Shown here: positions 1-64,000 of the stretch, one piece after another
Position numbering within the stretch: position 1 is the first letter of the stretch
Layout of the letters: each line of letters opens with the position of its first letter
Virus record (IMG/VR): IMGVR_UViG_3300009506_000012
Coordinates: 18,164-82,163 of that record
DNA length: 64,000 nucleotides
Source of the DNA: a virus
Reading direction: 5' to 3' (one strand)
Made by a program: the position numbers and the translations under genes
The notes under the pieces: model-generated
The model's database searches: none
Told to the model about the DNA's origin: nothing
What the model saw: the letters and a program-made list of their open reading frames with translations, nothing else

Positions 1-114
1 ATATTGCCGATTGGTGGCCACGTTGAAATTGCAAACGAAAGTACCAGACGGAATAAAACGGCCTTCAGGGTCTTTTCCTAAGTGTCCAATTAACTCGATA
101 CGTTGATGGGTCAT
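1..114 (-). CDS. ssb: single-stranded DNA-binding protein, N-terminal part (runs off window start)
   Basis: Not in the ORF track. Translation from ATG at 114 gives MTHQRIELIGHLGKDPEGRFIPSGTFVCNFNVATNRQY, the classic SSB OB-fold start (LIGxLGKDPE..F.VATN). Confidence 0.9.
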   Translation of the reverse strand, partial: MTHQRIELIGHLGKDPEGRFIPSGTFVCNFNVATNRQY

Positions 115-491
115 ACTTTTTTCTCCTTAACAGTTGGATATGGAATTGCAATACTTTCAAGATACTTGATACGTTTTTCATACAATGATGCCCAGACTTC
201 ATAATACATAAAGCATTCATTGTGAACGTGCCAAGGATTTTCAGTTCTCAAATTGCCTGTAAAATATTCAAGCGGTAATTTGAACACGCACAGACTTGCA
301 GTTTCTTGTTTCTTCAGCCAGGGAGTGATATGCAAATGGACCTCACCTATAGAGCTGTGATTGCGCAAATAGATACCTTGCTTGAAGATACCGGCATCTT
401 TGGCCACCAGTAGCCAGGCGGTTTGTCCAGAGAACCATTGTGTTCTGCTGGCATATCGATTTAGTGAGATTCTAAGGTAGTTTTCTGTCAC
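111..491 (-). CDS. hypothetical protein
   Basis: 126-aa ORF; its stop overlaps the ssb start (ATGA coupling). Confidence 0.6.
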   Translation of the reverse strand: MTENYLRISLNRYASRTQWFSGQTAWLLVAKDAGIFKQGIYLRNHSSIGEVHLHITPWLKKQETASLCVFKLPLEYFTGNLRTENPWHVHNECFMYYEVWASLYEKRIKYLESIAIPYPTVKEKKV

Positions 492-523
492 TTACTAATC
501 CATGGTATCAGTATTTGGATGCT

Positions 524-541
524 TGCTCCACTAGTGGAGCA
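524..541. repeat. palindrome copy 1, TGCTCCAC-TA-GTGGAGCA
   Basis: Perfect 18-bp palindrome, intergenic; one of 8 copies. Confidence 0.9.
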
Positions 542-584
542 GAGGTTCCCTATGGATAACTATGTATTTCAGGCTTTTATTATA

Positions 585-785
585 CTACGATGTGGTAAGT
601 TCTTCCTTGGTTTTTTGACGTAATTCATTGGCCTGTTCCAATACAGCAGGGACTGCATCAAGAATTTGACCAGCATCCATAGACTTGTCAATGAGAAACT
701 CTTGCCGGCGAACAAGAAACTTGAATACCGTATCATCAATCAGTTCGTTAAGCGTTTCTAATTCTTTCTGATTTAGCTTTTTCAC
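585..785 (-). CDS. hypothetical protein
   Basis: 66 aa, translationally coupled to the MTase. Confidence 0.6.
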   Translation of the reverse strand: MKKLNQKELETLNELIDDTVFKFLVRRQEFLIDKSMDAGQILDAVPAVLEQANELRQKTKEELTTS

Positions 786-1684
786 TAGACTCCTTTCAGT
801 TCATATTGGCCAACAGCAATCCGCTGGAATTCAGGATTTTGTCCCACGGTCTGACGGACTTTTTCCTGCCAATGCGGATTTGCTTTAGCCTTATCAGTTC
901 CTTCAATGGCCTCGTATAGCTCCTGAAGCGTAGCTATTTTCCCACGACTGCGTAAAGTATGAGCCACCAGGTTACGCCAGGTCACATTACTCATATTGAC
1001 CCGGTTGATTCCAGACACGATTGCAACATCCAGGGCCATCATGTATCCAGACTTCTGCCATACCAGCAATTTCTCGTGCATAATAGGCACAAATCCATTG
1101 GCTCCGGACCATTTCCCACCACGCATCGAGGTCACATTATTCTGCACTTTGATGATTTCCTCTTTGAGGGTACCTGGACAATTCAGTTCGAGCATAGAAG
1201 CCAGGGGATAAAACTCTCCGCTTTTACGCATATTGCCCATCAGAATTGCATAATACCCACCACGCTTCAAAGCCCGATAGATATTCATGGTGGCCAGGAG
1301 AGTCTTTTCCAGAAACTCATCAACGTCCTTGCATTGACTGAGATCATCCGGATGCGATGAATAAGTGATCATTGTGTGATAAGGAGGATGGAAAAAACAG
1401 GTTGCAGCTTCCTCGCCCAACACATTCAACAGGTCATCTTTCAGTAAATTAAATCCTTGCTGAAGATCAAAACCGGCGTAGCGAATACTCATACTTGCAG
1501 CTACATCACGACTGGTGCCGCTACCTTCAGCAGGATCCACGAACAGTTCTTCACGATTCCGATGCCAGCGCTCGAGGAAACCATAGACTACATGTCCGGA
1601 CGTATTTCCACGGAAATCAGACCGACCCCAGGGACCGCGATTTGGAAAACTTACAACGCTATTCTGGATTTTCATCGATTCCAT
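785..1684 (-). CDS. amino-type (N6A/N4C) DNA methyltransferase with C-terminal winged-HTH-like domain
   Basis: SAM-binding motif DPAEGSGT, catalytic-like FFHPPY, LKRGG, HEKLLVW; C-terminal TWRNLV..ATLQELYEAI..HWQEKVRQ helical domain. Confidence 0.8.
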   Translation of the reverse strand: MESMKIQNSVVSFPNRGPWGRSDFRGNTSGHVVYGFLERWHRNREELFVDPAEGSGTSRDVAASMSIRYAGFDLQQGFNLLKDDLLNVLGEEAATCFFHPPYHTMITYSSHPDDLSQCKDVDEFLEKTLLATMNIYRALKRGGYYAILMGNMRKSGEFYPLASMLELNCPGTLKEEIIKVQNNVTSMRGGKWSGANGFVPIMHEKLLVWQKSGYMMALDVAIVSGINRVNMSNVTWRNLVAHTLRSRGKIATLQELYEAIEGTDKAKANPHWQEKVRQTVGQNPEFQRIAVGQYELKGV

Positions 1685-2210
1685 AGGTTTTATCAGAAAT
1701 CATATCAGTACATAAATTGAATATATCTAGTGCTTGGGCTCCGGACAAAGGACGTACCGCATTATCATCAATAGTGACCATGGCACGTATTTTAGTCAAT
1801 GCCTGTTTCAATTGCTGAATACGTTGAAGATAAGGATTTTCTTTTCTTTCAGCCAATTCACGAACGAACCAACTAACCTGATCAAGTTGACGCTGTTCAA
1901 ATGAATTACGATCCATATATGTAAAAAGCATATTTATAGTCCAATGAAGAATACGTTGTTCAATCAGGGGATGAACAATCAATTCAAGTTCTGCAAGTTT
2001 ATTATGTCCTCGAGCATTGACTTCGAGAGAATCGTCTTTGAACATTTCCAATTCTTTCAAGGCACCCATCATCAAAGCAATTTCACTATAATTGAAACCC
2101 ATATCTAAAATGGGTCCGACATTCTGATTTTTCTCTGGGTGTGCCAGTGTTTTGAGTACAAGATATTGCAGAATAATACGTTCATCATTAGAAAATTCTT
2201 TTGTTGTCAT
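1659..2210 (-). CDS. hypothetical protein
   Basis: 183-aa ORF with AAAGGA RBS, in the leftward operon. Confidence 0.65.
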   Translation of the reverse strand: MTTKEFSNDERIILQYLVLKTLAHPEKNQNVGPILDMGFNYSEIALMMGALKELEMFKDDSLEVNARGHNKLAELELIVHPLIEQRILHWTINMLFTYMDRNSFEQRQLDQVSWFVRELAERKENPYLQRIQQLKQALTKIRAMVTIDDNAVRPLSGAQALDIFNLCTDMISDKTYGIDENPE

Positions 2211-2506
2211 GAATTTTCCTTTTCCACTTTATTCATCAATTTGAGTATCACGGCATCACGTTCCTCTTGGGATAAACCTTCAAGAGAAGCCATGTTCTTA
2301 TATTTCTTATCAGTTTCAGTTTCTACATTTGCAATTTTAATCAACTTGTCAAGCACAGCATCCCAACTGATAAACGGTAAACTGCCACCATTGGGAAAGA
2401 TGATACGCTGCACACCCTGAATGCGCTTGACTTGCAGGTTCAGTTCATGATCAGCAATATATCGCTGGCAAATAGCTTTATTCGCTCTTGCCATCATCAT
2501 CATCAT
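2207..2506 (-). CDS. hypothetical protein
   Basis: ORF coupled to the next gene; start uncertain among tandem ATGs. Confidence 0.6.
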   Translation of the reverse strand: MMMMMARANKAICQRYIADHELNLQVKRIQGVQRIIFPNGGSLPFISWDAVLDKLIKIANVETETDKKYKNMASLEGLSQEERDAVILKLMNKVEKENS

Positions 2507-2609
2507 CCTTCATCATCCTACCAGTAGGAGGATACAAAATTGTCAGAATTTCTTTTGCCAGGCTTAACAGTCCAGTTGCCATACCTACAAGCATTTTTAC
2601 AAACCACAT
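2478..2609 (-). CDS. small hypothetical protein (43 aa)
   Basis: Not in the track. MWFVKMLVGMATGLLSLAKEILTILYPPTGRMMKDDDDDGKSE, with AAAGGA RBS at 2618-2623. Confidence 0.55.
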   Translation of the reverse strand: MWFVKMLVGMATGLLSLAKEILTILYPPTGRMMKDDDDDGKSE

Positions 2610-2623
2610 AGTTTTATTCCTTT

Positions 2624-2640
2624 GCTCCACATTGTGGAGC
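2624..2640. repeat. palindrome copy 2, GCTCCAC-ATT-GTGGAGC
   Basis: Fills exactly the gap between a stop codon (2641) and the next RBS. Confidence 0.9.
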
Positions 2641-2787
2641 CTAAACCGATCCTAGTAAGCTATTGAACCAATCCAATAGACCAGCCAGTATCAACAAGCC
2701 AACTCCAATCAGTAACAAGAGAGTCGCGCCAACTTTGCCCATAAGATTCCACCATATCCAGAATTCTTTTTTCAGTTTTACAACCAT
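2641..2787 (-). CDS. small membrane protein (48 aa)
   Basis: Not in the track. MVVKLKKEFWIWWNLMGKVGATLLLLIGVGLLILAGLLDWFNSLLGSV, one TM helix. Confidence 0.6.
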   Translation of the reverse strand: MVVKLKKEFWIWWNLMGKVGATLLLLIGVGLLILAGLLDWFNSLLGSV

Positions 2788-2793
2788 TTTTCA

Positions 2794-3117
2794 TTATCCA
2801 AAATAGCCGAATTCTTGAGCAATACCCCAGTACACTCCATCATTTTCATCTCCGGCAATCAGATCAGCCATTTCTAAAGCTGGATGATCGAATTCGTTAT
2901 TCTGCCACTGTTTAGACTTTTTTCCAGTACAGGTGATTTGATGTTGTTTCAGGGTTTCTTCAGTAAAGGGTTTACTTTTTCGTGATCGAGTACGACCACA
3001 TCGGTTGCATTCCAGGCCACTATGCACATCATTCATGTGCTGCTTGAGGCTTTCTTCCGTGAACGGTTTTCCACTGTTCAAAGAGACATCCATATCGCAA
3101 ATCTTACATCGAGGCAT
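2794..3117 (-). CDS. tandem C2H2/C2HC zinc-finger protein
   Basis: CKIC..KPFTEESLKQHMNDVH and CNRC..KPFTEETLKQHQITC; likely start MPRCKIC at 3117. Confidence 0.7.
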   Translation of the reverse strand: MPRCKICDMDVSLNSGKPFTEESLKQHMNDVHSGLECNRCGRTRSRKSKPFTEETLKQHQITCTGKKSKQWQNNEFDHPALEMADLIAGDENDGVYWGIAQEFGYFG

Positions 3118-3517
3118 GATACTGTGTATCCAATTCTGTAACAAAATCCAGAATGCTCTTTTTGAATACGGCACTATAGTTCAGAAAGCCAACAAGTTTA
3201 GCAATTGCTTCAATATGTTCTTTGCTGAAGGCTTCTTCTTCCATGTATTCTGTAATCCATGGAATGGTATTGGGTTCAAGTTCACCCCATTTAGTACCAT
3301 CAATAAAATCAGTTTCTATGTAAGTAGCATCATGATCATAAGCATGTTGCGCTCTTACAATCAAGATAGAATCATCTGTAGTTTTGATGAAAATAGTGTT
3401 ATCAGTTGATTGTATAGCTTTAATTTTTTTACCGAGAATTTCTTTCAAAATATCATTCATTTTTATTATCCTTGTCCTAAGTAAAGAATATTTGAGCTTC
3501 TTTAGTAGCTTTAGCAA
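3104..3517 (-). CDS. hypothetical protein
   Basis: ORF in the leftward operon; true start probably MNDILKE. Confidence 0.55.
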   Translation of the reverse strand: MLKLLKKLKYSLLRTRIIKMNDILKEILGKKIKAIQSTDNTIFIKTTDDSILIVRAQHAYDHDATYIETDFIDGTKWGELEPNTIPWITEYMEEEAFSKEHIEAIAKLVGFLNYSAVFKKSILDFVTELDTQYHASM

Positions 3518-3785
3518 TTAAGCTTATAGGTACATTGAAATGAGAGGCCCAAATATGCAAAGTTTCATCTTCAATTTCGACTCCTCGTTTCAACTCAAGG
3601 AAAATCCAATCTCGAATTTCAAGGAATTTCATTTGAGTACGGCAACGAAGAATTTCGCTAATAGCATCATCAATTGCATCGATACACACTTCAGGATCTT
3701 CAAGACGTTCAATTAGATCAGGCATTTTATATCCTTCCTTCACGTTTCCATTTCTCTTTGATTTCAAGCCCCATGACAATTCCAT
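3477..3785 (-). CDS. hypothetical protein
   Basis: ORF; RBS GAAGGA precedes the internal MPDLIER. Confidence 0.55.
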   Translation of the reverse strand: MELSWGLKSKRNGNVKEGYKMPDLIERLEDPEVCIDAIDDAISEILRCRTQMKFLEIRDWIFLELKRGVEIEDETLHIWASHFNVPISLIAKATKEAQIFFT

Positions 3786-3836
3786 AAGGCAATCTCAATA
3801 TATGCAAACGCCACATACGTTTAAGCCAGATCCACA

Positions 3837-4190
3837 TTACAAATTCCCATCATCTCCAATGCCATGACCCATTTGACCGCTATAGTTTTGCATTGTTTGC
3901 CAGTTCTGTGCTGCTCTTGGAAATGTTGATCGGAAAAAATGTAATTCAGCTTCTAAATCTTTGATTTGATTCTGAAGTTCTGCAATTTCGTGTTCAAGAG
4001 ATAACATATGCTGATCAACAAAATCAGGTAATGGTGGTTCGGGTTCAGGATATACAGGCTTTGGGTTTACATCCTTATAGGGAATCCCACAATGCTTACA
4101 GAAATCATCAGGGGCATCAAAATCACCACACAAAGGACATCGTTTCATTGTGGCTCCACTGGATTGTACGCTTGAGGTATTGGAGCCCAA
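3837..4190 (-). CDS. zinc-ribbon plus coiled-coil protein
   Basis: CPLC..CKHC followed by a heptad-rich segment. Confidence 0.6.
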   Translation of the reverse strand: MGSNTSSVQSSGATMKRCPLCGDFDAPDDFCKHCGIPYKDVNPKPVYPEPEPPLPDFVDQHMLSLEHEIAELQNQIKDLEAELHFFRSTFPRAAQNWQTMQNYSGQMGHGIGDDGNL

Positions 4191-4360
4191 CCAACCATCG
4201 TTATTGAATTCATGGCAAGACCTGTATCCATAGTAACAGCACCTGCAAAAACTTCAGCAAGAGCAACATAATGCCCACCATATTCAGATTCGCACAGTAC
4301 GACTACCTGTTCACCTGGATGATCTCGGACGGCTTTTTTGAAATCCGAATTCCAATTCAT
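4145..4360 (-). CDS. hypothetical protein (DUF551-like small phage protein)
   Basis: MNW..P..QVVVL..VGWAPIP pattern; GAAAGGA RBS. Confidence 0.55.
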   Translation of the reverse strand: MNWNSDFKKAVRDHPGEQVVVLCESEYGGHYVALAEVFAGAVTMDTGLAMNSITMVGWAPIPQAYNPVEPQ

Positions 4361-4542
4361 TCTTTTCCTTTCATTTTGAATATCAGTTCAACGAATCTTG
4401 CAATCATCAAAAGACAATAACCCAGGATCCGTATCGGGAGAGGAGCATTTTCAATCATTAATCATTCCATCAGAATCATGCAGGATACATCCAATTGCAA
4501 CCAGTATGATGCCAATAGCCCATACCAGTTCATTAACCGGTA

Positions 4543-4854
4543 TCATTCCAGATCCGGGATATCATTTTCGTGAATGAACATTATGACCGTACCCTGTTCA
4601 CCTATTGAAATTGCAATTGCAGGATGACAATCACAATCGTTAACAGTAGGGTGATCCAAACTGAGCATCAAACAGGAATCATCATGTGCAACATCTACAT
4701 CTGCATATCCACATACTCGATCTTTCAATACATGCTTTGCCATATCCTGTACATGAGTTTCAAGAATATAGGAACAAACACCTTCTCCGGACTTGATTCC
4801 TTTCTGGACTTCTTCATCAGTATAGATAATGACTTCTGGTTTATTTTCCATCAT
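4543..4854 (-). CDS. hypothetical protein
   Basis: 103 aa, H..C...C.C.P cluster, AGAGGA RBS. Confidence 0.6.
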   Translation of the reverse strand: MMENKPEVIIYTDEEVQKGIKSGEGVCSYILETHVQDMAKHVLKDRVCGYADVDVAHDDSCLMLSLDHPTVNDCDCHPAIAISIGEQGTVIMFIHENDIPDLE

Positions 4855-5165
4855 TCCTCTTTTAGTTCGTTTTGCCTCATTGCATACGCAGTTTGTGGAA
4901 GTCTTGTATTGAGCCTTTCAGGAACCACAAGGATTTCAGCCTCAATACATAAGTAGGAGCTTTACCAGTTCTTATTCCCATTCATCAAAACTGCATTATT
5001 CTCCTCACACCACAACTCACGATAGTATGCAATACGCCATCCCATGTGAATTCAATGTGATCTGTATGTTCTTTTCCAGCATCTTTTACCTACCAATTAG
5101 TATACGGACGCTATGTTCAGCCCAAATCCTGCCGAAAACAAAAAAATCACCGAATTTTCCGGATT

Positions 5166-5513
5166 CTAGTCGGATTCTTCGGAATTTGCTTGAAAATCGT
5201 CAAGTTGTGGCATATAAGCCCAGGCTACCAATTTGCTTGTATTCTTGGTGGCCAGGTACTTTGCAGCTTCTACGGTTATGATGTGAATTGCTTTGAGGTC
5301 CTCTTTAGGGTCATAGAACAGGCCCAAAACGAATTCATCAATCATAGTGGCTAACGCATTCATGTCCATATTCCATCGATGATGGTACTTATGGTGTTCG
5401 ATCAGTGTTCTGTAGCCGTCAAGCTGTTTTTGCAGTTCAGCCTTTTCATGGCGCAGTAGTGTGAGTTCAGCGAACGCACGTTCAATATCTTCGGTTTCAT
5501 AGGAATCGCGTGT
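5166..5513 (-). CDS. hypothetical protein
   Basis: Track ORF 5166..5534; the GTG at 5513 follows an AAAGGA RBS and is the more likely start. Confidence 0.6.
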   Translation of the reverse strand, partial: TRDSYETEDIERAFAELTLLRHEKAELQKQLDGYRTLIEHHKYHHRWNMDMNALATMIDEFVLGLFYDPKEDLKAIHIITVEAAKYLATKNTSKLVAWAYMPQLDDFQANSEESD

Positions 5514-5528
5514 CACTTGATTTCCTTT

Positions 5529-5543
5529 CTCCACATGGTGGAG
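5529..5543. repeat. palindrome copy 3, CTCCAC-ATG-GTGGAG
   Basis: Directly upstream of the RBS, downstream of the promoter at 5589-5617. Confidence 0.85.
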
Positions 5544-5588
5544 GGGGAGCAGGATGTCTCAGCGTCACCCTGCGTCCCTCCCATTTCA

Positions 5589-5617
5589 GTTATACTCTAA
5601 CTACTACCAGTTGTCAA
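5589..5617 (-). promoter_or_regulatory. sigma70-type promoter for the leftward genes
   Basis: TTGACA-17 bp-TATAAC on the minus strand, intergenic. Confidence 0.8.
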
Positions 5618-5619
5618 TA

Positions 5620-5727
5620 CTATGGGCAGGTCGCAGCTACGTGCAGGGTGTACCAGGTCAACAGGAACACCAGTGCCCAAGCCAAGCCGCGTAGGAATTT
5701 GTAGAAGTTCTCATTCACACGGTGCAT
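5620..5727 (-). CDS. small membrane peptide (35 aa)
   Basis: Not in the track. MHRVNENFYKFLRGLAWALVFLLTWYTLHVAATCP with GAGG RBS. Confidence 0.55.
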   Translation of the reverse strand: MHRVNENFYKFLRGLAWALVFLLTWYTLHVAATCP

Positions 5728-5745
5728 TGTACCTCTGAAGTCACA

Positions 5746-5784
5746 GTGCATCCCCCGGCGAAATGTGCATGCCGAGGGACGCAC
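5746..5784 (-). other. 14-bp RNA stem-loop (terminator or processing site)
   Basis: GUGCGUCCCUCGGC/GCCGGGGGAUGCAC pairs fully only on the minus strand (two G-U pairs); lies downstream of the 326-aa gene. Confidence 0.6.
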
Positions 5785-5842
5785 TTGTGCTATTCAGTTC
5801 AGGGGTGCTATGTCAGTATCCAGCAGGGCTAACCGGTTAGGG

Positions 5843-6823
5843 TTAGAGTTCTACAGTAATGCCAGGCTGACTGGTGATAGCCGTTGCAGCGGCCAAGCGG
5901 GTAGCCAGGGAGTCGCTGCCCCACTGAGGCAGACGAATGGGCTCCATCAGCATGCCGCCATCGCTACGGCGCATGATGGGCGTGCGGTACGGCCAATCCT
6001 TCAGGGTGATTTCGCCGCCAGTGTACAGCGGTACCATGTAATCTGCATCAGGTACACCAGCATTGACTTGTACCTCCGCAGTTTCCAGGTTGTCACGCAT
6101 TTCGCGGTTGACACGAGCAGCCTGCCGGTTGACGAAGCGGCGCTGTTCGTTCATTTCTTCAGGATTGTCTGCGTTGACCACGGCCATGACCTGCTGGGCA
6201 CGTTCGATCAGTTTCGGGCCAATAGAAATCGACACATTGACATCTTCGCTGAGCATGGCGCTACCAGTCAGGCAGTACCAAAAGATCCAGGGGTTCTCGC
6301 TACGCACCGTGAAGGAATCTTCATAGGAGCGTTTGTAGAGCTTGCCTTGCAGCAAGTCCAGGCGGTTCCAGCCCTCATTGGGGATATCGCGCTGATCGAC
6401 CGTGAGCGTGTATTTCACGCCTTCGAGTTCGACCGTGACAGCATCACGAGCAGGATCATACGCGCTACTCACATATGCCATCGTTCCAGTGCCGAAGGTA
6501 GCAAAGAGCTTCTCGACCGGGGCGACCAGGATCAGGTTGGCGTTGCCGAACACACCACCAGCAACATACTTGGCCACCATCTCCAAGCCGGCCTTGCAAG
6601 CCAGGAGGTTGTTGGACAGTGACAGGTCGCGCATCGGGTCATAGGGGCGATCCGAGTGATAGGCGACCAGGCGGTGGGAATTGCCGTTGGCAGTGGTTTC
6701 CAGAAGGACGTTCAAAGCAGTATTGACAGTGGTTTGGGTGGTTGTGTTTGTATCGGACATAGTATTCTCGACTTCAGCAGCGTTCTCAACAGTAGTAGAA
6801 GGTTGGGTCTGTTTCTTAGCCAT
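5843..6823 (-). CDS. hypothetical protein (putative early gene)
   Basis: 326-aa ORF with Thr-rich N-terminus; no motif recognised. Confidence 0.75.
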   Translation of the reverse strand: MAKKQTQPSTTVENAAEVENTMSDTNTTTQTTVNTALNVLLETTANGNSHRLVAYHSDRPYDPMRDLSLSNNLLACKAGLEMVAKYVAGGVFGNANLILVAPVEKLFATFGTGTMAYVSSAYDPARDAVTVELEGVKYTLTVDQRDIPNEGWNRLDLLQGKLYKRSYEDSFTVRSENPWIFWYCLTGSAMLSEDVNVSISIGPKLIERAQQVMAVVNADNPEEMNEQRRFVNRQAARVNREMRDNLETAEVQVNAGVPDADYMVPLYTGGEITLKDWPYRTPIMRRSDGGMLMEPIRLPQWGSDSLATRLAAATAITSQPGITVEL

Positions 6824-6828
6824 AGTGA

Positions 6829-8265
6829 TTAGAGGGTTTCAGTGATGCCAAGGCGCTCGAATTCAGCTTCGAACTGGTTTCGCGGCGCTTTGACCTTTTC
6901 AGCAACATAGGACAAGAAACGTCCGGGCAGAATTTCAGGCTTCTGCTTCTTAGCGCCCTGGAAGTCGTGCCGTTCCAGAACATCGATCAGGTTATAGCCT
7001 TTATTCTGCTTCTGCACAGAGATGCAGGCATTCAGTAGTTTGGTTGACCACACAGCGAATGGCAGATGGGCCGTTTCGCTGAATGTCTCGTTATCCCCCA
7101 ATATCATTTCCCCCGAATCGTTCACGTGAGCATGTTTCCCAACATACGAGAAATCATGGCTCTCGAAGAACTTATACCGGCTCATCTGATAGTCAAAAAC
7201 TTCATTCCAGACAGCACGAGTATCTTCTGGGGTCCAATCCTTGTACCACTTGTCACCCAGGTCACGTTTCAGGATCCCGTTCAGCTTCCACATGGTGTCG
7301 TGCATGAACGAAATTGCAAAGTGATTCTTGTCATCTTCAGGAATGCGATAGGAGATCGCTCCATCAGTTTCGTACTTGGTTGGCACCCAGATTTCACCCC
7401 AGAGCATGCGCTCAAAACGAGTGTTTTCCCGGTCCAGCCAGTCCTGTGCCCGTTTCTGAACGTTCGCACCCAGATCGGCATTGTGTTCAGCAGCCAGTTC
7501 TTGTGCATGGCGCATGTTGTTCATAAGCGCAATTTCTTCTGCACTGGTCTTGCCGCGCTTGTAGCGGGGATCCAGCTTCAGAACGGCCAGCTGTCCGATC
7601 GCGGCGGCCAGGGTCTGATTGAGGGTTTCAATCATGGCCTCATCGCGGTATGCTTCCGGGATTGCCATCAGTGCGGGCATGCTTTCATCTTGGATGGTTT
7701 CAATCAGGTCTTGTTTCTCGCGGATTTCTGCGAAGAAAGCCTGATCTTCAACAGCCTGGTTGTGAGCTTCTTCAGCCGTGAGCTTCACCGTATTAATGAA
7801 TTCGCCCAGCACAGCGAATGGATCTTTTGCAGGTTCGGGTTTTTCAATTTTTGGTGCAGCAGCCTTTTTCTCTGCCTGCTTCTTTGCACAGGCCTGCTCA
7901 TGTGAGTACAGCCCAATAGCTGATTTGCATGCACGTGAGCAATATTGACAGATATGCTCTTTCACAACATCCTCTTTCTGCTCTATCACAGTAGTAGCAA
8001 TAGAGTCATCTAATACACCAACATTAGCTATTGTTTCTTCAATAGCTTTACGTTTGTTGGCTTTAGTCTTAGGCTTATTAGCCTTAGCGCTGGGCTTGCT
8101 AGTGCCCTTATTAGCGCCCTTGTCAGTAACAGGCTCATCAATGAGGTCAGGATGCATCTCAAAGTTATGCCATGCAGCCATATCCTCCTGGGACATAGGC
8201 CCAGAGAAATCAAAGTCCTGCTTGCAGATGTCACAGTGGTACAGAAGGTCATTAGTAGTAGTCAT
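6829..8265 (-). CDS. hypothetical protein with two zinc fingers (putative early gene)
   Basis: CDIC..H..H and CQYC..LYSHEQAC, Lys-rich linker, helical C-terminal domain; AAGGAG RBS. Confidence 0.8.
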   Translation of the reverse strand: MTTTNDLLYHCDICKQDFDFSGPMSQEDMAAWHNFEMHPDLIDEPVTDKGANKGTSKPSAKANKPKTKANKRKAIEETIANVGVLDDSIATTVIEQKEDVVKEHICQYCSRACKSAIGLYSHEQACAKKQAEKKAAAPKIEKPEPAKDPFAVLGEFINTVKLTAEEAHNQAVEDQAFFAEIREKQDLIETIQDESMPALMAIPEAYRDEAMIETLNQTLAAAIGQLAVLKLDPRYKRGKTSAEEIALMNNMRHAQELAAEHNADLGANVQKRAQDWLDRENTRFERMLWGEIWVPTKYETDGAISYRIPEDDKNHFAISFMHDTMWKLNGILKRDLGDKWYKDWTPEDTRAVWNEVFDYQMSRYKFFESHDFSYVGKHAHVNDSGEMILGDNETFSETAHLPFAVWSTKLLNACISVQKQNKGYNLIDVLERHDFQGAKKQKPEILPGRFLSYVAEKVKAPRNQFEAEFERLGITETL

Positions 8266-8276
8266 GTCATATCTCC

Positions 8277-8483
8277 TTAGATAGACTGGTAAGAAACGAT
8301 CAGATAATCAATATACGCATCCCATACATGCTGAGGAAGCGTAGCCCAATATTTCTCTCGTGCAACAACATCGAGCATGAGAGTACGGGCATGGACAAGG
8401 CGTACTGCTACAGAGATGGGCACCTCTAGTAGCCGCTTACTATGCGTGCCGCATAATAAGACTTTATCAGTGGTGTTGGACAT
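8277..8483 (-). CDS. hypothetical protein
   Basis: 68 aa, AAGGAGG RBS. Confidence 0.7.
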   Translation of the reverse strand: MSNTTDKVLLCGTHSKRLLEVPISVAVRLVHARTLMLDVVAREKYWATLPQHVWDAYIDYLIVSYQSI

Positions 8484-8494
8484 CGAATACCTCC

Positions 8495-9043
8495 TTATTT
8501 GGTGTTCTTGTCTTTTTTGGGAGCAGGTGTTTTATCAGGCTTGCCTGTGCAGTCTGCGTCACACCCATTGTGCTTGTTGTGTACATCGTTGGGGTTGTTA
8601 TCAGGCTTGCTGTCATTCCCATAGTGATTACCATGGTCTACATGTACCTTGACCACAGGTGCATCATCATCAGGGACAACGACAATAACAGGATCATCGT
8701 CATCATCAGGCACATCGATAGCAGGCGTATCAGGTGTATTTTGATGTGTGCGTACTGCTACATCAGTGTCACTACCACAATCACGCATGGTGTCATGCAC
8801 ACCACCAGGGTAGGGGAATACATCAACTGCGATGCACAGTAGCACAGGTACATCCTCTTTAGCTGACCATGTAACAATCACATGGCTGGTAGGACGTACA
8901 CTATTAGGCACATGCACAATGGGTGCATGCACAGAGGCTGCATCAACAGCAGGGGTCATAGTGCTATTGGACAGCACTACTGCTACAACGGCCAGTATGA
9001 TGACCAGTAGCGAGGGCAATAGGGCCTTACAATTGTTGGACAT
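8495..9043 (-). CDS. secreted or membrane-anchored Asp/His-rich protein
   Basis: N-terminal hydrophobic helix, DDDDD tract, DHGNHYGN motif; AAAGGAG RBS. Confidence 0.7.
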   Translation of the reverse strand: MSNNCKALLPSLLVIILAVVAVVLSNSTMTPAVDAASVHAPIVHVPNSVRPTSHVIVTWSAKEDVPVLLCIAVDVFPYPGGVHDTMRDCGSDTDVAVRTHQNTPDTPAIDVPDDDDDPVIVVVPDDDAPVVKVHVDHGNHYGNDSKPDNNPNDVHNKHNGCDADCTGKPDKTPAPKKDKNTK

Positions 9044-9140
9044 TAGATATCTCCTTTCTATGTCCTAATAGAGTATGAGTGTGCGAATGCACACCTTTAT
9101 GCTCATCATCTCTAATGATGATGAGCATCAGAGGTGTTCA

Positions 9141-9326
9141 CTAGCGGGCGCGAACAATCGAAGCGAACACGTTCGAGATACGGACAGCCGCAAGCATCTT
9201 TTCAGATCGTTGCGGATCGTTGACAGGCATCTCGTATGCCTTGCCTTCCCAATCCAGGCGCAAGCGATGAAGCTCACGCTGTGCCGGGCTCAGGGGAGGG
9301 ATGTGGGACTTACGGGTCTTATTCAT
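9141..9326 (-). CDS. hypothetical protein (61 aa)
   Basis: MNKTRKSH... from the ATG at 9326, preceded by GGAGGAG; inside track ORF 9141..9392. Confidence 0.6.
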   Translation of the reverse strand: MNKTRKSHIPPLSPAQRELHRLRLDWEGKAYEMPVNDPQRSEKMLAAVRISNVFASIVRAR

Positions 9327-9449
9327 GGGGTTACTCCTCCGCCCCCGCCCTATAGGACGGGAGCATAATAAGAATGAATGGGGTAGGTTCACTTATGGAT
9401 ACTCCTACCCCCTTACTATGCCCCGTCAAAAAGTATGGCAACTAAAAAT

Positions 9450-9459
9450 GTGATATACT
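9450..9459 (+). promoter_or_regulatory. extended -10 promoter at the start of the rightward arm
   Basis: TG-A-TATACT about 25 bp before the ATG at 9485. Confidence 0.45.
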
Positions 9460-9484
9460 ACCAATCGGAAGGTGACTACAAAAA

Positions 9485-9817
9485 ATGAGAAAAGCAAAGA
9501 CTTTAGATCTACCAGTAATTGAGAAATGGGTATATGCTTATTTCTATGATGGAGAGATACCTGGAACGTGTGAGGAGGCTGAGTCTGGATATCTTTTGGG
9601 TGCAAGCACCACGAAGGTAAGGCTTGCGGTTACTCCACTTGAGGGGAATTCGAATTTGTTGCATTTCCAAATACTGGGAGTGAGGCAGGGCATTCCTACG
9701 TATTGCCGGCTGAAAGATGAAACAGGGACAACGATTGCACAGGTGACTGAGATCGAAGTTTTCAGAATAGAACCAGGGATATTGAAACCATATGAGATAA
9801 ATTTCAGAGTGGAATGA
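9485..9817 (+). CDS. hypothetical protein
   Basis: First ORF of the rightward arm, 110 aa. Confidence 0.65.
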   Translation: MRKAKTLDLPVIEKWVYAYFYDGEIPGTCEEAESGYLLGASTTKVRLAVTPLEGNSNLLHFQILGVRQGIPTYCRLKDETGTTIAQVTEIEVFRIEPGILKPYEINFRVE

Positions 9818-9828
9818 GGAGGCTGTAT

Positions 9829-9954
9829 ATGAGATTTCAGGATATTTGGGTGGTAGTGGTACGCGAGGGAAAAGAACTTTTTTGGGCGCTGGTGCGGGCT
9901 CTTGTGGCGCTGGCGATTGGGATTGCGATCTTGATTGTGTTTGGAATGTTCTGA
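9829..9954 (+). CDS. small membrane protein (41 aa)
   Basis: Not in the track. MRFQDIWVVVVREGKELFWALVRALVALAIGIAILIVFGMF with GAGGAGG RBS. Confidence 0.6.
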   Translation: MRFQDIWVVVVREGKELFWALVRALVALAIGIAILIVFGMF

Positions 9955-9955
9955 G

Positions 9956-10120
9956 ATGAGAATCAAGATCAAGAGAAAGAATGCGTTTACTGCTCTTACG
10001 ATTTACAGTTTTGTGATTTTTCCTTTGGTTGCTCTTTTTTTCAGGCTCAATCCGTATGTAGTATCAGCCGGGTTTCTTTTTCAAGTAATTTTGGGGTTCT
10101 TGTATCTTGCATCGGAATAG
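9956..10120 (+). CDS. small 2-TM membrane protein
   Basis: MRIKIKRK followed by two hydrophobic helices. Confidence 0.55.
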   Translation: MRIKIKRKNAFTALTIYSFVIFPLVALFFRLNPYVVSAGFLFQVILGFLYLASE

Positions 10121-10129
10121 GGATTTGAG

Positions 10130-10336
10130 ATGAAATTGACTGCACCAAAACCCTGTCATCTGGATGACATCACTAGAGAACAGTGGATTGCATTCAAGTG
10201 GAAATCGGTCTACGTGCTTGCGGAAACAGCTCCGCTGATGTTCTGTATTGGGGAAGCTGATGCTGAAGGCGCCGAACAACGTGGCCGGGATTGGGATATG
10301 CTGATGGCTGCACGAAAGAAGATCGTGGATGGATAA
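10130..10336 (+). CDS. hypothetical protein
   Basis: 68-aa ORF in the operon. Confidence 0.5.
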   Translation: MKLTAPKPCHLDDITREQWIAFKWKSVYVLAETAPLMFCIGEADAEGAEQRGRDWDMLMAARKKIVDG

Positions 10337-10673
10337 AATATTTTCTATTCGCAAACATCCAATACGCAAGGTCATTCATGAAGGAAAAGTAATTCATGCC
10401 GACTATGGCCCGAGAGATGCCCGCACCTATGGGGAGGTTACGCTTACCGGAGTTACAGATGATGACCAGTTATCTTTTCCGTTGCAACTGGGAACGCATA
10501 TTGGGATGCCCCGTATCAAAAGATTTTTGCTAGAATATAATGACCAGACATTTACAGTCAGAGTCTTTTTTACGGTAGAAGCTCTTTACATAGACAAAAA
10601 AAAGAAAAAATATGAAACGATAGAAATCTATGAATGTATCGATTATGACCCATCAGATGAAATTCCATTTTGA
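10329..10673 (+). CDS. hypothetical protein
   Basis: 114 aa, acidic ...DEIPF C-terminus. Confidence 0.6.
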   Translation: MDKIFSIRKHPIRKVIHEGKVIHADYGPRDARTYGEVTLTGVTDDDQLSFPLQLGTHIGMPRIKRFLLEYNDQTFTVRVFFTVEALYIDKKKKKYETIEIYECIDYDPSDEIPF

Positions 10674-10687
10674 AAGGAAACAAAGTC

Positions 10688-10900
10688 ATGGCTAAAACAA
10701 AAATGAGAGCGCTAAGTTTGATCCCCATCCGGACCCAAATGGACACAAATCCCGAAAACGTCAGTGGCAACGTGCGGAAAGATGAAGAAGTTATGGTCAC
10801 CTCGACCCGCGAAAAAGACGATATTGTTTACGGGAGAATCGGGAAAGGCCTGTATGTGATTGTGGAACGTAATGGAGTATCCAACTTCGAACAGGTCTAA
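10688..10900 (+). CDS. SH3b-like small protein
   Basis: IPIRT....NVSGNVRKDEEVMV....YGRIG.GLYV resembles bacterial SH3; AAAGGA RBS before the ATG at 10688. Confidence 0.55.
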   Translation: MAKTKMRALSLIPIRTQMDTNPENVSGNVRKDEEVMVTSTREKDDIVYGRIGKGLYVIVERNGVSNFEQV

Positions 10901-11021
10901 AATCTGGTAAAATACCTGTGGCGCAGGTGGCCACACCTCCATTACAGACGATGATAGTTTTCACTCCTTTGGTAGCTAACCTTAGTAGCAAATCCTGGAA
11001 ATCCGATCCCACACCTGCGCC

Positions 11022-11050
11022 TTGACTTTTTTACTACATAGTAGTATATT
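11022..11050 (+). promoter_or_regulatory. sigma70-type promoter with internal palindrome TACTAC-ATA-GTAGTA
   Basis: TTGACT-17 bp-TATATT. Confidence 0.7.
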
Positions 11051-11057
11051 ATTTTCC

Positions 11058-11104
11058 AACACACGTTTGGGTGCCCCCCTCACCCCGGCGTGTGTTTTTT
11101 TTTT
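11058..11104 (+). terminator. intrinsic terminator immediately after the promoter
   Basis: AACACACG..GGGTG/CACCC..CGTGTGTT stem followed by a T10 run. Confidence 0.75.
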
Positions 11105-11185
11105 GTGTATAATAGCCCACAACACTACATAAACAGTAACCAGAAAAGAGATAACCCGTCATGACACTACAGGAGCGCAATATCA

Positions 11186-11428
11186 ATGGACGACAATGCC
11201 GAATACCAGAATATGGTTACTTACTGGAAAAGTGTAGGGCAACCTGAGTATATAGAATATGGAGGGGGCAGCTACCGGGTCTTTACTCCCAATGGAGAGG
11301 ATCAACCCACTTTTCAAGCTCAAGACTCAAACGCGATGTACGGCACAACTTCAACCTCGAAGATGGCCAAGGAGCCAACCAAACGGGTAGCTCCAAATCC
11401 CAATAAAGCATCCGATCTGGGGGACTGA
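11186..11428 (+). CDS. hypothetical protein
   Basis: 80 aa, AGGAG RBS. Confidence 0.65.
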   Translation: MDDNAEYQNMVTYWKSVGQPEYIEYGGGSYRVFTPNGEDQPTFQAQDSNAMYGTTSTSKMAKEPTKRVAPNPNKASDLGD

Positions 11429-11429
11429 C

Positions 11430-11759
11430 ATGGATAACCAGGATAATATTTATTCAACTTCTGATAAAACGGTTTGCTTTGCGCTGGATATGCTTTTTGA
11501 ATTAGTGGACACGGCCACTGATGAACGTGACAAGATGGTTTACAACTTCAGGAAAAACGACAAGCGTAGCGTTCCTGTTCTTGTAGATGACACTACCTGC
11601 AAATTCGAGGTATTGAGTGTCATGGATATCGTTACCATGATCCGCAACGGCCAGGCTAACAAGATCATGTTTTCTTTTGGGGATTACTGGACCTCTGAAG
11701 GCACGTGGCTGACAAACCTGCGCCATTTCCACAACGAAAGAGCGTATCACCGGAAATGA
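11430..11759 (+). CDS. hypothetical protein
   Basis: 109 aa, follows directly. Confidence 0.65.
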   Translation: MDNQDNIYSTSDKTVCFALDMLFELVDTATDERDKMVYNFRKNDKRSVPVLVDDTTCKFEVLSVMDIVTMIRNGQANKIMFSFGDYWTSEGTWLTNLRHFHNERAYHRK

Positions 11760-11882
11760 TGGTTTTGTATTTATGGTGGAACAATACGACTTTTTGGGCT
11801 GACCGTTCTTATTGGCGCAAAGCCTGGGAGGTCGTATACACACAAACAGCACCCGATCATATATGGACAAGGAGAAATTGAG

Positions 11883-12158
11883 ATGAGTGAAATGAATATA
11901 GCTTCTACAAAGATGAACGAAGTTCCATCAGCGCTTGAAAGGCTGGATACGGTAATCGAAGATCTTCTTTCACTTCCAGAAATATTCGAGGCTCAATTCG
12001 CACCTGTACTGAGTCCGGTCAAAGATTCCGAAACCGAGAAATCAGTGCCCGATGCTCGTTATGAAAGCGCACTGGCCAATGAGATCATGGAACGCGCCCG
12101 GAGAGTAAGGCTTGCAGGTGTTCGGCTTCACGCTATTCTTCAGCGTAATCAACTTTAG
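11883..12158 (+). CDS. hypothetical protein
   Basis: 91 aa, AAGGAG RBS, coupled to the terminase. Confidence 0.65.
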   Translation: MSEMNIASTKMNEVPSALERLDTVIEDLLSLPEIFEAQFAPVLSPVKDSETEKSVPDARYESALANEIMERARRVRLAGVRLHAILQRNQL

Positions 12159-13777
12159 TGTACACACTCAATAAATCACAGGTTGAGATAATCAAGAGAG
12201 GGCTAACCGATTCATCTCAACTTGATTTTTTTACTGGGTATTGGTTCGATAAGGGTGGGGGGCATGGCTTTCAGTTTGACCGTGGTTTCGTTCCTGAATA
12301 TGCCTGGCAAAAAAAACTCGTTTTTGCACAACAAAATCTGATATGCGGCGTCATGGGGATCGGTTCTGGGAAAACACTGGGGGTCGGGATGGCTGCATAT
12401 ACCTGGGCTATGTCTACAGAGGGTTTCAAATTCATGAACGGCGCAAACTGGGCATACCAGTCCCGCTTGATGAAGGACCTGATTGAGACTCAGATCATTG
12501 ATACCCCTGCGGAAAATCTGGTTGATAACAGTGTAGATACTCCCTATCCCAAGATCACCCTGGCTTACAAGATCGGAAAGATCACCTACAGGTCAACCAT
12601 GGAATTCATGTCCATGGATAAACAGGCCGCGAAGATATTTTCATGGCGTGGTGACTGGATCAACCTGGATGAAGCTGCCCTGATCGACCAGCTGGATGTG
12701 GCGTTGATGAACCTGTCCACCCGTCTGACCGGTAAGACTGCTCGAGGCCGTGAATACCTGGCGCGAATGTCCCTGATGACCAATCCCTGGGCAAATGAAT
12801 CAGCTACACATGTGTATTATTTCTATGACCTGGCTATTGATAATCCGGATGAATGCCTGTCTATCAGTGTGCCCACCTCAGCCAATACTAACATTACGGA
12901 ACGGCAGATCAAGAACACCTTACGCTTCATCCGTGACCCTGAAGAACAGGAACGTCTTTTGGATGGCCAGCGACCTGAAGGTAAAGGCCTGTTCTTCTCG
13001 AAACCGTCTGTAGGCCAGTGTGCCGATCCGTATATGTCAGAATACATTGAAACCAAGTTCAAGGCCGGTGTACCGGGTTTTCAGGTTGTTAAGGCTATGA
13101 GTTTTGGTGTGATCGAGTACCAGACCCCCAAAACCAGCGATTATTGTTTCCTGGTCGGGGATCCGGGCACCGGTAACTTTCCTGCAAGGAATGCACCCTG
13201 TATTGCGGTTATTGATGCCTCCGGACTTCCCCAGGAGCCGGCTTTCATCGTGGCGTTCTGGTGGGGAAGCGGAAACCGGCGCATTCAGCCGTTTATGAAC
13301 AAGTTCTATGACTATAAGGACAAGTACCGGCCTATCTTTGCTGGCGTGGACAGTACCGGACCCCAAGCCGGTATGGTACAGCTCATGAATTTGACGAAAG
13401 TGTGGTCGGGACAGGTAGAGAGCCTGGCAGACCAGCAATCGGTTTATGGGATGGACTTCAGTGTAGGCCGAAAGGACTCAATGCTTCTTGCGAACCGGAA
13501 CCTGCTTGAATTGGGGCTGATTCGTTGGGCAGACTTCGCAAAAGGCATTAAAATGCAATACTATAATTATGATCGCGCACTGGATCGCTCAGGTCAACCT
13601 AAGATTGCACAAGATATTGTGGCATGTCTCTCGATGGGGGCGTTCGCTATCCGCGCGTATTACAATATTGGTCCGGACGAGCAAGCTGAGCGTGAGCGAC
13701 AAGTTAGATCAAACCTCGACACGGCTTACCGAAATATCAGACGACCTGCGCAGGAGCGCAATTACAGATCAAGATGA
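12158..13777 (+). CDS. terL: terminase large subunit
   Basis: Walker A GIGSGKT, Walker B INLDEAA, MTNP motif, RNase H-like nuclease acidic motifs (VGDPG, GVDSTG, QDIVACL); upstream of the portal. Confidence 0.9.
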   Translation: MYTLNKSQVEIIKRGLTDSSQLDFFTGYWFDKGGGHGFQFDRGFVPEYAWQKKLVFAQQNLICGVMGIGSGKTLGVGMAAYTWAMSTEGFKFMNGANWAYQSRLMKDLIETQIIDTPAENLVDNSVDTPYPKITLAYKIGKITYRSTMEFMSMDKQAAKIFSWRGDWINLDEAALIDQLDVALMNLSTRLTGKTARGREYLARMSLMTNPWANESATHVYYFYDLAIDNPDECLSISVPTSANTNITERQIKNTLRFIRDPEEQERLLDGQRPEGKGLFFSKPSVGQCADPYMSEYIETKFKAGVPGFQVVKAMSFGVIEYQTPKTSDYCFLVGDPGTGNFPARNAPCIAVIDASGLPQEPAFIVAFWWGSGNRRIQPFMNKFYDYKDKYRPIFAGVDSTGPQAGMVQLMNLTKVWSGQVESLADQQSVYGMDFSVGRKDSMLLANRNLLELGLIRWADFAKGIKMQYYNYDRALDRSGQPKIAQDIVACLSMGAFAIRAYYNIGPDEQAERERQVRSNLDTAYRNIRRPAQERNYRSR

Positions 13778-13844
13778 GTTCCCTGAACAGTGGCCAACCA
13801 CAGACCGTGATTACAGGTTACGAAACAGAGATCAAAGGAGATAG

Positions 13845-14159
13845 ATGATGTCAGACGATAAACTGGATATGAATAACCTGCCTTTTGACGCCCATGAAGC
13901 TGCGGAGATGCTTAACAAACATTTCGAAGATATCTCAGAACCGGCACCCTTGATTCCTTCTGAAGCGCTGTACGGATTTGCGGCCTGGCTGACTGCTCTG
14001 AAGGAACCTGTCACGATGGGCGCAAGTCATCCTGCCGGCATTGTTGCCCAATTGGTAGACGAATTCTGCAAAGCGAATCAGCTTATGGATCCGCGTCCTG
14101 GTTTCGAAAAACGCTTCAAATATCCCATCACAAGGACGCTCCACGGCAAAAAGAAATAG
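13845..14159 (+). CDS. hypothetical protein
   Basis: 104 aa, AAGGAG RBS. Confidence 0.65.
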   Translation: MMSDDKLDMNNLPFDAHEAAEMLNKHFEDISEPAPLIPSEALYGFAAWLTALKEPVTMGASHPAGIVAQLVDEFCKANQLMDPRPGFEKRFKYPITRTLHGKKK

Positions 14160-14186
14160 ATGGTGCTGAATGCAATTCTTTCGTAA

Positions 14187-14215
14187 TTGACATTTAGAAT
14201 TAGACAACTTACAAT
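14187..14215 (+). promoter_or_regulatory. sigma70-type promoter for the head genes
   Basis: TTGACA-17 bp-TACAAT. Confidence 0.8.
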
Positions 14216-14281
14216 AAAAATAACATAAACCTCACATGAACACTAAAAGTCGCATTGTCGCTGCTATTCGTGTGAGGTTTT

Positions 14282-15910
14282 ATGGTTGTCCCAATCAATA
14301 CGCAGGTCGAGGAGATCATGGGGGAAGCCCAGCTTATCAAGTTCTCTTTGTCCGACATAAAAAGTTTCCCTCTGAACGAATTCCTTGAGCGCAGGATCAT
14401 CTATCAGAATCTTTTCTCATGGTACAACGGCGACAAGCTGAAGGAAACACAAATCCAGGGCGGGAAACAGGTAGAAAAATTCCCAATCAAACTAAATCCG
14501 ATCCGGGGTGCAGTTTACAAACATGCCTATGCCTTGTTTGGCGAATTCTCAATGGATTCAAGGCCACTGGCACCGGCTCAGCTGCGTCCGGACGATATGA
14601 GCAAAAAGGACCAGGCGCAACGCGGTCAGGATTTCCTGAATACCGTATGGGCAGAATCCCATGGTCGTTCTGTGCAAATGCGGAACGGTCTTATTTCACA
14701 GATCAACGGGGGATGTGTATTCAAAACAAGCTACGTCCCTAAAGCAAGATTCAGGACTTATCCATTCAGAGTAGAAGGCATACATGTCAGCAACTTTATT
14801 GGTGTGCCTATGTCCGGGGAAGAATTCAGGCTCGAGGAGGCCTGGATCGTTAAGGCGATCAGCCATGACGAAGCCAAGCGAAAATTCGGATTGAGTTTTG
14901 ACCCGGCAGAACCGGTCTATTATGTTGAATACTGGAATCCGGATGAATGTGATTTTTCAGTCAACGGTGTTCGCATTACTTCAGGTATCCGGGATACCCT
15001 TGGCAAAGAGATTCTTTATGGCGGGAAAAACCCTTGGGGGTTTGTGCCTATTACATATATTCCCAGAGTGCGCACAAATGGCTTTTATGGGGAATCTCTC
15101 ATTACAGACAACGTGCAGGGTATTGTAGAGGAACTCAACCGCAGAACCGCGGATTTCGGGGATGCAGTTTCCGATGATAGCCATACCTATTATGTACTTG
15201 TGGGTGCCAGCAAACGTCCGGATATCTATGAACTGGCTCCGGGGGTGCGTGTCATCCAGATCAAACCCGAACCCTCCTTTACAGGGAAAGAAGTACCACC
15301 GTCATTGGAAAGACTGGGGGCACAGAAAGCCAATGAGTCCATGGATAAGCTGATTGACCAGCTCTATAACAATTTCAGACGCGAAGCCTTTGTACCTGCC
15401 GTTGCAGATGGTGAGGATGAAGGTTCACAGCGTAGCGCCCTTACCCTGGCGATGCGCATGTGGCCTTTGCTTTCTCACACCTCCATGCAGCGTATCCTGT
15501 GGGGTGACGGGTTGTCTCAGGTTGACAATCAGCTCTTACGTATGGCTCAGATCAAGGGTTTTGGGGATATTCCACAAAGTGTGACCAGGATGCGTATCGA
15601 GCGCAAATGGGCTCCATTCCTGCCAAGGGACAGCGAGTCCTTTATCAATGAACTGGTCAATCGTGCTTCTGCAAATCTTGGGTCCACGGAACATTTGTTA
15701 TCGCTTATTGATGACATCGAGGATCCCGCAGAACAATACAAGATGATCATCGCGCAACTCAAAGAGATTGCCGATATCGATGCAAAAGCAACTGCCGAGG
15801 CTCAGGCTGCCGCCTATCAAGCTAGAGCAGACGCGACTGCGCAAAATCAAACATCAACACCACAAAAACAGACGAGCAAAACCACATCAAAAGCCAATAA
15901 TAAGGAGTAA
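14282..15910 (+). CDS. portal protein (SPP1-like)
   Basis: 542 aa after terL; WYNG, NPWGFVPITYIP, SALTL..RMWPL, WAPFLPRD motifs. Confidence 0.85.
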   Translation: MVVPINTQVEEIMGEAQLIKFSLSDIKSFPLNEFLERRIIYQNLFSWYNGDKLKETQIQGGKQVEKFPIKLNPIRGAVYKHAYALFGEFSMDSRPLAPAQLRPDDMSKKDQAQRGQDFLNTVWAESHGRSVQMRNGLISQINGGCVFKTSYVPKARFRTYPFRVEGIHVSNFIGVPMSGEEFRLEEAWIVKAISHDEAKRKFGLSFDPAEPVYYVEYWNPDECDFSVNGVRITSGIRDTLGKEILYGGKNPWGFVPITYIPRVRTNGFYGESLITDNVQGIVEELNRRTADFGDAVSDDSHTYYVLVGASKRPDIYELAPGVRVIQIKPEPSFTGKEVPPSLERLGAQKANESMDKLIDQLYNNFRREAFVPAVADGEDEGSQRSALTLAMRMWPLLSHTSMQRILWGDGLSQVDNQLLRMAQIKGFGDIPQSVTRMRIERKWAPFLPRDSESFINELVNRASANLGSTEHLLSLIDDIEDPAEQYKMIIAQLKEIADIDAKATAEAQAAAYQARADATAQNQTSTPQKQTSKTTSKANNKE

Positions 15911-15915
15911 GTATC

Positions 15916-16695
15916 ATGCCTTCATCCGATCCATCCGATCCTGTCACCCAGACGCCAACCAAGGAACCTGCTGTTACGGAACCAAAGACGGCTACCGGAA
16001 CCCAGACGGAACCGACCGCCGATTACAAAGGCAAAACCGCCGAGGGCTGGCATACCGCCTATGCCGCGTTGCAAAATAATTACAATAGTCTCAAAACAGA
16101 CACCGATCAAAAAATTGGTGATCTTACTGGCCAACTTGAGACTGTCAACACGGACTTGAAAACAGCCCGGAACCAGGCGTCCCAGTTTGAGCAAACCAAC
16201 ACCACATTACAGGAAACCATTCAAAATCTCAATAAAACCTTTGGCCTTGAAGATGGCGCTGACGCAAAGGCTCTTGTTACGAAAGCGGGTGAAATTGTCA
16301 CCCAGAGTGAAGCCGGATCAAAAGCCATATCGCAATTAGAACGTGCCAATCTGATCATCACAGAGTATCCGGAACTCGCAAGCTGGGAAGCAAAAGGATT
16401 GCTACCGACTGCCGAGGATACTGAAACGCTGAAAACCAAACTTAATGATTTCAAATCCAACCTGGGAATGAAGGTTGGAGAAGATGTCAAAAAGACGATT
16501 GAAGGCGCTTCTCCGGACACAGTAGTTACTGAACCCAAGACCCCTGATGACGCCAATCAGGAATCCGAAGATTATTTGTGGAATCGGCTTACCGAACTGG
16601 CGAACGAGACACCGTTCAACCGTGTTGAGTACAACAAGGTTCAGGCACGCTATGACGAACTTCTAGCGAACAAGGCGAAGGCAAAACAGCAATAA
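15916..16695 (+). CDS. head scaffolding protein
   Basis: Acidic Pro/Thr-rich N-terminus and coiled coil, between portal and capsid. Confidence 0.75.
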   Translation: MPSSDPSDPVTQTPTKEPAVTEPKTATGTQTEPTADYKGKTAEGWHTAYAALQNNYNSLKTDTDQKIGDLTGQLETVNTDLKTARNQASQFEQTNTTLQETIQNLNKTFGLEDGADAKALVTKAGEIVTQSEAGSKAISQLERANLIITEYPELASWEAKGLLPTAEDTETLKTKLNDFKSNLGMKVGEDVKKTIEGASPDTVVTEPKTPDDANQESEDYLWNRLTELANETPFNRVEYNKVQARYDELLANKAKAKQQ

Positions 16696-16707
16696 TAGGA
16701 GTTTACG

Positions 16708-18093
16708 ATGGCAGACCCCATCACTGATTATTATGCAGACAATCCGGTTGAGGTACTGGATAAGAACCAACGTACCTGGTACGACCCCGATGTGCTGCTA
16801 CTGTTCAAAAATAGGTCACTCTTTACCAATGTTGTGACCTATGCGCGAAATCTCGGTGACGTTCGCGCTACAAGCATGGTGGTAACCCAGATCCTGGAAC
16901 CACATGCCAATTACAACGCCCTCGCAACCCGGCAGCTGTGGCTCCCGGCGATGCACATTGACTCTCGTTCTATCGAGATCACCTTCAGTCACCACGGTGG
17001 CAAGGTGGCCATGCACGATTATGATGAGCTGGTGACTTACTGGCAGACCAATGGAAACCCAGGCCTGCGCGTCATCCTCAATCGTGTCCTCGGTCAGAAC
17101 ATTGTTGATGTCCATGACTTCCTGGCCCGTAACGCTTTGCTGTACGGCGCTTTGGCACAAACCGGTTATGTGTATTACGCCGGTTCTGCAACCAACTTTT
17201 CCGATCTTGTCTCAACCGATTCGATGACCCCTGATATCTGTATGGAAATCCAGCTGGGTATGAAGTACCGTGAAGTCGCCGGCGCTCTCAATCCGGATGG
17301 CTCTCCCGGCGCTGTGGTGTGCTACACCACGCCTGGTGTGATTTATGAATTCCAACAGGATCCAGACTGGGTTGAGGTTGCAAAATATGCGGATCCGGCT
17401 CGCTTGTTCCGCTATGAGGTTGGCACCTACAAGAATGTGCGTTTTGTTGAAAATACGCGCCTGACCCTGTTCAACTGCGGCACGATTGAATTCCAGGCCG
17501 CAATCAGCGCGGCTGCACATGCCGGTGATGGTGCGCCCAATCCTTCTACGACCAAGGTCGATGGTACCTATATGGTCGGTCAGACTACAGCTGGAATCGT
17601 GAACTACATTCAGCTTGATACGCCCATCACTGGAACGATCGCTGATAACCTGGCTGTCAATGACATTCTGACCATTCACACCTCTCGTACCAGCACTTTC
17701 AACGTAACCAATGGCGTGAACCCATTCGATGGCACCCTGCACAATCGCCGTCTGGTCGAGATTGATGAGGCCAATGGCCGGCTTATCTTCGATAAGCCGA
17801 TCATGATGGACTTCGCAACTGACCTGGGTGGTGGCGTTTATGGATACGTGACCAAAGGCTTCCATATCCACTCGAGCATCTTCATTGGTGCCCCGCAGGG
17901 TATTGTCGCTGGCCTGGCCGCGCCTATCCGTCTGCACACCCCGCCCCCCATCGATGACCTGGAAGCGATTTATCGTTTCTCATGGAATGATCGTATGGGC
18001 TATCAACCATATGCCCCAGAGGTGTATGAGGTTGTGTTTAGCGCTGGTTCTGTCCGGTTCAAGGGCAAGATGGGCGCTGCTGCTGGATCCTAA
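16708..18093 (+). CDS. major capsid protein (HK97 fold) with inserted beta domain
   Basis: DPDW..VAKYA....LFRYEVGTYKNVRFVEN and PPPIDDLE motifs; insertion at about aa 260-385; ends AAAGS. Confidence 0.88.
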   Translation: MADPITDYYADNPVEVLDKNQRTWYDPDVLLLFKNRSLFTNVVTYARNLGDVRATSMVVTQILEPHANYNALATRQLWLPAMHIDSRSIEITFSHHGGKVAMHDYDELVTYWQTNGNPGLRVILNRVLGQNIVDVHDFLARNALLYGALAQTGYVYYAGSATNFSDLVSTDSMTPDICMEIQLGMKYREVAGALNPDGSPGAVVCYTTPGVIYEFQQDPDWVEVAKYADPARLFRYEVGTYKNVRFVENTRLTLFNCGTIEFQAAISAAAHAGDGAPNPSTTKVDGTYMVGQTTAGIVNYIQLDTPITGTIADNLAVNDILTIHTSRTSTFNVTNGVNPFDGTLHNRRLVEIDEANGRLIFDKPIMMDFATDLGGGVYGYVTKGFHIHSSIFIGAPQGIVAGLAAPIRLHTPPPIDDLEAIYRFSWNDRMGYQPYAPEVYEVVFSAGSVRFKGKMGAAAGS

Positions 18094-18107
18094 TCCATCG
18101 AGGCTTT

Positions 18108-18743
18108 ATGTCTACTCTATCAGAAGTTCGATTGAAGGTATTGAGGGTGCTGTCCGATGAGGATGGTGCCCAATACTCTACAGACCTGCTACAAGATGGG
18201 ATTGAGGCGGCTCACATCGCCGTTTTGCCATGGGTCTATAAGAGAAGCGAACAGACACTGGTTGCTGATGAAGAAACGGTTTCATTCGCTTTGCCTTCGG
18301 ACTTCTATAAGGTCATATCCATATTCGACTCTGAGAGTGGTTACTACATTCCGGAAGGTGTACAGGCTGCATTCTCGCAACCTGGTGACAATGTGAACGT
18401 CAATCAGGAATTCGCGCAATATCCGGAAGGATATCTGACACTCCTGAACGCTCCGACCGAAGATCTGGTGATGAAGTACGCAGCATATTGGAGCGTACCG
18501 ACCGGCGAAAACGATTCGCTTGAAGTCCCATCCACACTGATTATGCCGATTGTGCTTTTTACGGCTTCTTATGCACTACTAGAGAAGTCAAGTAACGTCA
18601 GCTCGATCCGTCAATGGGCAGACAAGAACGTAGATGCCGGCACCCCGGTGATGAATCCAATGCGTGACCAGTCTAACTTCTACCTGTCACGTTTCACGGA
18701 AGCTATGAAGCTCCTGCCCGCACTTTCCCAAGGGTTTGCATAA
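18108..18743 (+). CDS. head-tail adaptor
   Basis: MSTLSEVR, FALPSDF motifs; follows the capsid gene. Confidence 0.7.
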   Translation: MSTLSEVRLKVLRVLSDEDGAQYSTDLLQDGIEAAHIAVLPWVYKRSEQTLVADEETVSFALPSDFYKVISIFDSESGYYIPEGVQAAFSQPGDNVNVNQEFAQYPEGYLTLLNAPTEDLVMKYAAYWSVPTGENDSLEVPSTLIMPIVLFTASYALLEKSSNVSSIRQWADKNVDAGTPVMNPMRDQSNFYLSRFTEAMKLLPALSQGFA

Positions 18744-19300
18744 TGGAAGAACCTTCACACATCGTTCCTATGCTGTGTAACCGGATACTCACCTCTCTGA
18801 CAGATGTTTGCATTACGAATATAGAGAGTAGAGATCCAACACGCATGAACGATATCAAGGTTGGTCGCTTTCAAGAGGACCCGCAAAAAACCATGATTCG
18901 AGCATCCATCCAGGGCGGTGATCTTGAGGATCCAGGCCTGATGGATGAGATTGTGGATCCGGAGAAATCAAAGAACAGGCTTGCCTTTTACGCACCTGCT
19001 AGAGAAATTGGCGGTGGCCAGTTATGGTGGCGCAAGGGTGTTATCCGTCTTGAGATGTTCTTTATGGTTGAACGTCCTGCCGTATCTGAAGAAGAAGCCA
19101 GGGAGCGTGCTTATCTTGTGCTTGGCCGCATCCAACAACACATCGAGACAATTCCGGTATATGACCTTACAGACCAACATGGAGAAAAAGCCATAAAGCT
19201 ATTTCACCCGCGAAATAGTTTCTATCAGTCTGGTGGCCCTCCCTCGTCATGGATTTGGCGAGGCAAACTAATCTGGGAATGCCTGACTGAAAGACCATAA
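18743..19300 (+). CDS. head-tail joining / tail terminator protein
   Basis: Position before the tail tube; size. Confidence 0.55.
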   Translation: MEEPSHIVPMLCNRILTSLTDVCITNIESRDPTRMNDIKVGRFQEDPQKTMIRASIQGGDLEDPGLMDEIVDPEKSKNRLAFYAPAREIGGGQLWWRKGVIRLEMFFMVERPAVSEEEARERAYLVLGRIQQHIETIPVYDLTDQHGEKAIKLFHPRNSFYQSGGPPSSWIWRGKLIWECLTERP

Positions 19301-19310
19301 GGAGTAACAA

Positions 19311-20393
19311 ATGGCTACAACTGCTCAGGCCGGGATTTTTGGATGGGGTCCTCAAAGCGCCATGGAATCTGCCGCAACGCAGTATTGGCGTCACAAGGCC
19401 ACAAATATCGATCTCGGTATCTTAGACGATATCAGGGTCGGACCGCTTGAAATTGGTTCCGGCCCATTTCCCACGTTCCCGTACAAGGCCGGTTATGTGA
19501 TCGGCGGGGGCGTGGATATGCAGCCTCGTCTGGAGGATTCTCTAGGCTGGCTGTTGTACGCGCATCTGGGTTCTCACAGTGTCGGTGCGGCTGTTGATGG
19601 GGTTTATCCTCACACGTTCGTGCCTGATACTGACCCGTCATTCGTGCGCTGGCTGTCTTTGCGCAAGTACATTCCTCAGAAGGAATCAGACCCGGCTACT
19701 GACCTCGGTGAACTTTATACCGACTGCAAACCAGTCAACCTTGGCCTGACCCTGCCTAACGATATGCCCATTACGGCACGTTGGGACTTCATGGGACGTT
19801 CCTTCACCCTGGTTGACGACATCACGCCGTGGACCTGGGAAAATGCCGCGTATGAGGACTGGCAGTCCATTCCGGTAGGTTGTGAAACCGGTGGCGACAT
19901 CCAGTTTACCGGTGGCGATCTATCCGGGCTGTCCGTTCCTGTGGTACGTGCGCAGGTTGCTTTCGGCAATCAGAACCTGGATATCCGTCAAGAAAAGGTG
20001 TATGGCTCACCTGAACTAGAGGACATCACCATCATTCAGCGTCAGTTGACCTTCGATGTAACGATCAAGTGGAATGATCCCTCGATCTATCGAAATATTC
20101 TGACCCTGCTTTCCAACGGTACTAGCTGGTCATCCCGTCCTTTGACTGGTTCACTGGATATCAAGACCGTAGGTACTGCATTAGCCGGTTCGTCCACTAC
20201 ACAGAAATTCGAGCTTGATATTACTGCCGATGAAGTCATGTGGCAGATGAACGGCCCAATCACGATGGCCGCTGGTCAGGCAATCATGATGCGGTTCACT
20301 GGAACTGCATTGGAGCCTTCCAGTGGTGACTATGCAACATTCACGTTGTATAATGAGGTGGCTGATTACGCTTGGCCTTCTGCGGGCTCTTAG
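19311..20393 (+). CDS. tail tube (major tail) protein
   Basis: Beta-rich; YPHTF.P, WLSLRK motifs; ends SAGS. Confidence 0.8.
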   Translation: MATTAQAGIFGWGPQSAMESAATQYWRHKATNIDLGILDDIRVGPLEIGSGPFPTFPYKAGYVIGGGVDMQPRLEDSLGWLLYAHLGSHSVGAAVDGVYPHTFVPDTDPSFVRWLSLRKYIPQKESDPATDLGELYTDCKPVNLGLTLPNDMPITARWDFMGRSFTLVDDITPWTWENAAYEDWQSIPVGCETGGDIQFTGGDLSGLSVPVVRAQVAFGNQNLDIRQEKVYGSPELEDITIIQRQLTFDVTIKWNDPSIYRNILTLLSNGTSWSSRPLTGSLDIKTVGTALAGSSTTQKFELDITADEVMWQMNGPITMAAGQAIMMRFTGTALEPSSGDYATFTLYNEVADYAWPSAGS

Positions 20394-20412
20394 GCGCATG
20401 ATCCTCCTTCTG

Positions 20413-20448
20413 TTGGCCTGGGTGGGTTCCACGACCTGCCCAGGTCGA
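20413..20448 (+). terminator. 15-bp stem-loop after the tail tube gene
   Basis: TTGGCCTGGGTGGGT-loop-ACCTGCCCAGGTCGA with G-U pairs; no U-tract. Confidence 0.5.
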
Positions 20449-20477
20449 CCACATCACACAAACAGGAATACAACAAT

Positions 20478-21173
20478 ATGACAACTAAATTCGCAATCAT
20501 CGCAGGCCCCAGAACCGGAAGCAGTACGATCCAAGTCTTTCTTGAAGATCTGGGGGTTTTTGTTTATAGAGAACCATTTAGACCCGAGAAAAATATACAT
20601 CCATATCCGGATACTCTCAATGAGATTTATTTCAAAAAGAACGCAGTTGGATTGAAGCATGTTTACACTCATGTCAACATTGAGGAAAATATCCGAATGG
20701 TTGAATGGCTTTATCAGAGAGGCATTACTACTGTTCTTCTGACGCGCAGGAATAAATTTCACCAGGCGGTCAGTCTTTTGATTGCCAAAAAACTGAATAT
20801 CTGGGCAGTCAAACCTGATGTCATGGCGGCGCTTGAATACAGGAATGTTGAAAGTTTTGAAATCTCGATCAGCGAGATTGAAAAGTTTATTGAATATGCT
20901 GAAACGATTGAAAGCGCTATTATGGGTATCCATATTCCCGACTATCAGATTTTTCAGACATTGTATTATGAAGCCTATTTCAATCAGGACTCTGCCAGGG
21001 CATTGACCAATGCAAGTCAGCTTGTTCGGGCGCTGGGTATCACAGCACCGGATTACATCGCTCCAATGATCCAACAGCATTTTGCGCCAGGAAGAAAACA
21101 GAACACCGAAGCTATCTATAGATTGATTTCTAATCGTGCTGAAATTGAAGAACATTTCGGAGCAAAATTATGA
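20478..21173 (+). CDS. sulfotransferase (Stf0-like)
   Basis: PAPS 5'-loop GPRTGSS and 3'-motif LTRRN..QAVSL.IA. Confidence 0.85.
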   Translation: MTTKFAIIAGPRTGSSTIQVFLEDLGVFVYREPFRPEKNIHPYPDTLNEIYFKKNAVGLKHVYTHVNIEENIRMVEWLYQRGITTVLLTRRNKFHQAVSLLIAKKLNIWAVKPDVMAALEYRNVESFEISISEIEKFIEYAETIESAIMGIHIPDYQIFQTLYYEAYFNQDSARALTNASQLVRALGITAPDYIAPMIQQHFAPGRKQNTEAIYRLISNRAEIEEHFGAKL

Positions 21174-21736
21174 CAGACAAGGTTATTGTCGATCTTGGAG
21201 GAGAGGGGCATTACCAAAATGGCACCGTAACGGTCAACATCAATCCCGAATCAGGTAGCGACATCATATGTGATATCACGGCGCGTGGCCAGGAGCTGCA
21301 CAGATACTTTCCTTATGGGAGTGTGGACATGTTTACCTGTATCCATACTCTTGAACATCTTGACCCGGCTGATGTTCCTGAAAGTCTGCTTTACTGGAAA
21401 TCCATTCTGAAAGATGGAGGCCGGTTATTGGTTATCGTTCCGGACCTGAAGCAGTTATGGCAGGATGTAATGAATGAAATTGTTTCCGAAGATGTTGCAA
21501 TCGCAATCACATTTCGTAATAATTTCAATGGAAAATTTGAATACTGGGACACCCATAAATGGGGCTGGACACGTAAAACTTTGCGCCGGGATATGGCATC
21601 CTGTGGTTTCAAAGTCATTGATCCTGAACGACCATTTTCGAAAGATTACATCTTCGATGATTACAGCTTTAGCTACACCGGTGATGTGCATCATTATGTT
21701 ATTCCAAATTTGCGAGTGATGGGGTTGAACAAATGA
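21170..21736 (+). CDS. class I SAM-dependent methyltransferase
   Basis: VDLGGEG, HTLEHL, LKDGGRLLVIVPD, HKWGW. Confidence 0.85.
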   Translation: MTDKVIVDLGGEGHYQNGTVTVNINPESGSDIICDITARGQELHRYFPYGSVDMFTCIHTLEHLDPADVPESLLYWKSILKDGGRLLVIVPDLKQLWQDVMNEIVSEDVAIAITFRNNFNGKFEYWDTHKWGWTRKTLRRDMASCGFKVIDPERPFSKDYIFDDYSFSYTGDVHHYVIPNLRVMGLNK

Positions 21737-22500
21737 ATGAATATCTTGAGAAGTTTCACCTGCAATATTTTCTGGAACACAAAAGAGAGAATCGCTATTG
21801 GTGGTTTTTGAGGAATCAGTTTATGCCACCTGTGTATACTACCTTGGATGAACCTGAATTCTTATTGCTGATGGAGTGGTTTCGAGAAACAGACAAGAGA
21901 GGTGTTGCCGGGGAATGTTCTGTGCCTCTCATCTCTGCTTTGCTTGGATTTATCGCCGGGTCCGGGATAGATGCAGTTGTACAGCTGGGTCATGCTTACG
22001 GATATTCCAGTCTGCTTATGGGCTGGATGCTTCGCAGAATGGGGAAAAAACATGCACTATTTTCAATCGATATCAATCCGGATGCAACTGCTTTTGCCCA
22101 ACACTATATTGACAAGGCTGACCTCAATGAAGTTGTTGCGCTCCGTGTTGGCAATAGTGCTGACCCAAAGATGGTAGATCGTGCCAGGCAGTATTTTGGA
22201 AAAGAACCACAAATGATCTTCATTGACAGCAGTCATCAATACAAACATACACTGAATGAATTACGGCTTTATTACAATGCGCTTCCCAAGAATGGGATTA
22301 TCTTTCTGCATGATATCTCTCGTTTTGCAACCAGGTTTGATAAAACAGGAAAGGGGGGAGTCATGAAGGCGGTCTGCGAGTTTGTTGAAACCAATCTTAC
22401 TGAATCCGGTCTGTTCAATCGGCATATCGAAGGTAGCGACAGGGACGCGCCTTTGATTTTGTTGGATGGGTGTGGTCTGGGAGTGATACAGAAGTTATGA
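21733..22500 (+). CDS. SAM-dependent methyltransferase (Methyltransf_24-like)
   Basis: VQLG.AYGYSS, IDI, IFIDSSHQY, IFLHD, GCGLGVI. Confidence 0.85.
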   Translation: MNEYLEKFHLQYFLEHKRENRYWWFLRNQFMPPVYTTLDEPEFLLLMEWFRETDKRGVAGECSVPLISALLGFIAGSGIDAVVQLGHAYGYSSLLMGWMLRRMGKKHALFSIDINPDATAFAQHYIDKADLNEVVALRVGNSADPKMVDRARQYFGKEPQMIFIDSSHQYKHTLNELRLYYNALPKNGIIFLHDISRFATRFDKTGKGGVMKAVCEFVETNLTESGLFNRHIEGSDRDAPLILLDGCGLGVIQKL

Positions 22501-24650
22501 ACAGTTTCGATTGTTTTGATACTCTGATTGGTCGAACTTGCGTTGATCCTGTCAATATTTTCGAAATGGTTGGAAACGAGATTAGGGATCCGGATTTTGT
22601 CAAAAAACGGATTGCCGCAGAAAGATTCTTTCAGCGCAAAAAGGCTCCTTATACACTTGATACTATTTATAAACAGCTTGGCCAACCAGAGCTGGCTGAA
22701 ATTGAATTCGGCTTCGAGCTTAAGAGTACATTCAAAATAAAACGCTATGCAAAAATGCTTCGGGAAGATGACATTATTATTAGTGACATGTACCTGACTG
22801 AAGATCAGGTACGCTTACTTCTCGAGAAAGCCGGCATTCATTTCGGCGGGAAGATATTTGTTAGCAATTATGGAAAGTTTTCTGGAAACATTTGGAGAAC
22901 GGTCAAAGAGCAGAGTCACAAGATCGAATTTCACCATGGGGATAATTCTTTCACAGACTTTGAAAGTCCAAGAAAACACGGTATTCGTGCAATCAGGGTC
23001 ACTGACACAAAACTGAACAAGATCGAAAAGCTGTATGCCGATACGCTTCCGGAACTGGGTGCCTGGGTGCGCAACAATCGGCTTCGGTATATCGTGGACG
23101 AGCGCAAAGAATTCTTGACGTTTATGCAAAATCAGTACAACATGCCGCTGTTGTGGAGTATCTGTCAGGAACTTGATCACTATCACAATGTGTATGATTT
23201 ATTATTTATGTCCAGAGATACCCAGCTTCTGCACCGCATGTACACGACCCTGGTTCCGGACGCGAGAGCTGAATATATCTATATCAGCCGAGATACTTTG
23301 CGAGGTGACAGTCAGTCTTATTTCGAATATTTGAATTCGAAGTTAACAAACAGATCTATACTGGTTGACATGGCATCCTCTTGTGGATCTTTGAAAGAAT
23401 CTCTACCTCATCTTCAGGTAAAAGAGCCCAATGTGTTTACAGCTGTTTTTTTACCTGTGCCGTTCAAGGTCGATCTTGGCCCAATCCATTGTTTTGCGAT
23501 GACAACCAATACCCAGATACAAATCAACAATACCTATTTGGAGATGTTGAATTATGCAGACCATCTTCATGTGGCTGATGTTGTTGACGGAAAACCTGTA
23601 TTCGATCTTCCTGGTGAATATGACATGGAAAAGGTCAAAGCTTACCATCGTGCTTTCAACCTGATGCTTGAAAATATTCCCAACCGTATAGTTGATGCAA
23701 AACCAGTATTCTTCCATGCACTAGCTGAAATCCAGAAGAACAAAGACAGAATCGGCAAAGAGTTTCCGAATCATGTTCCTATCGAAATCAAGCATAAAAA
23801 AACCATAAAGCAGGAACGCGCCAAAGACAATGTGATTGTGATCGGAGCTATCGCTAATTATTCCTGGACAAACATAGAACCATGGTGGAAATCTTTGAAG
23901 GCAACCGGTTTCGATGGGGATATACATATGCTGTGCTACAACATTGGAGGCCAGTCAATTCGGTACATGGAACGTAGAGGCATTCAAACACATGTCAGAA
24001 AGTTGACCGGGAAACAGATTGTGATTGATCGCTTTCGTGACCTGGCTACGCTTCTGGATGATATCGATCCGGATACCTGGATTGTTTTTCCGGATGTTGG
24101 GGATATCGTATTTCAGTACAACCCGAGACACTACCTCGAATCTGTATCAAAAGATATTGTGGTGACGCATGAAGGTGTTCTTTTCAGCGGAAACAAGTGG
24201 ATGCTGAATAACCTCTATGAGAGCTTTCCAAAATACGCTGAAGGTCTGAAGGATAAGTTCTTCTTCAATGCTGGCTCCATAGCTGCTAAAGCTGGAATAC
24301 TTTCGCAAATGTCAGAACACATCTACAAACTATGCTTGGAAAATCAGAACGCCACCAGTCACGACCAGACCGCCATGAACATCCTGCTTCACAATAACCC
24401 TGTTTATCGAAAGAAAACATTATTTTTGAGTCCCAATGATCCATGGTGTTTTTGCGGAGCTTCAAGTATATTTGCACGACCCGAAGATGCCAAGAATTAT
24501 TTGAGCGATCCGGTTACAGTTCAGAACGGAATTTGCTATTCGCGCCCTAATGTAAAGACCTGCATGTTTCATCACTACACACGAAACAAAAATATTGCCA
24601 GGCAGGTGATAACCCAGGTCAATCGCAGATTTGTAAATTCAAGACGGTAA
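22497..24650 (+). CDS. HAD-like hydrolase fused to GT-A-type glycosyltransferase
   Basis: SFDCFDTL, ISDMY, HHGDN, SRD in the N-terminal half; DVGDIVFQYNP, FNAGS, HDQTAMN in the C-terminal half. The ATG at 22497 overlaps the previous stop. Confidence 0.8.
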   Translation: MNSFDCFDTLIGRTCVDPVNIFEMVGNEIRDPDFVKKRIAAERFFQRKKAPYTLDTIYKQLGQPELAEIEFGFELKSTFKIKRYAKMLREDDIIISDMYLTEDQVRLLLEKAGIHFGGKIFVSNYGKFSGNIWRTVKEQSHKIEFHHGDNSFTDFESPRKHGIRAIRVTDTKLNKIEKLYADTLPELGAWVRNNRLRYIVDERKEFLTFMQNQYNMPLLWSICQELDHYHNVYDLLFMSRDTQLLHRMYTTLVPDARAEYIYISRDTLRGDSQSYFEYLNSKLTNRSILVDMASSCGSLKESLPHLQVKEPNVFTAVFLPVPFKVDLGPIHCFAMTTNTQIQINNTYLEMLNYADHLHVADVVDGKPVFDLPGEYDMEKVKAYHRAFNLMLENIPNRIVDAKPVFFHALAEIQKNKDRIGKEFPNHVPIEIKHKKTIKQERAKDNVIVIGAIANYSWTNIEPWWKSLKATGFDGDIHMLCYNIGGQSIRYMERRGIQTHVRKLTGKQIVIDRFRDLATLLDDIDPDTWIVFPDVGDIVFQYNPRHYLESVSKDIVVTHEGVLFSGNKWMLNNLYESFPKYAEGLKDKFFFNAGSIAAKAGILSQMSEHIYKLCLENQNATSHDQTAMNILLHNNPVYRKKTLFLSPNDPWCFCGASSIFARPEDAKNYLSDPVTVQNGICYSRPNVKTCMFHHYTRNKNIARQVITQVNRRFVNSRR

Positions 24651-24651
24651 T

Positions 24652-24668
24652 GCTCCACATTGTGGAGC
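24652..24668. repeat. palindrome copy 4, GCTCCAC-ATT-GTGGAGC
   Basis: Between the TAA at 24650 and the ATG at 24677. Confidence 0.9.
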
Positions 24669-24676
24669 TGATTAGC

Positions 24677-25744
24677 ATGAGCGCCTACAATCCTCCAAGA
24701 CTTGTTTCCAAAGCATACGATAGACCTGTTGACATACTGGCTACCAGGCCGCATTTTGTTGACCATATCGCTCCTGTATGGAGGCACCTAGAAAATCGAG
24801 GTGGCTTTTATGTTCCTGAAGTATTGTTAGATTATGCTAAAACCAAAGTACCTGAAGCCGTAGGGGTAAAGCCAGTTGGCAGAAGCGATAAGCTGAATAT
24901 CAGGCCTCCCGAAAAAAATGTGTACTTTACCTGCGCTTATGGGGATTTAGAGAAAGGCATGATTACTGACCTGAAACGGGTTTTTATCTTTATGGAACAC
25001 GGAGTCGGGTTAGTGTTTCCGGGAAATCCTCACTATGCCGGGAGTGTTGGCCTTCGAAGGCGTGTTCATTTCTTTCTTGCGCCAAATCAGAATATTCATG
25101 ATAAGACCTGGACCACTTTTCCAGAAGCACCGCAAGCTATTGTTGGCACCCCAAAGATGGATAATGTTCCAACAGATATGCCGATCAACCGGGATGACCC
25201 GTTGATTATTATCTCATTTCACTGGGATGGAAGGAAGGTGGCCAGGGAAGCGGCGAACGCATATCCACATTTCAGAGAGATTCTTCCGGAAATTGCAAAA
25301 CGATATCACTTGGCCGGCCATGCTCATCCACGTATCGCAAACTACTTCGAAAGAGTGTATAATGAATTAGGCATTGAGTTCATTCGTGATTTTGATGAAG
25401 TCATGCGCAGAGGGGACCTTTATCTAAATGATGCCAGTTCAACAGCATATGAATTCGGCGTCACTGGGAAACCAGTCATCTTACTTAACTCGCCCGGTTA
25501 CCGGCGTAACATAAATTTTGGAATCCGATTTTGGCAATACACAGATTGGGCTATTCAGGTTGATGAACCTGGCCAGCTCATTTCTGCTATAGAACAAACA
25601 CTACATAAACCCTCACATGAACAGAAACAGAAACAGATGGTAGCAGACCTCTACCCGTACCATGGGCAGAGTGCAAAGCGTGCTGCTGATCAAATAAACA
25701 GATTTCTGAACATGCGAGGAACCAATGCCATACAAGATACCTGA
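24677..25744 (+). CDS. GT-B glycosyl/glycerophosphotransferase (TagB/TagF-like)
   Basis: FMEHGVG, VGTPKMD, HAHPR, LYLNDASSTAYEF..GKPVI motifs. Confidence 0.8.
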   Translation: MSAYNPPRLVSKAYDRPVDILATRPHFVDHIAPVWRHLENRGGFYVPEVLLDYAKTKVPEAVGVKPVGRSDKLNIRPPEKNVYFTCAYGDLEKGMITDLKRVFIFMEHGVGLVFPGNPHYAGSVGLRRRVHFFLAPNQNIHDKTWTTFPEAPQAIVGTPKMDNVPTDMPINRDDPLIIISFHWDGRKVAREAANAYPHFREILPEIAKRYHLAGHAHPRIANYFERVYNELGIEFIRDFDEVMRRGDLYLNDASSTAYEFGVTGKPVILLNSPGYRRNINFGIRFWQYTDWAIQVDEPGQLISAIEQTLHKPSHEQKQKQMVADLYPYHGQSAKRAADQINRFLNMRGTNAIQDT

Positions 25745-26225
25745 TGTTGTTGAAACCGAATTCAGACTCGAGGAATTAGATTCCAGAGAGAATATTCCTG
25801 ATGAAGAAGCCACAATGATTATGGTCAAGACTGCTTCAGTGGCTGAAAATTCAAAACGATCCCAACTGTTTTCAAAATACGTGCAGGAAATTCCAAAAGA
25901 TGATGCAGAACCAGAACGCATTATTTATAACTTCCCACTGTATACGCTTATGCAGAAGGAAACCTTTCTGACCCTGGTAGGGTGCAATATCCAATTCCCA
26001 ACTGGAAAGAGTGATAATGAAGGTAATCCGGAGCTGAAGCCTTTGTTTAGATTCCGTAAGACTCCCCGTGGAAACGAACTGAATATGAGTGAATTGGAAT
26101 TCAATAAAGCCTGGGGGATGCTTGACGATGATGTTGCCGCCGAGATCCATTCCAAAGTTTTAGAAGTCAATCCACACTGGATATTCCAGAATGTCGGAGG
26201 TAACACGGACCTGGGGGAAGGCTAG
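25725..26225 (+). CDS. tail assembly chaperone (gpG-like)
   Basis: Just upstream of the TMP; ends at the slippery site GGGGGAA. Confidence 0.75.
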   Translation: MPYKIPDVVETEFRLEELDSRENIPDEEATMIMVKTASVAENSKRSQLFSKYVQEIPKDDAEPERIIYNFPLYTLMQKETFLTLVGCNIQFPTGKSDNEGNPELKPLFRFRKTPRGNELNMSELEFNKAWGMLDDDVAAEIHSKVLEVNPHWIFQNVGGNTDLGEG

Positions 26226-26509
26226 TATCCGCAGAGCTACAAGGTCTAAAGGCTGCTTTGTGGGATTACTTTGGCCAAGCAAATGAACGAGCAGAAGGTA
26301 TAAAGGTAACAGAAGAAGAACGTGTAGACAAACCAAAAGCACTGACCAGATACGAACAAATACAAGAACTGCACATTCCATATGTTGATGGTGGCCTTAT
26401 GGATCAACCTTACTTATGGATGCAGCAGCATGGCGTCATCAAAAGTTTCCTCGTTGAATGGAACGCCACGCAAAAAGCATTAGCACAACTTTCAGCGCAA
26501 GGACAGTGA
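26213..26509 (+). CDS. tail assembly chaperone frameshift extension (gpGT-like)
   Basis: The -1 frame is open from G GGG GAA (26213-26219) into ORF 26258..26509; PY.GG.MDQP motif. Confidence 0.75.
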   Translation, partial: GGRLVSAELQGLKAALWDYFGQANERAEGIKVTEEERVDKPKALTRYEQIQELHIPYVDGGLMDQPYLWMQQHGVIKSFLVEWNATQKALAQLSAQGQ

Positions 26510-26510
26510 T

Positions 26511-29500
26511 ATGCCCTACACGGTTCCAAATCCTACAACCGATCAATTCAGGACTTATCTTGAAAACCTTCTGAAAACATTTGATAAAACCTATCAGGTT
26601 CAATATGTGCCTCCACAGAAGGATGCCGGCAATAGCGATATTGAAGGAACGGATTTTTTCAACATCACAAAAAAATCCTCCAACAATGCTGGTGTTCTCA
26701 AGACTAACCTCAAGATAAACTTGGGACATGAGTCTCGTTTTAGAACGACCTACGGTGGACAGACTCCCCAGCAATTTGAACGTGCCCCGGAAATCCTAAC
26801 GGGTTCCGGGCAAAGTGCTTATACCGTTGGTGGCTCCTGGGCTTCAGTGGCCACGGTTGTCGATCAGCCTGGCGGGAAATCTGATATTGATATCAGGCAT
26901 GATTTGCGCTCTCCAATAGAAAGCCTGGCCACTTTGATCAGCACTGGTTTTTCAGATGTCGAAAAAGAAAACCGGTTCAATCCCGGAGCTGTTACGGGTG
27001 ATGTAACCAGCAAGATTATGAATCTGCTATCCACAGGTTCCAGTGAACACAGTGATTTTGCGGTCCCTGCCGGCGCTTTGATGACAACAACTGGAATTGA
27101 TGTAGATGCTGTTCGCAGAAAAGCCGCTCAAGCCATTCAGCTCGTAAATAGCTACGACCCTACTGGCACCGCAGAGGTAGGGCAGTTTGCACAACGAGAG
27201 GCGATAGCCAAGGCGCGTGAAAACATGATGCGTCTTAGCATTCCTGTACCTGGCCGGGGAGGAAAGCCAATTGATTCCTTTTTCAAAGAAGCTGGGTATG
27301 CTCCCGATCGCGCACAGGCTGACCGCCTTGTCGCATTATCACAGGCTTCTCGGGTTGTCCGTGATGCTCTTGGTCAGCCAACAGATACTGAAATCTATCT
27401 GCCTTCTCCGAAGATAGCCAAACACATGACTATTTTGAGTTCTGGTCGTCAACAAGCATCTTTACTTGGTGAAGATTATCAACCTATTGCGCCAAAGATG
27501 ATCACAGGACGTGTACCAACATCCGGATACAGAATGACAACCGCTGATGTTGGAGGCAGAATTCCTGAAAAGTCTCTAGTGCTTGGAACAATGTTTTCGC
27601 CTCAATATCCTATTCCGGGTGCAGGAATGTATTTTCCGGAAACTGTAGATGCCAATGTGAAATCAGGTGGCTACAAGGCTACTCAAAGTTTTGGAGTAAC
27701 TCGGAATGTCAAGGATCTTCTTACCGATAAAACCCAGCTTAATTTACAGCAACAAACCGGAAATGTAATCCCATCTTCTCTGAATTATGACGTTTTCTCA
27801 ATGCGTACTAAAGAGATGAAAAAGTCTGATCCGGATATTATGTTACAGCAACGAGCAGGCACACATTCTTTTGCCGTTGGAAATCAGCAATTGCGTATTC
27901 CCAGATATTACACGGCTGAAGGAATCGGAGCCAGCTACGATAAGCAGATGCTTCGCAAGAAACAACTTCAAGAGGTGACCCCGGCAGAGATTGAAGCACT
28001 TTCAAAACGCCTGGGCGTGAATGTTGTTCCAGACGCAACCATTGAAGAAGTCCTCTTAGAGATGGAAGGCCAAAAACTAGTTGGTGGCAAGTTTGCCATT
28101 GAGGGTGTCAAATCAGATATCACCCCTTATACCGGCACTCCAACTTTTTCAGCTGGTGGCAAGGAAAGAGCCATCAGCGCAGTAACCTGGGAATCCAAGC
28201 AAATGCTGGAAACCTTTACAGGTAGCCTTGGGGCTATTTCTCCTACAGCCCAATATGGAATCCTGAATGAATATCAAAAATCGCTTACGGCTTCAGGGGA
28301 TACGGATATGGCCGCGAACGTTCGTGCCGTCATCAAACAGCAAAAGGCATTGAGGAGAGAGGATCCTACAGCCAGGCTTGATCTTCAAGCAGCTGCAAAT
28401 CAAATAGCAGGAACTGCAACGGATGCACCTGTACATGGATTGTCCAGAGATATCTTTCAGCGTGTATTTCTGGGAGGCTCTAAGGTACAAGATTTTGCAG
28501 GTATGAATGAGGCAGACCTATCTGCGTTTGCCCAATCTGATCTGAATGTTCGCAATCTGAAAAAATTCGGTATGGGATGGGTATCTCCCGAAATGAGCAA
28601 TCCCATAACAACCATGTGGGACAGAAGCCAGGTCGAGGCTTTGTTCACTGGATACCGTCAGGGAAGTAATGTACCTGAAGCTGAATTACGTGCGCGGTTT
28701 GGGCGTCAATATGGTTTTGATTTTTCAAATGCAAAAGGTGACCAGATTGCACAGACGTTCAGGCCTAGTGGGTTTTACATGCCAGCGATTGCCGGTCCAT
28801 CTGTGGAGTTTTCCGGAGGCGGCACACTTGGTTCCGAAGAAACGCAAATCCTTTCAGCGATTGCACCAGGCTTTGCAAACCGTCTGGGCGCTAATGCAGA
28901 AGGACTGACCCGGCGTGATCCTGTGCGTTGGGCTCAACGTCAGATCGCACATATCGCCGCTACTGAAATGGATCGGGGCGAGGGTAAGTACACCAAGATT
29001 GATAATGCGCTTCAGATTGGCACAGAACAGGCGACCAAAATGTGGGCAGATCCGGAGTTTCGTGCCTTGCTTGGAGATGAGGCCGGTGATTTAGCTGGAA
29101 TGAAACGCTTTGAAGAAAAGCTGAAAAGTTTCTTTCCGGGCTCAGAGGATTTGAACCGCAGGCCTATTACCTTTGAAGCTGCCCCAGGTCGTTACCTTCC
29201 ATCAACCAGGGCAATTTCTGCTTTAGCTACTGAAAGTTCGGCAACTATGCGAGGCGGCATAAGAACAGGTGAGGATGTTACACGTTCTTGGAATATGTTC
29301 CAGAGCGCTTTTTCCCAGGCTGTCACTTCGCAGATCAACGAGGACCCGACTGGTTTGCTTGAGGGTACCCAGAATCTAACATCGCATTTTATGAGACAGT
29401 TTGGCCTCCCTGAAGGCGGCAAGCGTGATGTTATCAAGAAAATGATGGGAAGCGAAATCGGTGTTGCTTCAGGTCACTATGCTTTCTGGAATGAACTTAA

Positions 29501-32500
29501 ACAAAACGAGGTTTATGCCAGTAAAGAGAAATACATGGAAGCAATCCGTAAAGAGCTTTCAGCCCAGGGACTTGATACCCCCGAACGACCATTATCCAAT
29601 CAAGAAGTAGAACAGGTCTACAACATGATTGCAGGTCTGCCTTCAGAGGTTGGAACTGCGCCTAATGATGTGCGAACCAAAGGGTTACCCGGTGTGGTGG
29701 CTCGCTGGCCTATTGTAGCCGGTGAGGAATCCATGCTGGGAATGCGCTTTGTCACCCCGGAGCATCTACAGCGTTCGGGCCGGCAGGCACCTGTTGAGGC
29801 CGGTATGGGAAACCTTCACTGGCGAATCGGTGTTGGGCCGTCCAGTATTATGCAGGGTGACTTCGATCTTGACTACATGCTTGGTTTGATGGGGCTGACC
29901 GGAACAAGAGATGAAAGTGGCAAGCTGGATGTGAGTTTCGCAGCCTATAATAGAAACGGCAGGCTCGGAAAAGATATAAGTGCGCTTGTCAATCGAACAC
30001 AGCAAATGAGCTATGAGACTATTCAGAGGATCCTTTATCCATCTAAAAATGCTCAACAGCAATTCGACCCAATTTTCCAGGCATTCCAGGATAGAGATAA
30101 AACAGGTACGCTTGGGCCAATGCAACAAGTGGCAAGAAATCTGATTGGCGAACAGTTTGGAAAATCAGGCTGGCAGCCTTACGGCCATCTGTTAGACAGC
30201 GTGGCTACATATGGGGGAGCCAAAATGATGATGGGTACTTCTTATAACTTCACTCGTGCGCTCGAAGCAGCAGCCGGTGTAGGCGGCTGGTCAACTGAGG
30301 GAATCATGCAGGGACGTAGAGGCAGGGCACAGATCTATCAACCTCACCTTGATCTTCAGACATCCCAGGCTGCACCGATGGTTCGTATGTATCAGTCATC
30401 CTTCTTGGCCGAGGGCAAGGGTGGCAAACTGGGATTGGGCTTTGGTACCGATGTGGCTGGGTATGGATTGCAGTTCATGAAAAATGCCGGCAAGATCATG
30501 AATCTGAGCGAGGATAATACCAGTCGCATTATTACCATGCTGGCAGGTAGTGCCATTACTCCTACAACAGCCGGTGAGCTTCCATCTCCGGAAATGCTTG
30601 GGTATGCTTTCTCTCCGGAAGAAGGTAGGGTAAATACTGCTCCTGAAGATATGCAGACTTCACTGGACCTGTTCACAAAATGGAAAAATGCAGAACGCCA
30701 CCCAGAGAATGCTGCCGAATACAATAAACGCGCAGATTACGAGGAGGCTTACATGAGAACAACCGGCCTCGCTGACGTACTTCAGGCACCCTATAACATG
30801 GAGGGCACCACAGATGAAAGAGCTACTGCCATGCAACACACTCTTTCCCAGTGGATGAAATATAACTATTACGGCACGAAAGAAGGCCGTGAAACAGCCT
30901 TGCAGGGCAACTTCATTACAGCCATGTTCTCGAAGTCTTATGCAAAGAAACAGGAAAAGGAACCAGGATGGACACCTCCACTCGACTTCAGGACTTCGAA
31001 ACTCGGTTCACGGATGATGGGCAAAGCCAATATCCAGGCACCTCTTTTCAATATGATGAAAGGCGGTTTATCTTCCGGACGCACCTTGCGCCGTCTGCTG
31101 AACTCCATAGGACAGACATCCGGTCTGACAAGTTGGGCAACCGGCAATCTTCAGGCTCTTGGTTTTGGAACGGACGAGACTATCTTCCCGCAATCACAGG
31201 TATCCGCTTCGGGTAACGTGCGATCTACCGGGCCGAACGGTGAACCGATTATCGTCAGTCCAGAAATGGAACGTCTATGGGCTAAAGACTGGGCACGTAT
31301 GAAAAACAAAGGTCTCTACGAGGGCAACTTTGGTCAATACATAGAAGAACGCAAGGCAGACCTGGCTAGGCTAAACACATCTTTTGCAGGAAAGCCTGTG
31401 GATCAAGCAAGAGTAAATCCGGAAACAAAAGACATCGAAGGTGGCTTCGAGAATATTCCCATGGTGGATTTCGATGCCATCAATAATGCACAACCAGAAC
31501 CAGAACAAACGCAAACTACTACTACACAACCCGAACAAACTACTGCAAAACCACAACAAAAAACGCCAAAACCACAACAGCCCAGTAGTACCCAAAAACC
31601 GCAACCTGGTGGTACACAGCCTCCCAATAAACAACCACCCGGAGGAGGAACGTCTACTCCAGTAAGCCCCACCACCCCACCCTCTGGTACTCCCCCACCC
31701 AGAGCGCCGCAGGATGCTTCTCAGAACACCAAGTTTCCTGGTCTACCTGCCAACAGTATTCCGACTGAACAGGCACAAGAGTACATCGGCAAGTTTAGAG
31801 AGTACATGCCAAATATCACACAAGCAGCTGGCGCAATTCAGTCAGAACTTGGCGCTATTACTGGGGCAACCCCTGGACCAATGGGTGTGTACGAAGCTAT
31901 GGCGCAACTTCCTGAAGAACAGCGCATGGAAATCCTGAAAAAGTATCAGGAACCGGCGCGTCAGGCTCAGGAGCTGATGGGACTTGCGAAAAAGGTTTAT
32001 CCAAATCTTGAGAAGAACGTGATCGACCCGGCTGTACTCAGGCAGTTCGGTATGTCCGGAGCTGATCTGCGCATCATGTCTGAAGATACTCTGCTCACCA
32101 ACAATCCAGTTGGGCAGAACCTGGTTGACCTTGGTGGTCTGACGGGTGTTCCGGGGTTTGAAACCTTGAAAAAGCGTGGAGGTACCACAGCCGCATCCGG
32201 TCAGGTTAGTGCAAATATTGCTCAGATCCATTTCCAGGAATTGGGCGAAATTACAAAGAAGCTAACTGAGAATTTTGAGAACCTATCAAAAGGTCAAATC
32301 AAACATAGCGATGCCCTGAAGGAAGAAACCAAACTCCTTGAACAGCGTGAACAGGCCAGGCAAAAACAAGCGTTATCAGAGAAAGCTGCTCCACTAGTGG
32401 AGCAAGGCTTACTCGAGCCTGAAATCACGGCCACCAAACGAGGAAAACCGCAAATCTCGTACAAGCGTACTGACAAACCAATTCCTCAAGAAATGTATAA

Positions 32501-35500
32501 GGCTTCCCAGGCTTATGATGAACAGCTTCTGAAAACTGAAGGTCTTGGTGGGACAGAAGGCCAGGATAGATTGATCGGTGGTGTACGTCCGAGTTTCATG
32601 CGCCGGGTGCTGGGTGGCTTTGGACTCATGTACATGCGTTCATTAGGCAATATCATTACAGGTGGGTTAGGGTATGGCCAACAAGAGCGCACAAACATGG
32701 AGCAAGTATTCGGAGCCTCAGCTGGTGGAATGGCTGGCATTGGATATACTCCTCAGAATCAGGCGCAAGTGCTTCAGAATCGGATGGCGCTGGGTGGCCA
32801 GGCTTATAACCCTATGCTTGGATTGCAGATGGCAAGAGCGCAATCTCCACTACTTCAGGATATTTCAGCAGCTGGTGGTGCTGGACTTGGTACTTATGCC
32901 CTGTTACAACAGGCTGCTCTTTGGGGTGGTGAAGGATCCATATTCCAACAAATAGCCAATGGCGGTTTATCTGCTTTTGGTGGTCGATTGAATATCGGTG
33001 CAGGGACTGTGGTTGGCGGTGCAGTTGGCGCTTCGTTGCTGGCGCAAGGATATGCCAAGTCTCAAGATACTGAAGGCCTTGCTTACCGATGGGGTACTGG
33101 GAATGCCTTCTCAAAGATCACAGGCTTGACCGATACTCTTGGTCGAATTGGAGCTGGCCAGGCATTTACAGGTGATATCTATCAACGCGGTGCTACATAT
33201 CGAATGCTTCAGGAAAACCTGCAACGTCCTGAAGGAATGACCACTCAAGGTGTTATGGATTGGGTTACAGAGCAGGGTCTTGGTGGTCAGAAGTATGTTG
33301 ATGCCGGGACTCCGGAAGGTCAGGCATGGTATGGCCAGGCAACACAAAAACTATTGCTTGACCAAAACCCCGAATTTGCTCCTGAAACAATTGCGGCAAC
33401 TTATCAGTTCATGCAACGGAACCAGATGAACCTGAAAGACTTTGGGACAATTGCATCCCAATTTCAGACAGGGTATACAGAAGAATCTGTTTCATCGATG
33501 CTCAAGGGTTTTGGAATGAGCATGGGGCAACAACTTTCGCAAACTGAGAATTGGGCTGGCGGGAATGCGCCTACCAATTTAGGTGTTGCTTACATGCAGA
33601 CGCTTGGCATGATCAACCAAAACAACGCGCCGCAATTCCAGGCCGGTCTTGAGTATATGGGTCAGCTTGGATTTGCCCCGCAAATAATGCAACAACAGCA
33701 AGGATTGAGCAATCAAGAAATGGTCAACCAGGTCTTACAGTGGGGAGGCCAGGGAGCTATGCAGGGTGGTTTGTACGCACAACGAGCGCAGGCCTATCAG
33801 CAAGGTGCCTTTATGGGTTGGAATGTTCAGGCTCCGGAAGCACCTCCTGAAAATCTGACACCCGAGCAGTTCGGTCAGGGGATGTATGAGTCCCAGAAGC
33901 AATCCCAGAAGATGATGCAAATCGAGCAGATTGCTAACCAGTTCTCATCCAATTTCGGATGGAGTGGTGAACAGCGTCAGGGTTTCCTGGGTGACATGGA
34001 AAGTTTCTACAAGTCCGGACGCTTCAATGCTTATTATGCTGATGTTCTGGGTGGCGCTTCCCAGATGAATCCTTATGCCATGACTCAGCTGTATACCCAA
34101 CAACAGCCAGGCGGGGCACTGGCCGGTATTGGACCACAGATACAACCATGGCAGGTCACCAAAGATATTTGGGGGCCAGGTGCGGGAGAGTTGGCAGGTA
34201 AAGCCGTGAACCTGCCAGCTTTCACCGTGTCCGGAGGAACACACCCACAATTCCAGGCATTGTCTGAAATGCTTGGACCTGATTTCATGCAACAATTGCT
34301 TGGCACCGATGCCGGGAATGCCTTTGTCAATGGGTATCAGATGGAAGGCACGAACATGCCGGCTGTGGCTGGTCTTATGGGATATCAGATGCAACAAGCT
34401 GATAAACAGTGGGATTTGCGTCAAGCACAAATGGGTATTTCAGATCGAGGCAATCAGCTTCAGATGGAATATCTTCCCAAGATATGGAATATTCAAGATC
34501 AAATGCGTGACCTTGGATATCGTCATCAGATGTTCCAGTTTGGTCAGCAAGAAAAACAGATTGCCATGCAAGCCGGTCAATTCTATGAAAACATAGGCCT
34601 CAGCGAGTATCAGTCCCAGCTTCAGCGTGGATGGACCCAACAGGATTGGGCATTCAATTCCGAAACCAGAGCGATGCAACACGGATGGCGAGTAGAGGAC
34701 TTCGAGGAACAACGCCGCTTTATGACTGGTCGTCAGCGCCGGTTGGCTGAACGCCAAATGGAACGCGAGAACATCACCTATGGTCGTGAGGGTGAACAGA
34801 TCGACCGTCAGCAAGAACGGCAAAAAGAACTTTGGGCACTTGAGGATGAGCGCTTCCAGATGCAGAAGGACCATTATGAAGAACAGCGTCAGATGCAGGA
34901 AGAATCTCTCAAGGAAAACAAGAAGTATTATGAGCAGAACTTTGAACTTCAGAAAAAGCTAACTGATCTTCAGCGCGAATTGACCATGAAGCAGCTGGAA
35001 CTTCAGAAAGAATCTCTTGAACTTCAGAAACAAATTGCTGAAGAACAACACAAGATGCAACAAGTACAGCAGGCTATCCAGTTACTAATGCTTCAAAATC
35101 AGACCAAGCTAGAGGACAGCCAGCAAATCTTTGGTGGCATCAGTGAGGAGATGCGCACCCTGTTCGAGGATTGGGCTGATGTTATTGGCAACGGCGGTTC
35201 GGGCTCCGGAGGTTATACCAATTACACTGTATACGGATCCGGAGGTGCTAGCGGTACTATCAATAGTGGTGTCCGTCCGGAAGGAAGTAGCGGCGGCATG
35301 CAGATGGCCGAGGGTGGCGACTTCTGGGTGGGAGAAAACGGTCCGGAACTGCTCAGTGTTGGTATGGATGGTCCAACTACCAGGATGCGAGGACGCATTC
35401 AACCTACCAAATACGATCCTTGGGGTTCTACAGCGATAGATTCAAAACCCTCTTTCAAAGAAACCAAAGAGCAGACCATTGTTGTGCAGATTGGCAACGA

Positions 35501-35546
35501 GGAAATCAAGCGCTTTGTTGTCAGAACAGTAGAGGATGACTTGTAA
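26511..35546 (+). CDS. tape measure protein with N-terminal two-barrel RNA polymerase-like region
   Basis: Follows the TAC pair; C-terminal coiled coil and AEGG...VGENGPEL TMP motif; N-terminal half has GGK527..K534, GK971RDVIKKMMG, R1065WP and GD1117FDLD. Confidence 0.85.
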   Translation: MPYTVPNPTTDQFRTYLENLLKTFDKTYQVQYVPPQKDAGNSDIEGTDFFNITKKSSNNAGVLKTNLKINLGHESRFRTTYGGQTPQQFERAPEILTGSGQSAYTVGGSWASVATVVDQPGGKSDIDIRHDLRSPIESLATLISTGFSDVEKENRFNPGAVTGDVTSKIMNLLSTGSSEHSDFAVPAGALMTTTGIDVDAVRRKAAQAIQLVNSYDPTGTAEVGQFAQREAIAKARENMMRLSIPVPGRGGKPIDSFFKEAGYAPDRAQADRLVALSQASRVVRDALGQPTDTEIYLPSPKIAKHMTILSSGRQQASLLGEDYQPIAPKMITGRVPTSGYRMTTADVGGRIPEKSLVLGTMFSPQYPIPGAGMYFPETVDANVKSGGYKATQSFGVTRNVKDLLTDKTQLNLQQQTGNVIPSSLNYDVFSMRTKEMKKSDPDIMLQQRAGTHSFAVGNQQLRIPRYYTAEGIGASYDKQMLRKKQLQEVTPAEIEALSKRLGVNVVPDATIEEVLLEMEGQKLVGGKFAIEGVKSDITPYTGTPTFSAGGKERAISAVTWESKQMLETFTGSLGAISPTAQYGILNEYQKSLTASGDTDMAANVRAVIKQQKALRREDPTARLDLQAAANQIAGTATDAPVHGLSRDIFQRVFLGGSKVQDFAGMNEADLSAFAQSDLNVRNLKKFGMGWVSPEMSNPITTMWDRSQVEALFTGYRQGSNVPEAELRARFGRQYGFDFSNAKGDQIAQTFRPSGFYMPAIAGPSVEFSGGGTLGSEETQILSAIAPGFANRLGANAEGLTRRDPVRWAQRQIAHIAATEMDRGEGKYTKIDNALQIGTEQATKMWADPEFRALLGDEAGDLAGMKRFEEKLKSFFPGSEDLNRRPITFEAAPGRYLPSTRAISALATESSATMRGGIRTGEDVTRSWNMFQSAFSQAVTSQINEDPTGLLEGTQNLTSHFMRQFGLPEGGKRDVIKKMMGSEIGVASGHYAFWNELKQNEVYASKEKYMEAIRKELSAQGLDTPERPLSNQEVEQVYNMIAGLPSEVGTAPNDVRTKGLPGVVARWPIVAGEESMLGMRFVTPEHLQRSGRQAPVEAGMGNLHWRIGVGPSSIMQGDFDLDYMLGLMGLTGTRDESGKLDVSFAAYNRNGRLGKDISALVNRTQQMSYETIQRILYPSKNAQQQFDPIFQAFQDRDKTGTLGPMQQVARNLIGEQFGKSGWQPYGHLLDSVATYGGAKMMMGTSYNFTRALEAAAGVGGWSTEGIMQGRRGRAQIYQPHLDLQTSQAAPMVRMYQSSFLAEGKGGKLGLGFGTDVAGYGLQFMKNAGKIMNLSEDNTSRIITMLAGSAITPTTAGELPSPEMLGYAFSPEEGRVNTAPEDMQTSLDLFTKWKNAERHPENAAEYNKRADYEEAYMRTTGLADVLQAPYNMEGTTDERATAMQHTLSQWMKYNYYGTKEGRETALQGNFITAMFSKSYAKKQEKEPGWTPPLDFRTSKLGSRMMGKANIQAPLFNMMKGGLSSGRTLRRLLNSIGQTSGLTSWATGNLQALGFGTDETIFPQSQVSASGNVRSTGPNGEPIIVSPEMERLWAKDWARMKNKGLYEGNFGQYIEERKADLARLNTSFAGKPVDQARVNPETKDIEGGFENIPMVDFDAINNAQPEPEQTQTTTTQPEQTTAKPQQKTPKPQQPSSTQKPQPGGTQPPNKQPPGGGTSTPVSPTTPPSGTPPPRAPQDASQNTKFPGLPANSIPTEQAQEYIGKFREYMPNITQAAGAIQSELGAITGATPGPMGVYEAMAQLPEEQRMEILKKYQEPARQAQELMGLAKKVYPNLEKNVIDPAVLRQFGMSGADLRIMSEDTLLTNNPVGQNLVDLGGLTGVPGFETLKKRGGTTAASGQVSANIAQIHFQELGEITKKLTENFENLSKGQIKHSDALKEETKLLEQREQARQKQALSEKAAPLVEQGLLEPEITATKRGKPQISYKRTDKPIPQEMYKASQAYDEQLLKTEGLGGTEGQDRLIGGVRPSFMRRVLGGFGLMYMRSLGNIITGGLGYGQQERTNMEQVFGASAGGMAGIGYTPQNQAQVLQNRMALGGQAYNPMLGLQMARAQSPLLQDISAAGGAGLGTYALLQQAALWGGEGSIFQQIANGGLSAFGGRLNIGAGTVVGGAVGASLLAQGYAKSQDTEGLAYRWGTGNAFSKITGLTDTLGRIGAGQAFTGDIYQRGATYRMLQENLQRPEGMTTQGVMDWVTEQGLGGQKYVDAGTPEGQAWYGQATQKLLLDQNPEFAPETIAATYQFMQRNQMNLKDFGTIASQFQTGYTEESVSSMLKGFGMSMGQQLSQTENWAGGNAPTNLGVAYMQTLGMINQNNAPQFQAGLEYMGQLGFAPQIMQQQQGLSNQEMVNQVLQWGGQGAMQGGLYAQRAQAYQQGAFMGWNVQAPEAPPENLTPEQFGQGMYESQKQSQKMMQIEQIANQFSSNFGWSGEQRQGFLGDMESFYKSGRFNAYYADVLGGASQMNPYAMTQLYTQQQPGGALAGIGPQIQPWQVTKDIWGPGAGELAGKAVNLPAFTVSGGTHPQFQALSEMLGPDFMQQLLGTDAGNAFVNGYQMEGTNMPAVAGLMGYQMQQADKQWDLRQAQMGISDRGNQLQMEYLPKIWNIQDQMRDLGYRHQMFQFGQQEKQIAMQAGQFYENIGLSEYQSQLQRGWTQQDWAFNSETRAMQHGWRVEDFEEQRRFMTGRQRRLAERQMERENITYGREGEQIDRQQERQKELWALEDERFQMQKDHYEEQRQMQEESLKENKKYYEQNFELQKKLTDLQRELTMKQLELQKESLELQKQIAEEQHKMQQVQQAIQLLMLQNQTKLEDSQQIFGGISEEMRTLFEDWADVIGNGGSGSGGYTNYTVYGSGGASGTINSGVRPEGSSGGMQMAEGGDFWVGENGPELLSVGMDGPTTRMRGRIQPTKYDPWGSTAIDSKPSFKETKEQTIVVQIGNEEIKRFVVRTVEDDL
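32387..32404. repeat. palindrome copy 5, TGCTCCAC-TA-GTGGAGCA
   Basis: Identical to copy 1; inside the TMP coding region. Confidence 0.85.
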
Positions 35547-35977
35547 TGGCTACTAATCGATATATCACTTTACAAGACAGTGAACTATCCGTGGTGAAAC
35601 GCTTCAAATCCATAGGGCTTCGAACTCCATGGCAACGCACCGACAATTTCAGAGTCACGCTTGGTGGTGATATTGATAAGGTTGCTGGAACTATCTTGTA
35701 TGCTTATCAATATGTCTTGCGTGTTCCTGCTGAAGTTGATGATCTGAACTACGGAACGCTTGACGATCTAAAGTCCTTGTTTGTTTTGAACAATCCGAAT
35801 GGTACTCCGAACGATATCATTACACTGATTGATCACTATGGAGATTCCCACACGGTCCTTTTCAACGAGGATGTTACCCCGGAGCCTTTGACAACTATGC
35901 TTGAAGGCTACAATGCCTGGTTTATTGTGCCAATTTCTTTCGTTGAAATATTTTTAGCCGGAGGAAGCGGTTCATGA
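35546..35977 (+). CDS. distal tail protein-like
   Basis: Small beta-rich protein directly after the TMP; ends GGSGS. Confidence 0.6.
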   Translation: MATNRYITLQDSELSVVKRFKSIGLRTPWQRTDNFRVTLGGDIDKVAGTILYAYQYVLRVPAEVDDLNYGTLDDLKSLFVLNNPNGTPNDIITLIDHYGDSHTVLFNEDVTPEPLTTMLEGYNAWFIVPISFVEIFLAGGSGS

Positions 35978-38900
35978 GTAGAAGCATTACAGGCACAATG
36001 AGTGCAGCGCTTGCCAATGACCATGCAGTCGGGCCGTTAGCCAGGGCTGAGGTGTTTCCATCTCTGGTATCTTTTGAAGCCCTTACAAGAGATAATGCAG
36101 TTTCAGGGGCAGACACCAATCCTGCTTCTGATGATCCGATGAGGCAGGATATTATTTACAATGCCACAGCTGGCCTGGTTACTTTCTACGCTGATGGGAC
36201 TCTTAAGTATGCACTTGATGGAGATTCCTCCCCAGTCTCTACCGTGGAATCATCCAGTATCAAGCCGGGGGTATACGGAAACAAGTTGTATGTCTTGGTT
36301 GGAAGTTCCATTTATCGCAGGTCAATCAATTGGAGCCAGGTGACTTCCAAGAACACCAATCCTTTCAGTGCTGATGCAACCCTGTCCCCAAGTAATACCA
36401 TTGTAGCCATACATGGAATCAGCGAAACAGAATGTGTGGCCATTGGGGATGATGATGGTGGGTTCTCAATAGCATATTTTACAGGTACAACTGAGATCGT
36501 ATGTTCTTCTCGTTTTATGTTTCCAAGTTCAATTGACTGGGACGGGTCTGATAGAACAATGGAATCGCTTGGCCTGTTCTCTACTGCCTTCAGGCTTGGA
36601 AACAGAATATTCGTTTATATCAGTAATGCTTCAAGTGGCATGGTGCAGGGTGTATTCTACGACCTGGACACACAGGTTTGGAGTGATGTTTTTGTAGCCT
36701 TGCCTACAGATCTGGATGTTAGTCTGTGTGAATTCAGAATTGCAAATTCGTTTGTCCGGAACAATGTTGGTTACATGGTTGGCCAGCTTATTCGAACGGA
36801 CATCTATGAAACCGATCAGCCTTATACGCTTATCCTGTCTACGGATGACGGCAGGAATTTTGATATCTCTCGTTTTTCATTTGTCGCAAACTTAGGCTAT
36901 AGATTCTTAGGAACGGTTGGTACAGATAATAATCTCTACCTGGGTAATTGCAATCGTATCTGTCAAGAGCCCTCTACCTGGGTATTTGACGGGGACGATG
37001 ATAGTACCTCGCCTATGACCGATATCCCCATGAGCGATATCCTGTCTGTTGAATTCAATGCAGATGACATGACCCTCACCCTGAAATCCGGGAACGAGGC
37101 TGTTTTAGAGAATACTCATTTCAGTGAGGGTTCTCGTGTAAAACTCTATTCCGGATACAAGACTTCTTCAGGGGATGAATACATCAAGTTTGGAACCTAT
37201 ATCATAGATTCTCAGGGGCTCAAGTTTGCCGATGGGGATCGGGGTTATACAGCCAGGTGTGTGCATGAAGGACAGTGGAAATTGCAAGGACTATCAATGC
37301 CGTTCTACGCGGAGATCCTTGGGTTATCCAGTATGTATGACCCAATGACAGAAGAATCGGGCGACCTCTATGCAGCTCCTAACAACAATCTAACTGAAGA
37401 ACATTTTTATATTGACTTCTGGAATAGCGAACCATACGCTAATGCCAGCGAGGGAATCACTGGCCACGATATCATGAATACCGGTGTAGGAACCTGCAAT
37501 ACAACAGCCTCGCACAAGGTTGGTTTTATCACCAAGGAATTGTCGATCGTTCTTAGCACAAGCGGAAATCCGAAAATCACAGGTACAACACTGAACGTGA
37601 AGATCTATGGATGGTCCAGACCTAACCCGAGTGGGCTGAATGATGTGGTCAATCTGGTACTTGTCACCTGCGATGAAGATGGCAAAAACGAGGAAACCGT
37701 TATTACCGCAGACACAAAGCGCTGGAAAACAACTTACCCGACCGCAGTAGCTGGCGAAGATCCTATCACCCTGGCCGTTTCAGGTATGACTGTAGACCGC
37801 TACATCAAGAAGGTTGGCCTTGTTTTCGAACAGACGAACGGTGCGATATCCTGTCCGGGACGTGTCGAGTTTGTGGATAATGTTGAGGTGCCTGTATCTT
37901 TATCGTTATCGAATACTCCATGGGAACGAACCGGGGAAGGTACGTTCAAGATTCCCGCTGCCGGCCAGCCTTTTATTATGTTTTCACAGAAACCCTATAA
38001 CGCTTTCAACTTCTTCCTGACTTCTCTTTTTGAGAATACAGTTACAGGTGGTATTTCCGGATACCCGGTTGCGGTTGGGCTGATCGGCCTGGCCGAGGAC
38101 GCTTCAAATTTCATAGTTGCCCGATATGATAAGGTTACTGATAAGGCACAGCTCGTACTGGTTCGGAACGGACTTGAAACCGAATTAGCAAATGCGGCTC
38201 CTGGGTGGTCAATGGGAGATCTTCAGGGGATGCAATTCTCTCATCAGGATGGGCATTTTGAAATCAAGATGTACAACGAAAGCACAGAAACTTACAGCAC
38301 AGTCCTGACTTATGACTGGGGTGCAGCTGATGGGTTTATGTTCACATCCAGAACTGTCACGCGCAAGTGCGGAATCTATGGGGCGATTATGGCTCCTAGT
38401 GTTAAGCTGATCGCTTACGATGGAAGCTCACAAGAGGACACCACCACGGCTGACGGCATGCCGATTGATCCGCTTGGAGATATTACAGACTTCCCCAGCT
38501 CAGGTGATCTGTATGTGGAAGGAAATATCTACAGCTACACAGGCAAGATATCTCACCCAGCCTACATTCCTGGCCCTCATCAGCTGAGGAATACAGGCAA
38601 GGTCAATGCACCTTATGGGATTGGAAAGCCTGGTGTGGAATGTTATCTGTTCGATTGGAATGGCAGTACCAGTGCCTACAATGGGAAACTGATTGCCCTG
38701 GATAATGGCAAGAACTTTATCAGCATCGGTTCTCAATGGCATATCTACATCACAACCGGTGGGAAGAAGATTTGGCTTCGCAATCGGTCCAGACACTATT
38801 CTGAAAACACTCAACTTGTTGGCGCATCTGGTACCACAGCGACCAGAGTATGGCCGGGGCTTGGAGGCTTTTCCGGGGTCAGTCTGAAGTCCGGAACACC

Positions 38901-40092
38901 AAGGCGCATCGGTAGAAATTCGCGCGCGATTCTAAGCCTGGATGGAGAGATAACCTGTTATTGGTTTATGGGCTCCGGTGGGCAGCACGATACTACGGTG
39001 AAAGATTTGATTGAGTCTACCTGTGCGATCAGCGGCACAAAAGCCTTGTTCCCTGGTGACTTCTACGATAGTCAGATTGATGTGAATGGGTCAGAAGTAG
39101 AATTTTTCAACGATGCTTATGGTGAGGGCTTTGACCTTGAATTCGATCTCAGCGCTCCGGAAACCTTTGAGATCCGGACGAACGTCAGGATTGTTCCGGA
39201 CAACTATGACAACAGCACAGAAATAGAATCGGATACTGGTACAAAGTTGGTTTGCACTGACCTGGGCAGCGGTAGCTTCAGCATCTCGTTAGTTTCCACG
39301 CCTTCAGATACGGTCATGTACACGTTTGTATATTCGAACGGAAATGCTTTCCAACACTACAGGATCTTGTATTATGAAAACAATATTAGTGTATATCACA
39401 ATTATCGCTGGGTGGCTTCTATTGCGCTGGATGAACTGGACTATAACCAGACAGGTTCTGTCACAGTTAACGGATATTCTTCTTCTCTGGTGAGCTTCCT
39501 GGATGTTTACATCCGTGACTTAAGTGATTGGCGCGAAGCAATCTACATTGATCTTGAAACAGACGGTGCGGCAGCAATCGGCTCGATCATTCAGGAAAGG
39601 CCGGTTGAGATTGTTCCTAACCCTGATGGAAGTCTTAGCTTCTTCTACGACATGACTAGGCCAAGAGTCACCATGCTTTATACCCCTTTTACCCATGAAC
39701 ACAACAAAAGCATTCCAAGGGACGGTGCTTCAGATGCTATTGTTTATGGATCTGATGATGTCAAGACGATTGTGAATGCAGATTTTGCTAACACCTTTGG
39801 ATTTTCCACTGTCTTGTTACGCTTTCCTAATCTGAATGTGGGTGCAGTAGAGGCTGCCCAGAGAACCCAGATAAAAGCCTTTGAAAGAAAGGATGAACAT
39901 ACCTTTACAGCGCGTATTGATTTCCGTATCATGCCAAGTGACGTGATCGATTATGACTATATAATTTCTGGAACGGGTAGAGCCGTTTCCGGATCTGCTA
40001 TTGTTGAAAGTGCAAATTTTTCAATATCCCAGAACGGAAAGAAGATAAGCGCAAACATGACGGTCAAGGGTAGAGGAGAATACGGTGCCTAA
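35974..40092 (+). CDS. large tail tip / baseplate hub protein
   Basis: 1372 aa; RVKLYSGY..KFGTYIID and ER.VEIVPNPDGSL Tal-like segments; inserted lectin-like domains. Confidence 0.7.
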   Translation: MSRSITGTMSAALANDHAVGPLARAEVFPSLVSFEALTRDNAVSGADTNPASDDPMRQDIIYNATAGLVTFYADGTLKYALDGDSSPVSTVESSSIKPGVYGNKLYVLVGSSIYRRSINWSQVTSKNTNPFSADATLSPSNTIVAIHGISETECVAIGDDDGGFSIAYFTGTTEIVCSSRFMFPSSIDWDGSDRTMESLGLFSTAFRLGNRIFVYISNASSGMVQGVFYDLDTQVWSDVFVALPTDLDVSLCEFRIANSFVRNNVGYMVGQLIRTDIYETDQPYTLILSTDDGRNFDISRFSFVANLGYRFLGTVGTDNNLYLGNCNRICQEPSTWVFDGDDDSTSPMTDIPMSDILSVEFNADDMTLTLKSGNEAVLENTHFSEGSRVKLYSGYKTSSGDEYIKFGTYIIDSQGLKFADGDRGYTARCVHEGQWKLQGLSMPFYAEILGLSSMYDPMTEESGDLYAAPNNNLTEEHFYIDFWNSEPYANASEGITGHDIMNTGVGTCNTTASHKVGFITKELSIVLSTSGNPKITGTTLNVKIYGWSRPNPSGLNDVVNLVLVTCDEDGKNEETVITADTKRWKTTYPTAVAGEDPITLAVSGMTVDRYIKKVGLVFEQTNGAISCPGRVEFVDNVEVPVSLSLSNTPWERTGEGTFKIPAAGQPFIMFSQKPYNAFNFFLTSLFENTVTGGISGYPVAVGLIGLAEDASNFIVARYDKVTDKAQLVLVRNGLETELANAAPGWSMGDLQGMQFSHQDGHFEIKMYNESTETYSTVLTYDWGAADGFMFTSRTVTRKCGIYGAIMAPSVKLIAYDGSSQEDTTTADGMPIDPLGDITDFPSSGDLYVEGNIYSYTGKISHPAYIPGPHQLRNTGKVNAPYGIGKPGVECYLFDWNGSTSAYNGKLIALDNGKNFISIGSQWHIYITTGGKKIWLRNRSRHYSENTQLVGASGTTATRVWPGLGGFSGVSLKSGTPRRIGRNSRAILSLDGEITCYWFMGSGGQHDTTVKDLIESTCAISGTKALFPGDFYDSQIDVNGSEVEFFNDAYGEGFDLEFDLSAPETFEIRTNVRIVPDNYDNSTEIESDTGTKLVCTDLGSGSFSISLVSTPSDTVMYTFVYSNGNAFQHYRILYYENNISVYHNYRWVASIALDELDYNQTGSVTVNGYSSSLVSFLDVYIRDLSDWREAIYIDLETDGAAAIGSIIQERPVEIVPNPDGSLSFFYDMTRPRVTMLYTPFTHEHNKSIPRDGASDAIVYGSDDVKTIVNADFANTFGFSTVLLRFPNLNVGAVEAAQRTQIKAFERKDEHTFTARIDFRIMPSDVIDYDYIISGTGRAVSGSAIVESANFSISQNGKKISANMTVKGRGEYGA

Positions 40093-42391
40093 AAAGAATA
40101 CATCGCTAAGTCGTAAGATCAATGACAGCATCAAGCAAGGAAAGCTCATGCCAGCCGTGGTCGTGGACGTATTCAATAAACGTGCGACTATTCAGCTTTC
40201 AGGAAATGGCGCACTACTTCATAACCTGCGTGTGATTGGCGGGCCAGTAGATAAACTGCAAAAAGTAGATGTAGACTTCACGACCCCGGAACCGACTGTG
40301 GTGGCGATCAGCAAAGAATGGGTGACTAGCGATGAACTCGAGAAAGCACTGAAGGCGCTTACCGCAGACAGTATCGAGCAGAAGTTGCGCTTCGATATTG
40401 TTCTTTTTTCCGGAGGTGGCGCACAGGACCAATACCCCCCAACCGCCGAAGGCCTCTCGAGCGCAGTTGATGCTGCCGGCAACGGGGATGTCATTTTTCT
40501 TCCGGATGTTGATATTGAGATCGACCTGACAATTCCTGAATATGTGACCTTGCGAGGAGTGAGCAAGCGGCAATCTATTATTCGTGGAAGCATCACCTTC
40601 AGCTCCGGGGTATCTTTTGAAAACCTGTGTTTGCTTCAGGGAAGGTTCACCAGTGAAGAAGTCGTAGGAATTACAGTCCCGGCTGTCACAAGTAAAACCT
40701 TCATCCGTCATTGTGAGATACATGGCTATAACTGCTCAGATGGGAACGCGGTAGCGGTTGACCTGGCGGCTGGTGCCAAGTTAGAGATCGAGCATTCCGT
40801 AGTGATCGGTGACGCGGCCAATGCAAGCGCCTGGGCTGTTCGCGGTGTAGCTGGAAGCACGTGCAGAATCAGTAATGGACAGGTGTTTGGAAAAACTGAT
40901 GTGTATACCGGTACAGGGATTTATGAATATTCAAACCTTGAATTTGAAAGCGAGATTGCAAGAGGTTGTATTGTTAGTGGGGAATTAAGGAACGGGGCCT
41001 CTGTCTCTAATTCGGTATACAACACTCTGGTTCCTGCGGGTGCTATTCTGGATCCAAGTGGTATTGTGACAGAACCTTATTTCAAGGAAATTTACGATAG
41101 TGTTCTCAATCTGTATGTTGGAGGCACACCTGTTCTTCGCGTGGGAGACTACATTTATTTCATCGATATGGATGGGTTTGCAGGTTCAAACGGGCAAGTC
41201 ATAGTTACTGAATATGATATCGTCAATGATACTTCTAAGAGTCTCAACGCAGGGACTTACTATACTCTTACGGGCAGGGATATAATCTGTGCTGGGGACA
41301 ACAGGAAAATCTATGCCGCTTTCAGATCTACCTTCAGCACAGTCGAAATTGATGTGATCGAGTGTGATTTTGAAAATGATACAGTTACCAATATAAAAAC
41401 ATGGGAAGATGGAGATGAACCAGGGTTCTACGACAACCCACGGGGCATCTACTGCCTTCAAGATACTTCGGGCAATTTGCATCTTGTCCTGTTTGGACAG
41501 TGGGAAAACACAAACAACACAAATGTGAACACGATAACCTGCTCCGGTGTTTACATCCGTCATTATGATTTTGCGGCTGATGCCTGGGTGACTAAAACAC
41601 TTGAATACAATTCTAACTATTATGGGATAAGTGCAAACTGGTATTTTCCTCCTGGCATGTGGGAAGATAAATTCCTTCTTTTTCCAACCCCGTCAACATT
41701 CGTTGCTGAGGATGCCGCTGGCAACGATCTGAATAACAATTACGATATACCTCCTGATGGACTATACGTGATGAGTGTTCCCATCTATGACATCAAAAAC
41801 AAAACATTCACACAACTCTATAGAGAGGTCACAGGCACTGATGACTGGACAGGCCAACCAAGTCTTGATATCGCAGCTGTCAGTCCTGCCACGGGTGAAG
41901 TCATCATAGGCTGGCAAAATGGCGATGGAAGCAACACCTATGATTCAGTCCATATATACAGGTGGGATATTGATACCGGCAACATCACTCACATTCATGA
42001 GACTGCTGATACTGGTACCCTAAGTTTCATGAACTCTGACACCGAACTCTATATTTTTGAATACACCAGCTACAGTCCTTATGTCGGTATTCTTAGAAAA
42101 GCCTCTGACTGGTCAATTCTCAGCTCTAATTTTTCGGTATCTCCTTTTGGGGTACGTATTGTGGATGATCAGGACCGGTTCTGGAGATATGATGAGACTA
42201 CTGAAAAGGTATTTGGCACCAAGGTCACAGATGATAGCGATCAAATATCTTTTGATGCACCTAAAAGTTTATTGTCTGACGGACAGGCTCAAGATTATTT
42301 CTTTATTCTTCTCATGGGTGACTGTATTGCAATCTGGATAAAAGAAGGCATATCTACTACTAATAGAGTACATATCTGGTTGGTGAAATGA
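40085..42391 (+). CDS. tail spike / fibre (beta-helix plus propeller-like)
   Basis: AVDAAGNGDVIFLP..YVTLRG beta-helix start, then a beta-rich C-terminus. Confidence 0.65.
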   Translation: MPKKNTSLSRKINDSIKQGKLMPAVVVDVFNKRATIQLSGNGALLHNLRVIGGPVDKLQKVDVDFTTPEPTVVAISKEWVTSDELEKALKALTADSIEQKLRFDIVLFSGGGAQDQYPPTAEGLSSAVDAAGNGDVIFLPDVDIEIDLTIPEYVTLRGVSKRQSIIRGSITFSSGVSFENLCLLQGRFTSEEVVGITVPAVTSKTFIRHCEIHGYNCSDGNAVAVDLAAGAKLEIEHSVVIGDAANASAWAVRGVAGSTCRISNGQVFGKTDVYTGTGIYEYSNLEFESEIARGCIVSGELRNGASVSNSVYNTLVPAGAILDPSGIVTEPYFKEIYDSVLNLYVGGTPVLRVGDYIYFIDMDGFAGSNGQVIVTEYDIVNDTSKSLNAGTYYTLTGRDIICAGDNRKIYAAFRSTFSTVEIDVIECDFENDTVTNIKTWEDGDEPGFYDNPRGIYCLQDTSGNLHLVLFGQWENTNNTNVNTITCSGVYIRHYDFAADAWVTKTLEYNSNYYGISANWYFPPGMWEDKFLLFPTPSTFVAEDAAGNDLNNNYDIPPDGLYVMSVPIYDIKNKTFTQLYREVTGTDDWTGQPSLDIAAVSPATGEVIIGWQNGDGSNTYDSVHIYRWDIDTGNITHIHETADTGTLSFMNSDTELYIFEYTSYSPYVGILRKASDWSILSSNFSVSPFGVRIVDDQDRFWRYDETTEKVFGTKVTDDSDQISFDAPKSLLSDGQAQDYFFILLMGDCIAIWIKEGISTTNRVHIWLVK

Positions 42392-42960
42392 TGGCCGCAA
42401 TTCCGCTGAAAGGTGATCGGTCTGCTAGAGATGATGTCAACTATCCCTCTCTGCATTCCAAAGGAATAGAGGATGGAAATCAAACTATCCATCTTCCTCC
42501 TGGGACAAGTGTAGGTGACATAGCTTATTGGGATGGAACCAAATGGACAACTCAACCTCTGACAGGCAGTCAAGGAGTCGTCCCACCTATCATGACCCTT
42601 GGCACCTATGAAGGATCCATACAGGTTGCTACCTCACCACTTGGAATTTACAACCGCTATGGGGAAAGCCGTGAGATCATAGAAGTCTTTTTATCCGTGT
42701 CTGCCGCTCCGGTCGGAGCAGATATTCTTGTTGATATTCTTGTCGGAGGTGCTTCTATCTTTGGAGCAACCAAAGCCACTCTTGCAGCTGGTCAAACTAC
42801 TGGTGTGATTACATCTTTCCTGGATCCTGTTTGGTTAGCCAACAGTAAGTTGGTTTGGGACATTACTCAAGTTGGTTCAAGCACACCTGGTTCCGACCTG
42901 GTTGTTCATATTCTGCATGAGAAATATTCAGTGCCTGGCTCTGGAGGCTCGGGTTCATGA
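42388..42960 (+). CDS. minor tail protein
   Basis: GDIAYWDGTKW, APVGADILVDI, DITQVGSSTPGSDL; ends GSGGSGS. Confidence 0.7.
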   Translation: MMAAIPLKGDRSARDDVNYPSLHSKGIEDGNQTIHLPPGTSVGDIAYWDGTKWTTQPLTGSQGVVPPIMTLGTYEGSIQVATSPLGIYNRYGESREIIEVFLSVSAAPVGADILVDILVGGASIFGATKATLAAGQTTGVITSFLDPVWLANSKLVWDITQVGSSTPGSDLVVHILHEKYSVPGSGGSGS

Positions 42961-44015
42961 CTAGACTCATTACTGATGATCTTGAATCTGGTTCTGGGAC
43001 TTGGGATAGCAGTACAAGCGCATCTGTTGTTACAGCTCCCGTTGCTCACGGGACATATGCAGTTAGACTTGGATCATATGGACAGGCACGATGGCTGAGT
43101 CTTACACTCACCGAAGCCTATACCCGTTTTTATTTCATGACAGATGATCATTCTAATTTGTATATGATCACAGGAATGAAAGCCAGTGCTACTATGGTAG
43201 CGAATTTAAGACGAGATGGAAGCACCAAAAAGTTACGCTATTATTTAGCAAACACTTTGAAACAAACAGGAAGCATTGATATCGAGCCGGGTACGTGGTA
43301 CCTGATTGAAACTTATTTTCTTGAAGCCTCTAGTGGTGGACGTTATGTTGTAAAAGTGAATGGGGTAACAGATATTGATTACACCGGAGATACAAAAGGA
43401 CCTTACGGGAATTGCACCGAATTCAACGTAGGAAAATACGATGTAGGGATTATCTATCACTATTTTGATGACATCGCAGTCAATGATCCGAACGGGGGTT
43501 CAGATGATTCCTGGATAGGCAATTATCCTGGTATCAACTTACTGAAAACGTTCGAGGGTATGACCCTGGCGGGGACTGGAACGGTACCTACAAGTGCGAC
43601 ATTAGACAAAACTCTTGGCAACATGACAGTTGCAGGAACTGCCGATATTGTTGTTTCAGGCGATCTTGATAAGTCCTTTGAGAACATGACCGTTTCAGGC
43701 AGCACTGAAACCTTCATTACAGCCTCACTGTCCAAGACTTTTGAGAACATGTTCACCGCAAGCCGTTCTCTGAATTCTGCTGGAAAGCGTTCCAGTGCGT
43801 TACAGTATCTAAAACCTTATATGATTGTTGGTGTGCTTCCGGATAATTACATTTCAAGTGAAGATCGAGCCCATGTTCTCGGTTATTATTCTCTTGTAGT
43901 AGACAACTTGCAAATAAACGCATCTCTAACAATAATTTTTGATGACTTTGTATTGGACGGGCTTATCCTTGCTCGAGAGGGCCGGGTCTGGGGACCGGCG
44001 ATACAGGCAGGCTAA
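42957..44015 (+). CDS. tail protein with ConA/laminin-G-like domain and 20-aa repeats
   Basis: GTWYLIE..VKVNG..YFDDIAVND, then LxKTFENMxxxG repeats. Confidence 0.65.
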   Translation: MTRLITDDLESGSGTWDSSTSASVVTAPVAHGTYAVRLGSYGQARWLSLTLTEAYTRFYFMTDDHSNLYMITGMKASATMVANLRRDGSTKKLRYYLANTLKQTGSIDIEPGTWYLIETYFLEASSGGRYVVKVNGVTDIDYTGDTKGPYGNCTEFNVGKYDVGIIYHYFDDIAVNDPNGGSDDSWIGNYPGINLLKTFEGMTLAGTGTVPTSATLDKTLGNMTVAGTADIVVSGDLDKSFENMTVSGSTETFITASLSKTFENMFTASRSLNSAGKRSSALQYLKPYMIVGVLPDNYISSEDRAHVLGYYSLVVDNLQINASLTIIFDDFVLDGLILAREGRVWGPAIQAG

Positions 44016-44716
44016 TGGCAAATTTCACTCATCTTGGTTCTATGTCAAACATCTCGTGGACAACTAACTTGACCATAGCAATATACCTGTCAGTTGATTT
44101 CGCCTGGCCTTTATGGATATTGAATATTATTGTCGATAATCCAGCTGGAAGAAATTCTCCCGATACACCTGTTTGGAATACTGGCTATACCAGTGATCCA
44201 TTTACCGATTGCGGTCAGGGAGTTGTTAGCTCCGGAGGAGAGTTAGCCATTGAACAATGGTATATCCAATATCCAACAGTGGTGAATAATCGCGCATTAT
44301 CTTTTCACAATTACAACCAGGACAATGTTGGTGTGTTTTATTCACGCTTTGACATCGATACCGCTTTTGAAAGTTGTCAGCTCGAGGATTCTGGAAGCGG
44401 TTCAGGAACGGGTGCAGATCCATCTGTGGCAACTGCGAGTCTATCTGCAAATTCCCTGCTTTATGGACTTCTTGGTTCCGGATACAGAAATGCACCTGTT
44501 ACGGGTTCCGGATTTACTATGCTGGCTGAAGATGATGCCGGTCAATACGGTGCAGGTATCGAATATATGATTGATACTGGGGCAGCTGGCTCGAAGAATG
44601 TTGGTTGGACACAAAGCGCTGACGATTGGGCCGCGATTTACACGGCCTTTGAGGTTACGGCTGGTGGTATAGCGGTTCCTGTAATGACAGACTTGGCCAG
44701 GCAGAGGAGAAACTAA
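44015..44716 (+). CDS. virion structural protein
   Basis: Beta-sandwich-like, G/S/T-rich, in the tail cluster. Confidence 0.55.
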   Translation: MANFTHLGSMSNISWTTNLTIAIYLSVDFAWPLWILNIIVDNPAGRNSPDTPVWNTGYTSDPFTDCGQGVVSSGGELAIEQWYIQYPTVVNNRALSFHNYNQDNVGVFYSRFDIDTAFESCQLEDSGSGSGTGADPSVATASLSANSLLYGLLGSGYRNAPVTGSGFTMLAEDDAGQYGAGIEYMIDTGAAGSKNVGWTQSADDWAAIYTAFEVTAGGIAVPVMTDLARQRRN

Positions 44717-45502
44717 ATGCGATTCCTGCGAAAGAACACAGCGGTTATTATTACAGTAGGACCGTTTCTAGATCCAGCCGATGGGGTTACTCCGGAAACA
44801 GCTCTAACTGTCACAAACTGCCATTTGACCATGATGCTTGATGACGATGATGGTTCAGCACCCAACCTGATTGTTGACACAGCTCCAACAGCTTCAGGAG
44901 GGGATAATGACATGGTTCACATTACCGGTGATGATGCCGGTTTCTATTCTCTCGAACTGACTGCCGCTCAGACCAACTACAATGGACGTGTCATCCTGGC
45001 CATTACAGATGCCGCCAATCATGTTCCAGTATGGCATGAATTCACCATCTTGCCTGGTGTGGTGTACGATTCGATTGTAAGCGGCTCCGATTATCTTCAG
45101 GTTGACACGCTTCAGATTGAGGGTACGGACGCAACCGATCAGCTGGATGCGCATGACGGCAACCCTCTTGATGCTGCTGGCGTCCGAAGCGCTGTTGGCC
45201 TGGCTTCTGCCAATCTTGATACCCAGCTTGATGCAATTCCAACTGCTTCAGAGATCAATGCTGAGGTTGTTGATGTATTGAAAACAGACACATCCACATT
45301 ACCCGGACAAGAATCCCCGTCTGCTACTCCGACCATTGAGGAAATGATCACCTGGCTGTATAAGTTTTTGCGCAACAAGAGTACGCAATCAGGTACCCAG
45401 ATGAGTGTTTACAATGATGCTGGTGATACAGTCGATCACAAGGCAACTGTTGGAGATGATGGGACGACATTTACACGTGGTGAAATACAAACTGGGCCAT
45501 AA
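44717..45502 (+). CDS. virion structural protein
   Basis: GPFLD..DGVTPET and VRSAVGLASANLDTQL motifs seen in tail appendage proteins. Confidence 0.6.
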   Translation: MRFLRKNTAVIITVGPFLDPADGVTPETALTVTNCHLTMMLDDDDGSAPNLIVDTAPTASGGDNDMVHITGDDAGFYSLELTAAQTNYNGRVILAITDAANHVPVWHEFTILPGVVYDSIVSGSDYLQVDTLQIEGTDATDQLDAHDGNPLDAAGVRSAVGLASANLDTQLDAIPTASEINAEVVDVLKTDTSTLPGQESPSATPTIEEMITWLYKFLRNKSTQSGTQMSVYNDAGDTVDHKATVGDDGTTFTRGEIQTGP

Positions 45503-45588
45503 AATCACAAAACATTTATAATAGATATGTACATCCAACATAAACCAGACAGAACTGAATACTTCTTTTTTATAAAAGTGAGGTCGAA

Positions 45589-45999
45589 ATGACTATTCAA
45601 CTGTCTACCGCCGTTCGAAATGCAAAACTGGATGCTGTGGAATCTACTATTGGTGCTTCTGCTATCATGAAAATCTTTGATAGTGGTGGTTCTCCTCCGG
45701 CCAACTGCGCTGCCGCTGATGTTGGAACTGTACTGGCCACCATCAACCTTCCTGCTGACTGGATGGCCGCAGCTGCTTCAGGGGCAAAAGCAAAATCAGG
45801 AACATGGGAAGATACAAGTGCTGACAATGCCGGTGACGCAGATTACTTCCGTATCTATGACAATGGTGAAACAGCCTGTGGTATGCAAGGTTCTGCTGGT
45901 GACCTGGGTACCGAAGATCTTGTTTTGGATAATGCTACTATCGCTGCTGGTCAGCAAATCACGGTCACAGGATTTACCTGGACTGAAGGCAACGCATAA
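45589..45999 (+). CDS. virion structural protein
   Basis: STAVRNAKLD, GDADYFRI, LVLDNATIAAGQ motifs. Confidence 0.7.
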   Translation: MTIQLSTAVRNAKLDAVESTIGASAIMKIFDSGGSPPANCAAADVGTVLATINLPADWMAAAASGAKAKSGTWEDTSADNAGDADYFRIYDNGETACGMQGSAGDLGTEDLVLDNATIAAGQQITVTGFTWTEGNA

Positions 46000-46002
46000 A
46001 AC

Positions 46003-46029
46003 TAGGGGGGTGAGAATCCCCCTAATTTT
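46003..46029 (+). terminator. intrinsic terminator
   Basis: TAGGGGG/CCCCCTA stem followed by ATTTT. Confidence 0.55.
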
Positions 46030-46031
46030 AT

Positions 46032-47804
46032 ATGTCTATCTCAATAACTAATCTCACAAGTGGCGATGGAGGGGCATCTCCGAATACTACTGCATCTATT
46101 TCCCCGACAAACGGGGCGGTTGTTTTTGCGTGGGTGGTTTGGGCGGTCAATACTTCGCATTCGGTCGTTTCTGATAGTGCTTCCGGTTGTGGGTTGACGT
46201 GGACGAAAGTTTCCGATTTTATTTGGGGAGTACGAAGGCGAGCATTTCTCTATGTTGGAACAGGCACGCCTTCAAGCGGTCAATTGACATTCAGCTTTGT
46301 TCCATCTGGAGGAACGGTTCAAGATTGCTTATGGATTGTGGATGAAGCAACGGGGTTAGATGCAACTACGCCGTATGGAAATGTTTATGACGCTGCGCAC
46401 GCGACCGATACTAATGTTTCCATTTCTATTGCAGAATCTCCGAATGCAGGTGATTTTGTTTGGTCGGCGATGGCTTGTGAAACGTTGAGTAGCACGATCA
46501 GCATCAACTCGGAATTAACAAATTTGACCGCAACCGTTGAAACGGGCGACAATGTAAGGAATATTGGGGCGGGATATGATTCATCTCCCGATTCAACTCC
46601 CACCCCTTCTTTCGATTACACGCCCGCAGGTTACTCGGGGATTGTTGCTTTAATTTTGAATGTCGCGTCTGCACCTGCTGTAGCTGTAGATCAGGAAGGA
46701 TTTCGGTTTCGTGATGATGATGGCTCTGAAAGCACAGCAAGTTGGAAAGCTGCTCAAGATACCGATGTTGTCATAGGCACAAATGAGCAATTCAGATTGC
46801 GTGAACTGCTCAATGCTACCGGCAATCCTGATTCTGCTCAATATCAGATTGAAGCACAACGACTGCTCAAAATCCTGGCTCATCCTGCTCAAGCTGACTG
46901 GTCACTGGAATCTACCAGCGCCATTGTGCCCGGCACGACCGGCGCATGGGATGATGCCCTGTGGATGTCTCGGCCTGGACCATTGATAAAGATCGGAAGT
47001 ACCTATTTCCTTTATTACACAGGCGCATTGTATGATGATGGGTATGGGGATGGAACATTCAGAGCTATTGGAGTATGTACTTCTACCGATGGTGTGAACT
47101 TCACCAAATACGCTGGTAATCCAATCATCACCTATACCACTACTGGATTTACAGAAATCGAAGAAGGCGCCTCAATTCCAACGATCTATATTGATCGAAC
47201 TGGAACACTCCACATGTGGTATGGAGCCTCTAAATATTATGATGTTGATCAGGTTGATGTAGATATCCGTTATCGAAAATCATTGGACGGCTATAACTGG
47301 ACTAATGACACATTAGTGCATGCTGCAACTGGAACCGAATACATTCCGACTTCACCTATGATTTGTGGCAACCAATGGAATCTATATGTCCTTGGACCAC
47401 TTACTTCAGGATATGGTGCTTTAGGTAGATTGTACGGATCATCCCCAACAGATATGCCAACTTATGAATTGATTAATGCAAGTAATTGGCGCTTCGGTGG
47501 CTCAGTAAACTTTTTGCAGGGTCGAGATTTGTATATGCTCGGGTTAACTGCATCAACTAATTTGTATAACTATCAAACTAGAACACTAGATTGTAATGAT
47601 CCATCTACAATTAGCAATCTTGTAGAGAGTGGTGGATTTGATCCTTATTACGGGCCAAATATCAACCTGGATCTTGACAATGAATTGTGGAGGATGTTTG
47701 TTCTTTCAGTAACTGGTGATGCGTATGATGGACATATACGGCAATACACCGCACCGTTTTCATGGACTGACCAAGAGGCTCTCGAGTGGCTGAAGATCCA
47801 GTAG
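46032..47804 (+). CDS. tail appendage protein with glycoside-hydrolase-like five-bladed propeller (GH32/43/130-like)
   Basis: GAWDD, YFLYYTG, IGVCTSTDGVNFTKYAGNPII, SLDGYNW Asp-box-like repeats. Confidence 0.7.
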   Translation: MSISITNLTSGDGGASPNTTASISPTNGAVVFAWVVWAVNTSHSVVSDSASGCGLTWTKVSDFIWGVRRRAFLYVGTGTPSSGQLTFSFVPSGGTVQDCLWIVDEATGLDATTPYGNVYDAAHATDTNVSISIAESPNAGDFVWSAMACETLSSTISINSELTNLTATVETGDNVRNIGAGYDSSPDSTPTPSFDYTPAGYSGIVALILNVASAPAVAVDQEGFRFRDDDGSESTASWKAAQDTDVVIGTNEQFRLRELLNATGNPDSAQYQIEAQRLLKILAHPAQADWSLESTSAIVPGTTGAWDDALWMSRPGPLIKIGSTYFLYYTGALYDDGYGDGTFRAIGVCTSTDGVNFTKYAGNPIITYTTTGFTEIEEGASIPTIYIDRTGTLHMWYGASKYYDVDQVDVDIRYRKSLDGYNWTNDTLVHAATGTEYIPTSPMICGNQWNLYVLGPLTSGYGALGRLYGSSPTDMPTYELINASNWRFGGSVNFLQGRDLYMLGLTASTNLYNYQTRTLDCNDPSTISNLVESGGFDPYYGPNINLDLDNELWRMFVLSVTGDAYDGHIRQYTAPFSWTDQEALEWLKIQ

Positions 47805-48106
47805 TGAAATGGCGTATCTATTATGAGAATGGAACCACGTTTAGCGATTTAGATGGTGACTTCTTCGATGCACCCACTTATGGTGTGTTGGCAATAGCCT
47901 GTGATGATGGAGAATGGATAAATGGGGACATCACGGGCTTACTTCAATATCTTCAAAAACTCGGTATCGTGAAAATCGGGATCCATTCTGATAATTCAGT
48001 TTACAACCAGGTTCTTCACAAAGCCAGGCATGATAAGGACCTCAATGCAGACAGGGTAATTCTCGAGGGCGAGACTTACTACATGTTCAAAGGACCGCTT
48101 AGATGA
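47786..48106 (+). CDS. hypothetical protein
   Basis: KWRIYY.NG.TF..APTYGV; in the tail cluster. Confidence 0.6.
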   Translation: MAEDPVVKWRIYYENGTTFSDLDGDFFDAPTYGVLAIACDDGEWINGDITGLLQYLQKLGIVKIGIHSDNSVYNQVLHKARHDKDLNADRVILEGETYYMFKGPLR

Positions 48107-50979
48107 CTACTTCATTTACTTCGCAGGTAGGATTCAGGATTCGCAACGGGGATTCTGTTGGCTTGAATGTGGATAGTGACTGGGCGGCTAATCAAAATAC
48201 AGGTGCCTCTATTGGGGTTGATACCACCTTCCGTGTCCGTCTTGAAGTTGAGGAACAAAACAATAAGAACGAAGTAGTAGGTGGCCAGCTTGAAGCTCGT
48301 CTAAATACAGGTTCCTGGTTCAATGTAACCACATCATCTACTGTACTCAAGGCAGTTACGTCTGGTCAGTTCACAGATGAAGATGCAACCACAAATCTTC
48401 TAACCGCTTCTGCAAAAGCCTTTGTTGCCGGTTCGGGTTCAGTTGATGGTGTTGCTACTGGTGTAGCTATTCAAAATGAGCATGTTGAATTTGAATATTC
48501 TGTTCAGATTCCAAATGCTGATGTAGTCAATGGGGACACAATTCAATTCAGAATAGCGGGAATTGATGGATGGGCTGTAACCGGCTCGATCACTGTTGTT
48601 GAAACAGTGAATACGAATGCCACCCTGAGCGAAACGCTTGACAACATGACTGCCGCAGCCACGGCTACTGTTCTGGTTGATAGCTCTCTTGCTAAGACCC
48701 TGGCAGACATGACCCTGGCGGGCACAGGAGTACAGCTCAATGAGGCTGTTCTTGCAGAGACTCTCGAGAACATGACCCTGGCAGGTACTGTATCTACCGC
48801 TACTGCTATTGAGGGAACTCTATCTAAAACCTTTGAGGACATGGCAGGATATGGACAAGTACAGACCCCGCACATTATTCTGTCAGATTCATCCTATATC
48901 ACAGCCAGCGGCGAGAACACGACCGCCCAACTTACCCCGCCAAGCGGGAAAACCACCGGTGATTTTCAAGCAGGCCGTATTCAGGATGACGAGAATCCCA
49001 CGGATGCTATTGACCTGGCCACTGATACCTACACAGAACTTGAATGGTCGCTGAAAGCACTCAACCTGAAGATCGGGGATAGCTTCAACTTCAGAGTAAC
49101 CGTCAGCGGCACTGTTCTGGACTCATATTCTGTCACTCCACTAGTGGAGATTGTCAACACAGGTCAGCTTGGTGAAACCCTGGATGGGATGACCGTTGCG
49201 GGTACTGGCACTATAGGCACAGGAGCAAACACAGCCACACTTGCAGAAACCTTTGACGATATGACAGGTGCGGGAACTGCTACCGTTTTGGTAGATGGTT
49301 CTCTGGATAAGACTCTTGAGGACATGATTGCCTCGGGTACGGGCGTGGTTGCCGTTGACAGCTCTCTCGACTCTACGCTTGAAGATATGACGAATGCAGG
49401 GACTGGAACCGTATTGGTTTTGGGTACCCTGGATGAAACTTTTGATGGGATGACCCTGGAAGGTACTGTTAGCCTGGCAACCAATGCTGATGCTGATATC
49501 ACCTTCGAGAATATGATAGGTGCCGGCGCTGGAACTGTTCAGGTGCAAGCATCACTTGATAAGACCTTTGACCCGCTGACGGTTTCCGGAATTGGTATAA
49601 CTCCGATAACATCTGATCTGGATGCTACCTTTGAGGACATGACCAATACAGGTACAGGGACTGTATTGGATGAAGGTAGTCTGAACAGCACTTTTGAGAA
49701 TATGATTGTAGCTGGGAGCGCTGGACTTGGTACCGGGGCGGTTCTCGATGCAACCTTTGAAGATATGTTGCAATCCGGGTTGGGTCAGGTAGATGCAACC
49801 GGTGCAACCGATGCAACCTTCGAGGATATGACCAGTGTGGCCACGGTTGCGGTCCTTGATACAGCTGCTCTTGATATTACCTTCAGCGATATGATTGGTG
49901 TCGGGGATGGAGATGTCCCGGTTATCGCAATCCTCAGTAAATCCTTTGAGGTGATGGATGGTTCCGGGCAAGCCACGGTTGATATTACTGCCTCACTTGA
50001 TAAGTCTTTTGAAGATCTTCAGCAATCCGCTACTGTAAACGTATTTATCACCGGGGCACTTGCTTCCACAATGGAAGATATGGCCGGCGCTGGCACCGCT
50101 ACGGCAGATGCTGGCGGGGTTTTAGATGAAACCCTTGAGGGGATGACGGCTTCAGGCACGATCGCAGTTGATGTCACGGCACAGGCTGATATTACCTTCG
50201 AGGACATGACCCAGAGCGCAACGGGTGGCGCAGGGACTATCCTCACTCTGGATATCACCTTTGAAAACATGGCCGGCGCTGGAACTGTAGAGACTCCAAT
50301 TACTGGCCAGGCAGATATCACTTTCGAGGATATGCTCAATACCGGCACCGGCATTGTGCTTATTGATGTTGACCAGGATATAGCCTTTGATGATATGGCA
50401 GCCAGTGCCCAGGCTGATGTCCTGATCGATGCCAGTCTTGACAGCACCTTCGGCGTCATGGTGGTTGCAGGTACGGCCACGGCAACACAAATAAGCTCAG
50501 GCTCTCTTGATACGCAGTTTGAGGACATGAGTATCAGTGCCGATGCTGATGCCCTCGTGTTCGCAATTGCGAACATTACATTCGACTCCATGACCGGGAC
50601 CGGTGCAGTTAATGTAGCTGTTCATGGAACACTGGCAGATCAGTTTGATGATATGCTTGCCGATGGAGATGCCAAGGCGCTTGTAACAGGAACATTGTCA
50701 CGTACTTTTGATGACATGTTCATGGTGATTGAGGGGATAATAGGGAATGCAAGTGTAGTCTTTGAGGATATGGCTGGCGCAGGCACAGCGATTGCACCTG
50801 CCAGTGCCCAGGCCGATATCAGTTTCACTGGCACATACATCAAGCATAAACTGGAACATCAATTCACAGTCACAGCATACACAACCAGTCAAATTCTATT
50901 GAAAACCGAATCCGCAGGAACTGAAACGGTTATCAACACTGAAGGAGCAGGCTCCTTAGAAATAGAGACACGTGTATGA
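48103..50979 (+). CDS. long repeat fibre protein
   Basis: Many ~20-aa repeats (L/A)DxTFEDMxxxGxxxV; highly acidic. Confidence 0.75.
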   Translation: MTTSFTSQVGFRIRNGDSVGLNVDSDWAANQNTGASIGVDTTFRVRLEVEEQNNKNEVVGGQLEARLNTGSWFNVTTSSTVLKAVTSGQFTDEDATTNLLTASAKAFVAGSGSVDGVATGVAIQNEHVEFEYSVQIPNADVVNGDTIQFRIAGIDGWAVTGSITVVETVNTNATLSETLDNMTAAATATVLVDSSLAKTLADMTLAGTGVQLNEAVLAETLENMTLAGTVSTATAIEGTLSKTFEDMAGYGQVQTPHIILSDSSYITASGENTTAQLTPPSGKTTGDFQAGRIQDDENPTDAIDLATDTYTELEWSLKALNLKIGDSFNFRVTVSGTVLDSYSVTPLVEIVNTGQLGETLDGMTVAGTGTIGTGANTATLAETFDDMTGAGTATVLVDGSLDKTLEDMIASGTGVVAVDSSLDSTLEDMTNAGTGTVLVLGTLDETFDGMTLEGTVSLATNADADITFENMIGAGAGTVQVQASLDKTFDPLTVSGIGITPITSDLDATFEDMTNTGTGTVLDEGSLNSTFENMIVAGSAGLGTGAVLDATFEDMLQSGLGQVDATGATDATFEDMTSVATVAVLDTAALDITFSDMIGVGDGDVPVIAILSKSFEVMDGSGQATVDITASLDKSFEDLQQSATVNVFITGALASTMEDMAGAGTATADAGGVLDETLEGMTASGTIAVDVTAQADITFEDMTQSATGGAGTILTLDITFENMAGAGTVETPITGQADITFEDMLNTGTGIVLIDVDQDIAFDDMAASAQADVLIDASLDSTFGVMVVAGTATATQISSGSLDTQFEDMSISADADALVFAIANITFDSMTGTGAVNVAVHGTLADQFDDMLADGDAKALVTGTLSRTFDDMFMVIEGIIGNASVVFEDMAGAGTAIAPASAQADISFTGTYIKHKLEHQFTVTAYTTSQILLKTESAGTETVINTEGAGSLEIETRV
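49136..49149. repeat. palindrome copy 6, CTCCAC-TA-GTGGAG
   Basis: Inside the fibre gene. Confidence 0.8.
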
Positions 50980-51314
50980 GTGATAGACCTGACTTACATG
51001 TAGGCGATTGGGGATTTCCTATTGTCCTTCAGGTAAAGGACAAAGCAACCAGTCGCGCAAAAGATATTAGTAATGCTACAACATTGACCATGCTATTCCA
51101 AAAACCCGGTACCGGAGGAGAGACATTTTCTAAAGATGCCATATTATCCGGAAGCGGAGATGATGGTAAGATGCAATATACTCTTGAGCAAGGTATCATT
51201 GATACGGCTGGGGAATGGAGTATTCAAGGTTTGGCAGAGGATGACAACGGCACATTCTATACGGACATTGAGATATTCACTGTCGGAGAGAACATTATTA
51301 TTCAAGGATCCTAA
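50976..51314 (+). CDS. BppU-N-like Ig-fold tail protein
   Basis: VGD.G, DISNAT, FQKP, DGKMQY, IDTAGEW; ends IQGS. Confidence 0.65.
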   Translation: MSDRPDLHVGDWGFPIVLQVKDKATSRAKDISNATTLTMLFQKPGTGGETFSKDAILSGSGDDGKMQYTLEQGIIDTAGEWSIQGLAEDDNGTFYTDIEIFTVGENIIIQGS

Positions 51315-51316
51315 AC

Positions 51317-51925
51317 ATGCCTACCCAATTTGAGATATTTGTCCAGAATGCACTTGAGATCCACGATCCATATGCACAGGGACATGGAAAAAACGTATCT
51401 CAGTTAGCCTTACTGCTTGCATTAGAGTACGAGGACGGAACTCATCAAGAAAAGATTGACTACCCCACGTTGCAGATCGCTGCAAATATCCATGATGTGG
51501 GAAAACTGTTCGTACCAGAAATATTCATAAGCAAATCAACCAGGCTGACAATTTCAGAAATGGAGACTATCAAACTGCATACTGTGTTGGGCTATAGAGC
51601 TGTACAGTCTATGAGCCTGCCCTTTATCGCGCAAGATGTTATTCTGCATCATCATGAAAACTGGGATGGCACTGGATATCCACATGGATTGCTTGAAACC
51701 AATATCAGTATCTATTGCAGAATTGTACGCATTGTAGATTCTGCTGATGTCATGTTTGGAGCTAACAGACCTTATAAGAAACGAAAATCAGTCCAGCAAA
51801 TCATTACAGAACTTGAGTTTTGTTCGGGGCGTGAATACGATCCGTATCTGACGGCCAAGTTTGTCGGCATGCTTCGCAGGAAACCCGAAATACTAGAGGA
51901 AAGATATGGATACACAGGTTCTTGA
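51317..51925 (+). CDS. HD-GYP cyclic-dinucleotide phosphodiesterase
   Basis: HDPY..GH, IHDVGK, HHENWDGTGYPHGL, RIV.IVD, RPYK. Confidence 0.9.
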   Translation: MPTQFEIFVQNALEIHDPYAQGHGKNVSQLALLLALEYEDGTHQEKIDYPTLQIAANIHDVGKLFVPEIFISKSTRLTISEMETIKLHTVLGYRAVQSMSLPFIAQDVILHHHENWDGTGYPHGLLETNISIYCRIVRIVDSADVMFGANRPYKKRKSVQQIITELEFCSGREYDPYLTAKFVGMLRRKPEILEERYGYTGS

Positions 51926-52454
51926 GGCTTTTCAAAAGATTGTCCAGAATGAAAACAGGCATCTAACTGAACGCTTTAACGCTGAGATCAATGGCGTATT
52001 AAGAGCCGTTGAAACTGTATCTCAAGATGTCAAAGAACTAGAAGGTAGGATGCGGCTTCTTGAAATATCCAATTCGGGTGTGATCGCAGAAATACAAGGA
52101 CGTATTGGTCAGCTTGTATCCAAACAAGTTGAACTTGAAAAAGATATCAATGTTATCGGACAAAGACAACAAGACTGGAATAAATATTACAAAGCCATGG
52201 AGGAGGAGATTGTCAAGTATTCGAAAGAAGTATTTTTAGAAAAAGATGAATTCCTTCAAAAAATGGCCGAACGGGATAAAGCTGACGCTGAAAAATGGCA
52301 GGAGCAATCCAACATCAACACCACTAACAAGGCGATCAAGGCCGCTGTCTATGTGCTGGCAGGAGCTGCGCTTTCTCTGATCATGGCCACGGCCTGGCAG
52401 ATATACCTAACCGGTGGAATCCAGAATTATGCTGAATACTTGATGGGAAAATAA
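51906..52454 (+). CDS. coiled-coil protein with C-terminal TM helix (lysis-associated?)
   Basis: Long heptads followed by a hydrophobic helix; in the lysis region. Confidence 0.55.
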   Translation: MDTQVLEAFQKIVQNENRHLTERFNAEINGVLRAVETVSQDVKELEGRMRLLEISNSGVIAEIQGRIGQLVSKQVELEKDINVIGQRQQDWNKYYKAMEEEIVKYSKEVFLEKDEFLQKMAERDKADAEKWQEQSNINTTNKAIKAAVYVLAGAALSLIMATAWQIYLTGGIQNYAEYLMGK

Positions 52455-52489
52455 TTTATAATGACCGAACAAACCTATACGGAGGAACA

Positions 52490-53386
52490 ATGACACAGAC
52501 GGCTTATGGATGGTATGCAATCCTGGATAACAAAATTCCAGTATACGAAGATCAACTTGTGGAAATGGTAGATCACGGCTTAACTGGTTTACAGATCGCA
52601 ACCGCAAAAGGTAGTCACCAATTAGGCTTGGCCCAACAGCACACTGAAATAGCAGACAGCCTCGGTATTCCTTACAGCATTCTAGTGCGCACAGATCCAA
52701 CAGATAAAGATGTTGCCAGGCAGGTGAAAGTTGCAGCATCTTCTTTGACGCTCAGGAATGCAAGTTCCATTTCTGTTCAGATGGATATCTTCTGGATGGA
52801 TTGGAGGGAAATGATAGCCAGGAATACTCACAGTTCTAATGGTTATGTTCGAACACAACGATCTGATGCTCTCAATCGCTGGTATCGAGATTACTTGAAA
52901 CGATTGCGCAAAGAGATCAATGACCCGGCCTTTGCGATTGTTGGCGTATCTCCTAAATGGTACATTCACAAATACTGTAGGATTCTTTCCAGTACAATTT
53001 CAACCATGTGTGATGCTTATATAGGCGAGGATCCCATGTTTTACGAACAAGAAGCACCTCTTGAAATGACCTGGGGTGAATTCGAAAGCAAGATATTATC
53101 TTATCAACCTCTGCGTATGAATATTCCTGGAACTATGAAGGTGGCAGGCTTTGAACTTGGGAGGTTGCCAGTCCTGGGATTTCCTGCTGTAAAAATAGGA
53201 GTTACTTCGACCATGAGTTTATTCGGCAGTTTGTCTATCATCGGCCAGGAAGCAGAAACAGAAATAGAAACAGGAAAGGAGGACGAAGAATCAGAGGAGC
53301 CCGAGGAACCCGAACCAGAAGAAGCGCCTGAAGAAGAAACATCTGAAGAAGAAGTATCCGAGAAGGATGAAGGAGAATCAGAATGA
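52490..53386 (+). CDS. GH25-lysozyme-like protein, degenerate, with acidic tail
   Basis: Strand/helix pattern GIPY..DP..RQV..MDIFW..WY matches GH25 barrels, but DxE reads DIF; Glu-rich C-terminus. Confidence 0.45.
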   Translation: MTQTAYGWYAILDNKIPVYEDQLVEMVDHGLTGLQIATAKGSHQLGLAQQHTEIADSLGIPYSILVRTDPTDKDVARQVKVAASSLTLRNASSISVQMDIFWMDWREMIARNTHSSNGYVRTQRSDALNRWYRDYLKRLRKEINDPAFAIVGVSPKWYIHKYCRILSSTISTMCDAYIGEDPMFYEQEAPLEMTWGEFESKILSYQPLRMNIPGTMKVAGFELGRLPVLGFPAVKIGVTSTMSLFGSLSIIGQEAETEIETGKEDEESEEPEEPEPEEAPEEETSEEEVSEKDEGESE

Positions 53387-53748
53387 TCAATTACGCACCT
53401 GGTGTTTATGTGGTCAAGGTTTTCAGATTGAATATTCGCGGAGCTGCTGACGCTACCCACAACGGAACGCTTATTGGCCAACAACTTACACAGGGTGAAA
53501 ATGTTACTGTATTTGAAATCCTGGACGGAAAAGTATCAGGAGGTAAGGCAGTCTTTGGAAGGATTTCCCCGGTTGGAAGCAATCAACCAATGTATATTTG
53601 CCTTACAGATTTCAATCGTACCTTCGCTGAATACGATAGCCCGCTTATTACACAACCAATACCACAATCCAAAACAGACAGAGATTTTCTACGTTCACTC
53701 TATGCCTGGGCCGTTACTCAAGGGTATCAGGGTCCAGCACCCCTATAA
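53383..53748 (+). CDS. SH3b cell-wall-binding protein
   Basis: LNIRG.....IGQ.L.QGE.VTV.E..FGRI. Confidence 0.7.
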   Translation: MINYAPGVYVVKVFRLNIRGAADATHNGTLIGQQLTQGENVTVFEILDGKVSGGKAVFGRISPVGSNQPMYICLTDFNRTFAEYDSPLITQPIPQSKTDRDFLRSLYAWAVTQGYQGPAPL

Positions 53749-53754
53749 AGGAGT

Positions 53755-54282
53755 ATGCAAATGTTCGCTCATTCTCGCAAACGTCTTTTCTTAATGACAG
53801 TGGTCCTGGCTCTTGTTATGGCCATGTTCCTTGTCATCCCCGTCTTGGCCGCACCCGTTGGTTTTCAGGTCGAGGAACCCACCTTTGACTTTGGTGCGTT
53901 CCTTCAGAGTTGTACTGCCCTGTTCGCTACTTTGGTTGGTATCAACCAGTTCATTATGTTCCTGGTCAACTTCTTGAAAATGGTAAAGGTTGTTCCAGAT
54001 GGTGGTGGCGAATCTGCTTATAAACTATTGAACGGTCTTGCCTTTGCACTCTTGTTGGCACAGCAACTATTCTTACCTGCGTTTGATGTATTGCAGATTG
54101 ATAAAATTGCAGGTCTGCTTGCCCAGCTTGGCAGTATCGTTGTGCCGGCGCTGATCGCTATTGCTTTCCCGGCTGTCATGTGGTTGGGTGAGAAGGCTTA
54201 TCAGGCCTGGCGAGGCTTCCCCGTTCTCGGATATTCTTACAGTGCCGGTGGCATGAAGGCACTGTTCTCTAAAAATGGATAA
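53755..54282 (+). CDS. holin-like multi-TM protein
   Basis: 4-5 hydrophobic helices, LVNFLK...VPDG; last gene of the arm. Confidence 0.6.
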   Translation: MQMFAHSRKRLFLMTVVLALVMAMFLVIPVLAAPVGFQVEEPTFDFGAFLQSCTALFATLVGINQFIMFLVNFLKMVKVVPDGGGESAYKLLNGLAFALLLAQQLFLPAFDVLQIDKIAGLLAQLGSIVVPALIAIAFPAVMWLGEKAYQAWRGFPVLGYSYSAGGMKALFSKNG

Positions 54283-54312
54283 CAGATAGTCACTTACAAC
54301 TATCTGTGTCAT

Positions 54313-54349
54313 AAAAAAGAGCGAGGGTATAGGACCTCGCTCTAAATTT
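54313..54349. terminator. terminator between the convergent arms
   Basis: AGAGCGAGG/CCTCGCTCT stem; T6 on the minus side, AAATTTT on the plus side; second stem CAGATAGT/ACTATCTG at 54283-54306. Confidence 0.8.
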
Positions 54350-54368
54350 TGCTCCACATTGTGGAGCA
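54350..54368. repeat. palindrome copy 7, TGCTCCAC-ATT-GTGGAGCA
   Basis: Intergenic, next to the terminator. Confidence 0.9.
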
Positions 54369-54371
54369 TTT

Positions 54372-54923
54372 TTATTTTTTCTTCAGCATATTCTTGGTTG
54401 CTTTCTTGGCAACCGTAAACCAATCTTCAAGACGCGGCTTGGCATATTCTGTCAGCTTGAACACTACATCATCCACGATATCCTGAACAACAAAATCGAT
54501 CGTGCCGTTTTGATTCTGTATCCTCAGCTGCATATCGTTGATAACTTGTGTCTGAAACATGGCTGGTAGTGGATGGCTTTGGTCAACTGCGTAAGCATCG
54601 ATTGCCATATGGATAAAACGAGCTTCCGGAATAATCCTGCTAAGAACCTCGAAGGCAAATGATCTCTTGATTACTGTTCGGAATTCTTTGGGCTCAGGTA
54701 TCTTGTCCCAGATACAGCTACCCTCCAACTTGCTCAAACCTCCCTGGTGTCTGATTTTTGCAGACCAGTTCAAAAGGATCATGTTCGTATCATTATCCAG
54801 AGGCGGGAAGGTTATGTACAATTCCTCAAAAGGGATGTTCAGGGAATCAGCAATAGCACGAATGGCATGCTGACCTTCACCAAGCCAAACATTTGCGTCT
54901 TTGGTAAGTGGATTATTCTTCAT
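54372..54923 (-). CDS. hypothetical protein
   Basis: 183 aa, AAAGGA RBS. Confidence 0.65.
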   Translation of the reverse strand: MKNNPLTKDANVWLGEGQHAIRAIADSLNIPFEELYITFPPLDNDTNMILLNWSAKIRHQGGLSKLEGSCIWDKIPEPKEFRTVIKRSFAFEVLSRIIPEARFIHMAIDAYAVDQSHPLPAMFQTQVINDMQLRIQNQNGTIDFVVQDIVDDVVFKLTEYAKPRLEDWFTVAKKATKNMLKKK

Positions 54924-55221
54924 CGTTTATCCTTTCAGTATAAGTATCGATCAGATTCTTGATATCTTCTGAATAGTGATAGGCATCAAGTTCAAAAACT
55001 GGTCCAGTGGGCGGGATTGTATCAGCCAGGTATTTTATCTGTGGCCATATATGTCGAAAGATTTCAATCAGCGTCAAAGCCTCCCAAAGAGGATATCGAG
55101 CCTTAGAGTGTTTGACAATTGGCCGTTTACCATCCCATATCCATATAGCATATTTTTGCATCATAACGCTTTTTTCCTGTGTACGCACCCTGCGTATGTA
55201 CGTCCCGTAGGGGAAAATCAC
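54913..55221 (-). CDS. hypothetical protein
   Basis: ORF in the operon; start uncertain. Confidence 0.5.
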   Translation of the reverse strand: MIFPYGTYIRRVRTQEKSVMMQKYAIWIWDGKRPIVKHSKARYPLWEALTLIEIFRHIWPQIKYLADTIPPTGPVFELDAYHYSEDIKNLIDTYTERINDEE

Positions 55222-55248
55222 AGGGTGCGCACACTAAAAGTGGGGAAG

Positions 55249-55920
55249 TCAGTTATCTTCAGACCATACGTCCTTCAGTGTTTCGAAATGACCGTAGCCA
55301 AGATTACGCATGATTTGAATGGCTTCATCAGTCTCTACCAGAACATAAGGATCGTTCGGTTTTGAACCAGCCTTTTCAATGATATCAAGTTGCAGGAAAT
55401 ATCCCATAATACGTTCCAGCTTTTTACGGCCTATCCTGTAAGTGGATTTCATGGCAGTCTGTGTGGTAGGACGATGATTAGAGAATGCCCTTGCCACGGT
55501 CATGATATCGCTTTGCCATTCTTCAGGAATATCAGTATGTACAACCTGAGTACCATCCGGACGTTCGATCTTGAAAACCAGCACCCGAGTGCTTGGAATA
55601 TCAGGCTTCCCGTCAAAGTTCAGGTCGCCTCGTGCAATCATTTCACTCTTAACATTCCAACGCCATAGAGAAAATAGAAAAACAGCACTGGCCAGGGCAA
55701 ATGAAATAAAGATATCCCACCAGAACCAGCCAACCCACAACTGGGTTTGCGCGAGAGAACCAACCAGACAGAACGAAAGCACGAACGCAATTCCAGTATG
55801 CCATATAGGAATCTTGGCAGCTACTTCTGTCTTGTGTACGATGTCACCGAATACGGCATACTGTTCGTGATCCGGACGCTGTGTCTGTTGTGGCTGAAAA
55901 GCTATATTACTGTTTCGCAT
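55249..55920 (-). CDS. 2-TM membrane protein with C-terminal FtsK-gamma-like winged helix
   Basis: Two TM helices; TTQTAMKSTYRIGRKKLERIMGYFLQLDIIEKAGSKP. Confidence 0.6.
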   Translation of the reverse strand: MRNSNIAFQPQQTQRPDHEQYAVFGDIVHKTEVAAKIPIWHTGIAFVLSFCLVGSLAQTQLWVGWFWWDIFISFALASAVFLFSLWRWNVKSEMIARGDLNFDGKPDIPSTRVLVFKIERPDGTQVVHTDIPEEWQSDIMTVARAFSNHRPTTQTAMKSTYRIGRKKLERIMGYFLQLDIIEKAGSKPNDPYVLVETDEAIQIMRNLGYGHFETLKDVWSEDN

Positions 55921-56704
55921 CTCGATATCCTTCTATCAAATCTTCGAGGTATTTCTTGATCGTAGTTTCATCGGTCAAGGGTTGACCAGGAATTACTATA
56001 TCAGTATTGGCCATGGCTTCCGCAACTTCTCCATGAGAGGACACCAAGCCAGTCTTACGCATATTACTCAGCATCACAGAAGCCAACAATACTTCCCGGT
56101 TGATCTCTTTCATCTGTACATCACCGGCAGCATTTTCGTTTAGCTTTGTGATAACACGACTAGTTTGAACGTCCACAATACTCCATTCAGATTTGAATCG
56201 ACTATGCTTGATGTTGATACCCAAAGCATTTTCAATCTTGTCGGTCCAGGTATTACTGTTACTGGACTGTGGAAGCTGGTGCATAAACGGACGAGCAAGA
56301 CGAGTTTGCGGGTCAATTGGAATTAGATTACTACGAATAGTCATCCATTGAGCCATTGAATTTGCGCCGGCATCAATCACAATCCATGCACCTCTGGATA
56401 GCGCCAGGCCACCGACCACAACCACCATAAACATACTGTACAGAAACCAGGTGCCCAGTTTGACAATTGTTCCTTGCCATTTACTACGTACCTGTTTCCA
56501 GTATTCTTTTTTGGATACTTCAAAGTTGTGCATTTCAGAATCTTGCAAGCGCTCTTGTGCCATGTTCTGGGCAGTTTGATCAGCAAGCAATTCAGTCTGA
56601 TACTTTTGCCCCTCAGCCTTTATTTGGGCGGCTGTTTGATAGTTGCAAGAGGTAACCAGAAAAGCAAATACAGATATCAATAAAATTTTCAGTGTAGTGT
56701 TCAT
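55907..56704 (-). CDS. lipoprotein-signal / membrane protein
   Basis: Lipobox-like FLVTSC and a second TM helix. Confidence 0.6.
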   Translation of the reverse strand: MNTTLKILLISVFAFLVTSCNYQTAAQIKAEGQKYQTELLADQTAQNMAQERLQDSEMHNFEVSKKEYWKQVRSKWQGTIVKLGTWFLYSMFMVVVVGGLALSRGAWIVIDAGANSMAQWMTIRSNLIPIDPQTRLARPFMHQLPQSSNSNTWTDKIENALGINIKHSRFKSEWSIVDVQTSRVITKLNENAAGDVQMKEINREVLLASVMLSNMRKTGLVSSHGEVAEAMANTDIVIPGQPLTDETTIKKYLEDLIEGYRDAKQ

Positions 56705-56721
56705 GTCAATGTCTCTAACTT

Positions 56722-56928
56722 TTAATAACTTACAGGTCGTTTCAGTATATATCTATTCCTTAGCTTGGATGGATCCAGAACAAATCCGTCCTCATTGGAT
56801 TTTATTTTTATTCTCTTACCAGGGCAGCGCCTATTCTTACAGGGCTTCCAAAGCCTGTGTTGGGTTTGCATCTCGATTTCATTCAGCTCAAGTTCTTGTC
56901 CACAATAAGGACAATAAGCAAAGTCCAT
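56722..56928 (-). CDS. zinc-ribbon protein
   Basis: CPYC..CKNRRC. Confidence 0.6.
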   Translation of the reverse strand: MDFAYCPYCGQELELNEIEMQTQHRLWKPCKNRRCPGKRIKIKSNEDGFVLDPSKLRNRYILKRPVSY

Positions 56929-57492
56929 TTAGATGTCCAAGATATTTTTGACAATACGATAGCCGATAGAAGATGGTTCAACATAATCCGGGATTGCCCA
57001 ATTTTCTGTCAGCAATAGTATCTTGATTACAGTTCCATTATGCAATACCAGTTCAGTGTTTGATGGATTACTACGTTTGGCATCCATGTCACCAATGAAA
57101 AGGTCAGACAGATGAATATAAATTGCCGACTTCAGGTGTTCAATTACAGAGTCAACCAGTATGAAGATGTAACTATATTTCTCTACAGCTCTACGCATAT
57201 TAACGGCAAATGGTTTAGCACTGATATTGACCAGGCTTTCCTCGATCGTCAGCGCCGGCGCACTCTCGCTATGCAAGTGACCATTTTCAATAAGCCATTG
57301 TCTTGCCGTCAATCTGTTTTCAAGTGGCAGCTTACTACACAACATGATCTCTCTCTTGAATTCAACCAAGGCAACTTCTTCAGAAACGACTTCTCCGTTC
57401 ATGTTCTTTCGGAATTTCCATTCATCGAAGTCATCGATCAGTAACGTGGTTTCCAGTGGGAGCGGTGAATTTCTAACGATTTTCCTATTCAT
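56929..57492 (-). CDS. hypothetical protein
   Basis: 187 aa, coupled to its neighbours. Confidence 0.6.
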   Translation of the reverse strand: MNRKIVRNSPLPLETTLLIDDFDEWKFRKNMNGEVVSEEVALVEFKREIMLCSKLPLENRLTARQWLIENGHLHSESAPALTIEESLVNISAKPFAVNMRRAVEKYSYIFILVDSVIEHLKSAIYIHLSDLFIGDMDAKRSNPSNTELVLHNGTVIKILLLTENWAIPDYVEPSSIGYRIVKNILDI

Positions 57493-57860
57493 GTGTATAA
57501 AACCTTTCTCAGTTCATCTGTAAAATGCTTCAGGAAAACAAGATACTTCTGCGAAAGTGTTTCTCTATCACTGACAGCAATCCAAAGATCGGAGTTTTCT
57601 TGATATGGGAAACCTGGTTCAATCCTTACTTTTGTTTTTGTTTCAAGATTATCAGCACTCCATATTGTGATGATGCGTATGGCTTTTGGATAACGATAGG
57701 CACTAATCAAACAATCACCTAGCTCTCTGGAATAAGCCTCACCGATTTGAAGCATACTTACTTGATGGGCTATCCTTTGAATGATTGCATCTGCATCTTC
57801 CTTGGTGAATGTATTGTCAGCAGATATTCTAAGATGTGAGAATTGATTGTCGATTTGCAT
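57489..57860 (-). CDS. hypothetical protein
   Basis: 123 aa. Confidence 0.6.
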   Translation of the reverse strand: MQIDNQFSHLRISADNTFTKEDADAIIQRIAHQVSMLQIGEAYSRELGDCLISAYRYPKAIRIITIWSADNLETKTKVRIEPGFPYQENSDLWIAVSDRETLSQKYLVFLKHFTDELRKVLYT

Positions 57861-58323
57861 AAAGTAACCTGTTCAGTGCAGCGTTTGCCCGGTTGATATC
57901 GAGCATAAATTCCGAGGTGTTCTGTAAATAATCTCCCATCCCAAGCACGAAGTCTCTTACATTATCCACACCTTCATGCTTGATCAGATAGACAAGAGTC
58001 AGTAAACGATTGTCACCACCTTCAGCTCGTTGGTGGCATAACCCCGAATGAACCCAACCGCAATTGGCACGAGTATGTATTGCTAGTTGGGCCTCATCCG
58101 GAAGCGAACGCACGATTTGTCTGGATATAACAATCTCGTGCAGGTCAAATCCTCTATCATTCAGCGGTGTTAGTTTCCAACAATAACAGCATTCAACCCT
58201 TGGGCGGGCCGGATTACTTCTCTCGACTCTGTTCAATAAGGAGTTTCTTAGCTTTTCGCGCTTGCTCCAAAGTTGACTTTGTAAAGTATCCGAGTCTGTG
58301 TACAAGTTCTGGTCCTTTGCCAT
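57829..58323 (-). CDS. HNH-like (beta-beta-alpha metal) nuclease
   Basis: C.YC..DLHEI..N...VH..CH pattern. Confidence 0.6.
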   Translation of the reverse strand: MAKDQNLYTDSDTLQSQLWSKREKLRNSLLNRVERSNPARPRVECCYCWKLTPLNDRGFDLHEIVISRQIVRSLPDEAQLAIHTRANCGWVHSGLCHQRAEGGDNRLLTLVYLIKHEGVDNVRDFVLGMGDYLQNTSEFMLDINRANAALNRLLYANRQSILTS

Positions 58324-58708
58324 TCAGAAAATAATCTATCAGTACACTGTGCATCCAACGGGTAATGCGAGTATCTTTTGAAGATGGGCCATACTCACTC
58401 AGCTCAGAATTCTCGCCAGGAAACCCATCCATCGCATATTCGACCGACCATCCCACTATCAGGGATAAGCACTGGTATCGATCCTGACCTTCCAGGTCCA
58501 TTAGACCAGTGAGATAGCCAACCTGCTTTTGGGTATGTTTATCATTCGCTGTAAACCAGTACCCAGTTGGAGGATTCTCAAAGTTGATCTTCAGGGCTTC
58601 CAGTTCGTTGACTATCCAGGGCAGGTTCTGCGGTTCCGGATTGATCTTCTCCAACAGCTCCAATTGGTAATCGTTCAGTTCTGGTGACTGGTTTATGGGC
58701 ATTGACAT
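58214..58708 (-). CDS. hypothetical protein
   Basis: 164 aa, AAAGGA RBS. Confidence 0.6.
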   Translation of the reverse strand: MSMPINQSPELNDYQLELLEKINPEPQNLPWIVNELEALKINFENPPTGYWFTANDKHTQKQVGYLTGLMDLEGQDRYQCLSLIVGWSVEYAMDGFPGENSELSEYGPSSKDTRITRWMHSVLIDYFLNGKGPELVHRLGYFTKSTLEQARKAKKLLIEQSREK

Positions 58709-58928
58709 AGGCTTTTCCTTTATCAGTGGTCACGAATATACCACCACGGACATTCAGCTTCTCAACATATCCATGTTCTACTAACCAATCTTTTCTCTGA
58801 AGCACAGTAACATGAGATACATTCAGCAATTGTTTTCCGATCTGACGCAACGAACGAGGGATAGGCTTGCTCAACTCTATCAATATGGTCAGATCTCTTT
58901 CGTCTAATTCTTTCTTTTCTCTAGGCAT
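58578..58928 (-). CDS. winged-helix transcription regulator
   Basis: LDERDLTIL..SLRQIGK.LNVSHVTV..R...LVEHGYV..TDKGK. Confidence 0.8.
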   Translation of the reverse strand: MPREKKELDERDLTILIELSKPIPRSLRQIGKQLLNVSHVTVLQRKDWLVEHGYVEKLNVRGGIFVTTDKGKAYVNAHKPVTRTERLPIGAVGEDQSGTAEPALDSQRTGSPEDQL

Positions 58929-58968
58929 TTTTTAGTCCTTTCTTGTTGGTATACTACCATATTGTAGC

Positions 58969-59454
58969 TTATTTTTCATCTAATAACAAAGTTGGTAGGA
59001 TTGAATCTGAAACAAATACTTCAACCTTGACCTTACCGCTACCAACCTCTATGTTTGATAGTAAACCAACCAGTTCTATCACCTTTTCAGATGACAGATT
59101 GGCCACAATAGAACGTGCTGCACTTTCCATATCCTCTTTATGGATAGCGATCCTGGGAGGATAGCTTCTTTTTTTCAATAATCTATCTTTCCAAATATGC
59201 GGAACCTTACCAGTATGGTAAATAGATGACAGTGTTCCACCGGGAATTGGCTCAAAGGTTTTCCACTGTTGTTGGATGTCCGTCCAGGCCAAACCCAGGT
59301 CATCATGCAGTTTTTTTAATTCTTTTTGTACGGCTTTCTCTGAAGCGAACGACCCTTTAGGGATGATTGTATTCTCAAGAGACGATCGCTTCACACGCTC
59401 ATTCTCAGACGTTGTGAGGGGGGTATTTGTCACTTGGTCCTCCATTTCTAGCAA
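58969..59454 (-). CDS. hypothetical protein (possible HTH)
   Basis: LAWTDI...IPGGTLSSIY..G. Confidence 0.55.
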   Translation of the reverse strand: MLEMEDQVTNTPLTTSENERVKRSSLENTIIPKGSFASEKAVQKELKKLHDDLGLAWTDIQQQWKTFEPIPGGTLSSIYHTGKVPHIWKDRLLKKRSYPPRIAIHKEDMESAARSIVANLSSEKVIELVGLLSNIEVGSGKVKVEVFVSDSILPTLLLDEK

Positions 59455-59463
59455 AATCGATTC

Positions 59464-59904
59464 TTATTTTTTCAAAGGAATCATTTTTCCATCTGATATT
59501 GAATAGGAATGCGTCCAATCTCGACTGTTATCAAGCAGTTCCAGAAAGAAATAAATAGTACCCATTCCATTCAAGAGATGTTGATAAGCTATGATCTCTT
59601 TGGTATCCTCAGTTTTCATCAGGTTCTCAGGTTTCCAATAGCCTTTGATGTCAAATTCGTTACCTGCTCCTATGATAAGTACAAAGAAATCTCCACGGTT
59701 GTGTGAGAGTCTATAGGTTTTGCTCTCAACTTTTGAATAAACAACCTGTATTTTATAGTGGTCTTTACTAATCAGAGGAGTATCGGGTAACTCCTCGGGC
59801 ATGGGTGGGTACACATTCAGGGCTTTAGCTACTGCCCAGATAGCAGCTACACCATCCAGATCGCCTATTGCCAGCATTTCACCTACAGTTAGTGTTACTT
59901 TCAT
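59464..59904 (-). CDS. hypothetical protein
   Basis: 146 aa, AAAGGA RBS. Confidence 0.65.
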   Translation of the reverse strand: MKVTLTVGEMLAIGDLDGVAAIWAVAKALNVYPPMPEELPDTPLISKDHYKIQVVYSKVESKTYRLSHNRGDFFVLIIGAGNEFDIKGYWKPENLMKTEDTKEIIAYQHLLNGMGTIYFFLELLDNSRDWTHSYSISDGKMIPLKK

Positions 59905-59916
59905 GTCAGTTTCCTT

Positions 59917-60546
59917 TCAGTTTATGGGAGTCATGGCTTTTTGTTTTTCCAAAAGCTCCATGTAGAGTTTGGCAGCGTATCTGCACATACGATCACAGGC
60001 CACGTTATGAACTGATACGGGATTTCCTCGCTTGCCGATACCGGTTTCAAGTTGCATTTGGTTGGGATGCCCATCCAAATGAGTCTGTTGAATACTTTCC
60101 CAGTTGACCAATCGTGAACGTAAGGCTTCATATCCTTTCATCCACATCTCAGGAATATTGGTCCATTTATATCCCCAAAACAAACGACCCAGGGATACCT
60201 TGCTATCAGAATACACATGTCCGTACCACGTATCAGGCACCCGAGAGAGCGCAAACAACAATGCCGCCATTTCAGTTTGATTGCTGGTTACCAGTCTGCG
60301 GTACTTAGGTTTCACCAAAATATCATCAGTGTCTTTGGGAAGAACATATCCATACAGATCTGTTTTTGTGCCATCTGCATGCAACAATCTGTACGCCCAT
60401 GTCCCCCCTAGGGGGGATGGATTCCTTCCAACTACACCGCCATCAGTGTAGATTGCAGTAATCTTTTTAGGTTCAGGGTTTGGGGGCTGGAATAGGTCCA
60501 CTTTGTGTTCCTTTGTATATGTCACCGAATTTGGCCTGGCTTCCAA
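59917..60546 (-). CDS. rnhA: ribonuclease HI
   Basis: IYTDGG, TSNQTEMAAL, VYSDS, HLDGH, N.ACD: all four catalytic acidic positions present; start uncertain. Confidence 0.88.
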   Translation of the reverse strand: MEARPNSVTYTKEHKVDLFQPPNPEPKKITAIYTDGGVVGRNPSPLGGTWAYRLLHADGTKTDLYGYVLPKDTDDILVKPKYRRLVTSNQTEMAALLFALSRVPDTWYGHVYSDSKVSLGRLFWGYKWTNIPEMWMKGYEALRSRLVNWESIQQTHLDGHPNQMQLETGIGKRGNPVSVHNVACDRMCRYAAKLYMELLEKQKAMTPIN

Positions 60547-61351
60547 AGAATGCCATGGTTGTTGTGTCTAAGCCACCATAACGGGCTTTCCGTATCTTGA
60601 TACGGCGCTGGTCCGGAAGAACATCCCCGGCACCATTATCAATTGTCTGTACTTCTATGATCAGGTCGCCATCTCTGTCTGAGTCTCTCGAATGCAAGAC
60701 CTCATTGATATCATTCAGCTGGGCAGCGGCAATTACACTGACAGGATGAGGAGTGCCGTCTTTATTCTTGAGAATGTTTCCTTTGGCCAGTGCAGCCAGG
60801 TTCTTGCCATAGCGGGCTACATTGTCAGTCATCCCGCGTGGATTATCGACACGTCCTAATTGCAGATAATCCTGTAACAGTACATCCGGAAGCGGGTCAA
60901 GTGCTTGAAGCGTAGCCACAAGATCATCCCAATCGTACAAACCTTCTGACCAATATCCATGGAAGTCTCGCAAATCTCTTGCAGCATCAGAGAGTTTTGG
61001 CCAATCACCAGCCTCAAGGGTTACATCCCTGAAGCGAATTCGGTTGATGTTCCCAATATTGGCCGCTACTTTTTGAGCCAGAATCATCAGGCTTTCTTCC
61101 AATGACACGTATATGAATGGGACTTTCTTGTATCCCAATTCAATAGCGGCAGTATTCAGGAAGCTAGACTTTCCAGAACCAGGCTTGCCATAGATCAGAC
61201 TGTACCAATCTCTACCCCACCCACCTACAAAGCGCATGAACCACGGTGACGGGAACGAGAACCCCCGGTATGCTGCGGGATCATCGTGCATCTTCTTTGT
61301 TGTGCCTTCAAATTCATCTGCTAGGAGTTGACTTGTTACTGTTCTGCTCAT
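60473..61351 (-). CDS. dnaB: DnaB-like replicative helicase (ATPase domain only)
   Basis: GKPGSGKS, VSLEE, QDYLQL, AAQLN, KARYG. Confidence 0.85.
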   Translation of the reverse strand: MSRTVTSQLLADEFEGTTKKMHDDPAAYRGFSFPSPWFMRFVGGWGRDWYSLIYGKPGSGKSSFLNTAAIELGYKKVPFIYVSLEESLMILAQKVAANIGNINRIRFRDVTLEAGDWPKLSDAARDLRDFHGYWSEGLYDWDDLVATLQALDPLPDVLLQDYLQLGRVDNPRGMTDNVARYGKNLAALAKGNILKNKDGTPHPVSVIAAAQLNDINEVLHSRDSDRDGDLIIEVQTIDNGAGDVLPDQRRIKIRKARYGGLDTTTMAFFGSQAKFGDIYKGTQSGPIPAPKP

Positions 61352-62280
61352 TATCTTTTTTCCTGACGCCAGTCTTTACCTGCCATGGCCAGCCATCGGA
61401 CAATTTTTATATCTGTTAAGCGTGAACCTGTGCGAGGTATACCGTTTCTTTGCCAAATCTCTTTTGCCATTTTGAAAGGAAAATTGGTAGAAACTACAGT
61501 GATGAAATCAAAATACCGATTTGCTCTGCCCCGAAATTGAATAATGGAATCTATCTGAGAAGCAATCCATTTGGATCCATACTCCAATCCCAGGTCATCG
61601 ATGATAAGTATCGGATGATGTTTCATAGCAATCAGCATCTTTTGTATCTTTTCATTGTCAGACTTCATAAACGAAAACAGTTTTTCTTCAAGGTCACTTG
61701 CCACTACGTACATAGCCCAGGGATACCAGGCTCTCATCATGGCATTCAGCATATATGTTTTACCAGTGCCAGTCTTGCCACTAATCACCAGCCACTTATC
61801 AGGTCTTTCTATCCAGTTTGAAACAAACCTGAATGTTTCTTCAAATTTTTCCTGTTCTTCTTTGCGTTCTTTTGGAGGCAACTTGATATCAACAACATCA
61901 TGGCTCATATTCTTTAGATGTCTGGGACTCCAATGAGAAGCCCAATCATCATTAGCTTCATCAAAGCCAATAACATTACGTTCCGGACTTCCATAGCGCC
62001 GGCGAAACAACCAGCACAAACAGTAGTAATACCCGAAGTCATCTCTACGTGTCCCACTACCTTTGCAGAAAGCGCATTCAGAATTGTTGTATTTCATCCT
62101 CATGTATTCCATCAACAAAGCCTCAGAGGACATAATGGTTATGCCATAGTCATGCAAGGACTTGCCAATCTCTGGATAATGTTTTCCATGCAGAACATCA
62201 TTCCAGAATAAAAGCGATTCCATTGTAGATGGAGATTCAACATCATCGAGATACAACGATCTAATAATCGGGGAGGTCAT
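61351..62280 (-). CDS. dnaC: DnaC/IstB-like helicase loader
   Basis: CAFCKGSG..CLC zinc site, GKTGTGKT, LIIDDLG.E, STN, R.GSRL; likely start MTSPII at 62280. Confidence 0.85.
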   Translation of the reverse strand: MTSPIIRSLYLDDVESPSTMESLLFWNDVLHGKHYPEIGKSLHDYGITIMSSEALLMEYMRMKYNNSECAFCKGSGTRRDDFGYYYCLCWLFRRRYGSPERNVIGFDEANDDWASHWSPRHLKNMSHDVVDIKLPPKERKEEQEKFEETFRFVSNWIERPDKWLVISGKTGTGKTYMLNAMMRAWYPWAMYVVASDLEEKLFSFMKSDNEKIQKMLIAMKHHPILIIDDLGLEYGSKWIASQIDSIIQFRGRANRYFDFITVVSTNFPFKMAKEIWQRNGIPRTGSRLTDIKIVRWLAMAGKDWRQEKR

Positions 62281-62632
62281 AATACTCACTTGTATCAACT
62301 TCCTGTCTTGCTTTCGGGCTTCCTTTTTTATTGAAAGATGCCAGGTTATCAGGATTTCGAATTGCAGATAGCAGACTGGCAAACTTGATCGCAATAACAC
62401 CCCCCTTGTTCTTGTCTTTTGCCCAGGCTATCTGTACTTTGATATAGTCATCAGGATATTTGCGCTGACCATCAACCATCTTTGACAGAATGGTTTTGGT
62501 TTTCTTGTTTGTTGCTCGAGTAGGATAATATTTCCGACCACAAGCATTCAGCATTTCAGTTTCAATATCAGTTTCCGGATAGCGCCAGGCGTCATCCTCA
62601 AAGGGATCTGCTACATATCTGGGCTCACTCAT
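62261..62632 (-). CDS. putative replication initiator-associated protein
   Basis: Position upstream of dnaC; helical protein. Confidence 0.45.
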   Translation of the reverse strand: MSEPRYVADPFEDDAWRYPETDIETEMLNACGRKYYPTRATNKKTKTILSKMVDGQRKYPDDYIKVQIAWAKDKNKGGVIAIKFASLLSAIRNPDNLASFNKKGSPKARQEVDTSEYYDLPDY

Positions 62633-63121
62633 TTACTTGTACCTCCAACAATCAGGTTCTATAATAATCTCCCTGTTCTTGATACGTTCTTTCTTCGCCT
62701 CTGCCAGTTTTGCTAGATATTGTGCTTTAGAAAGTGTGAAATGCGTGGGGTCACTTGAGCATTTCCATCCAAGTTTCTCGCCGAAGGTTCCATTACGGTT
62801 AGGGTCATACTCAATATCCGCATGGCATATCGGACAATCTTTCGGCCATTGGCTTAGGGCTTTCTTTTCATCAAGATGAAGCCTTATCACATCGAAATAG
62901 GTAAGCCATTCATGCGGATTGAAATTCGAAAACCCAGCAGCTTTTAGAATAGACTTGACCTCATCCTCATCAAGATCGAACACTACCTCCATTCTCTCGA
63001 ACAGTTTTTCATAAGTGTACGGACCAGTTTCTAATGGTTGCGGCACTCTCAGTACCTGGCCACCACCATCGCTTGCTCGTTCTGCTTCAGTAGATTTCCT
63101 TGGTTCATAGTATGTGGTCAT
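62633..63121 (-). CDS. zinc-ribbon protein
   Basis: CPIC..WKC..H; likely start MTTYYE at 63121. Confidence 0.6.
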   Translation of the reverse strand: MTTYYEPRKSTEAERASDGGGQVLRVPQPLETGPYTYEKLFERMEVVFDLDEDEVKSILKAAGFSNFNPHEWLTYFDVIRLHLDEKKALSQWPKDCPICHADIEYDPNRNGTFGEKLGWKCSSDPTHFTLSKAQYLAKLAEAKKERIKNREIIIEPDCWRYK

Positions 63122-63124
63122 AAG

Positions 63125-63153
63125 AAAAAGAGAGGGCATCCCCCTTATGCCCT
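63125..63153 (-). terminator. terminator-like hairpin
   Basis: AGGGCAT/ATGCCCT stem followed by CTCTTTTT on the minus strand. Confidence 0.55.
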
Positions 63154-63165
63154 GTGGGTTTCAGT

Positions 63166-64000
63166 TTATTGGCTTTGTTCAATCATCCATTTTTTGGCAG
63201 CTTCACGAACAGCAGTTTCACCTTGAAGATTGGCCGCGTTGATCTCGTTTGCAATTGCAACTGCTTGACCAGTATCCACTTTCAACTCATCCATAATCCA
63301 CTGTAGGGTATCAGGAGTCTTGCTGGTGTTTCTACCAGTTCGAGCAGGTGGCTGTGTTTGCGCTCCACCTTGTGGAGCCGACTGCGTTTGCTTCTGCGGT
63401 TGCGGAGTATTTGGAGAGGTGGCACTCTTTTGCTGGGTGATAGGAACCTTGGTGGTGGCATCCAGTATCTTGATACCATAAAAGTCCTCAGCATCCGGAC
63501 TGAAAATACCACCAATGCCAGCTGCCATAATGACAGCGCTCACGAAAGCACGTTTCTGTGCCATCTTGTTGACTGTATTGGCCACGTCAGCTGGGTCCGG
63601 GTTCTTGATCTTTCCGACCTGTTGTTCAGTAATGGCCGGATCATCGTGAGCAAACTCCGCACCGCAACCACCCTTATTGGCCCAACAATACCATCCGGGA
63701 GGAGCATTCGGATCGCTACGAGGTGGGTACTTGCTCTTGCGGATTTCAGTAGCACCGCAATTCGGGCAGGTCAGATGACCACCACGATAACGGTACTTTG
63801 TTTCCCAGGAATTGCAGGAACCGATTGCCTCACCAACTACATGACCACCCCAATTGATTCGGCACAGGTATTCATAGAAGAAGAACGGCTCACCATCATG
63901 CTCTTTACCGGTCCAATCCAAAACCATAGTCCTGTAATCTATCGGGAACGTAGGCACAAAACCAAACCAGGTCTTGACCCGTTCAGCTCCGGACTTGAAC
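63166..64000 (-). CDS. ssDNA-annealing / recombination protein-like (5' part outside the window)
   Basis: Frame open to the window edge (FKSGAERVK..); GEAIGSCNSWE and NTVNKMAQKRAFVSAV..FSPDAED motifs; inserted CPNC..C..C ribbon. Confidence 0.6.
   Translation of the reverse strand, partial: FKSGAERVKTWFGFVPTFPIDYRTMVLDWTGKEHDGEPFFFYEYLCRINWGGHVVGEAIGSCNSWETKYRYRGGHLTCPNCGATEIRKSKYPPRSDPNAPPGWYCWANKGGCGAEFAHDDPAITEQQVGKIKNPDPADVANTVNKMAQKRAFVSAVIMAAGIGGIFSPDAEDFYGIKILDATTKVPITQQKSATSPNTPQPQKQTQSAPQGGAQTQPPARTGRNTSKTPDTLQWIMDELKVDTGQAVAIANEINAANLQGETAVREAAKKWMIEQSQ
63362..63378. repeat. palindrome copy 8, GCTCCAC-CTT-GTGGAGC
   Basis: Inside a low-complexity linker-coding region. Confidence 0.8.

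Follow-up and report, generated by a model that had tools for sequence, protein, structure and literature searches.

A likely single-chain two-barrel RNA polymerase at the N terminus of a tape-measure-like protein in a marine-sediment phage family

We report a giant open reading frame (ORF) whose 3011-aa product is likely the tape measure protein (TMP) of a siphovirus-type phage with a long, non-contractile tail, and whose first ~1500-1650 residues likely form a single-chain two-barrel RNA polymerase (RNAP). The phage probably injects its own polymerase together with the tape measure. This uncultured phage originates from marine sediment, a mesophilic-looking habitat, and has a genome of 82,163 bp with 144-bp terminal repeats. 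The window, i.e., the stretch of 64,000 nucleotides covering positions 18,164 to 82,163 of IMG/VR record IMGVR_UViG_3300009506_000012, provides the coordinates used here, and all features given with coordinates lie on its + strand. The giant gene (26511..35546) is a single ORF with an ATG start, in which an RNAP module is followed by a linker and a tape-measure-like part. A sequence-only reading had assigned the polymerase to the first 1650 residues (26511-31460) based on seven motif strings, all of which were found at the expected residues when the ORF translation was reread.

The N-terminal region (aa 1-300, 26511..27410) is conserved in the family, with a mean identity to protein P0001 of 0.32 in alignment A2 (see below). 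It precedes a predicted beta-like module containing the first barrel (aa 301-770, 27411..28820), in which LVLG..FPE spans residues 356-377, with S355 just before it. The same module carries a two-lysine hairpin, VGGK527..K534 (524-537, 28080..28121), modelled as strands 227-230 and 233-239 with a pLDDT of 76-78. The predicted beta'-like module (aa 820-1500, 28968..31010) comprises a clamp-core-like start, the second barrel, a candidate bridge helix and a putative trigger-loop region. It contains GK971.. (970-1004), the RxP strand of the second barrel, VVAR1065WP (1062-1067, 29694..29711, model strand 759-766), and QGD1117FDLD1121YM (1115-1123). The putative metal-binding triad D1117-F-D1119-L-D1121 maps exactly to nucleotides 29859..29873, as had been claimed. 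After the second barrel, TYGGAKMMMG (1233-1242) lies in a bridge-helix candidate (aa 1225-1257, 30183..30281), a 33-residue helix (model 925-957, pLDDT 48-75), followed by YQPHLD (1276-1281, 30336..30353), a candidate trigger-loop-region motif conserved as YQPxLD.

Across the databases searched, we found a family of 17 proteins, 14 of which were aligned (alignment A2, excluding the short P0013, P0016 and P0017). The same fusion occurs as a single ORF in 12 full-length relatives of 3319-4095 aa. Overall identity among the 14 aligned members is 23-45%, and aa 1-1650 hold 52 of the 54 invariant columns. K527, G532 and K534 of the first barrel, R1065, P1067, G1116, D1117, D1119 and D1121 of the second barrel, and M1241, Y1245, R1249, Y1276, Q1277, P1278, L1280 and D1281 downstream are invariant (14/14), and K1238 is conserved in at least 90% of the members. 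Thus DxDxD is conserved in all homologues aligned, as the sequence-only reading anticipated, with variation at its x positions (F/Y/Q/E and L/A/W/Y/Q). The third motif of that reading held up only in part, as the string is present but K971 is not conserved, although its neighbours G969 (kept in at least 90% of the members) and Y990 (invariant) are. Furthermore, the distant L004 protein carries DTDAD at the place matching DxDxD. Judged from the sequences, the motifs of the giant ORF are more than chance occurrences. No cultured member of the family was found among 50,697 phage records, and no prophage copy in 185,579 species genomes.

A structure model covering aa 301-1500 was obtained from 16 sequences (pLDDT 78, pTM 0.65). 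When this model was compared with the PDB using Foldseek, all 46 matches listed were RNAP chains, with marginal E-values (only 2 at or below 1e-3) and TM-scores of 0.08-0.14. The sequence-only reading withstood those of its refuting conditions that computation can address, the two-barrel fold among them. Only two-barrel RNAPs came out on top of 48,161 folds in two engines, of which one does not rely on Foldseek. We also observed that beta-like and beta'-like matches map to the respective halves of the model in the correct order, that isolated DPBB domains align over model residues 684-866, and that the invariant residues fall on the modelled barrels. As is characteristic of the two-barrel RNAP superfamily, the beta'-type barrel carries the DxDxD loop, and N-terminal to it lies a beta-type barrel in which two lysines are conserved. 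Matches to largest subunits begin at their own residues 10-25, which correspond to the clamp-core region. In BFVD, the best matches were giant phage proteins, including one named 'minor tail protein' in a siphovirus that is uncultured and unrelated, and many lower-ranked ones were named viral RNAP subunits. Sequence searches using Pfam, PHROGs, PDB sequences and the family profile against the PDB revealed neither an RNAP nor a TMP.

The TMP identity, which the sequence-only reading had assumed, gains support from the genes upstream. A 360-aa protein (19311..20393) matches known tail tubes of the double-domain type by fold, its best match being the P74-26 tube (tube model pLDDT 50.6). Directly 5' of the giant gene, a 166-aa G-like ORF (25725..26225) encodes a putative tail assembly chaperone; it has no family match, and homologues occupy the equivalent position in lineages L001/L002, L003, L008/L009 and L004. 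A GT-like extension in the -1 frame (26204..26509), open from 26204, overlaps it by 22 nt, and a candidate slip site, GGGGGAA, is located inside this overlap (26213-26219). Both the second ORF in the -1 frame and GGGGGAA in the overlap are found in 5/5 lineages (the window, L002, L003, L008 and L004), and we infer from this arrangement that a -1 frameshift would occur at the G/GT-like pair. The gene order capsid, 211 aa, 185 aa, tube, G/GT, giant gene, 143 aa and 1372 aa is conserved in five lineages. Here, a five-gene transferase island separates the tube from the chaperone genes; it is absent from this location in L003 and L004. The giant gene, downstream of the tube gene and the chaperone pair, thus occupies the position of a TMP gene, and the tail module upstream of the 1372-aa protein contains no other long ORF able to act as a ruler.

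The polymerase part leads into a linker rich in Pro, Thr and Gln (aa 1651-1770, 31461..31820; P 21%, T 15%, Q 14%), the length of which varies greatly among relatives. The remaining ~1240 residues (aa 1771-3011, 31821..35543) resemble a tape measure in gene position and composition, with Gly-rich hydrophobic segments (aa 2114-2182, 32850..33056; Kyte-Doolittle values, in 19-residue windows, of 1.02 for aa 2114-2132 and 1.51 for aa 2159-2182; 21% Gly over aa 2031-2200) and a Q/E-rich stretch (aa 2651-2900). The C-terminal residues 2658-2884 are shared with a 2182-aa protein that occupies the equivalent position in L004, the two being 30% identical there (E 1.3e-22). The giant ORF matched no TMP family in Pfam (E ≤ 1) or PHROGs (E ≤ 0.01), and no TMP or peptidase domain was found in it. 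Because many tape measures match no family, the absence of such a match weakens the TMP claim only slightly.

A profile of the RNAP part searched against all genome ORFs of at least 80 aa matched only itself, and no RNAP-like DxDxD was found in other large ORFs of the whole genome. The earlier claim that the window holds no second RNAP therefore extends to all 82,163 bp. In contrast, the proposed use of host sigma70 promoters later in infection received no support, as 24 sigma70-like sites were observed in positions 1-14300 of the window vs 25.7 +/- 4.9 in shuffles. No repeated promoter-like motif able to serve the enzyme was found.

The TMP-RNAP fusion of Thermus phage P23-45, which the sequence-only reading had cited, is real: gp96 of P23-45 (also P74-26, G20c and TSP4) is described as a TMP with an N-terminal virion two-barrel RNAP (PDB 8H2M, 8H2N) that is active and transcribes the pre-early genes (Chaban et al. 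2024, PMC10770324). TMP-fused RNAPs are therefore already published as a kind, and what is new here is a marine-sediment family that shows no sequence relationship to them; our full-text literature searches for a TMP doubling as an injected RNAP gave only that report on Thermus phages. Like gp96, the protein described here is one giant ORF with an N-terminal RNAP and a tape-measure part behind it, an RxP strand precedes DxDxD (as seen on inspection of the gp96 translation), and the gene order tube, small chaperone-sized ORF and giant gene is that of P23-45. However, no sequence or profile similarity to gp96 is detectable (hhalign against gp96 1-1200: probability 0.2%, no match), so that homology does not place the protein in the gp96 family. 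It is also shorter (3011 vs 5002 aa), lacks the metallopeptidase domain present in gp96, and comes from marine sediment rather than a hot spring. Conversely, its polymerase part is longer, with DxDxD at 1117 vs 779. The barrels are separated by ~500 residues between K534 and R1065, mostly well modelled (pLDDT 55-92), whereas the connector of gp96 is described as short and disordered (613-679), and the enzyme as flat and clamp-less so as to fit in the tail tube (PMC10770324). A folded module of ~180 kDa with such an inter-barrel connector would be hard to fit into a tail tube, which counts against our reading.

Other RNAPs also bear comparison. QDE-1 of Neurospora (PDB 2J7N/7Y7P) is a single-chain two-barrel enzyme with 10-13% identity in structural alignments; unlike the giant protein, it is a eukaryotic RNA-silencing enzyme without a virion part. 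Its phage relative, gp66 of phi14:2, a phage of the crAss-like type (PDB 6VR4), has a DFDID motif and is absent from all of our fold-match listings. The virion RNAP of N4 (gp50) offers an analogy only, as a giant virion-carried protein described as injected for early-gene transcription; it has a T7-like single-subunit fold, not a two-barrel one, and belongs to a short-tailed phage without a tape measure. P23-45 gp64 and P74-26 gp62 (PDB 8F5M, 8F72) are free-standing proteins of ~590 aa, about one third of the module size here, and are described as early non-virion RNAPs that are not in virions (PMC10770324). This genome encodes no such partner.

We considered whether the RNAP resemblance could have arisen artefactually, from an AlphaFold model built on a shallow alignment combined with chance motifs, given the few input sequences, Foldseek E-values near 1e-3 and a protein-atlas feature search that returned only chance-level matches (0.78). 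The agreement of two engines on two-barrel RNAPs, the beta-like and beta'-like matches on two halves in the right order, and the coincidence of invariant residues with the barrels make this explanation hardly credible. A module that retains the fold without synthesizing RNA, and instead plugs the tail, forms part of a channel or anchors DNA by binding it, would be compatible with its extreme divergence, which hides the fold from sequence methods, and with the lack of a cognate promoter. Yet the residues that a dead enzyme could afford to lose, namely the aspartate triad, both lysines and the arginine of RxP, are invariant at 23-45% identity, and even the L004 protein, which is far more distant, retains the aspartates; we therefore regard a dead enzyme as very improbable.

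If the polymerase is active, its main job might not be early expression but genome pulling by transcription or the synthesis of replication primers. The catalytic-type residues are kept, no dedicated promoter motif was found, and the genome encodes a DnaB-like helicase, with a 546-aa protein bearing a weak Toprim lead as sole primase candidate; moreover, the P23-45 authors proposed a coupling of transcription to DNA entry (PMC10770324). Against this, the fused P23-45 enzyme is described as transcribing defined pre-early genes from defined promoters (PMC10770324), the literature examined offers no example of a primase role for a two-barrel enzyme, and DNA pulling and early transcription are mutually compatible. 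We consider this alternative unlikely. It seems quite improbable that the giant protein is an ejected internal or cargo protein, comparable to the large polymerase-bearing proteins that N4-like or crAss-like phages carry, and that something else determines tail length. The lack of a Pfam or PHROG TMP match, the absence of tblastn matches of aa 1960-3011 in 50,697 phage records and the mention in the literature that crAss-like and N4-related phages have virion RNAPs fused to large proteins are in line with such a protein. However, the giant gene sits exactly where a TMP gene is expected, after the tube gene and a G/GT-like pair whose -1 slip site is conserved, the tail module upstream of the 1372-aa protein offers no alternative ruler-length ORF, and the protein has hydrophobic Gly-rich segments.

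For the TMP with an N-terminal polymerase that we favor, the following steps are proposed by analogy with P23-45 gp96. The giant protein would be produced late, with the adjoining upstream G/GT pair acting as its chaperone, and would be incorporated into the tail and expelled at infection. Its hydrophobic segments may then contribute to an envelope channel, and the polymerase module, with its two invariant lysines in the predicted beta-like half (aa ~300-770) and its invariant DxDxD metal site in the beta'-like half (aa ~820-1500), would transcribe the first-entering DNA. Since no second phage polymerase was found, later genes would be transcribed either by the host RNAP or, again, by the injected one.

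Three observations may point to a deep lineage: the P74-26 tube as best tube match, the distant, shorter fusion in L004, and the fold match to a siphovirus 'minor tail protein'. The Thermus phages with a TMP-RNAP are described as having exceptionally long tails (Chaban et al. 2024).

It is conceivable, though we hold this view only tentatively, that the TMP-borne two-barrel RNAP is old and widespread in a deep siphophage lineage with double-domain (P74-26/T5-type) tubes, of which the clade from marine sediment has retained a fuller enzyme with a clamp and has no need of a second phage polymerase. In that case, the programme of infection would be launched, and DNA entry assisted, by one and the same injected enzyme. 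Our reading would show that the TMP-RNAP strategy is more general than the Thermus phages and would add a deep branch to the two-barrel polymerase tree. With its long connector, no peptidase and no partner polymerase, this variant architecture would be a test case for the way in which a polymerase that is already folded moves along with a tail or passes through it. In practice, very large tail proteins annotated as 'hypothetical' in metagenomes merit screening for hidden polymerases.

Window positions 26511-31460, where the sequence-only reading had placed a two-barrel RNA polymerase (RNAP) fused to the N-terminus of the tape measure protein, are the first 1650 codons of a single ATG-started ORF that ends at 35546 and encodes a product of 3011 residues. 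All seven polymerase-like motifs of that reading lie at the residues assigned to them, and the codons of DFDLD occupy nt 29859-29873 as it had reported. The sequence of its third motif (aa 970-1004) is also present, but the lysine singled out there, K971, is not conserved in the family. The window corresponds to bases 18164-82163 of an 82,163-bp virus record classed as 100% complete, and the ends of this genome carry an exact 144-bp direct terminal repeat. Near-identical DNA to the giant gene came up in three DNA runs, all from the same marine-sediment metagenome study, and the source is probably one of the three; no RNA dataset was among the matches listed.

A word-seeded search recovered 3 relatives of the giant protein, and an exhaustive phmmer search using aa 300-1400 against 1.84 billion cluster representatives returned 16 proteins at E<=1e-3, of which 13 reached E<=1e-30. 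Together, both searches yielded 17 family proteins, including 12 full-length relatives of 3319-4095 aa. Therefore, the fusion of the putative RNAP to the tape-measure part is a family trait rather than an assembly accident. We aligned 14 of the 17 proteins, leaving out three short ones. In this alignment, identity to the window's protein ranges from 23 to 45%, and 52 of the 54 invariant columns fall within aa 1-1650. Residues of catalytic type are conserved, as K527, G532, K534, R1065, P1067, G1116, D1117, D1119, D1121, M1241, Y1245 and R1249 are all invariant, along with Y1276-Q-P-x-L-D1281. Furthermore, both x positions of DxDxD vary freely, as a metal-binding triad predicts.

A 2182-aa protein occupies the tape-measure position in L004, the locus of a distant relative (4352-10900; IMGVR_UViG_3300028835_000996). 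The polymerase profile aligned to it across an RxP strand, then GDTDADRM at residue 722, then an AKEMMGRTYN helix, which is the correct order; the E-value was 5e-4 for that single target, at just 3.7 bits. This protein, a singleton in the database searched, is probably a fusion of this type as well, though shorter and much more remote.

Beyond this family, sequence comparison of the giant protein produced no match in Pfam (E<=1), PHROGs (E<=0.01) or the sequences of all PDB chains (E<=1), and the family profile hit PDB sequences only as low-complexity noise within the linker and the tape-measure part. Neither half of the protein matched any of the 50,697 phage records of INPHARED by blastn and tblastn, and no relative turned up when a single genome from each of 185,579 prokaryote species was scanned. 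A protein-atlas feature search with aa 301-1500 gave chance-level scores (0.75-0.78), curiously to tape-measure clusters, and was not used as evidence.

AlphaFold2 modeling of aa 301-1500 with 16 sequences (model residue 1 being aa 301) gave a pLDDT of 78 and a pTM of 0.65. All 46 PDB matches listed by Foldseek were RNA polymerase chains, with marginal E-values of 6e-4 to 5e-3; they comprised beta, beta', Rpb1-type, QDE-1 and the AR9 and phiKZ non-virion enzymes. Second-largest (beta-type) subunits aligned with model residues 1-471, and largest (beta'-type) subunits from ~520-530 or ~670 up to ~1200, indicating that a beta-like half precedes a beta'-like half in the chain, the same order as in other single-chain forms. 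The beta' and Rpb1 alignments that start at model residues 669-675, opposite their own residues ~331-351, begin at the site of the third motif. In the model, the two lysines K527 and K534 sit on a hairpin formed by strands 227-230 and 233-239, strand 759-766 carries R1065, and the Asp triad is located in a loop preceding strand 822-826. The triad is followed by a 33-residue helix (model 925-957) that we assign to the bridge helix with reservations, since its pLDDT is 48-75. The crAss-like phage protein phi14:2 gp66 (6VR4) was not among the structural matches listed, an absence that proves nothing. Taken at the level of the model, the module folds as a polymerase, and we have little doubt that this predicted fold is of the two-barrel RNAP type.

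Among predicted viral structures (BFVD), the best matches were segments of giant, mostly unnamed and uncharacterized proteins from the Microcystis phages MaMV-DC (E 1.2e-9) and Ma-LMM01, Acinetobacter phage vB_AbaM_ME3, uncultured Siphoviridae sp. ctnpt50 (a 'minor tail protein', E 3.7e-6) and crAss-like phages, with many named viral RNAP subunits in lower rows. Further virion polymerases may be hidden among these giant proteins, some of them in tail proteins.

Neither Pfam, PHROGs nor tblastn of phage records returned a family match that would identify the giant protein as a tape measure, and a search for shorter relatives of its tape-measure part found one 795-aa protein only. The case is contextual and made of several independent parts, which together make a tape measure very likely. 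The giant gene lies in a tail module that runs from portal (phrog_64) and capsid (phrog_1357) through genes for 211, 185 and 360 aa, five transferase genes and genes for 166 and 83 aa to the giant gene, followed by genes for 143, 1372 and 768 aa. Four other lineages, namely L001/L002, L003, L008/L009 and L004, the distant one, preserve this order. Family searches of the neighboring genes returned few or no families. The tube protein (19311-20393) is of the double-domain type, and its best structural match is the tube of phage P74-26. Two small ORFs lie immediately upstream of the giant gene. In all five lineages the second one uses the -1 frame, which stays open upstream past the end of the first, and the overlap contains GGGGGAA in 5/5 lineages, L004 included. 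By these sequence features the two ORFs behave like a G/GT chaperone pair; in long-tailed phages, a conserved frameshifted chaperone pair is known to precede the tape measure gene, as reported by Xu et al. 2004. Furthermore, Gly-rich hydrophobic segments occur in the C-terminal part of the giant protein at aa 2114-2182 and a Q/E-rich stretch at aa 2651-2900; its C-terminus is conserved, and aa 2658-2884 are shared with the 2182-aa L004 protein at the same gene position.

The transferase island (20478-25744) inserts five genes between the tube and chaperone genes and is missing at this place in L003 and L004. Its weak to moderate Pfam matches are a sulfotransferase, two or three SAM methyltransferases, a nucleotide-diphospho-sugar transferase and a TagF-like glycerophosphotransferase, and L001/L002 as well as L008/L009 encode homologues of one island gene (364 aa). 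The island's products may act as modifying enzymes on virion proteins or on the host surface. Toward the end of the late operon, a gene at 51317-51925 encodes a 202-aa stand-alone HD_5 (HD-GYP-type) protein (Pfam E 5.6e-26).

The sequence-only reading saw no second RNAP, and this held for the whole genome: the profile of aa 300-1500, run with every filter disabled against the genome's ORFs of 80 aa or more, matched only itself, and a DxDxD scan found an RNAP-like motif in no other large ORF. Pfam detected no polymerase among 20 larger ORFs of the early arm, where it matched a DnaB-like helicase, an AAA/IstB-like ATPase, a DNA methylase, a DnaJ-domain protein, DUF4942 and DUF3268, to which PHROGs added a ParB-like protein. 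A 546-aa ORF with DHDYDG, located in the early arm on the minus strand (L006 7210-8850, the same positions in the 82-kb genome), was considered as a second polymerase and set aside as a weak Toprim-type lead. It scored 0.78 in the atlas to a cluster with TOP6A-Spo11_Toprim in 58% of members and had no PHROG or Pfam match; it may be the primase that works with the DnaB-like helicase encoded at 60473-61351.

We also searched for a promoter that the enzyme could use. Exact k-mer counts, as well as 9-mers with one mismatch in 31 intergenic gaps, returned only T/A-rich words and a palindrome, and no repeated motif stood out as a candidate. The palindrome, (G)CTCCAC-N2-3-GTGGAG(C), has ten copies in the 82-kb genome (window 526, 2625, 5529, 24653, 32389, 49136, 54352 and 63363; L006 9364 and 14144), and was considered as a hairpin promoter or a terminator. 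Six of the ten copies are located in short gaps between leftward genes, and the copy at 54352, where the late and leftward arms converge, has T-runs on its flanks and resembles a two-way terminator. However, copies also occur inside late genes, the one at 32389 encoding the conserved AAPLVEQ of the giant protein, and the palindrome is absent from the relatives' loci; on these grounds we assign it to neither role. The proposed later use of host sigma70 promoters gained no support, as sigma70-like sites are not enriched (24 vs 25.7 +/- 4.9 in shuffled sequence, window 1-14300). Two near-consensus sites are present: TTGACA-17-TACAAT (11/12) at 14187-14215 precedes the portal gene by 67 nt, and TTGACT-17-TATATT at 11022-11050 lies in the divergent region.

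Chaban et al. 2024 (PMC10770324) describe gp96 of Thermus phage P23-45, a 5002-aa tape measure whose N-terminal ~1200 residues are an active two-barrel RNAP, flat and clamp-less with a short disordered connector. According to their account, virions contain the enzyme within the full-length protein. From AT-rich promoters it transcribes pre-early genes, one of which encodes a second, non-virion RNAP, gp64. By analogy, the giant protein would work like gp96 in outline while standing outside its sequence family. We do not place it in that family because hhalign of the family profile against gp96 1-1200 detected no similarity and sequence comparison of the two phages' structural proteins found no match; because, in the model, its polymerase part resembles QDE-1 and gp62 in structure more closely than gp96, with ~500 mostly confident residues between the barrels instead of a short disordered connector, and largest-subunit matches that start at their clamp-core residues; and because it has no peptidase domain (Pfam) and its genome has no partner polymerase comparable to gp64. 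Conversely, the tube match to P74-26, a close relative of P23-45, the one phage known with a polymerase on its tape measure, and the same local gene order leave room for descent of the entire tail module from one very ancient ancestor.

Following gp96 and tape measures generally, the giant protein would be made late, chaperoned by G/GT and built into the tail with its C-terminus at the tip. It would be expelled at infection, its hydrophobic segments inserting in the membrane, and its folded N-terminal module of ~180 kDa would transcribe the first-entering DNA. We consider this full scheme, virion delivery and early transcription included, likely. The observation behind the sequence-only reading is thus confirmed, and its interpretation is supported at the level that computation allows.

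Our literature search for other tape-measure-polymerase fusions found only Chaban et al. 2024, whose supplementary survey tables may list relatives. Although the concept of a tape-measure polymerase is already published, the giant protein would be an architecturally different case from gp96 and would generalize what was a striking single precedent.
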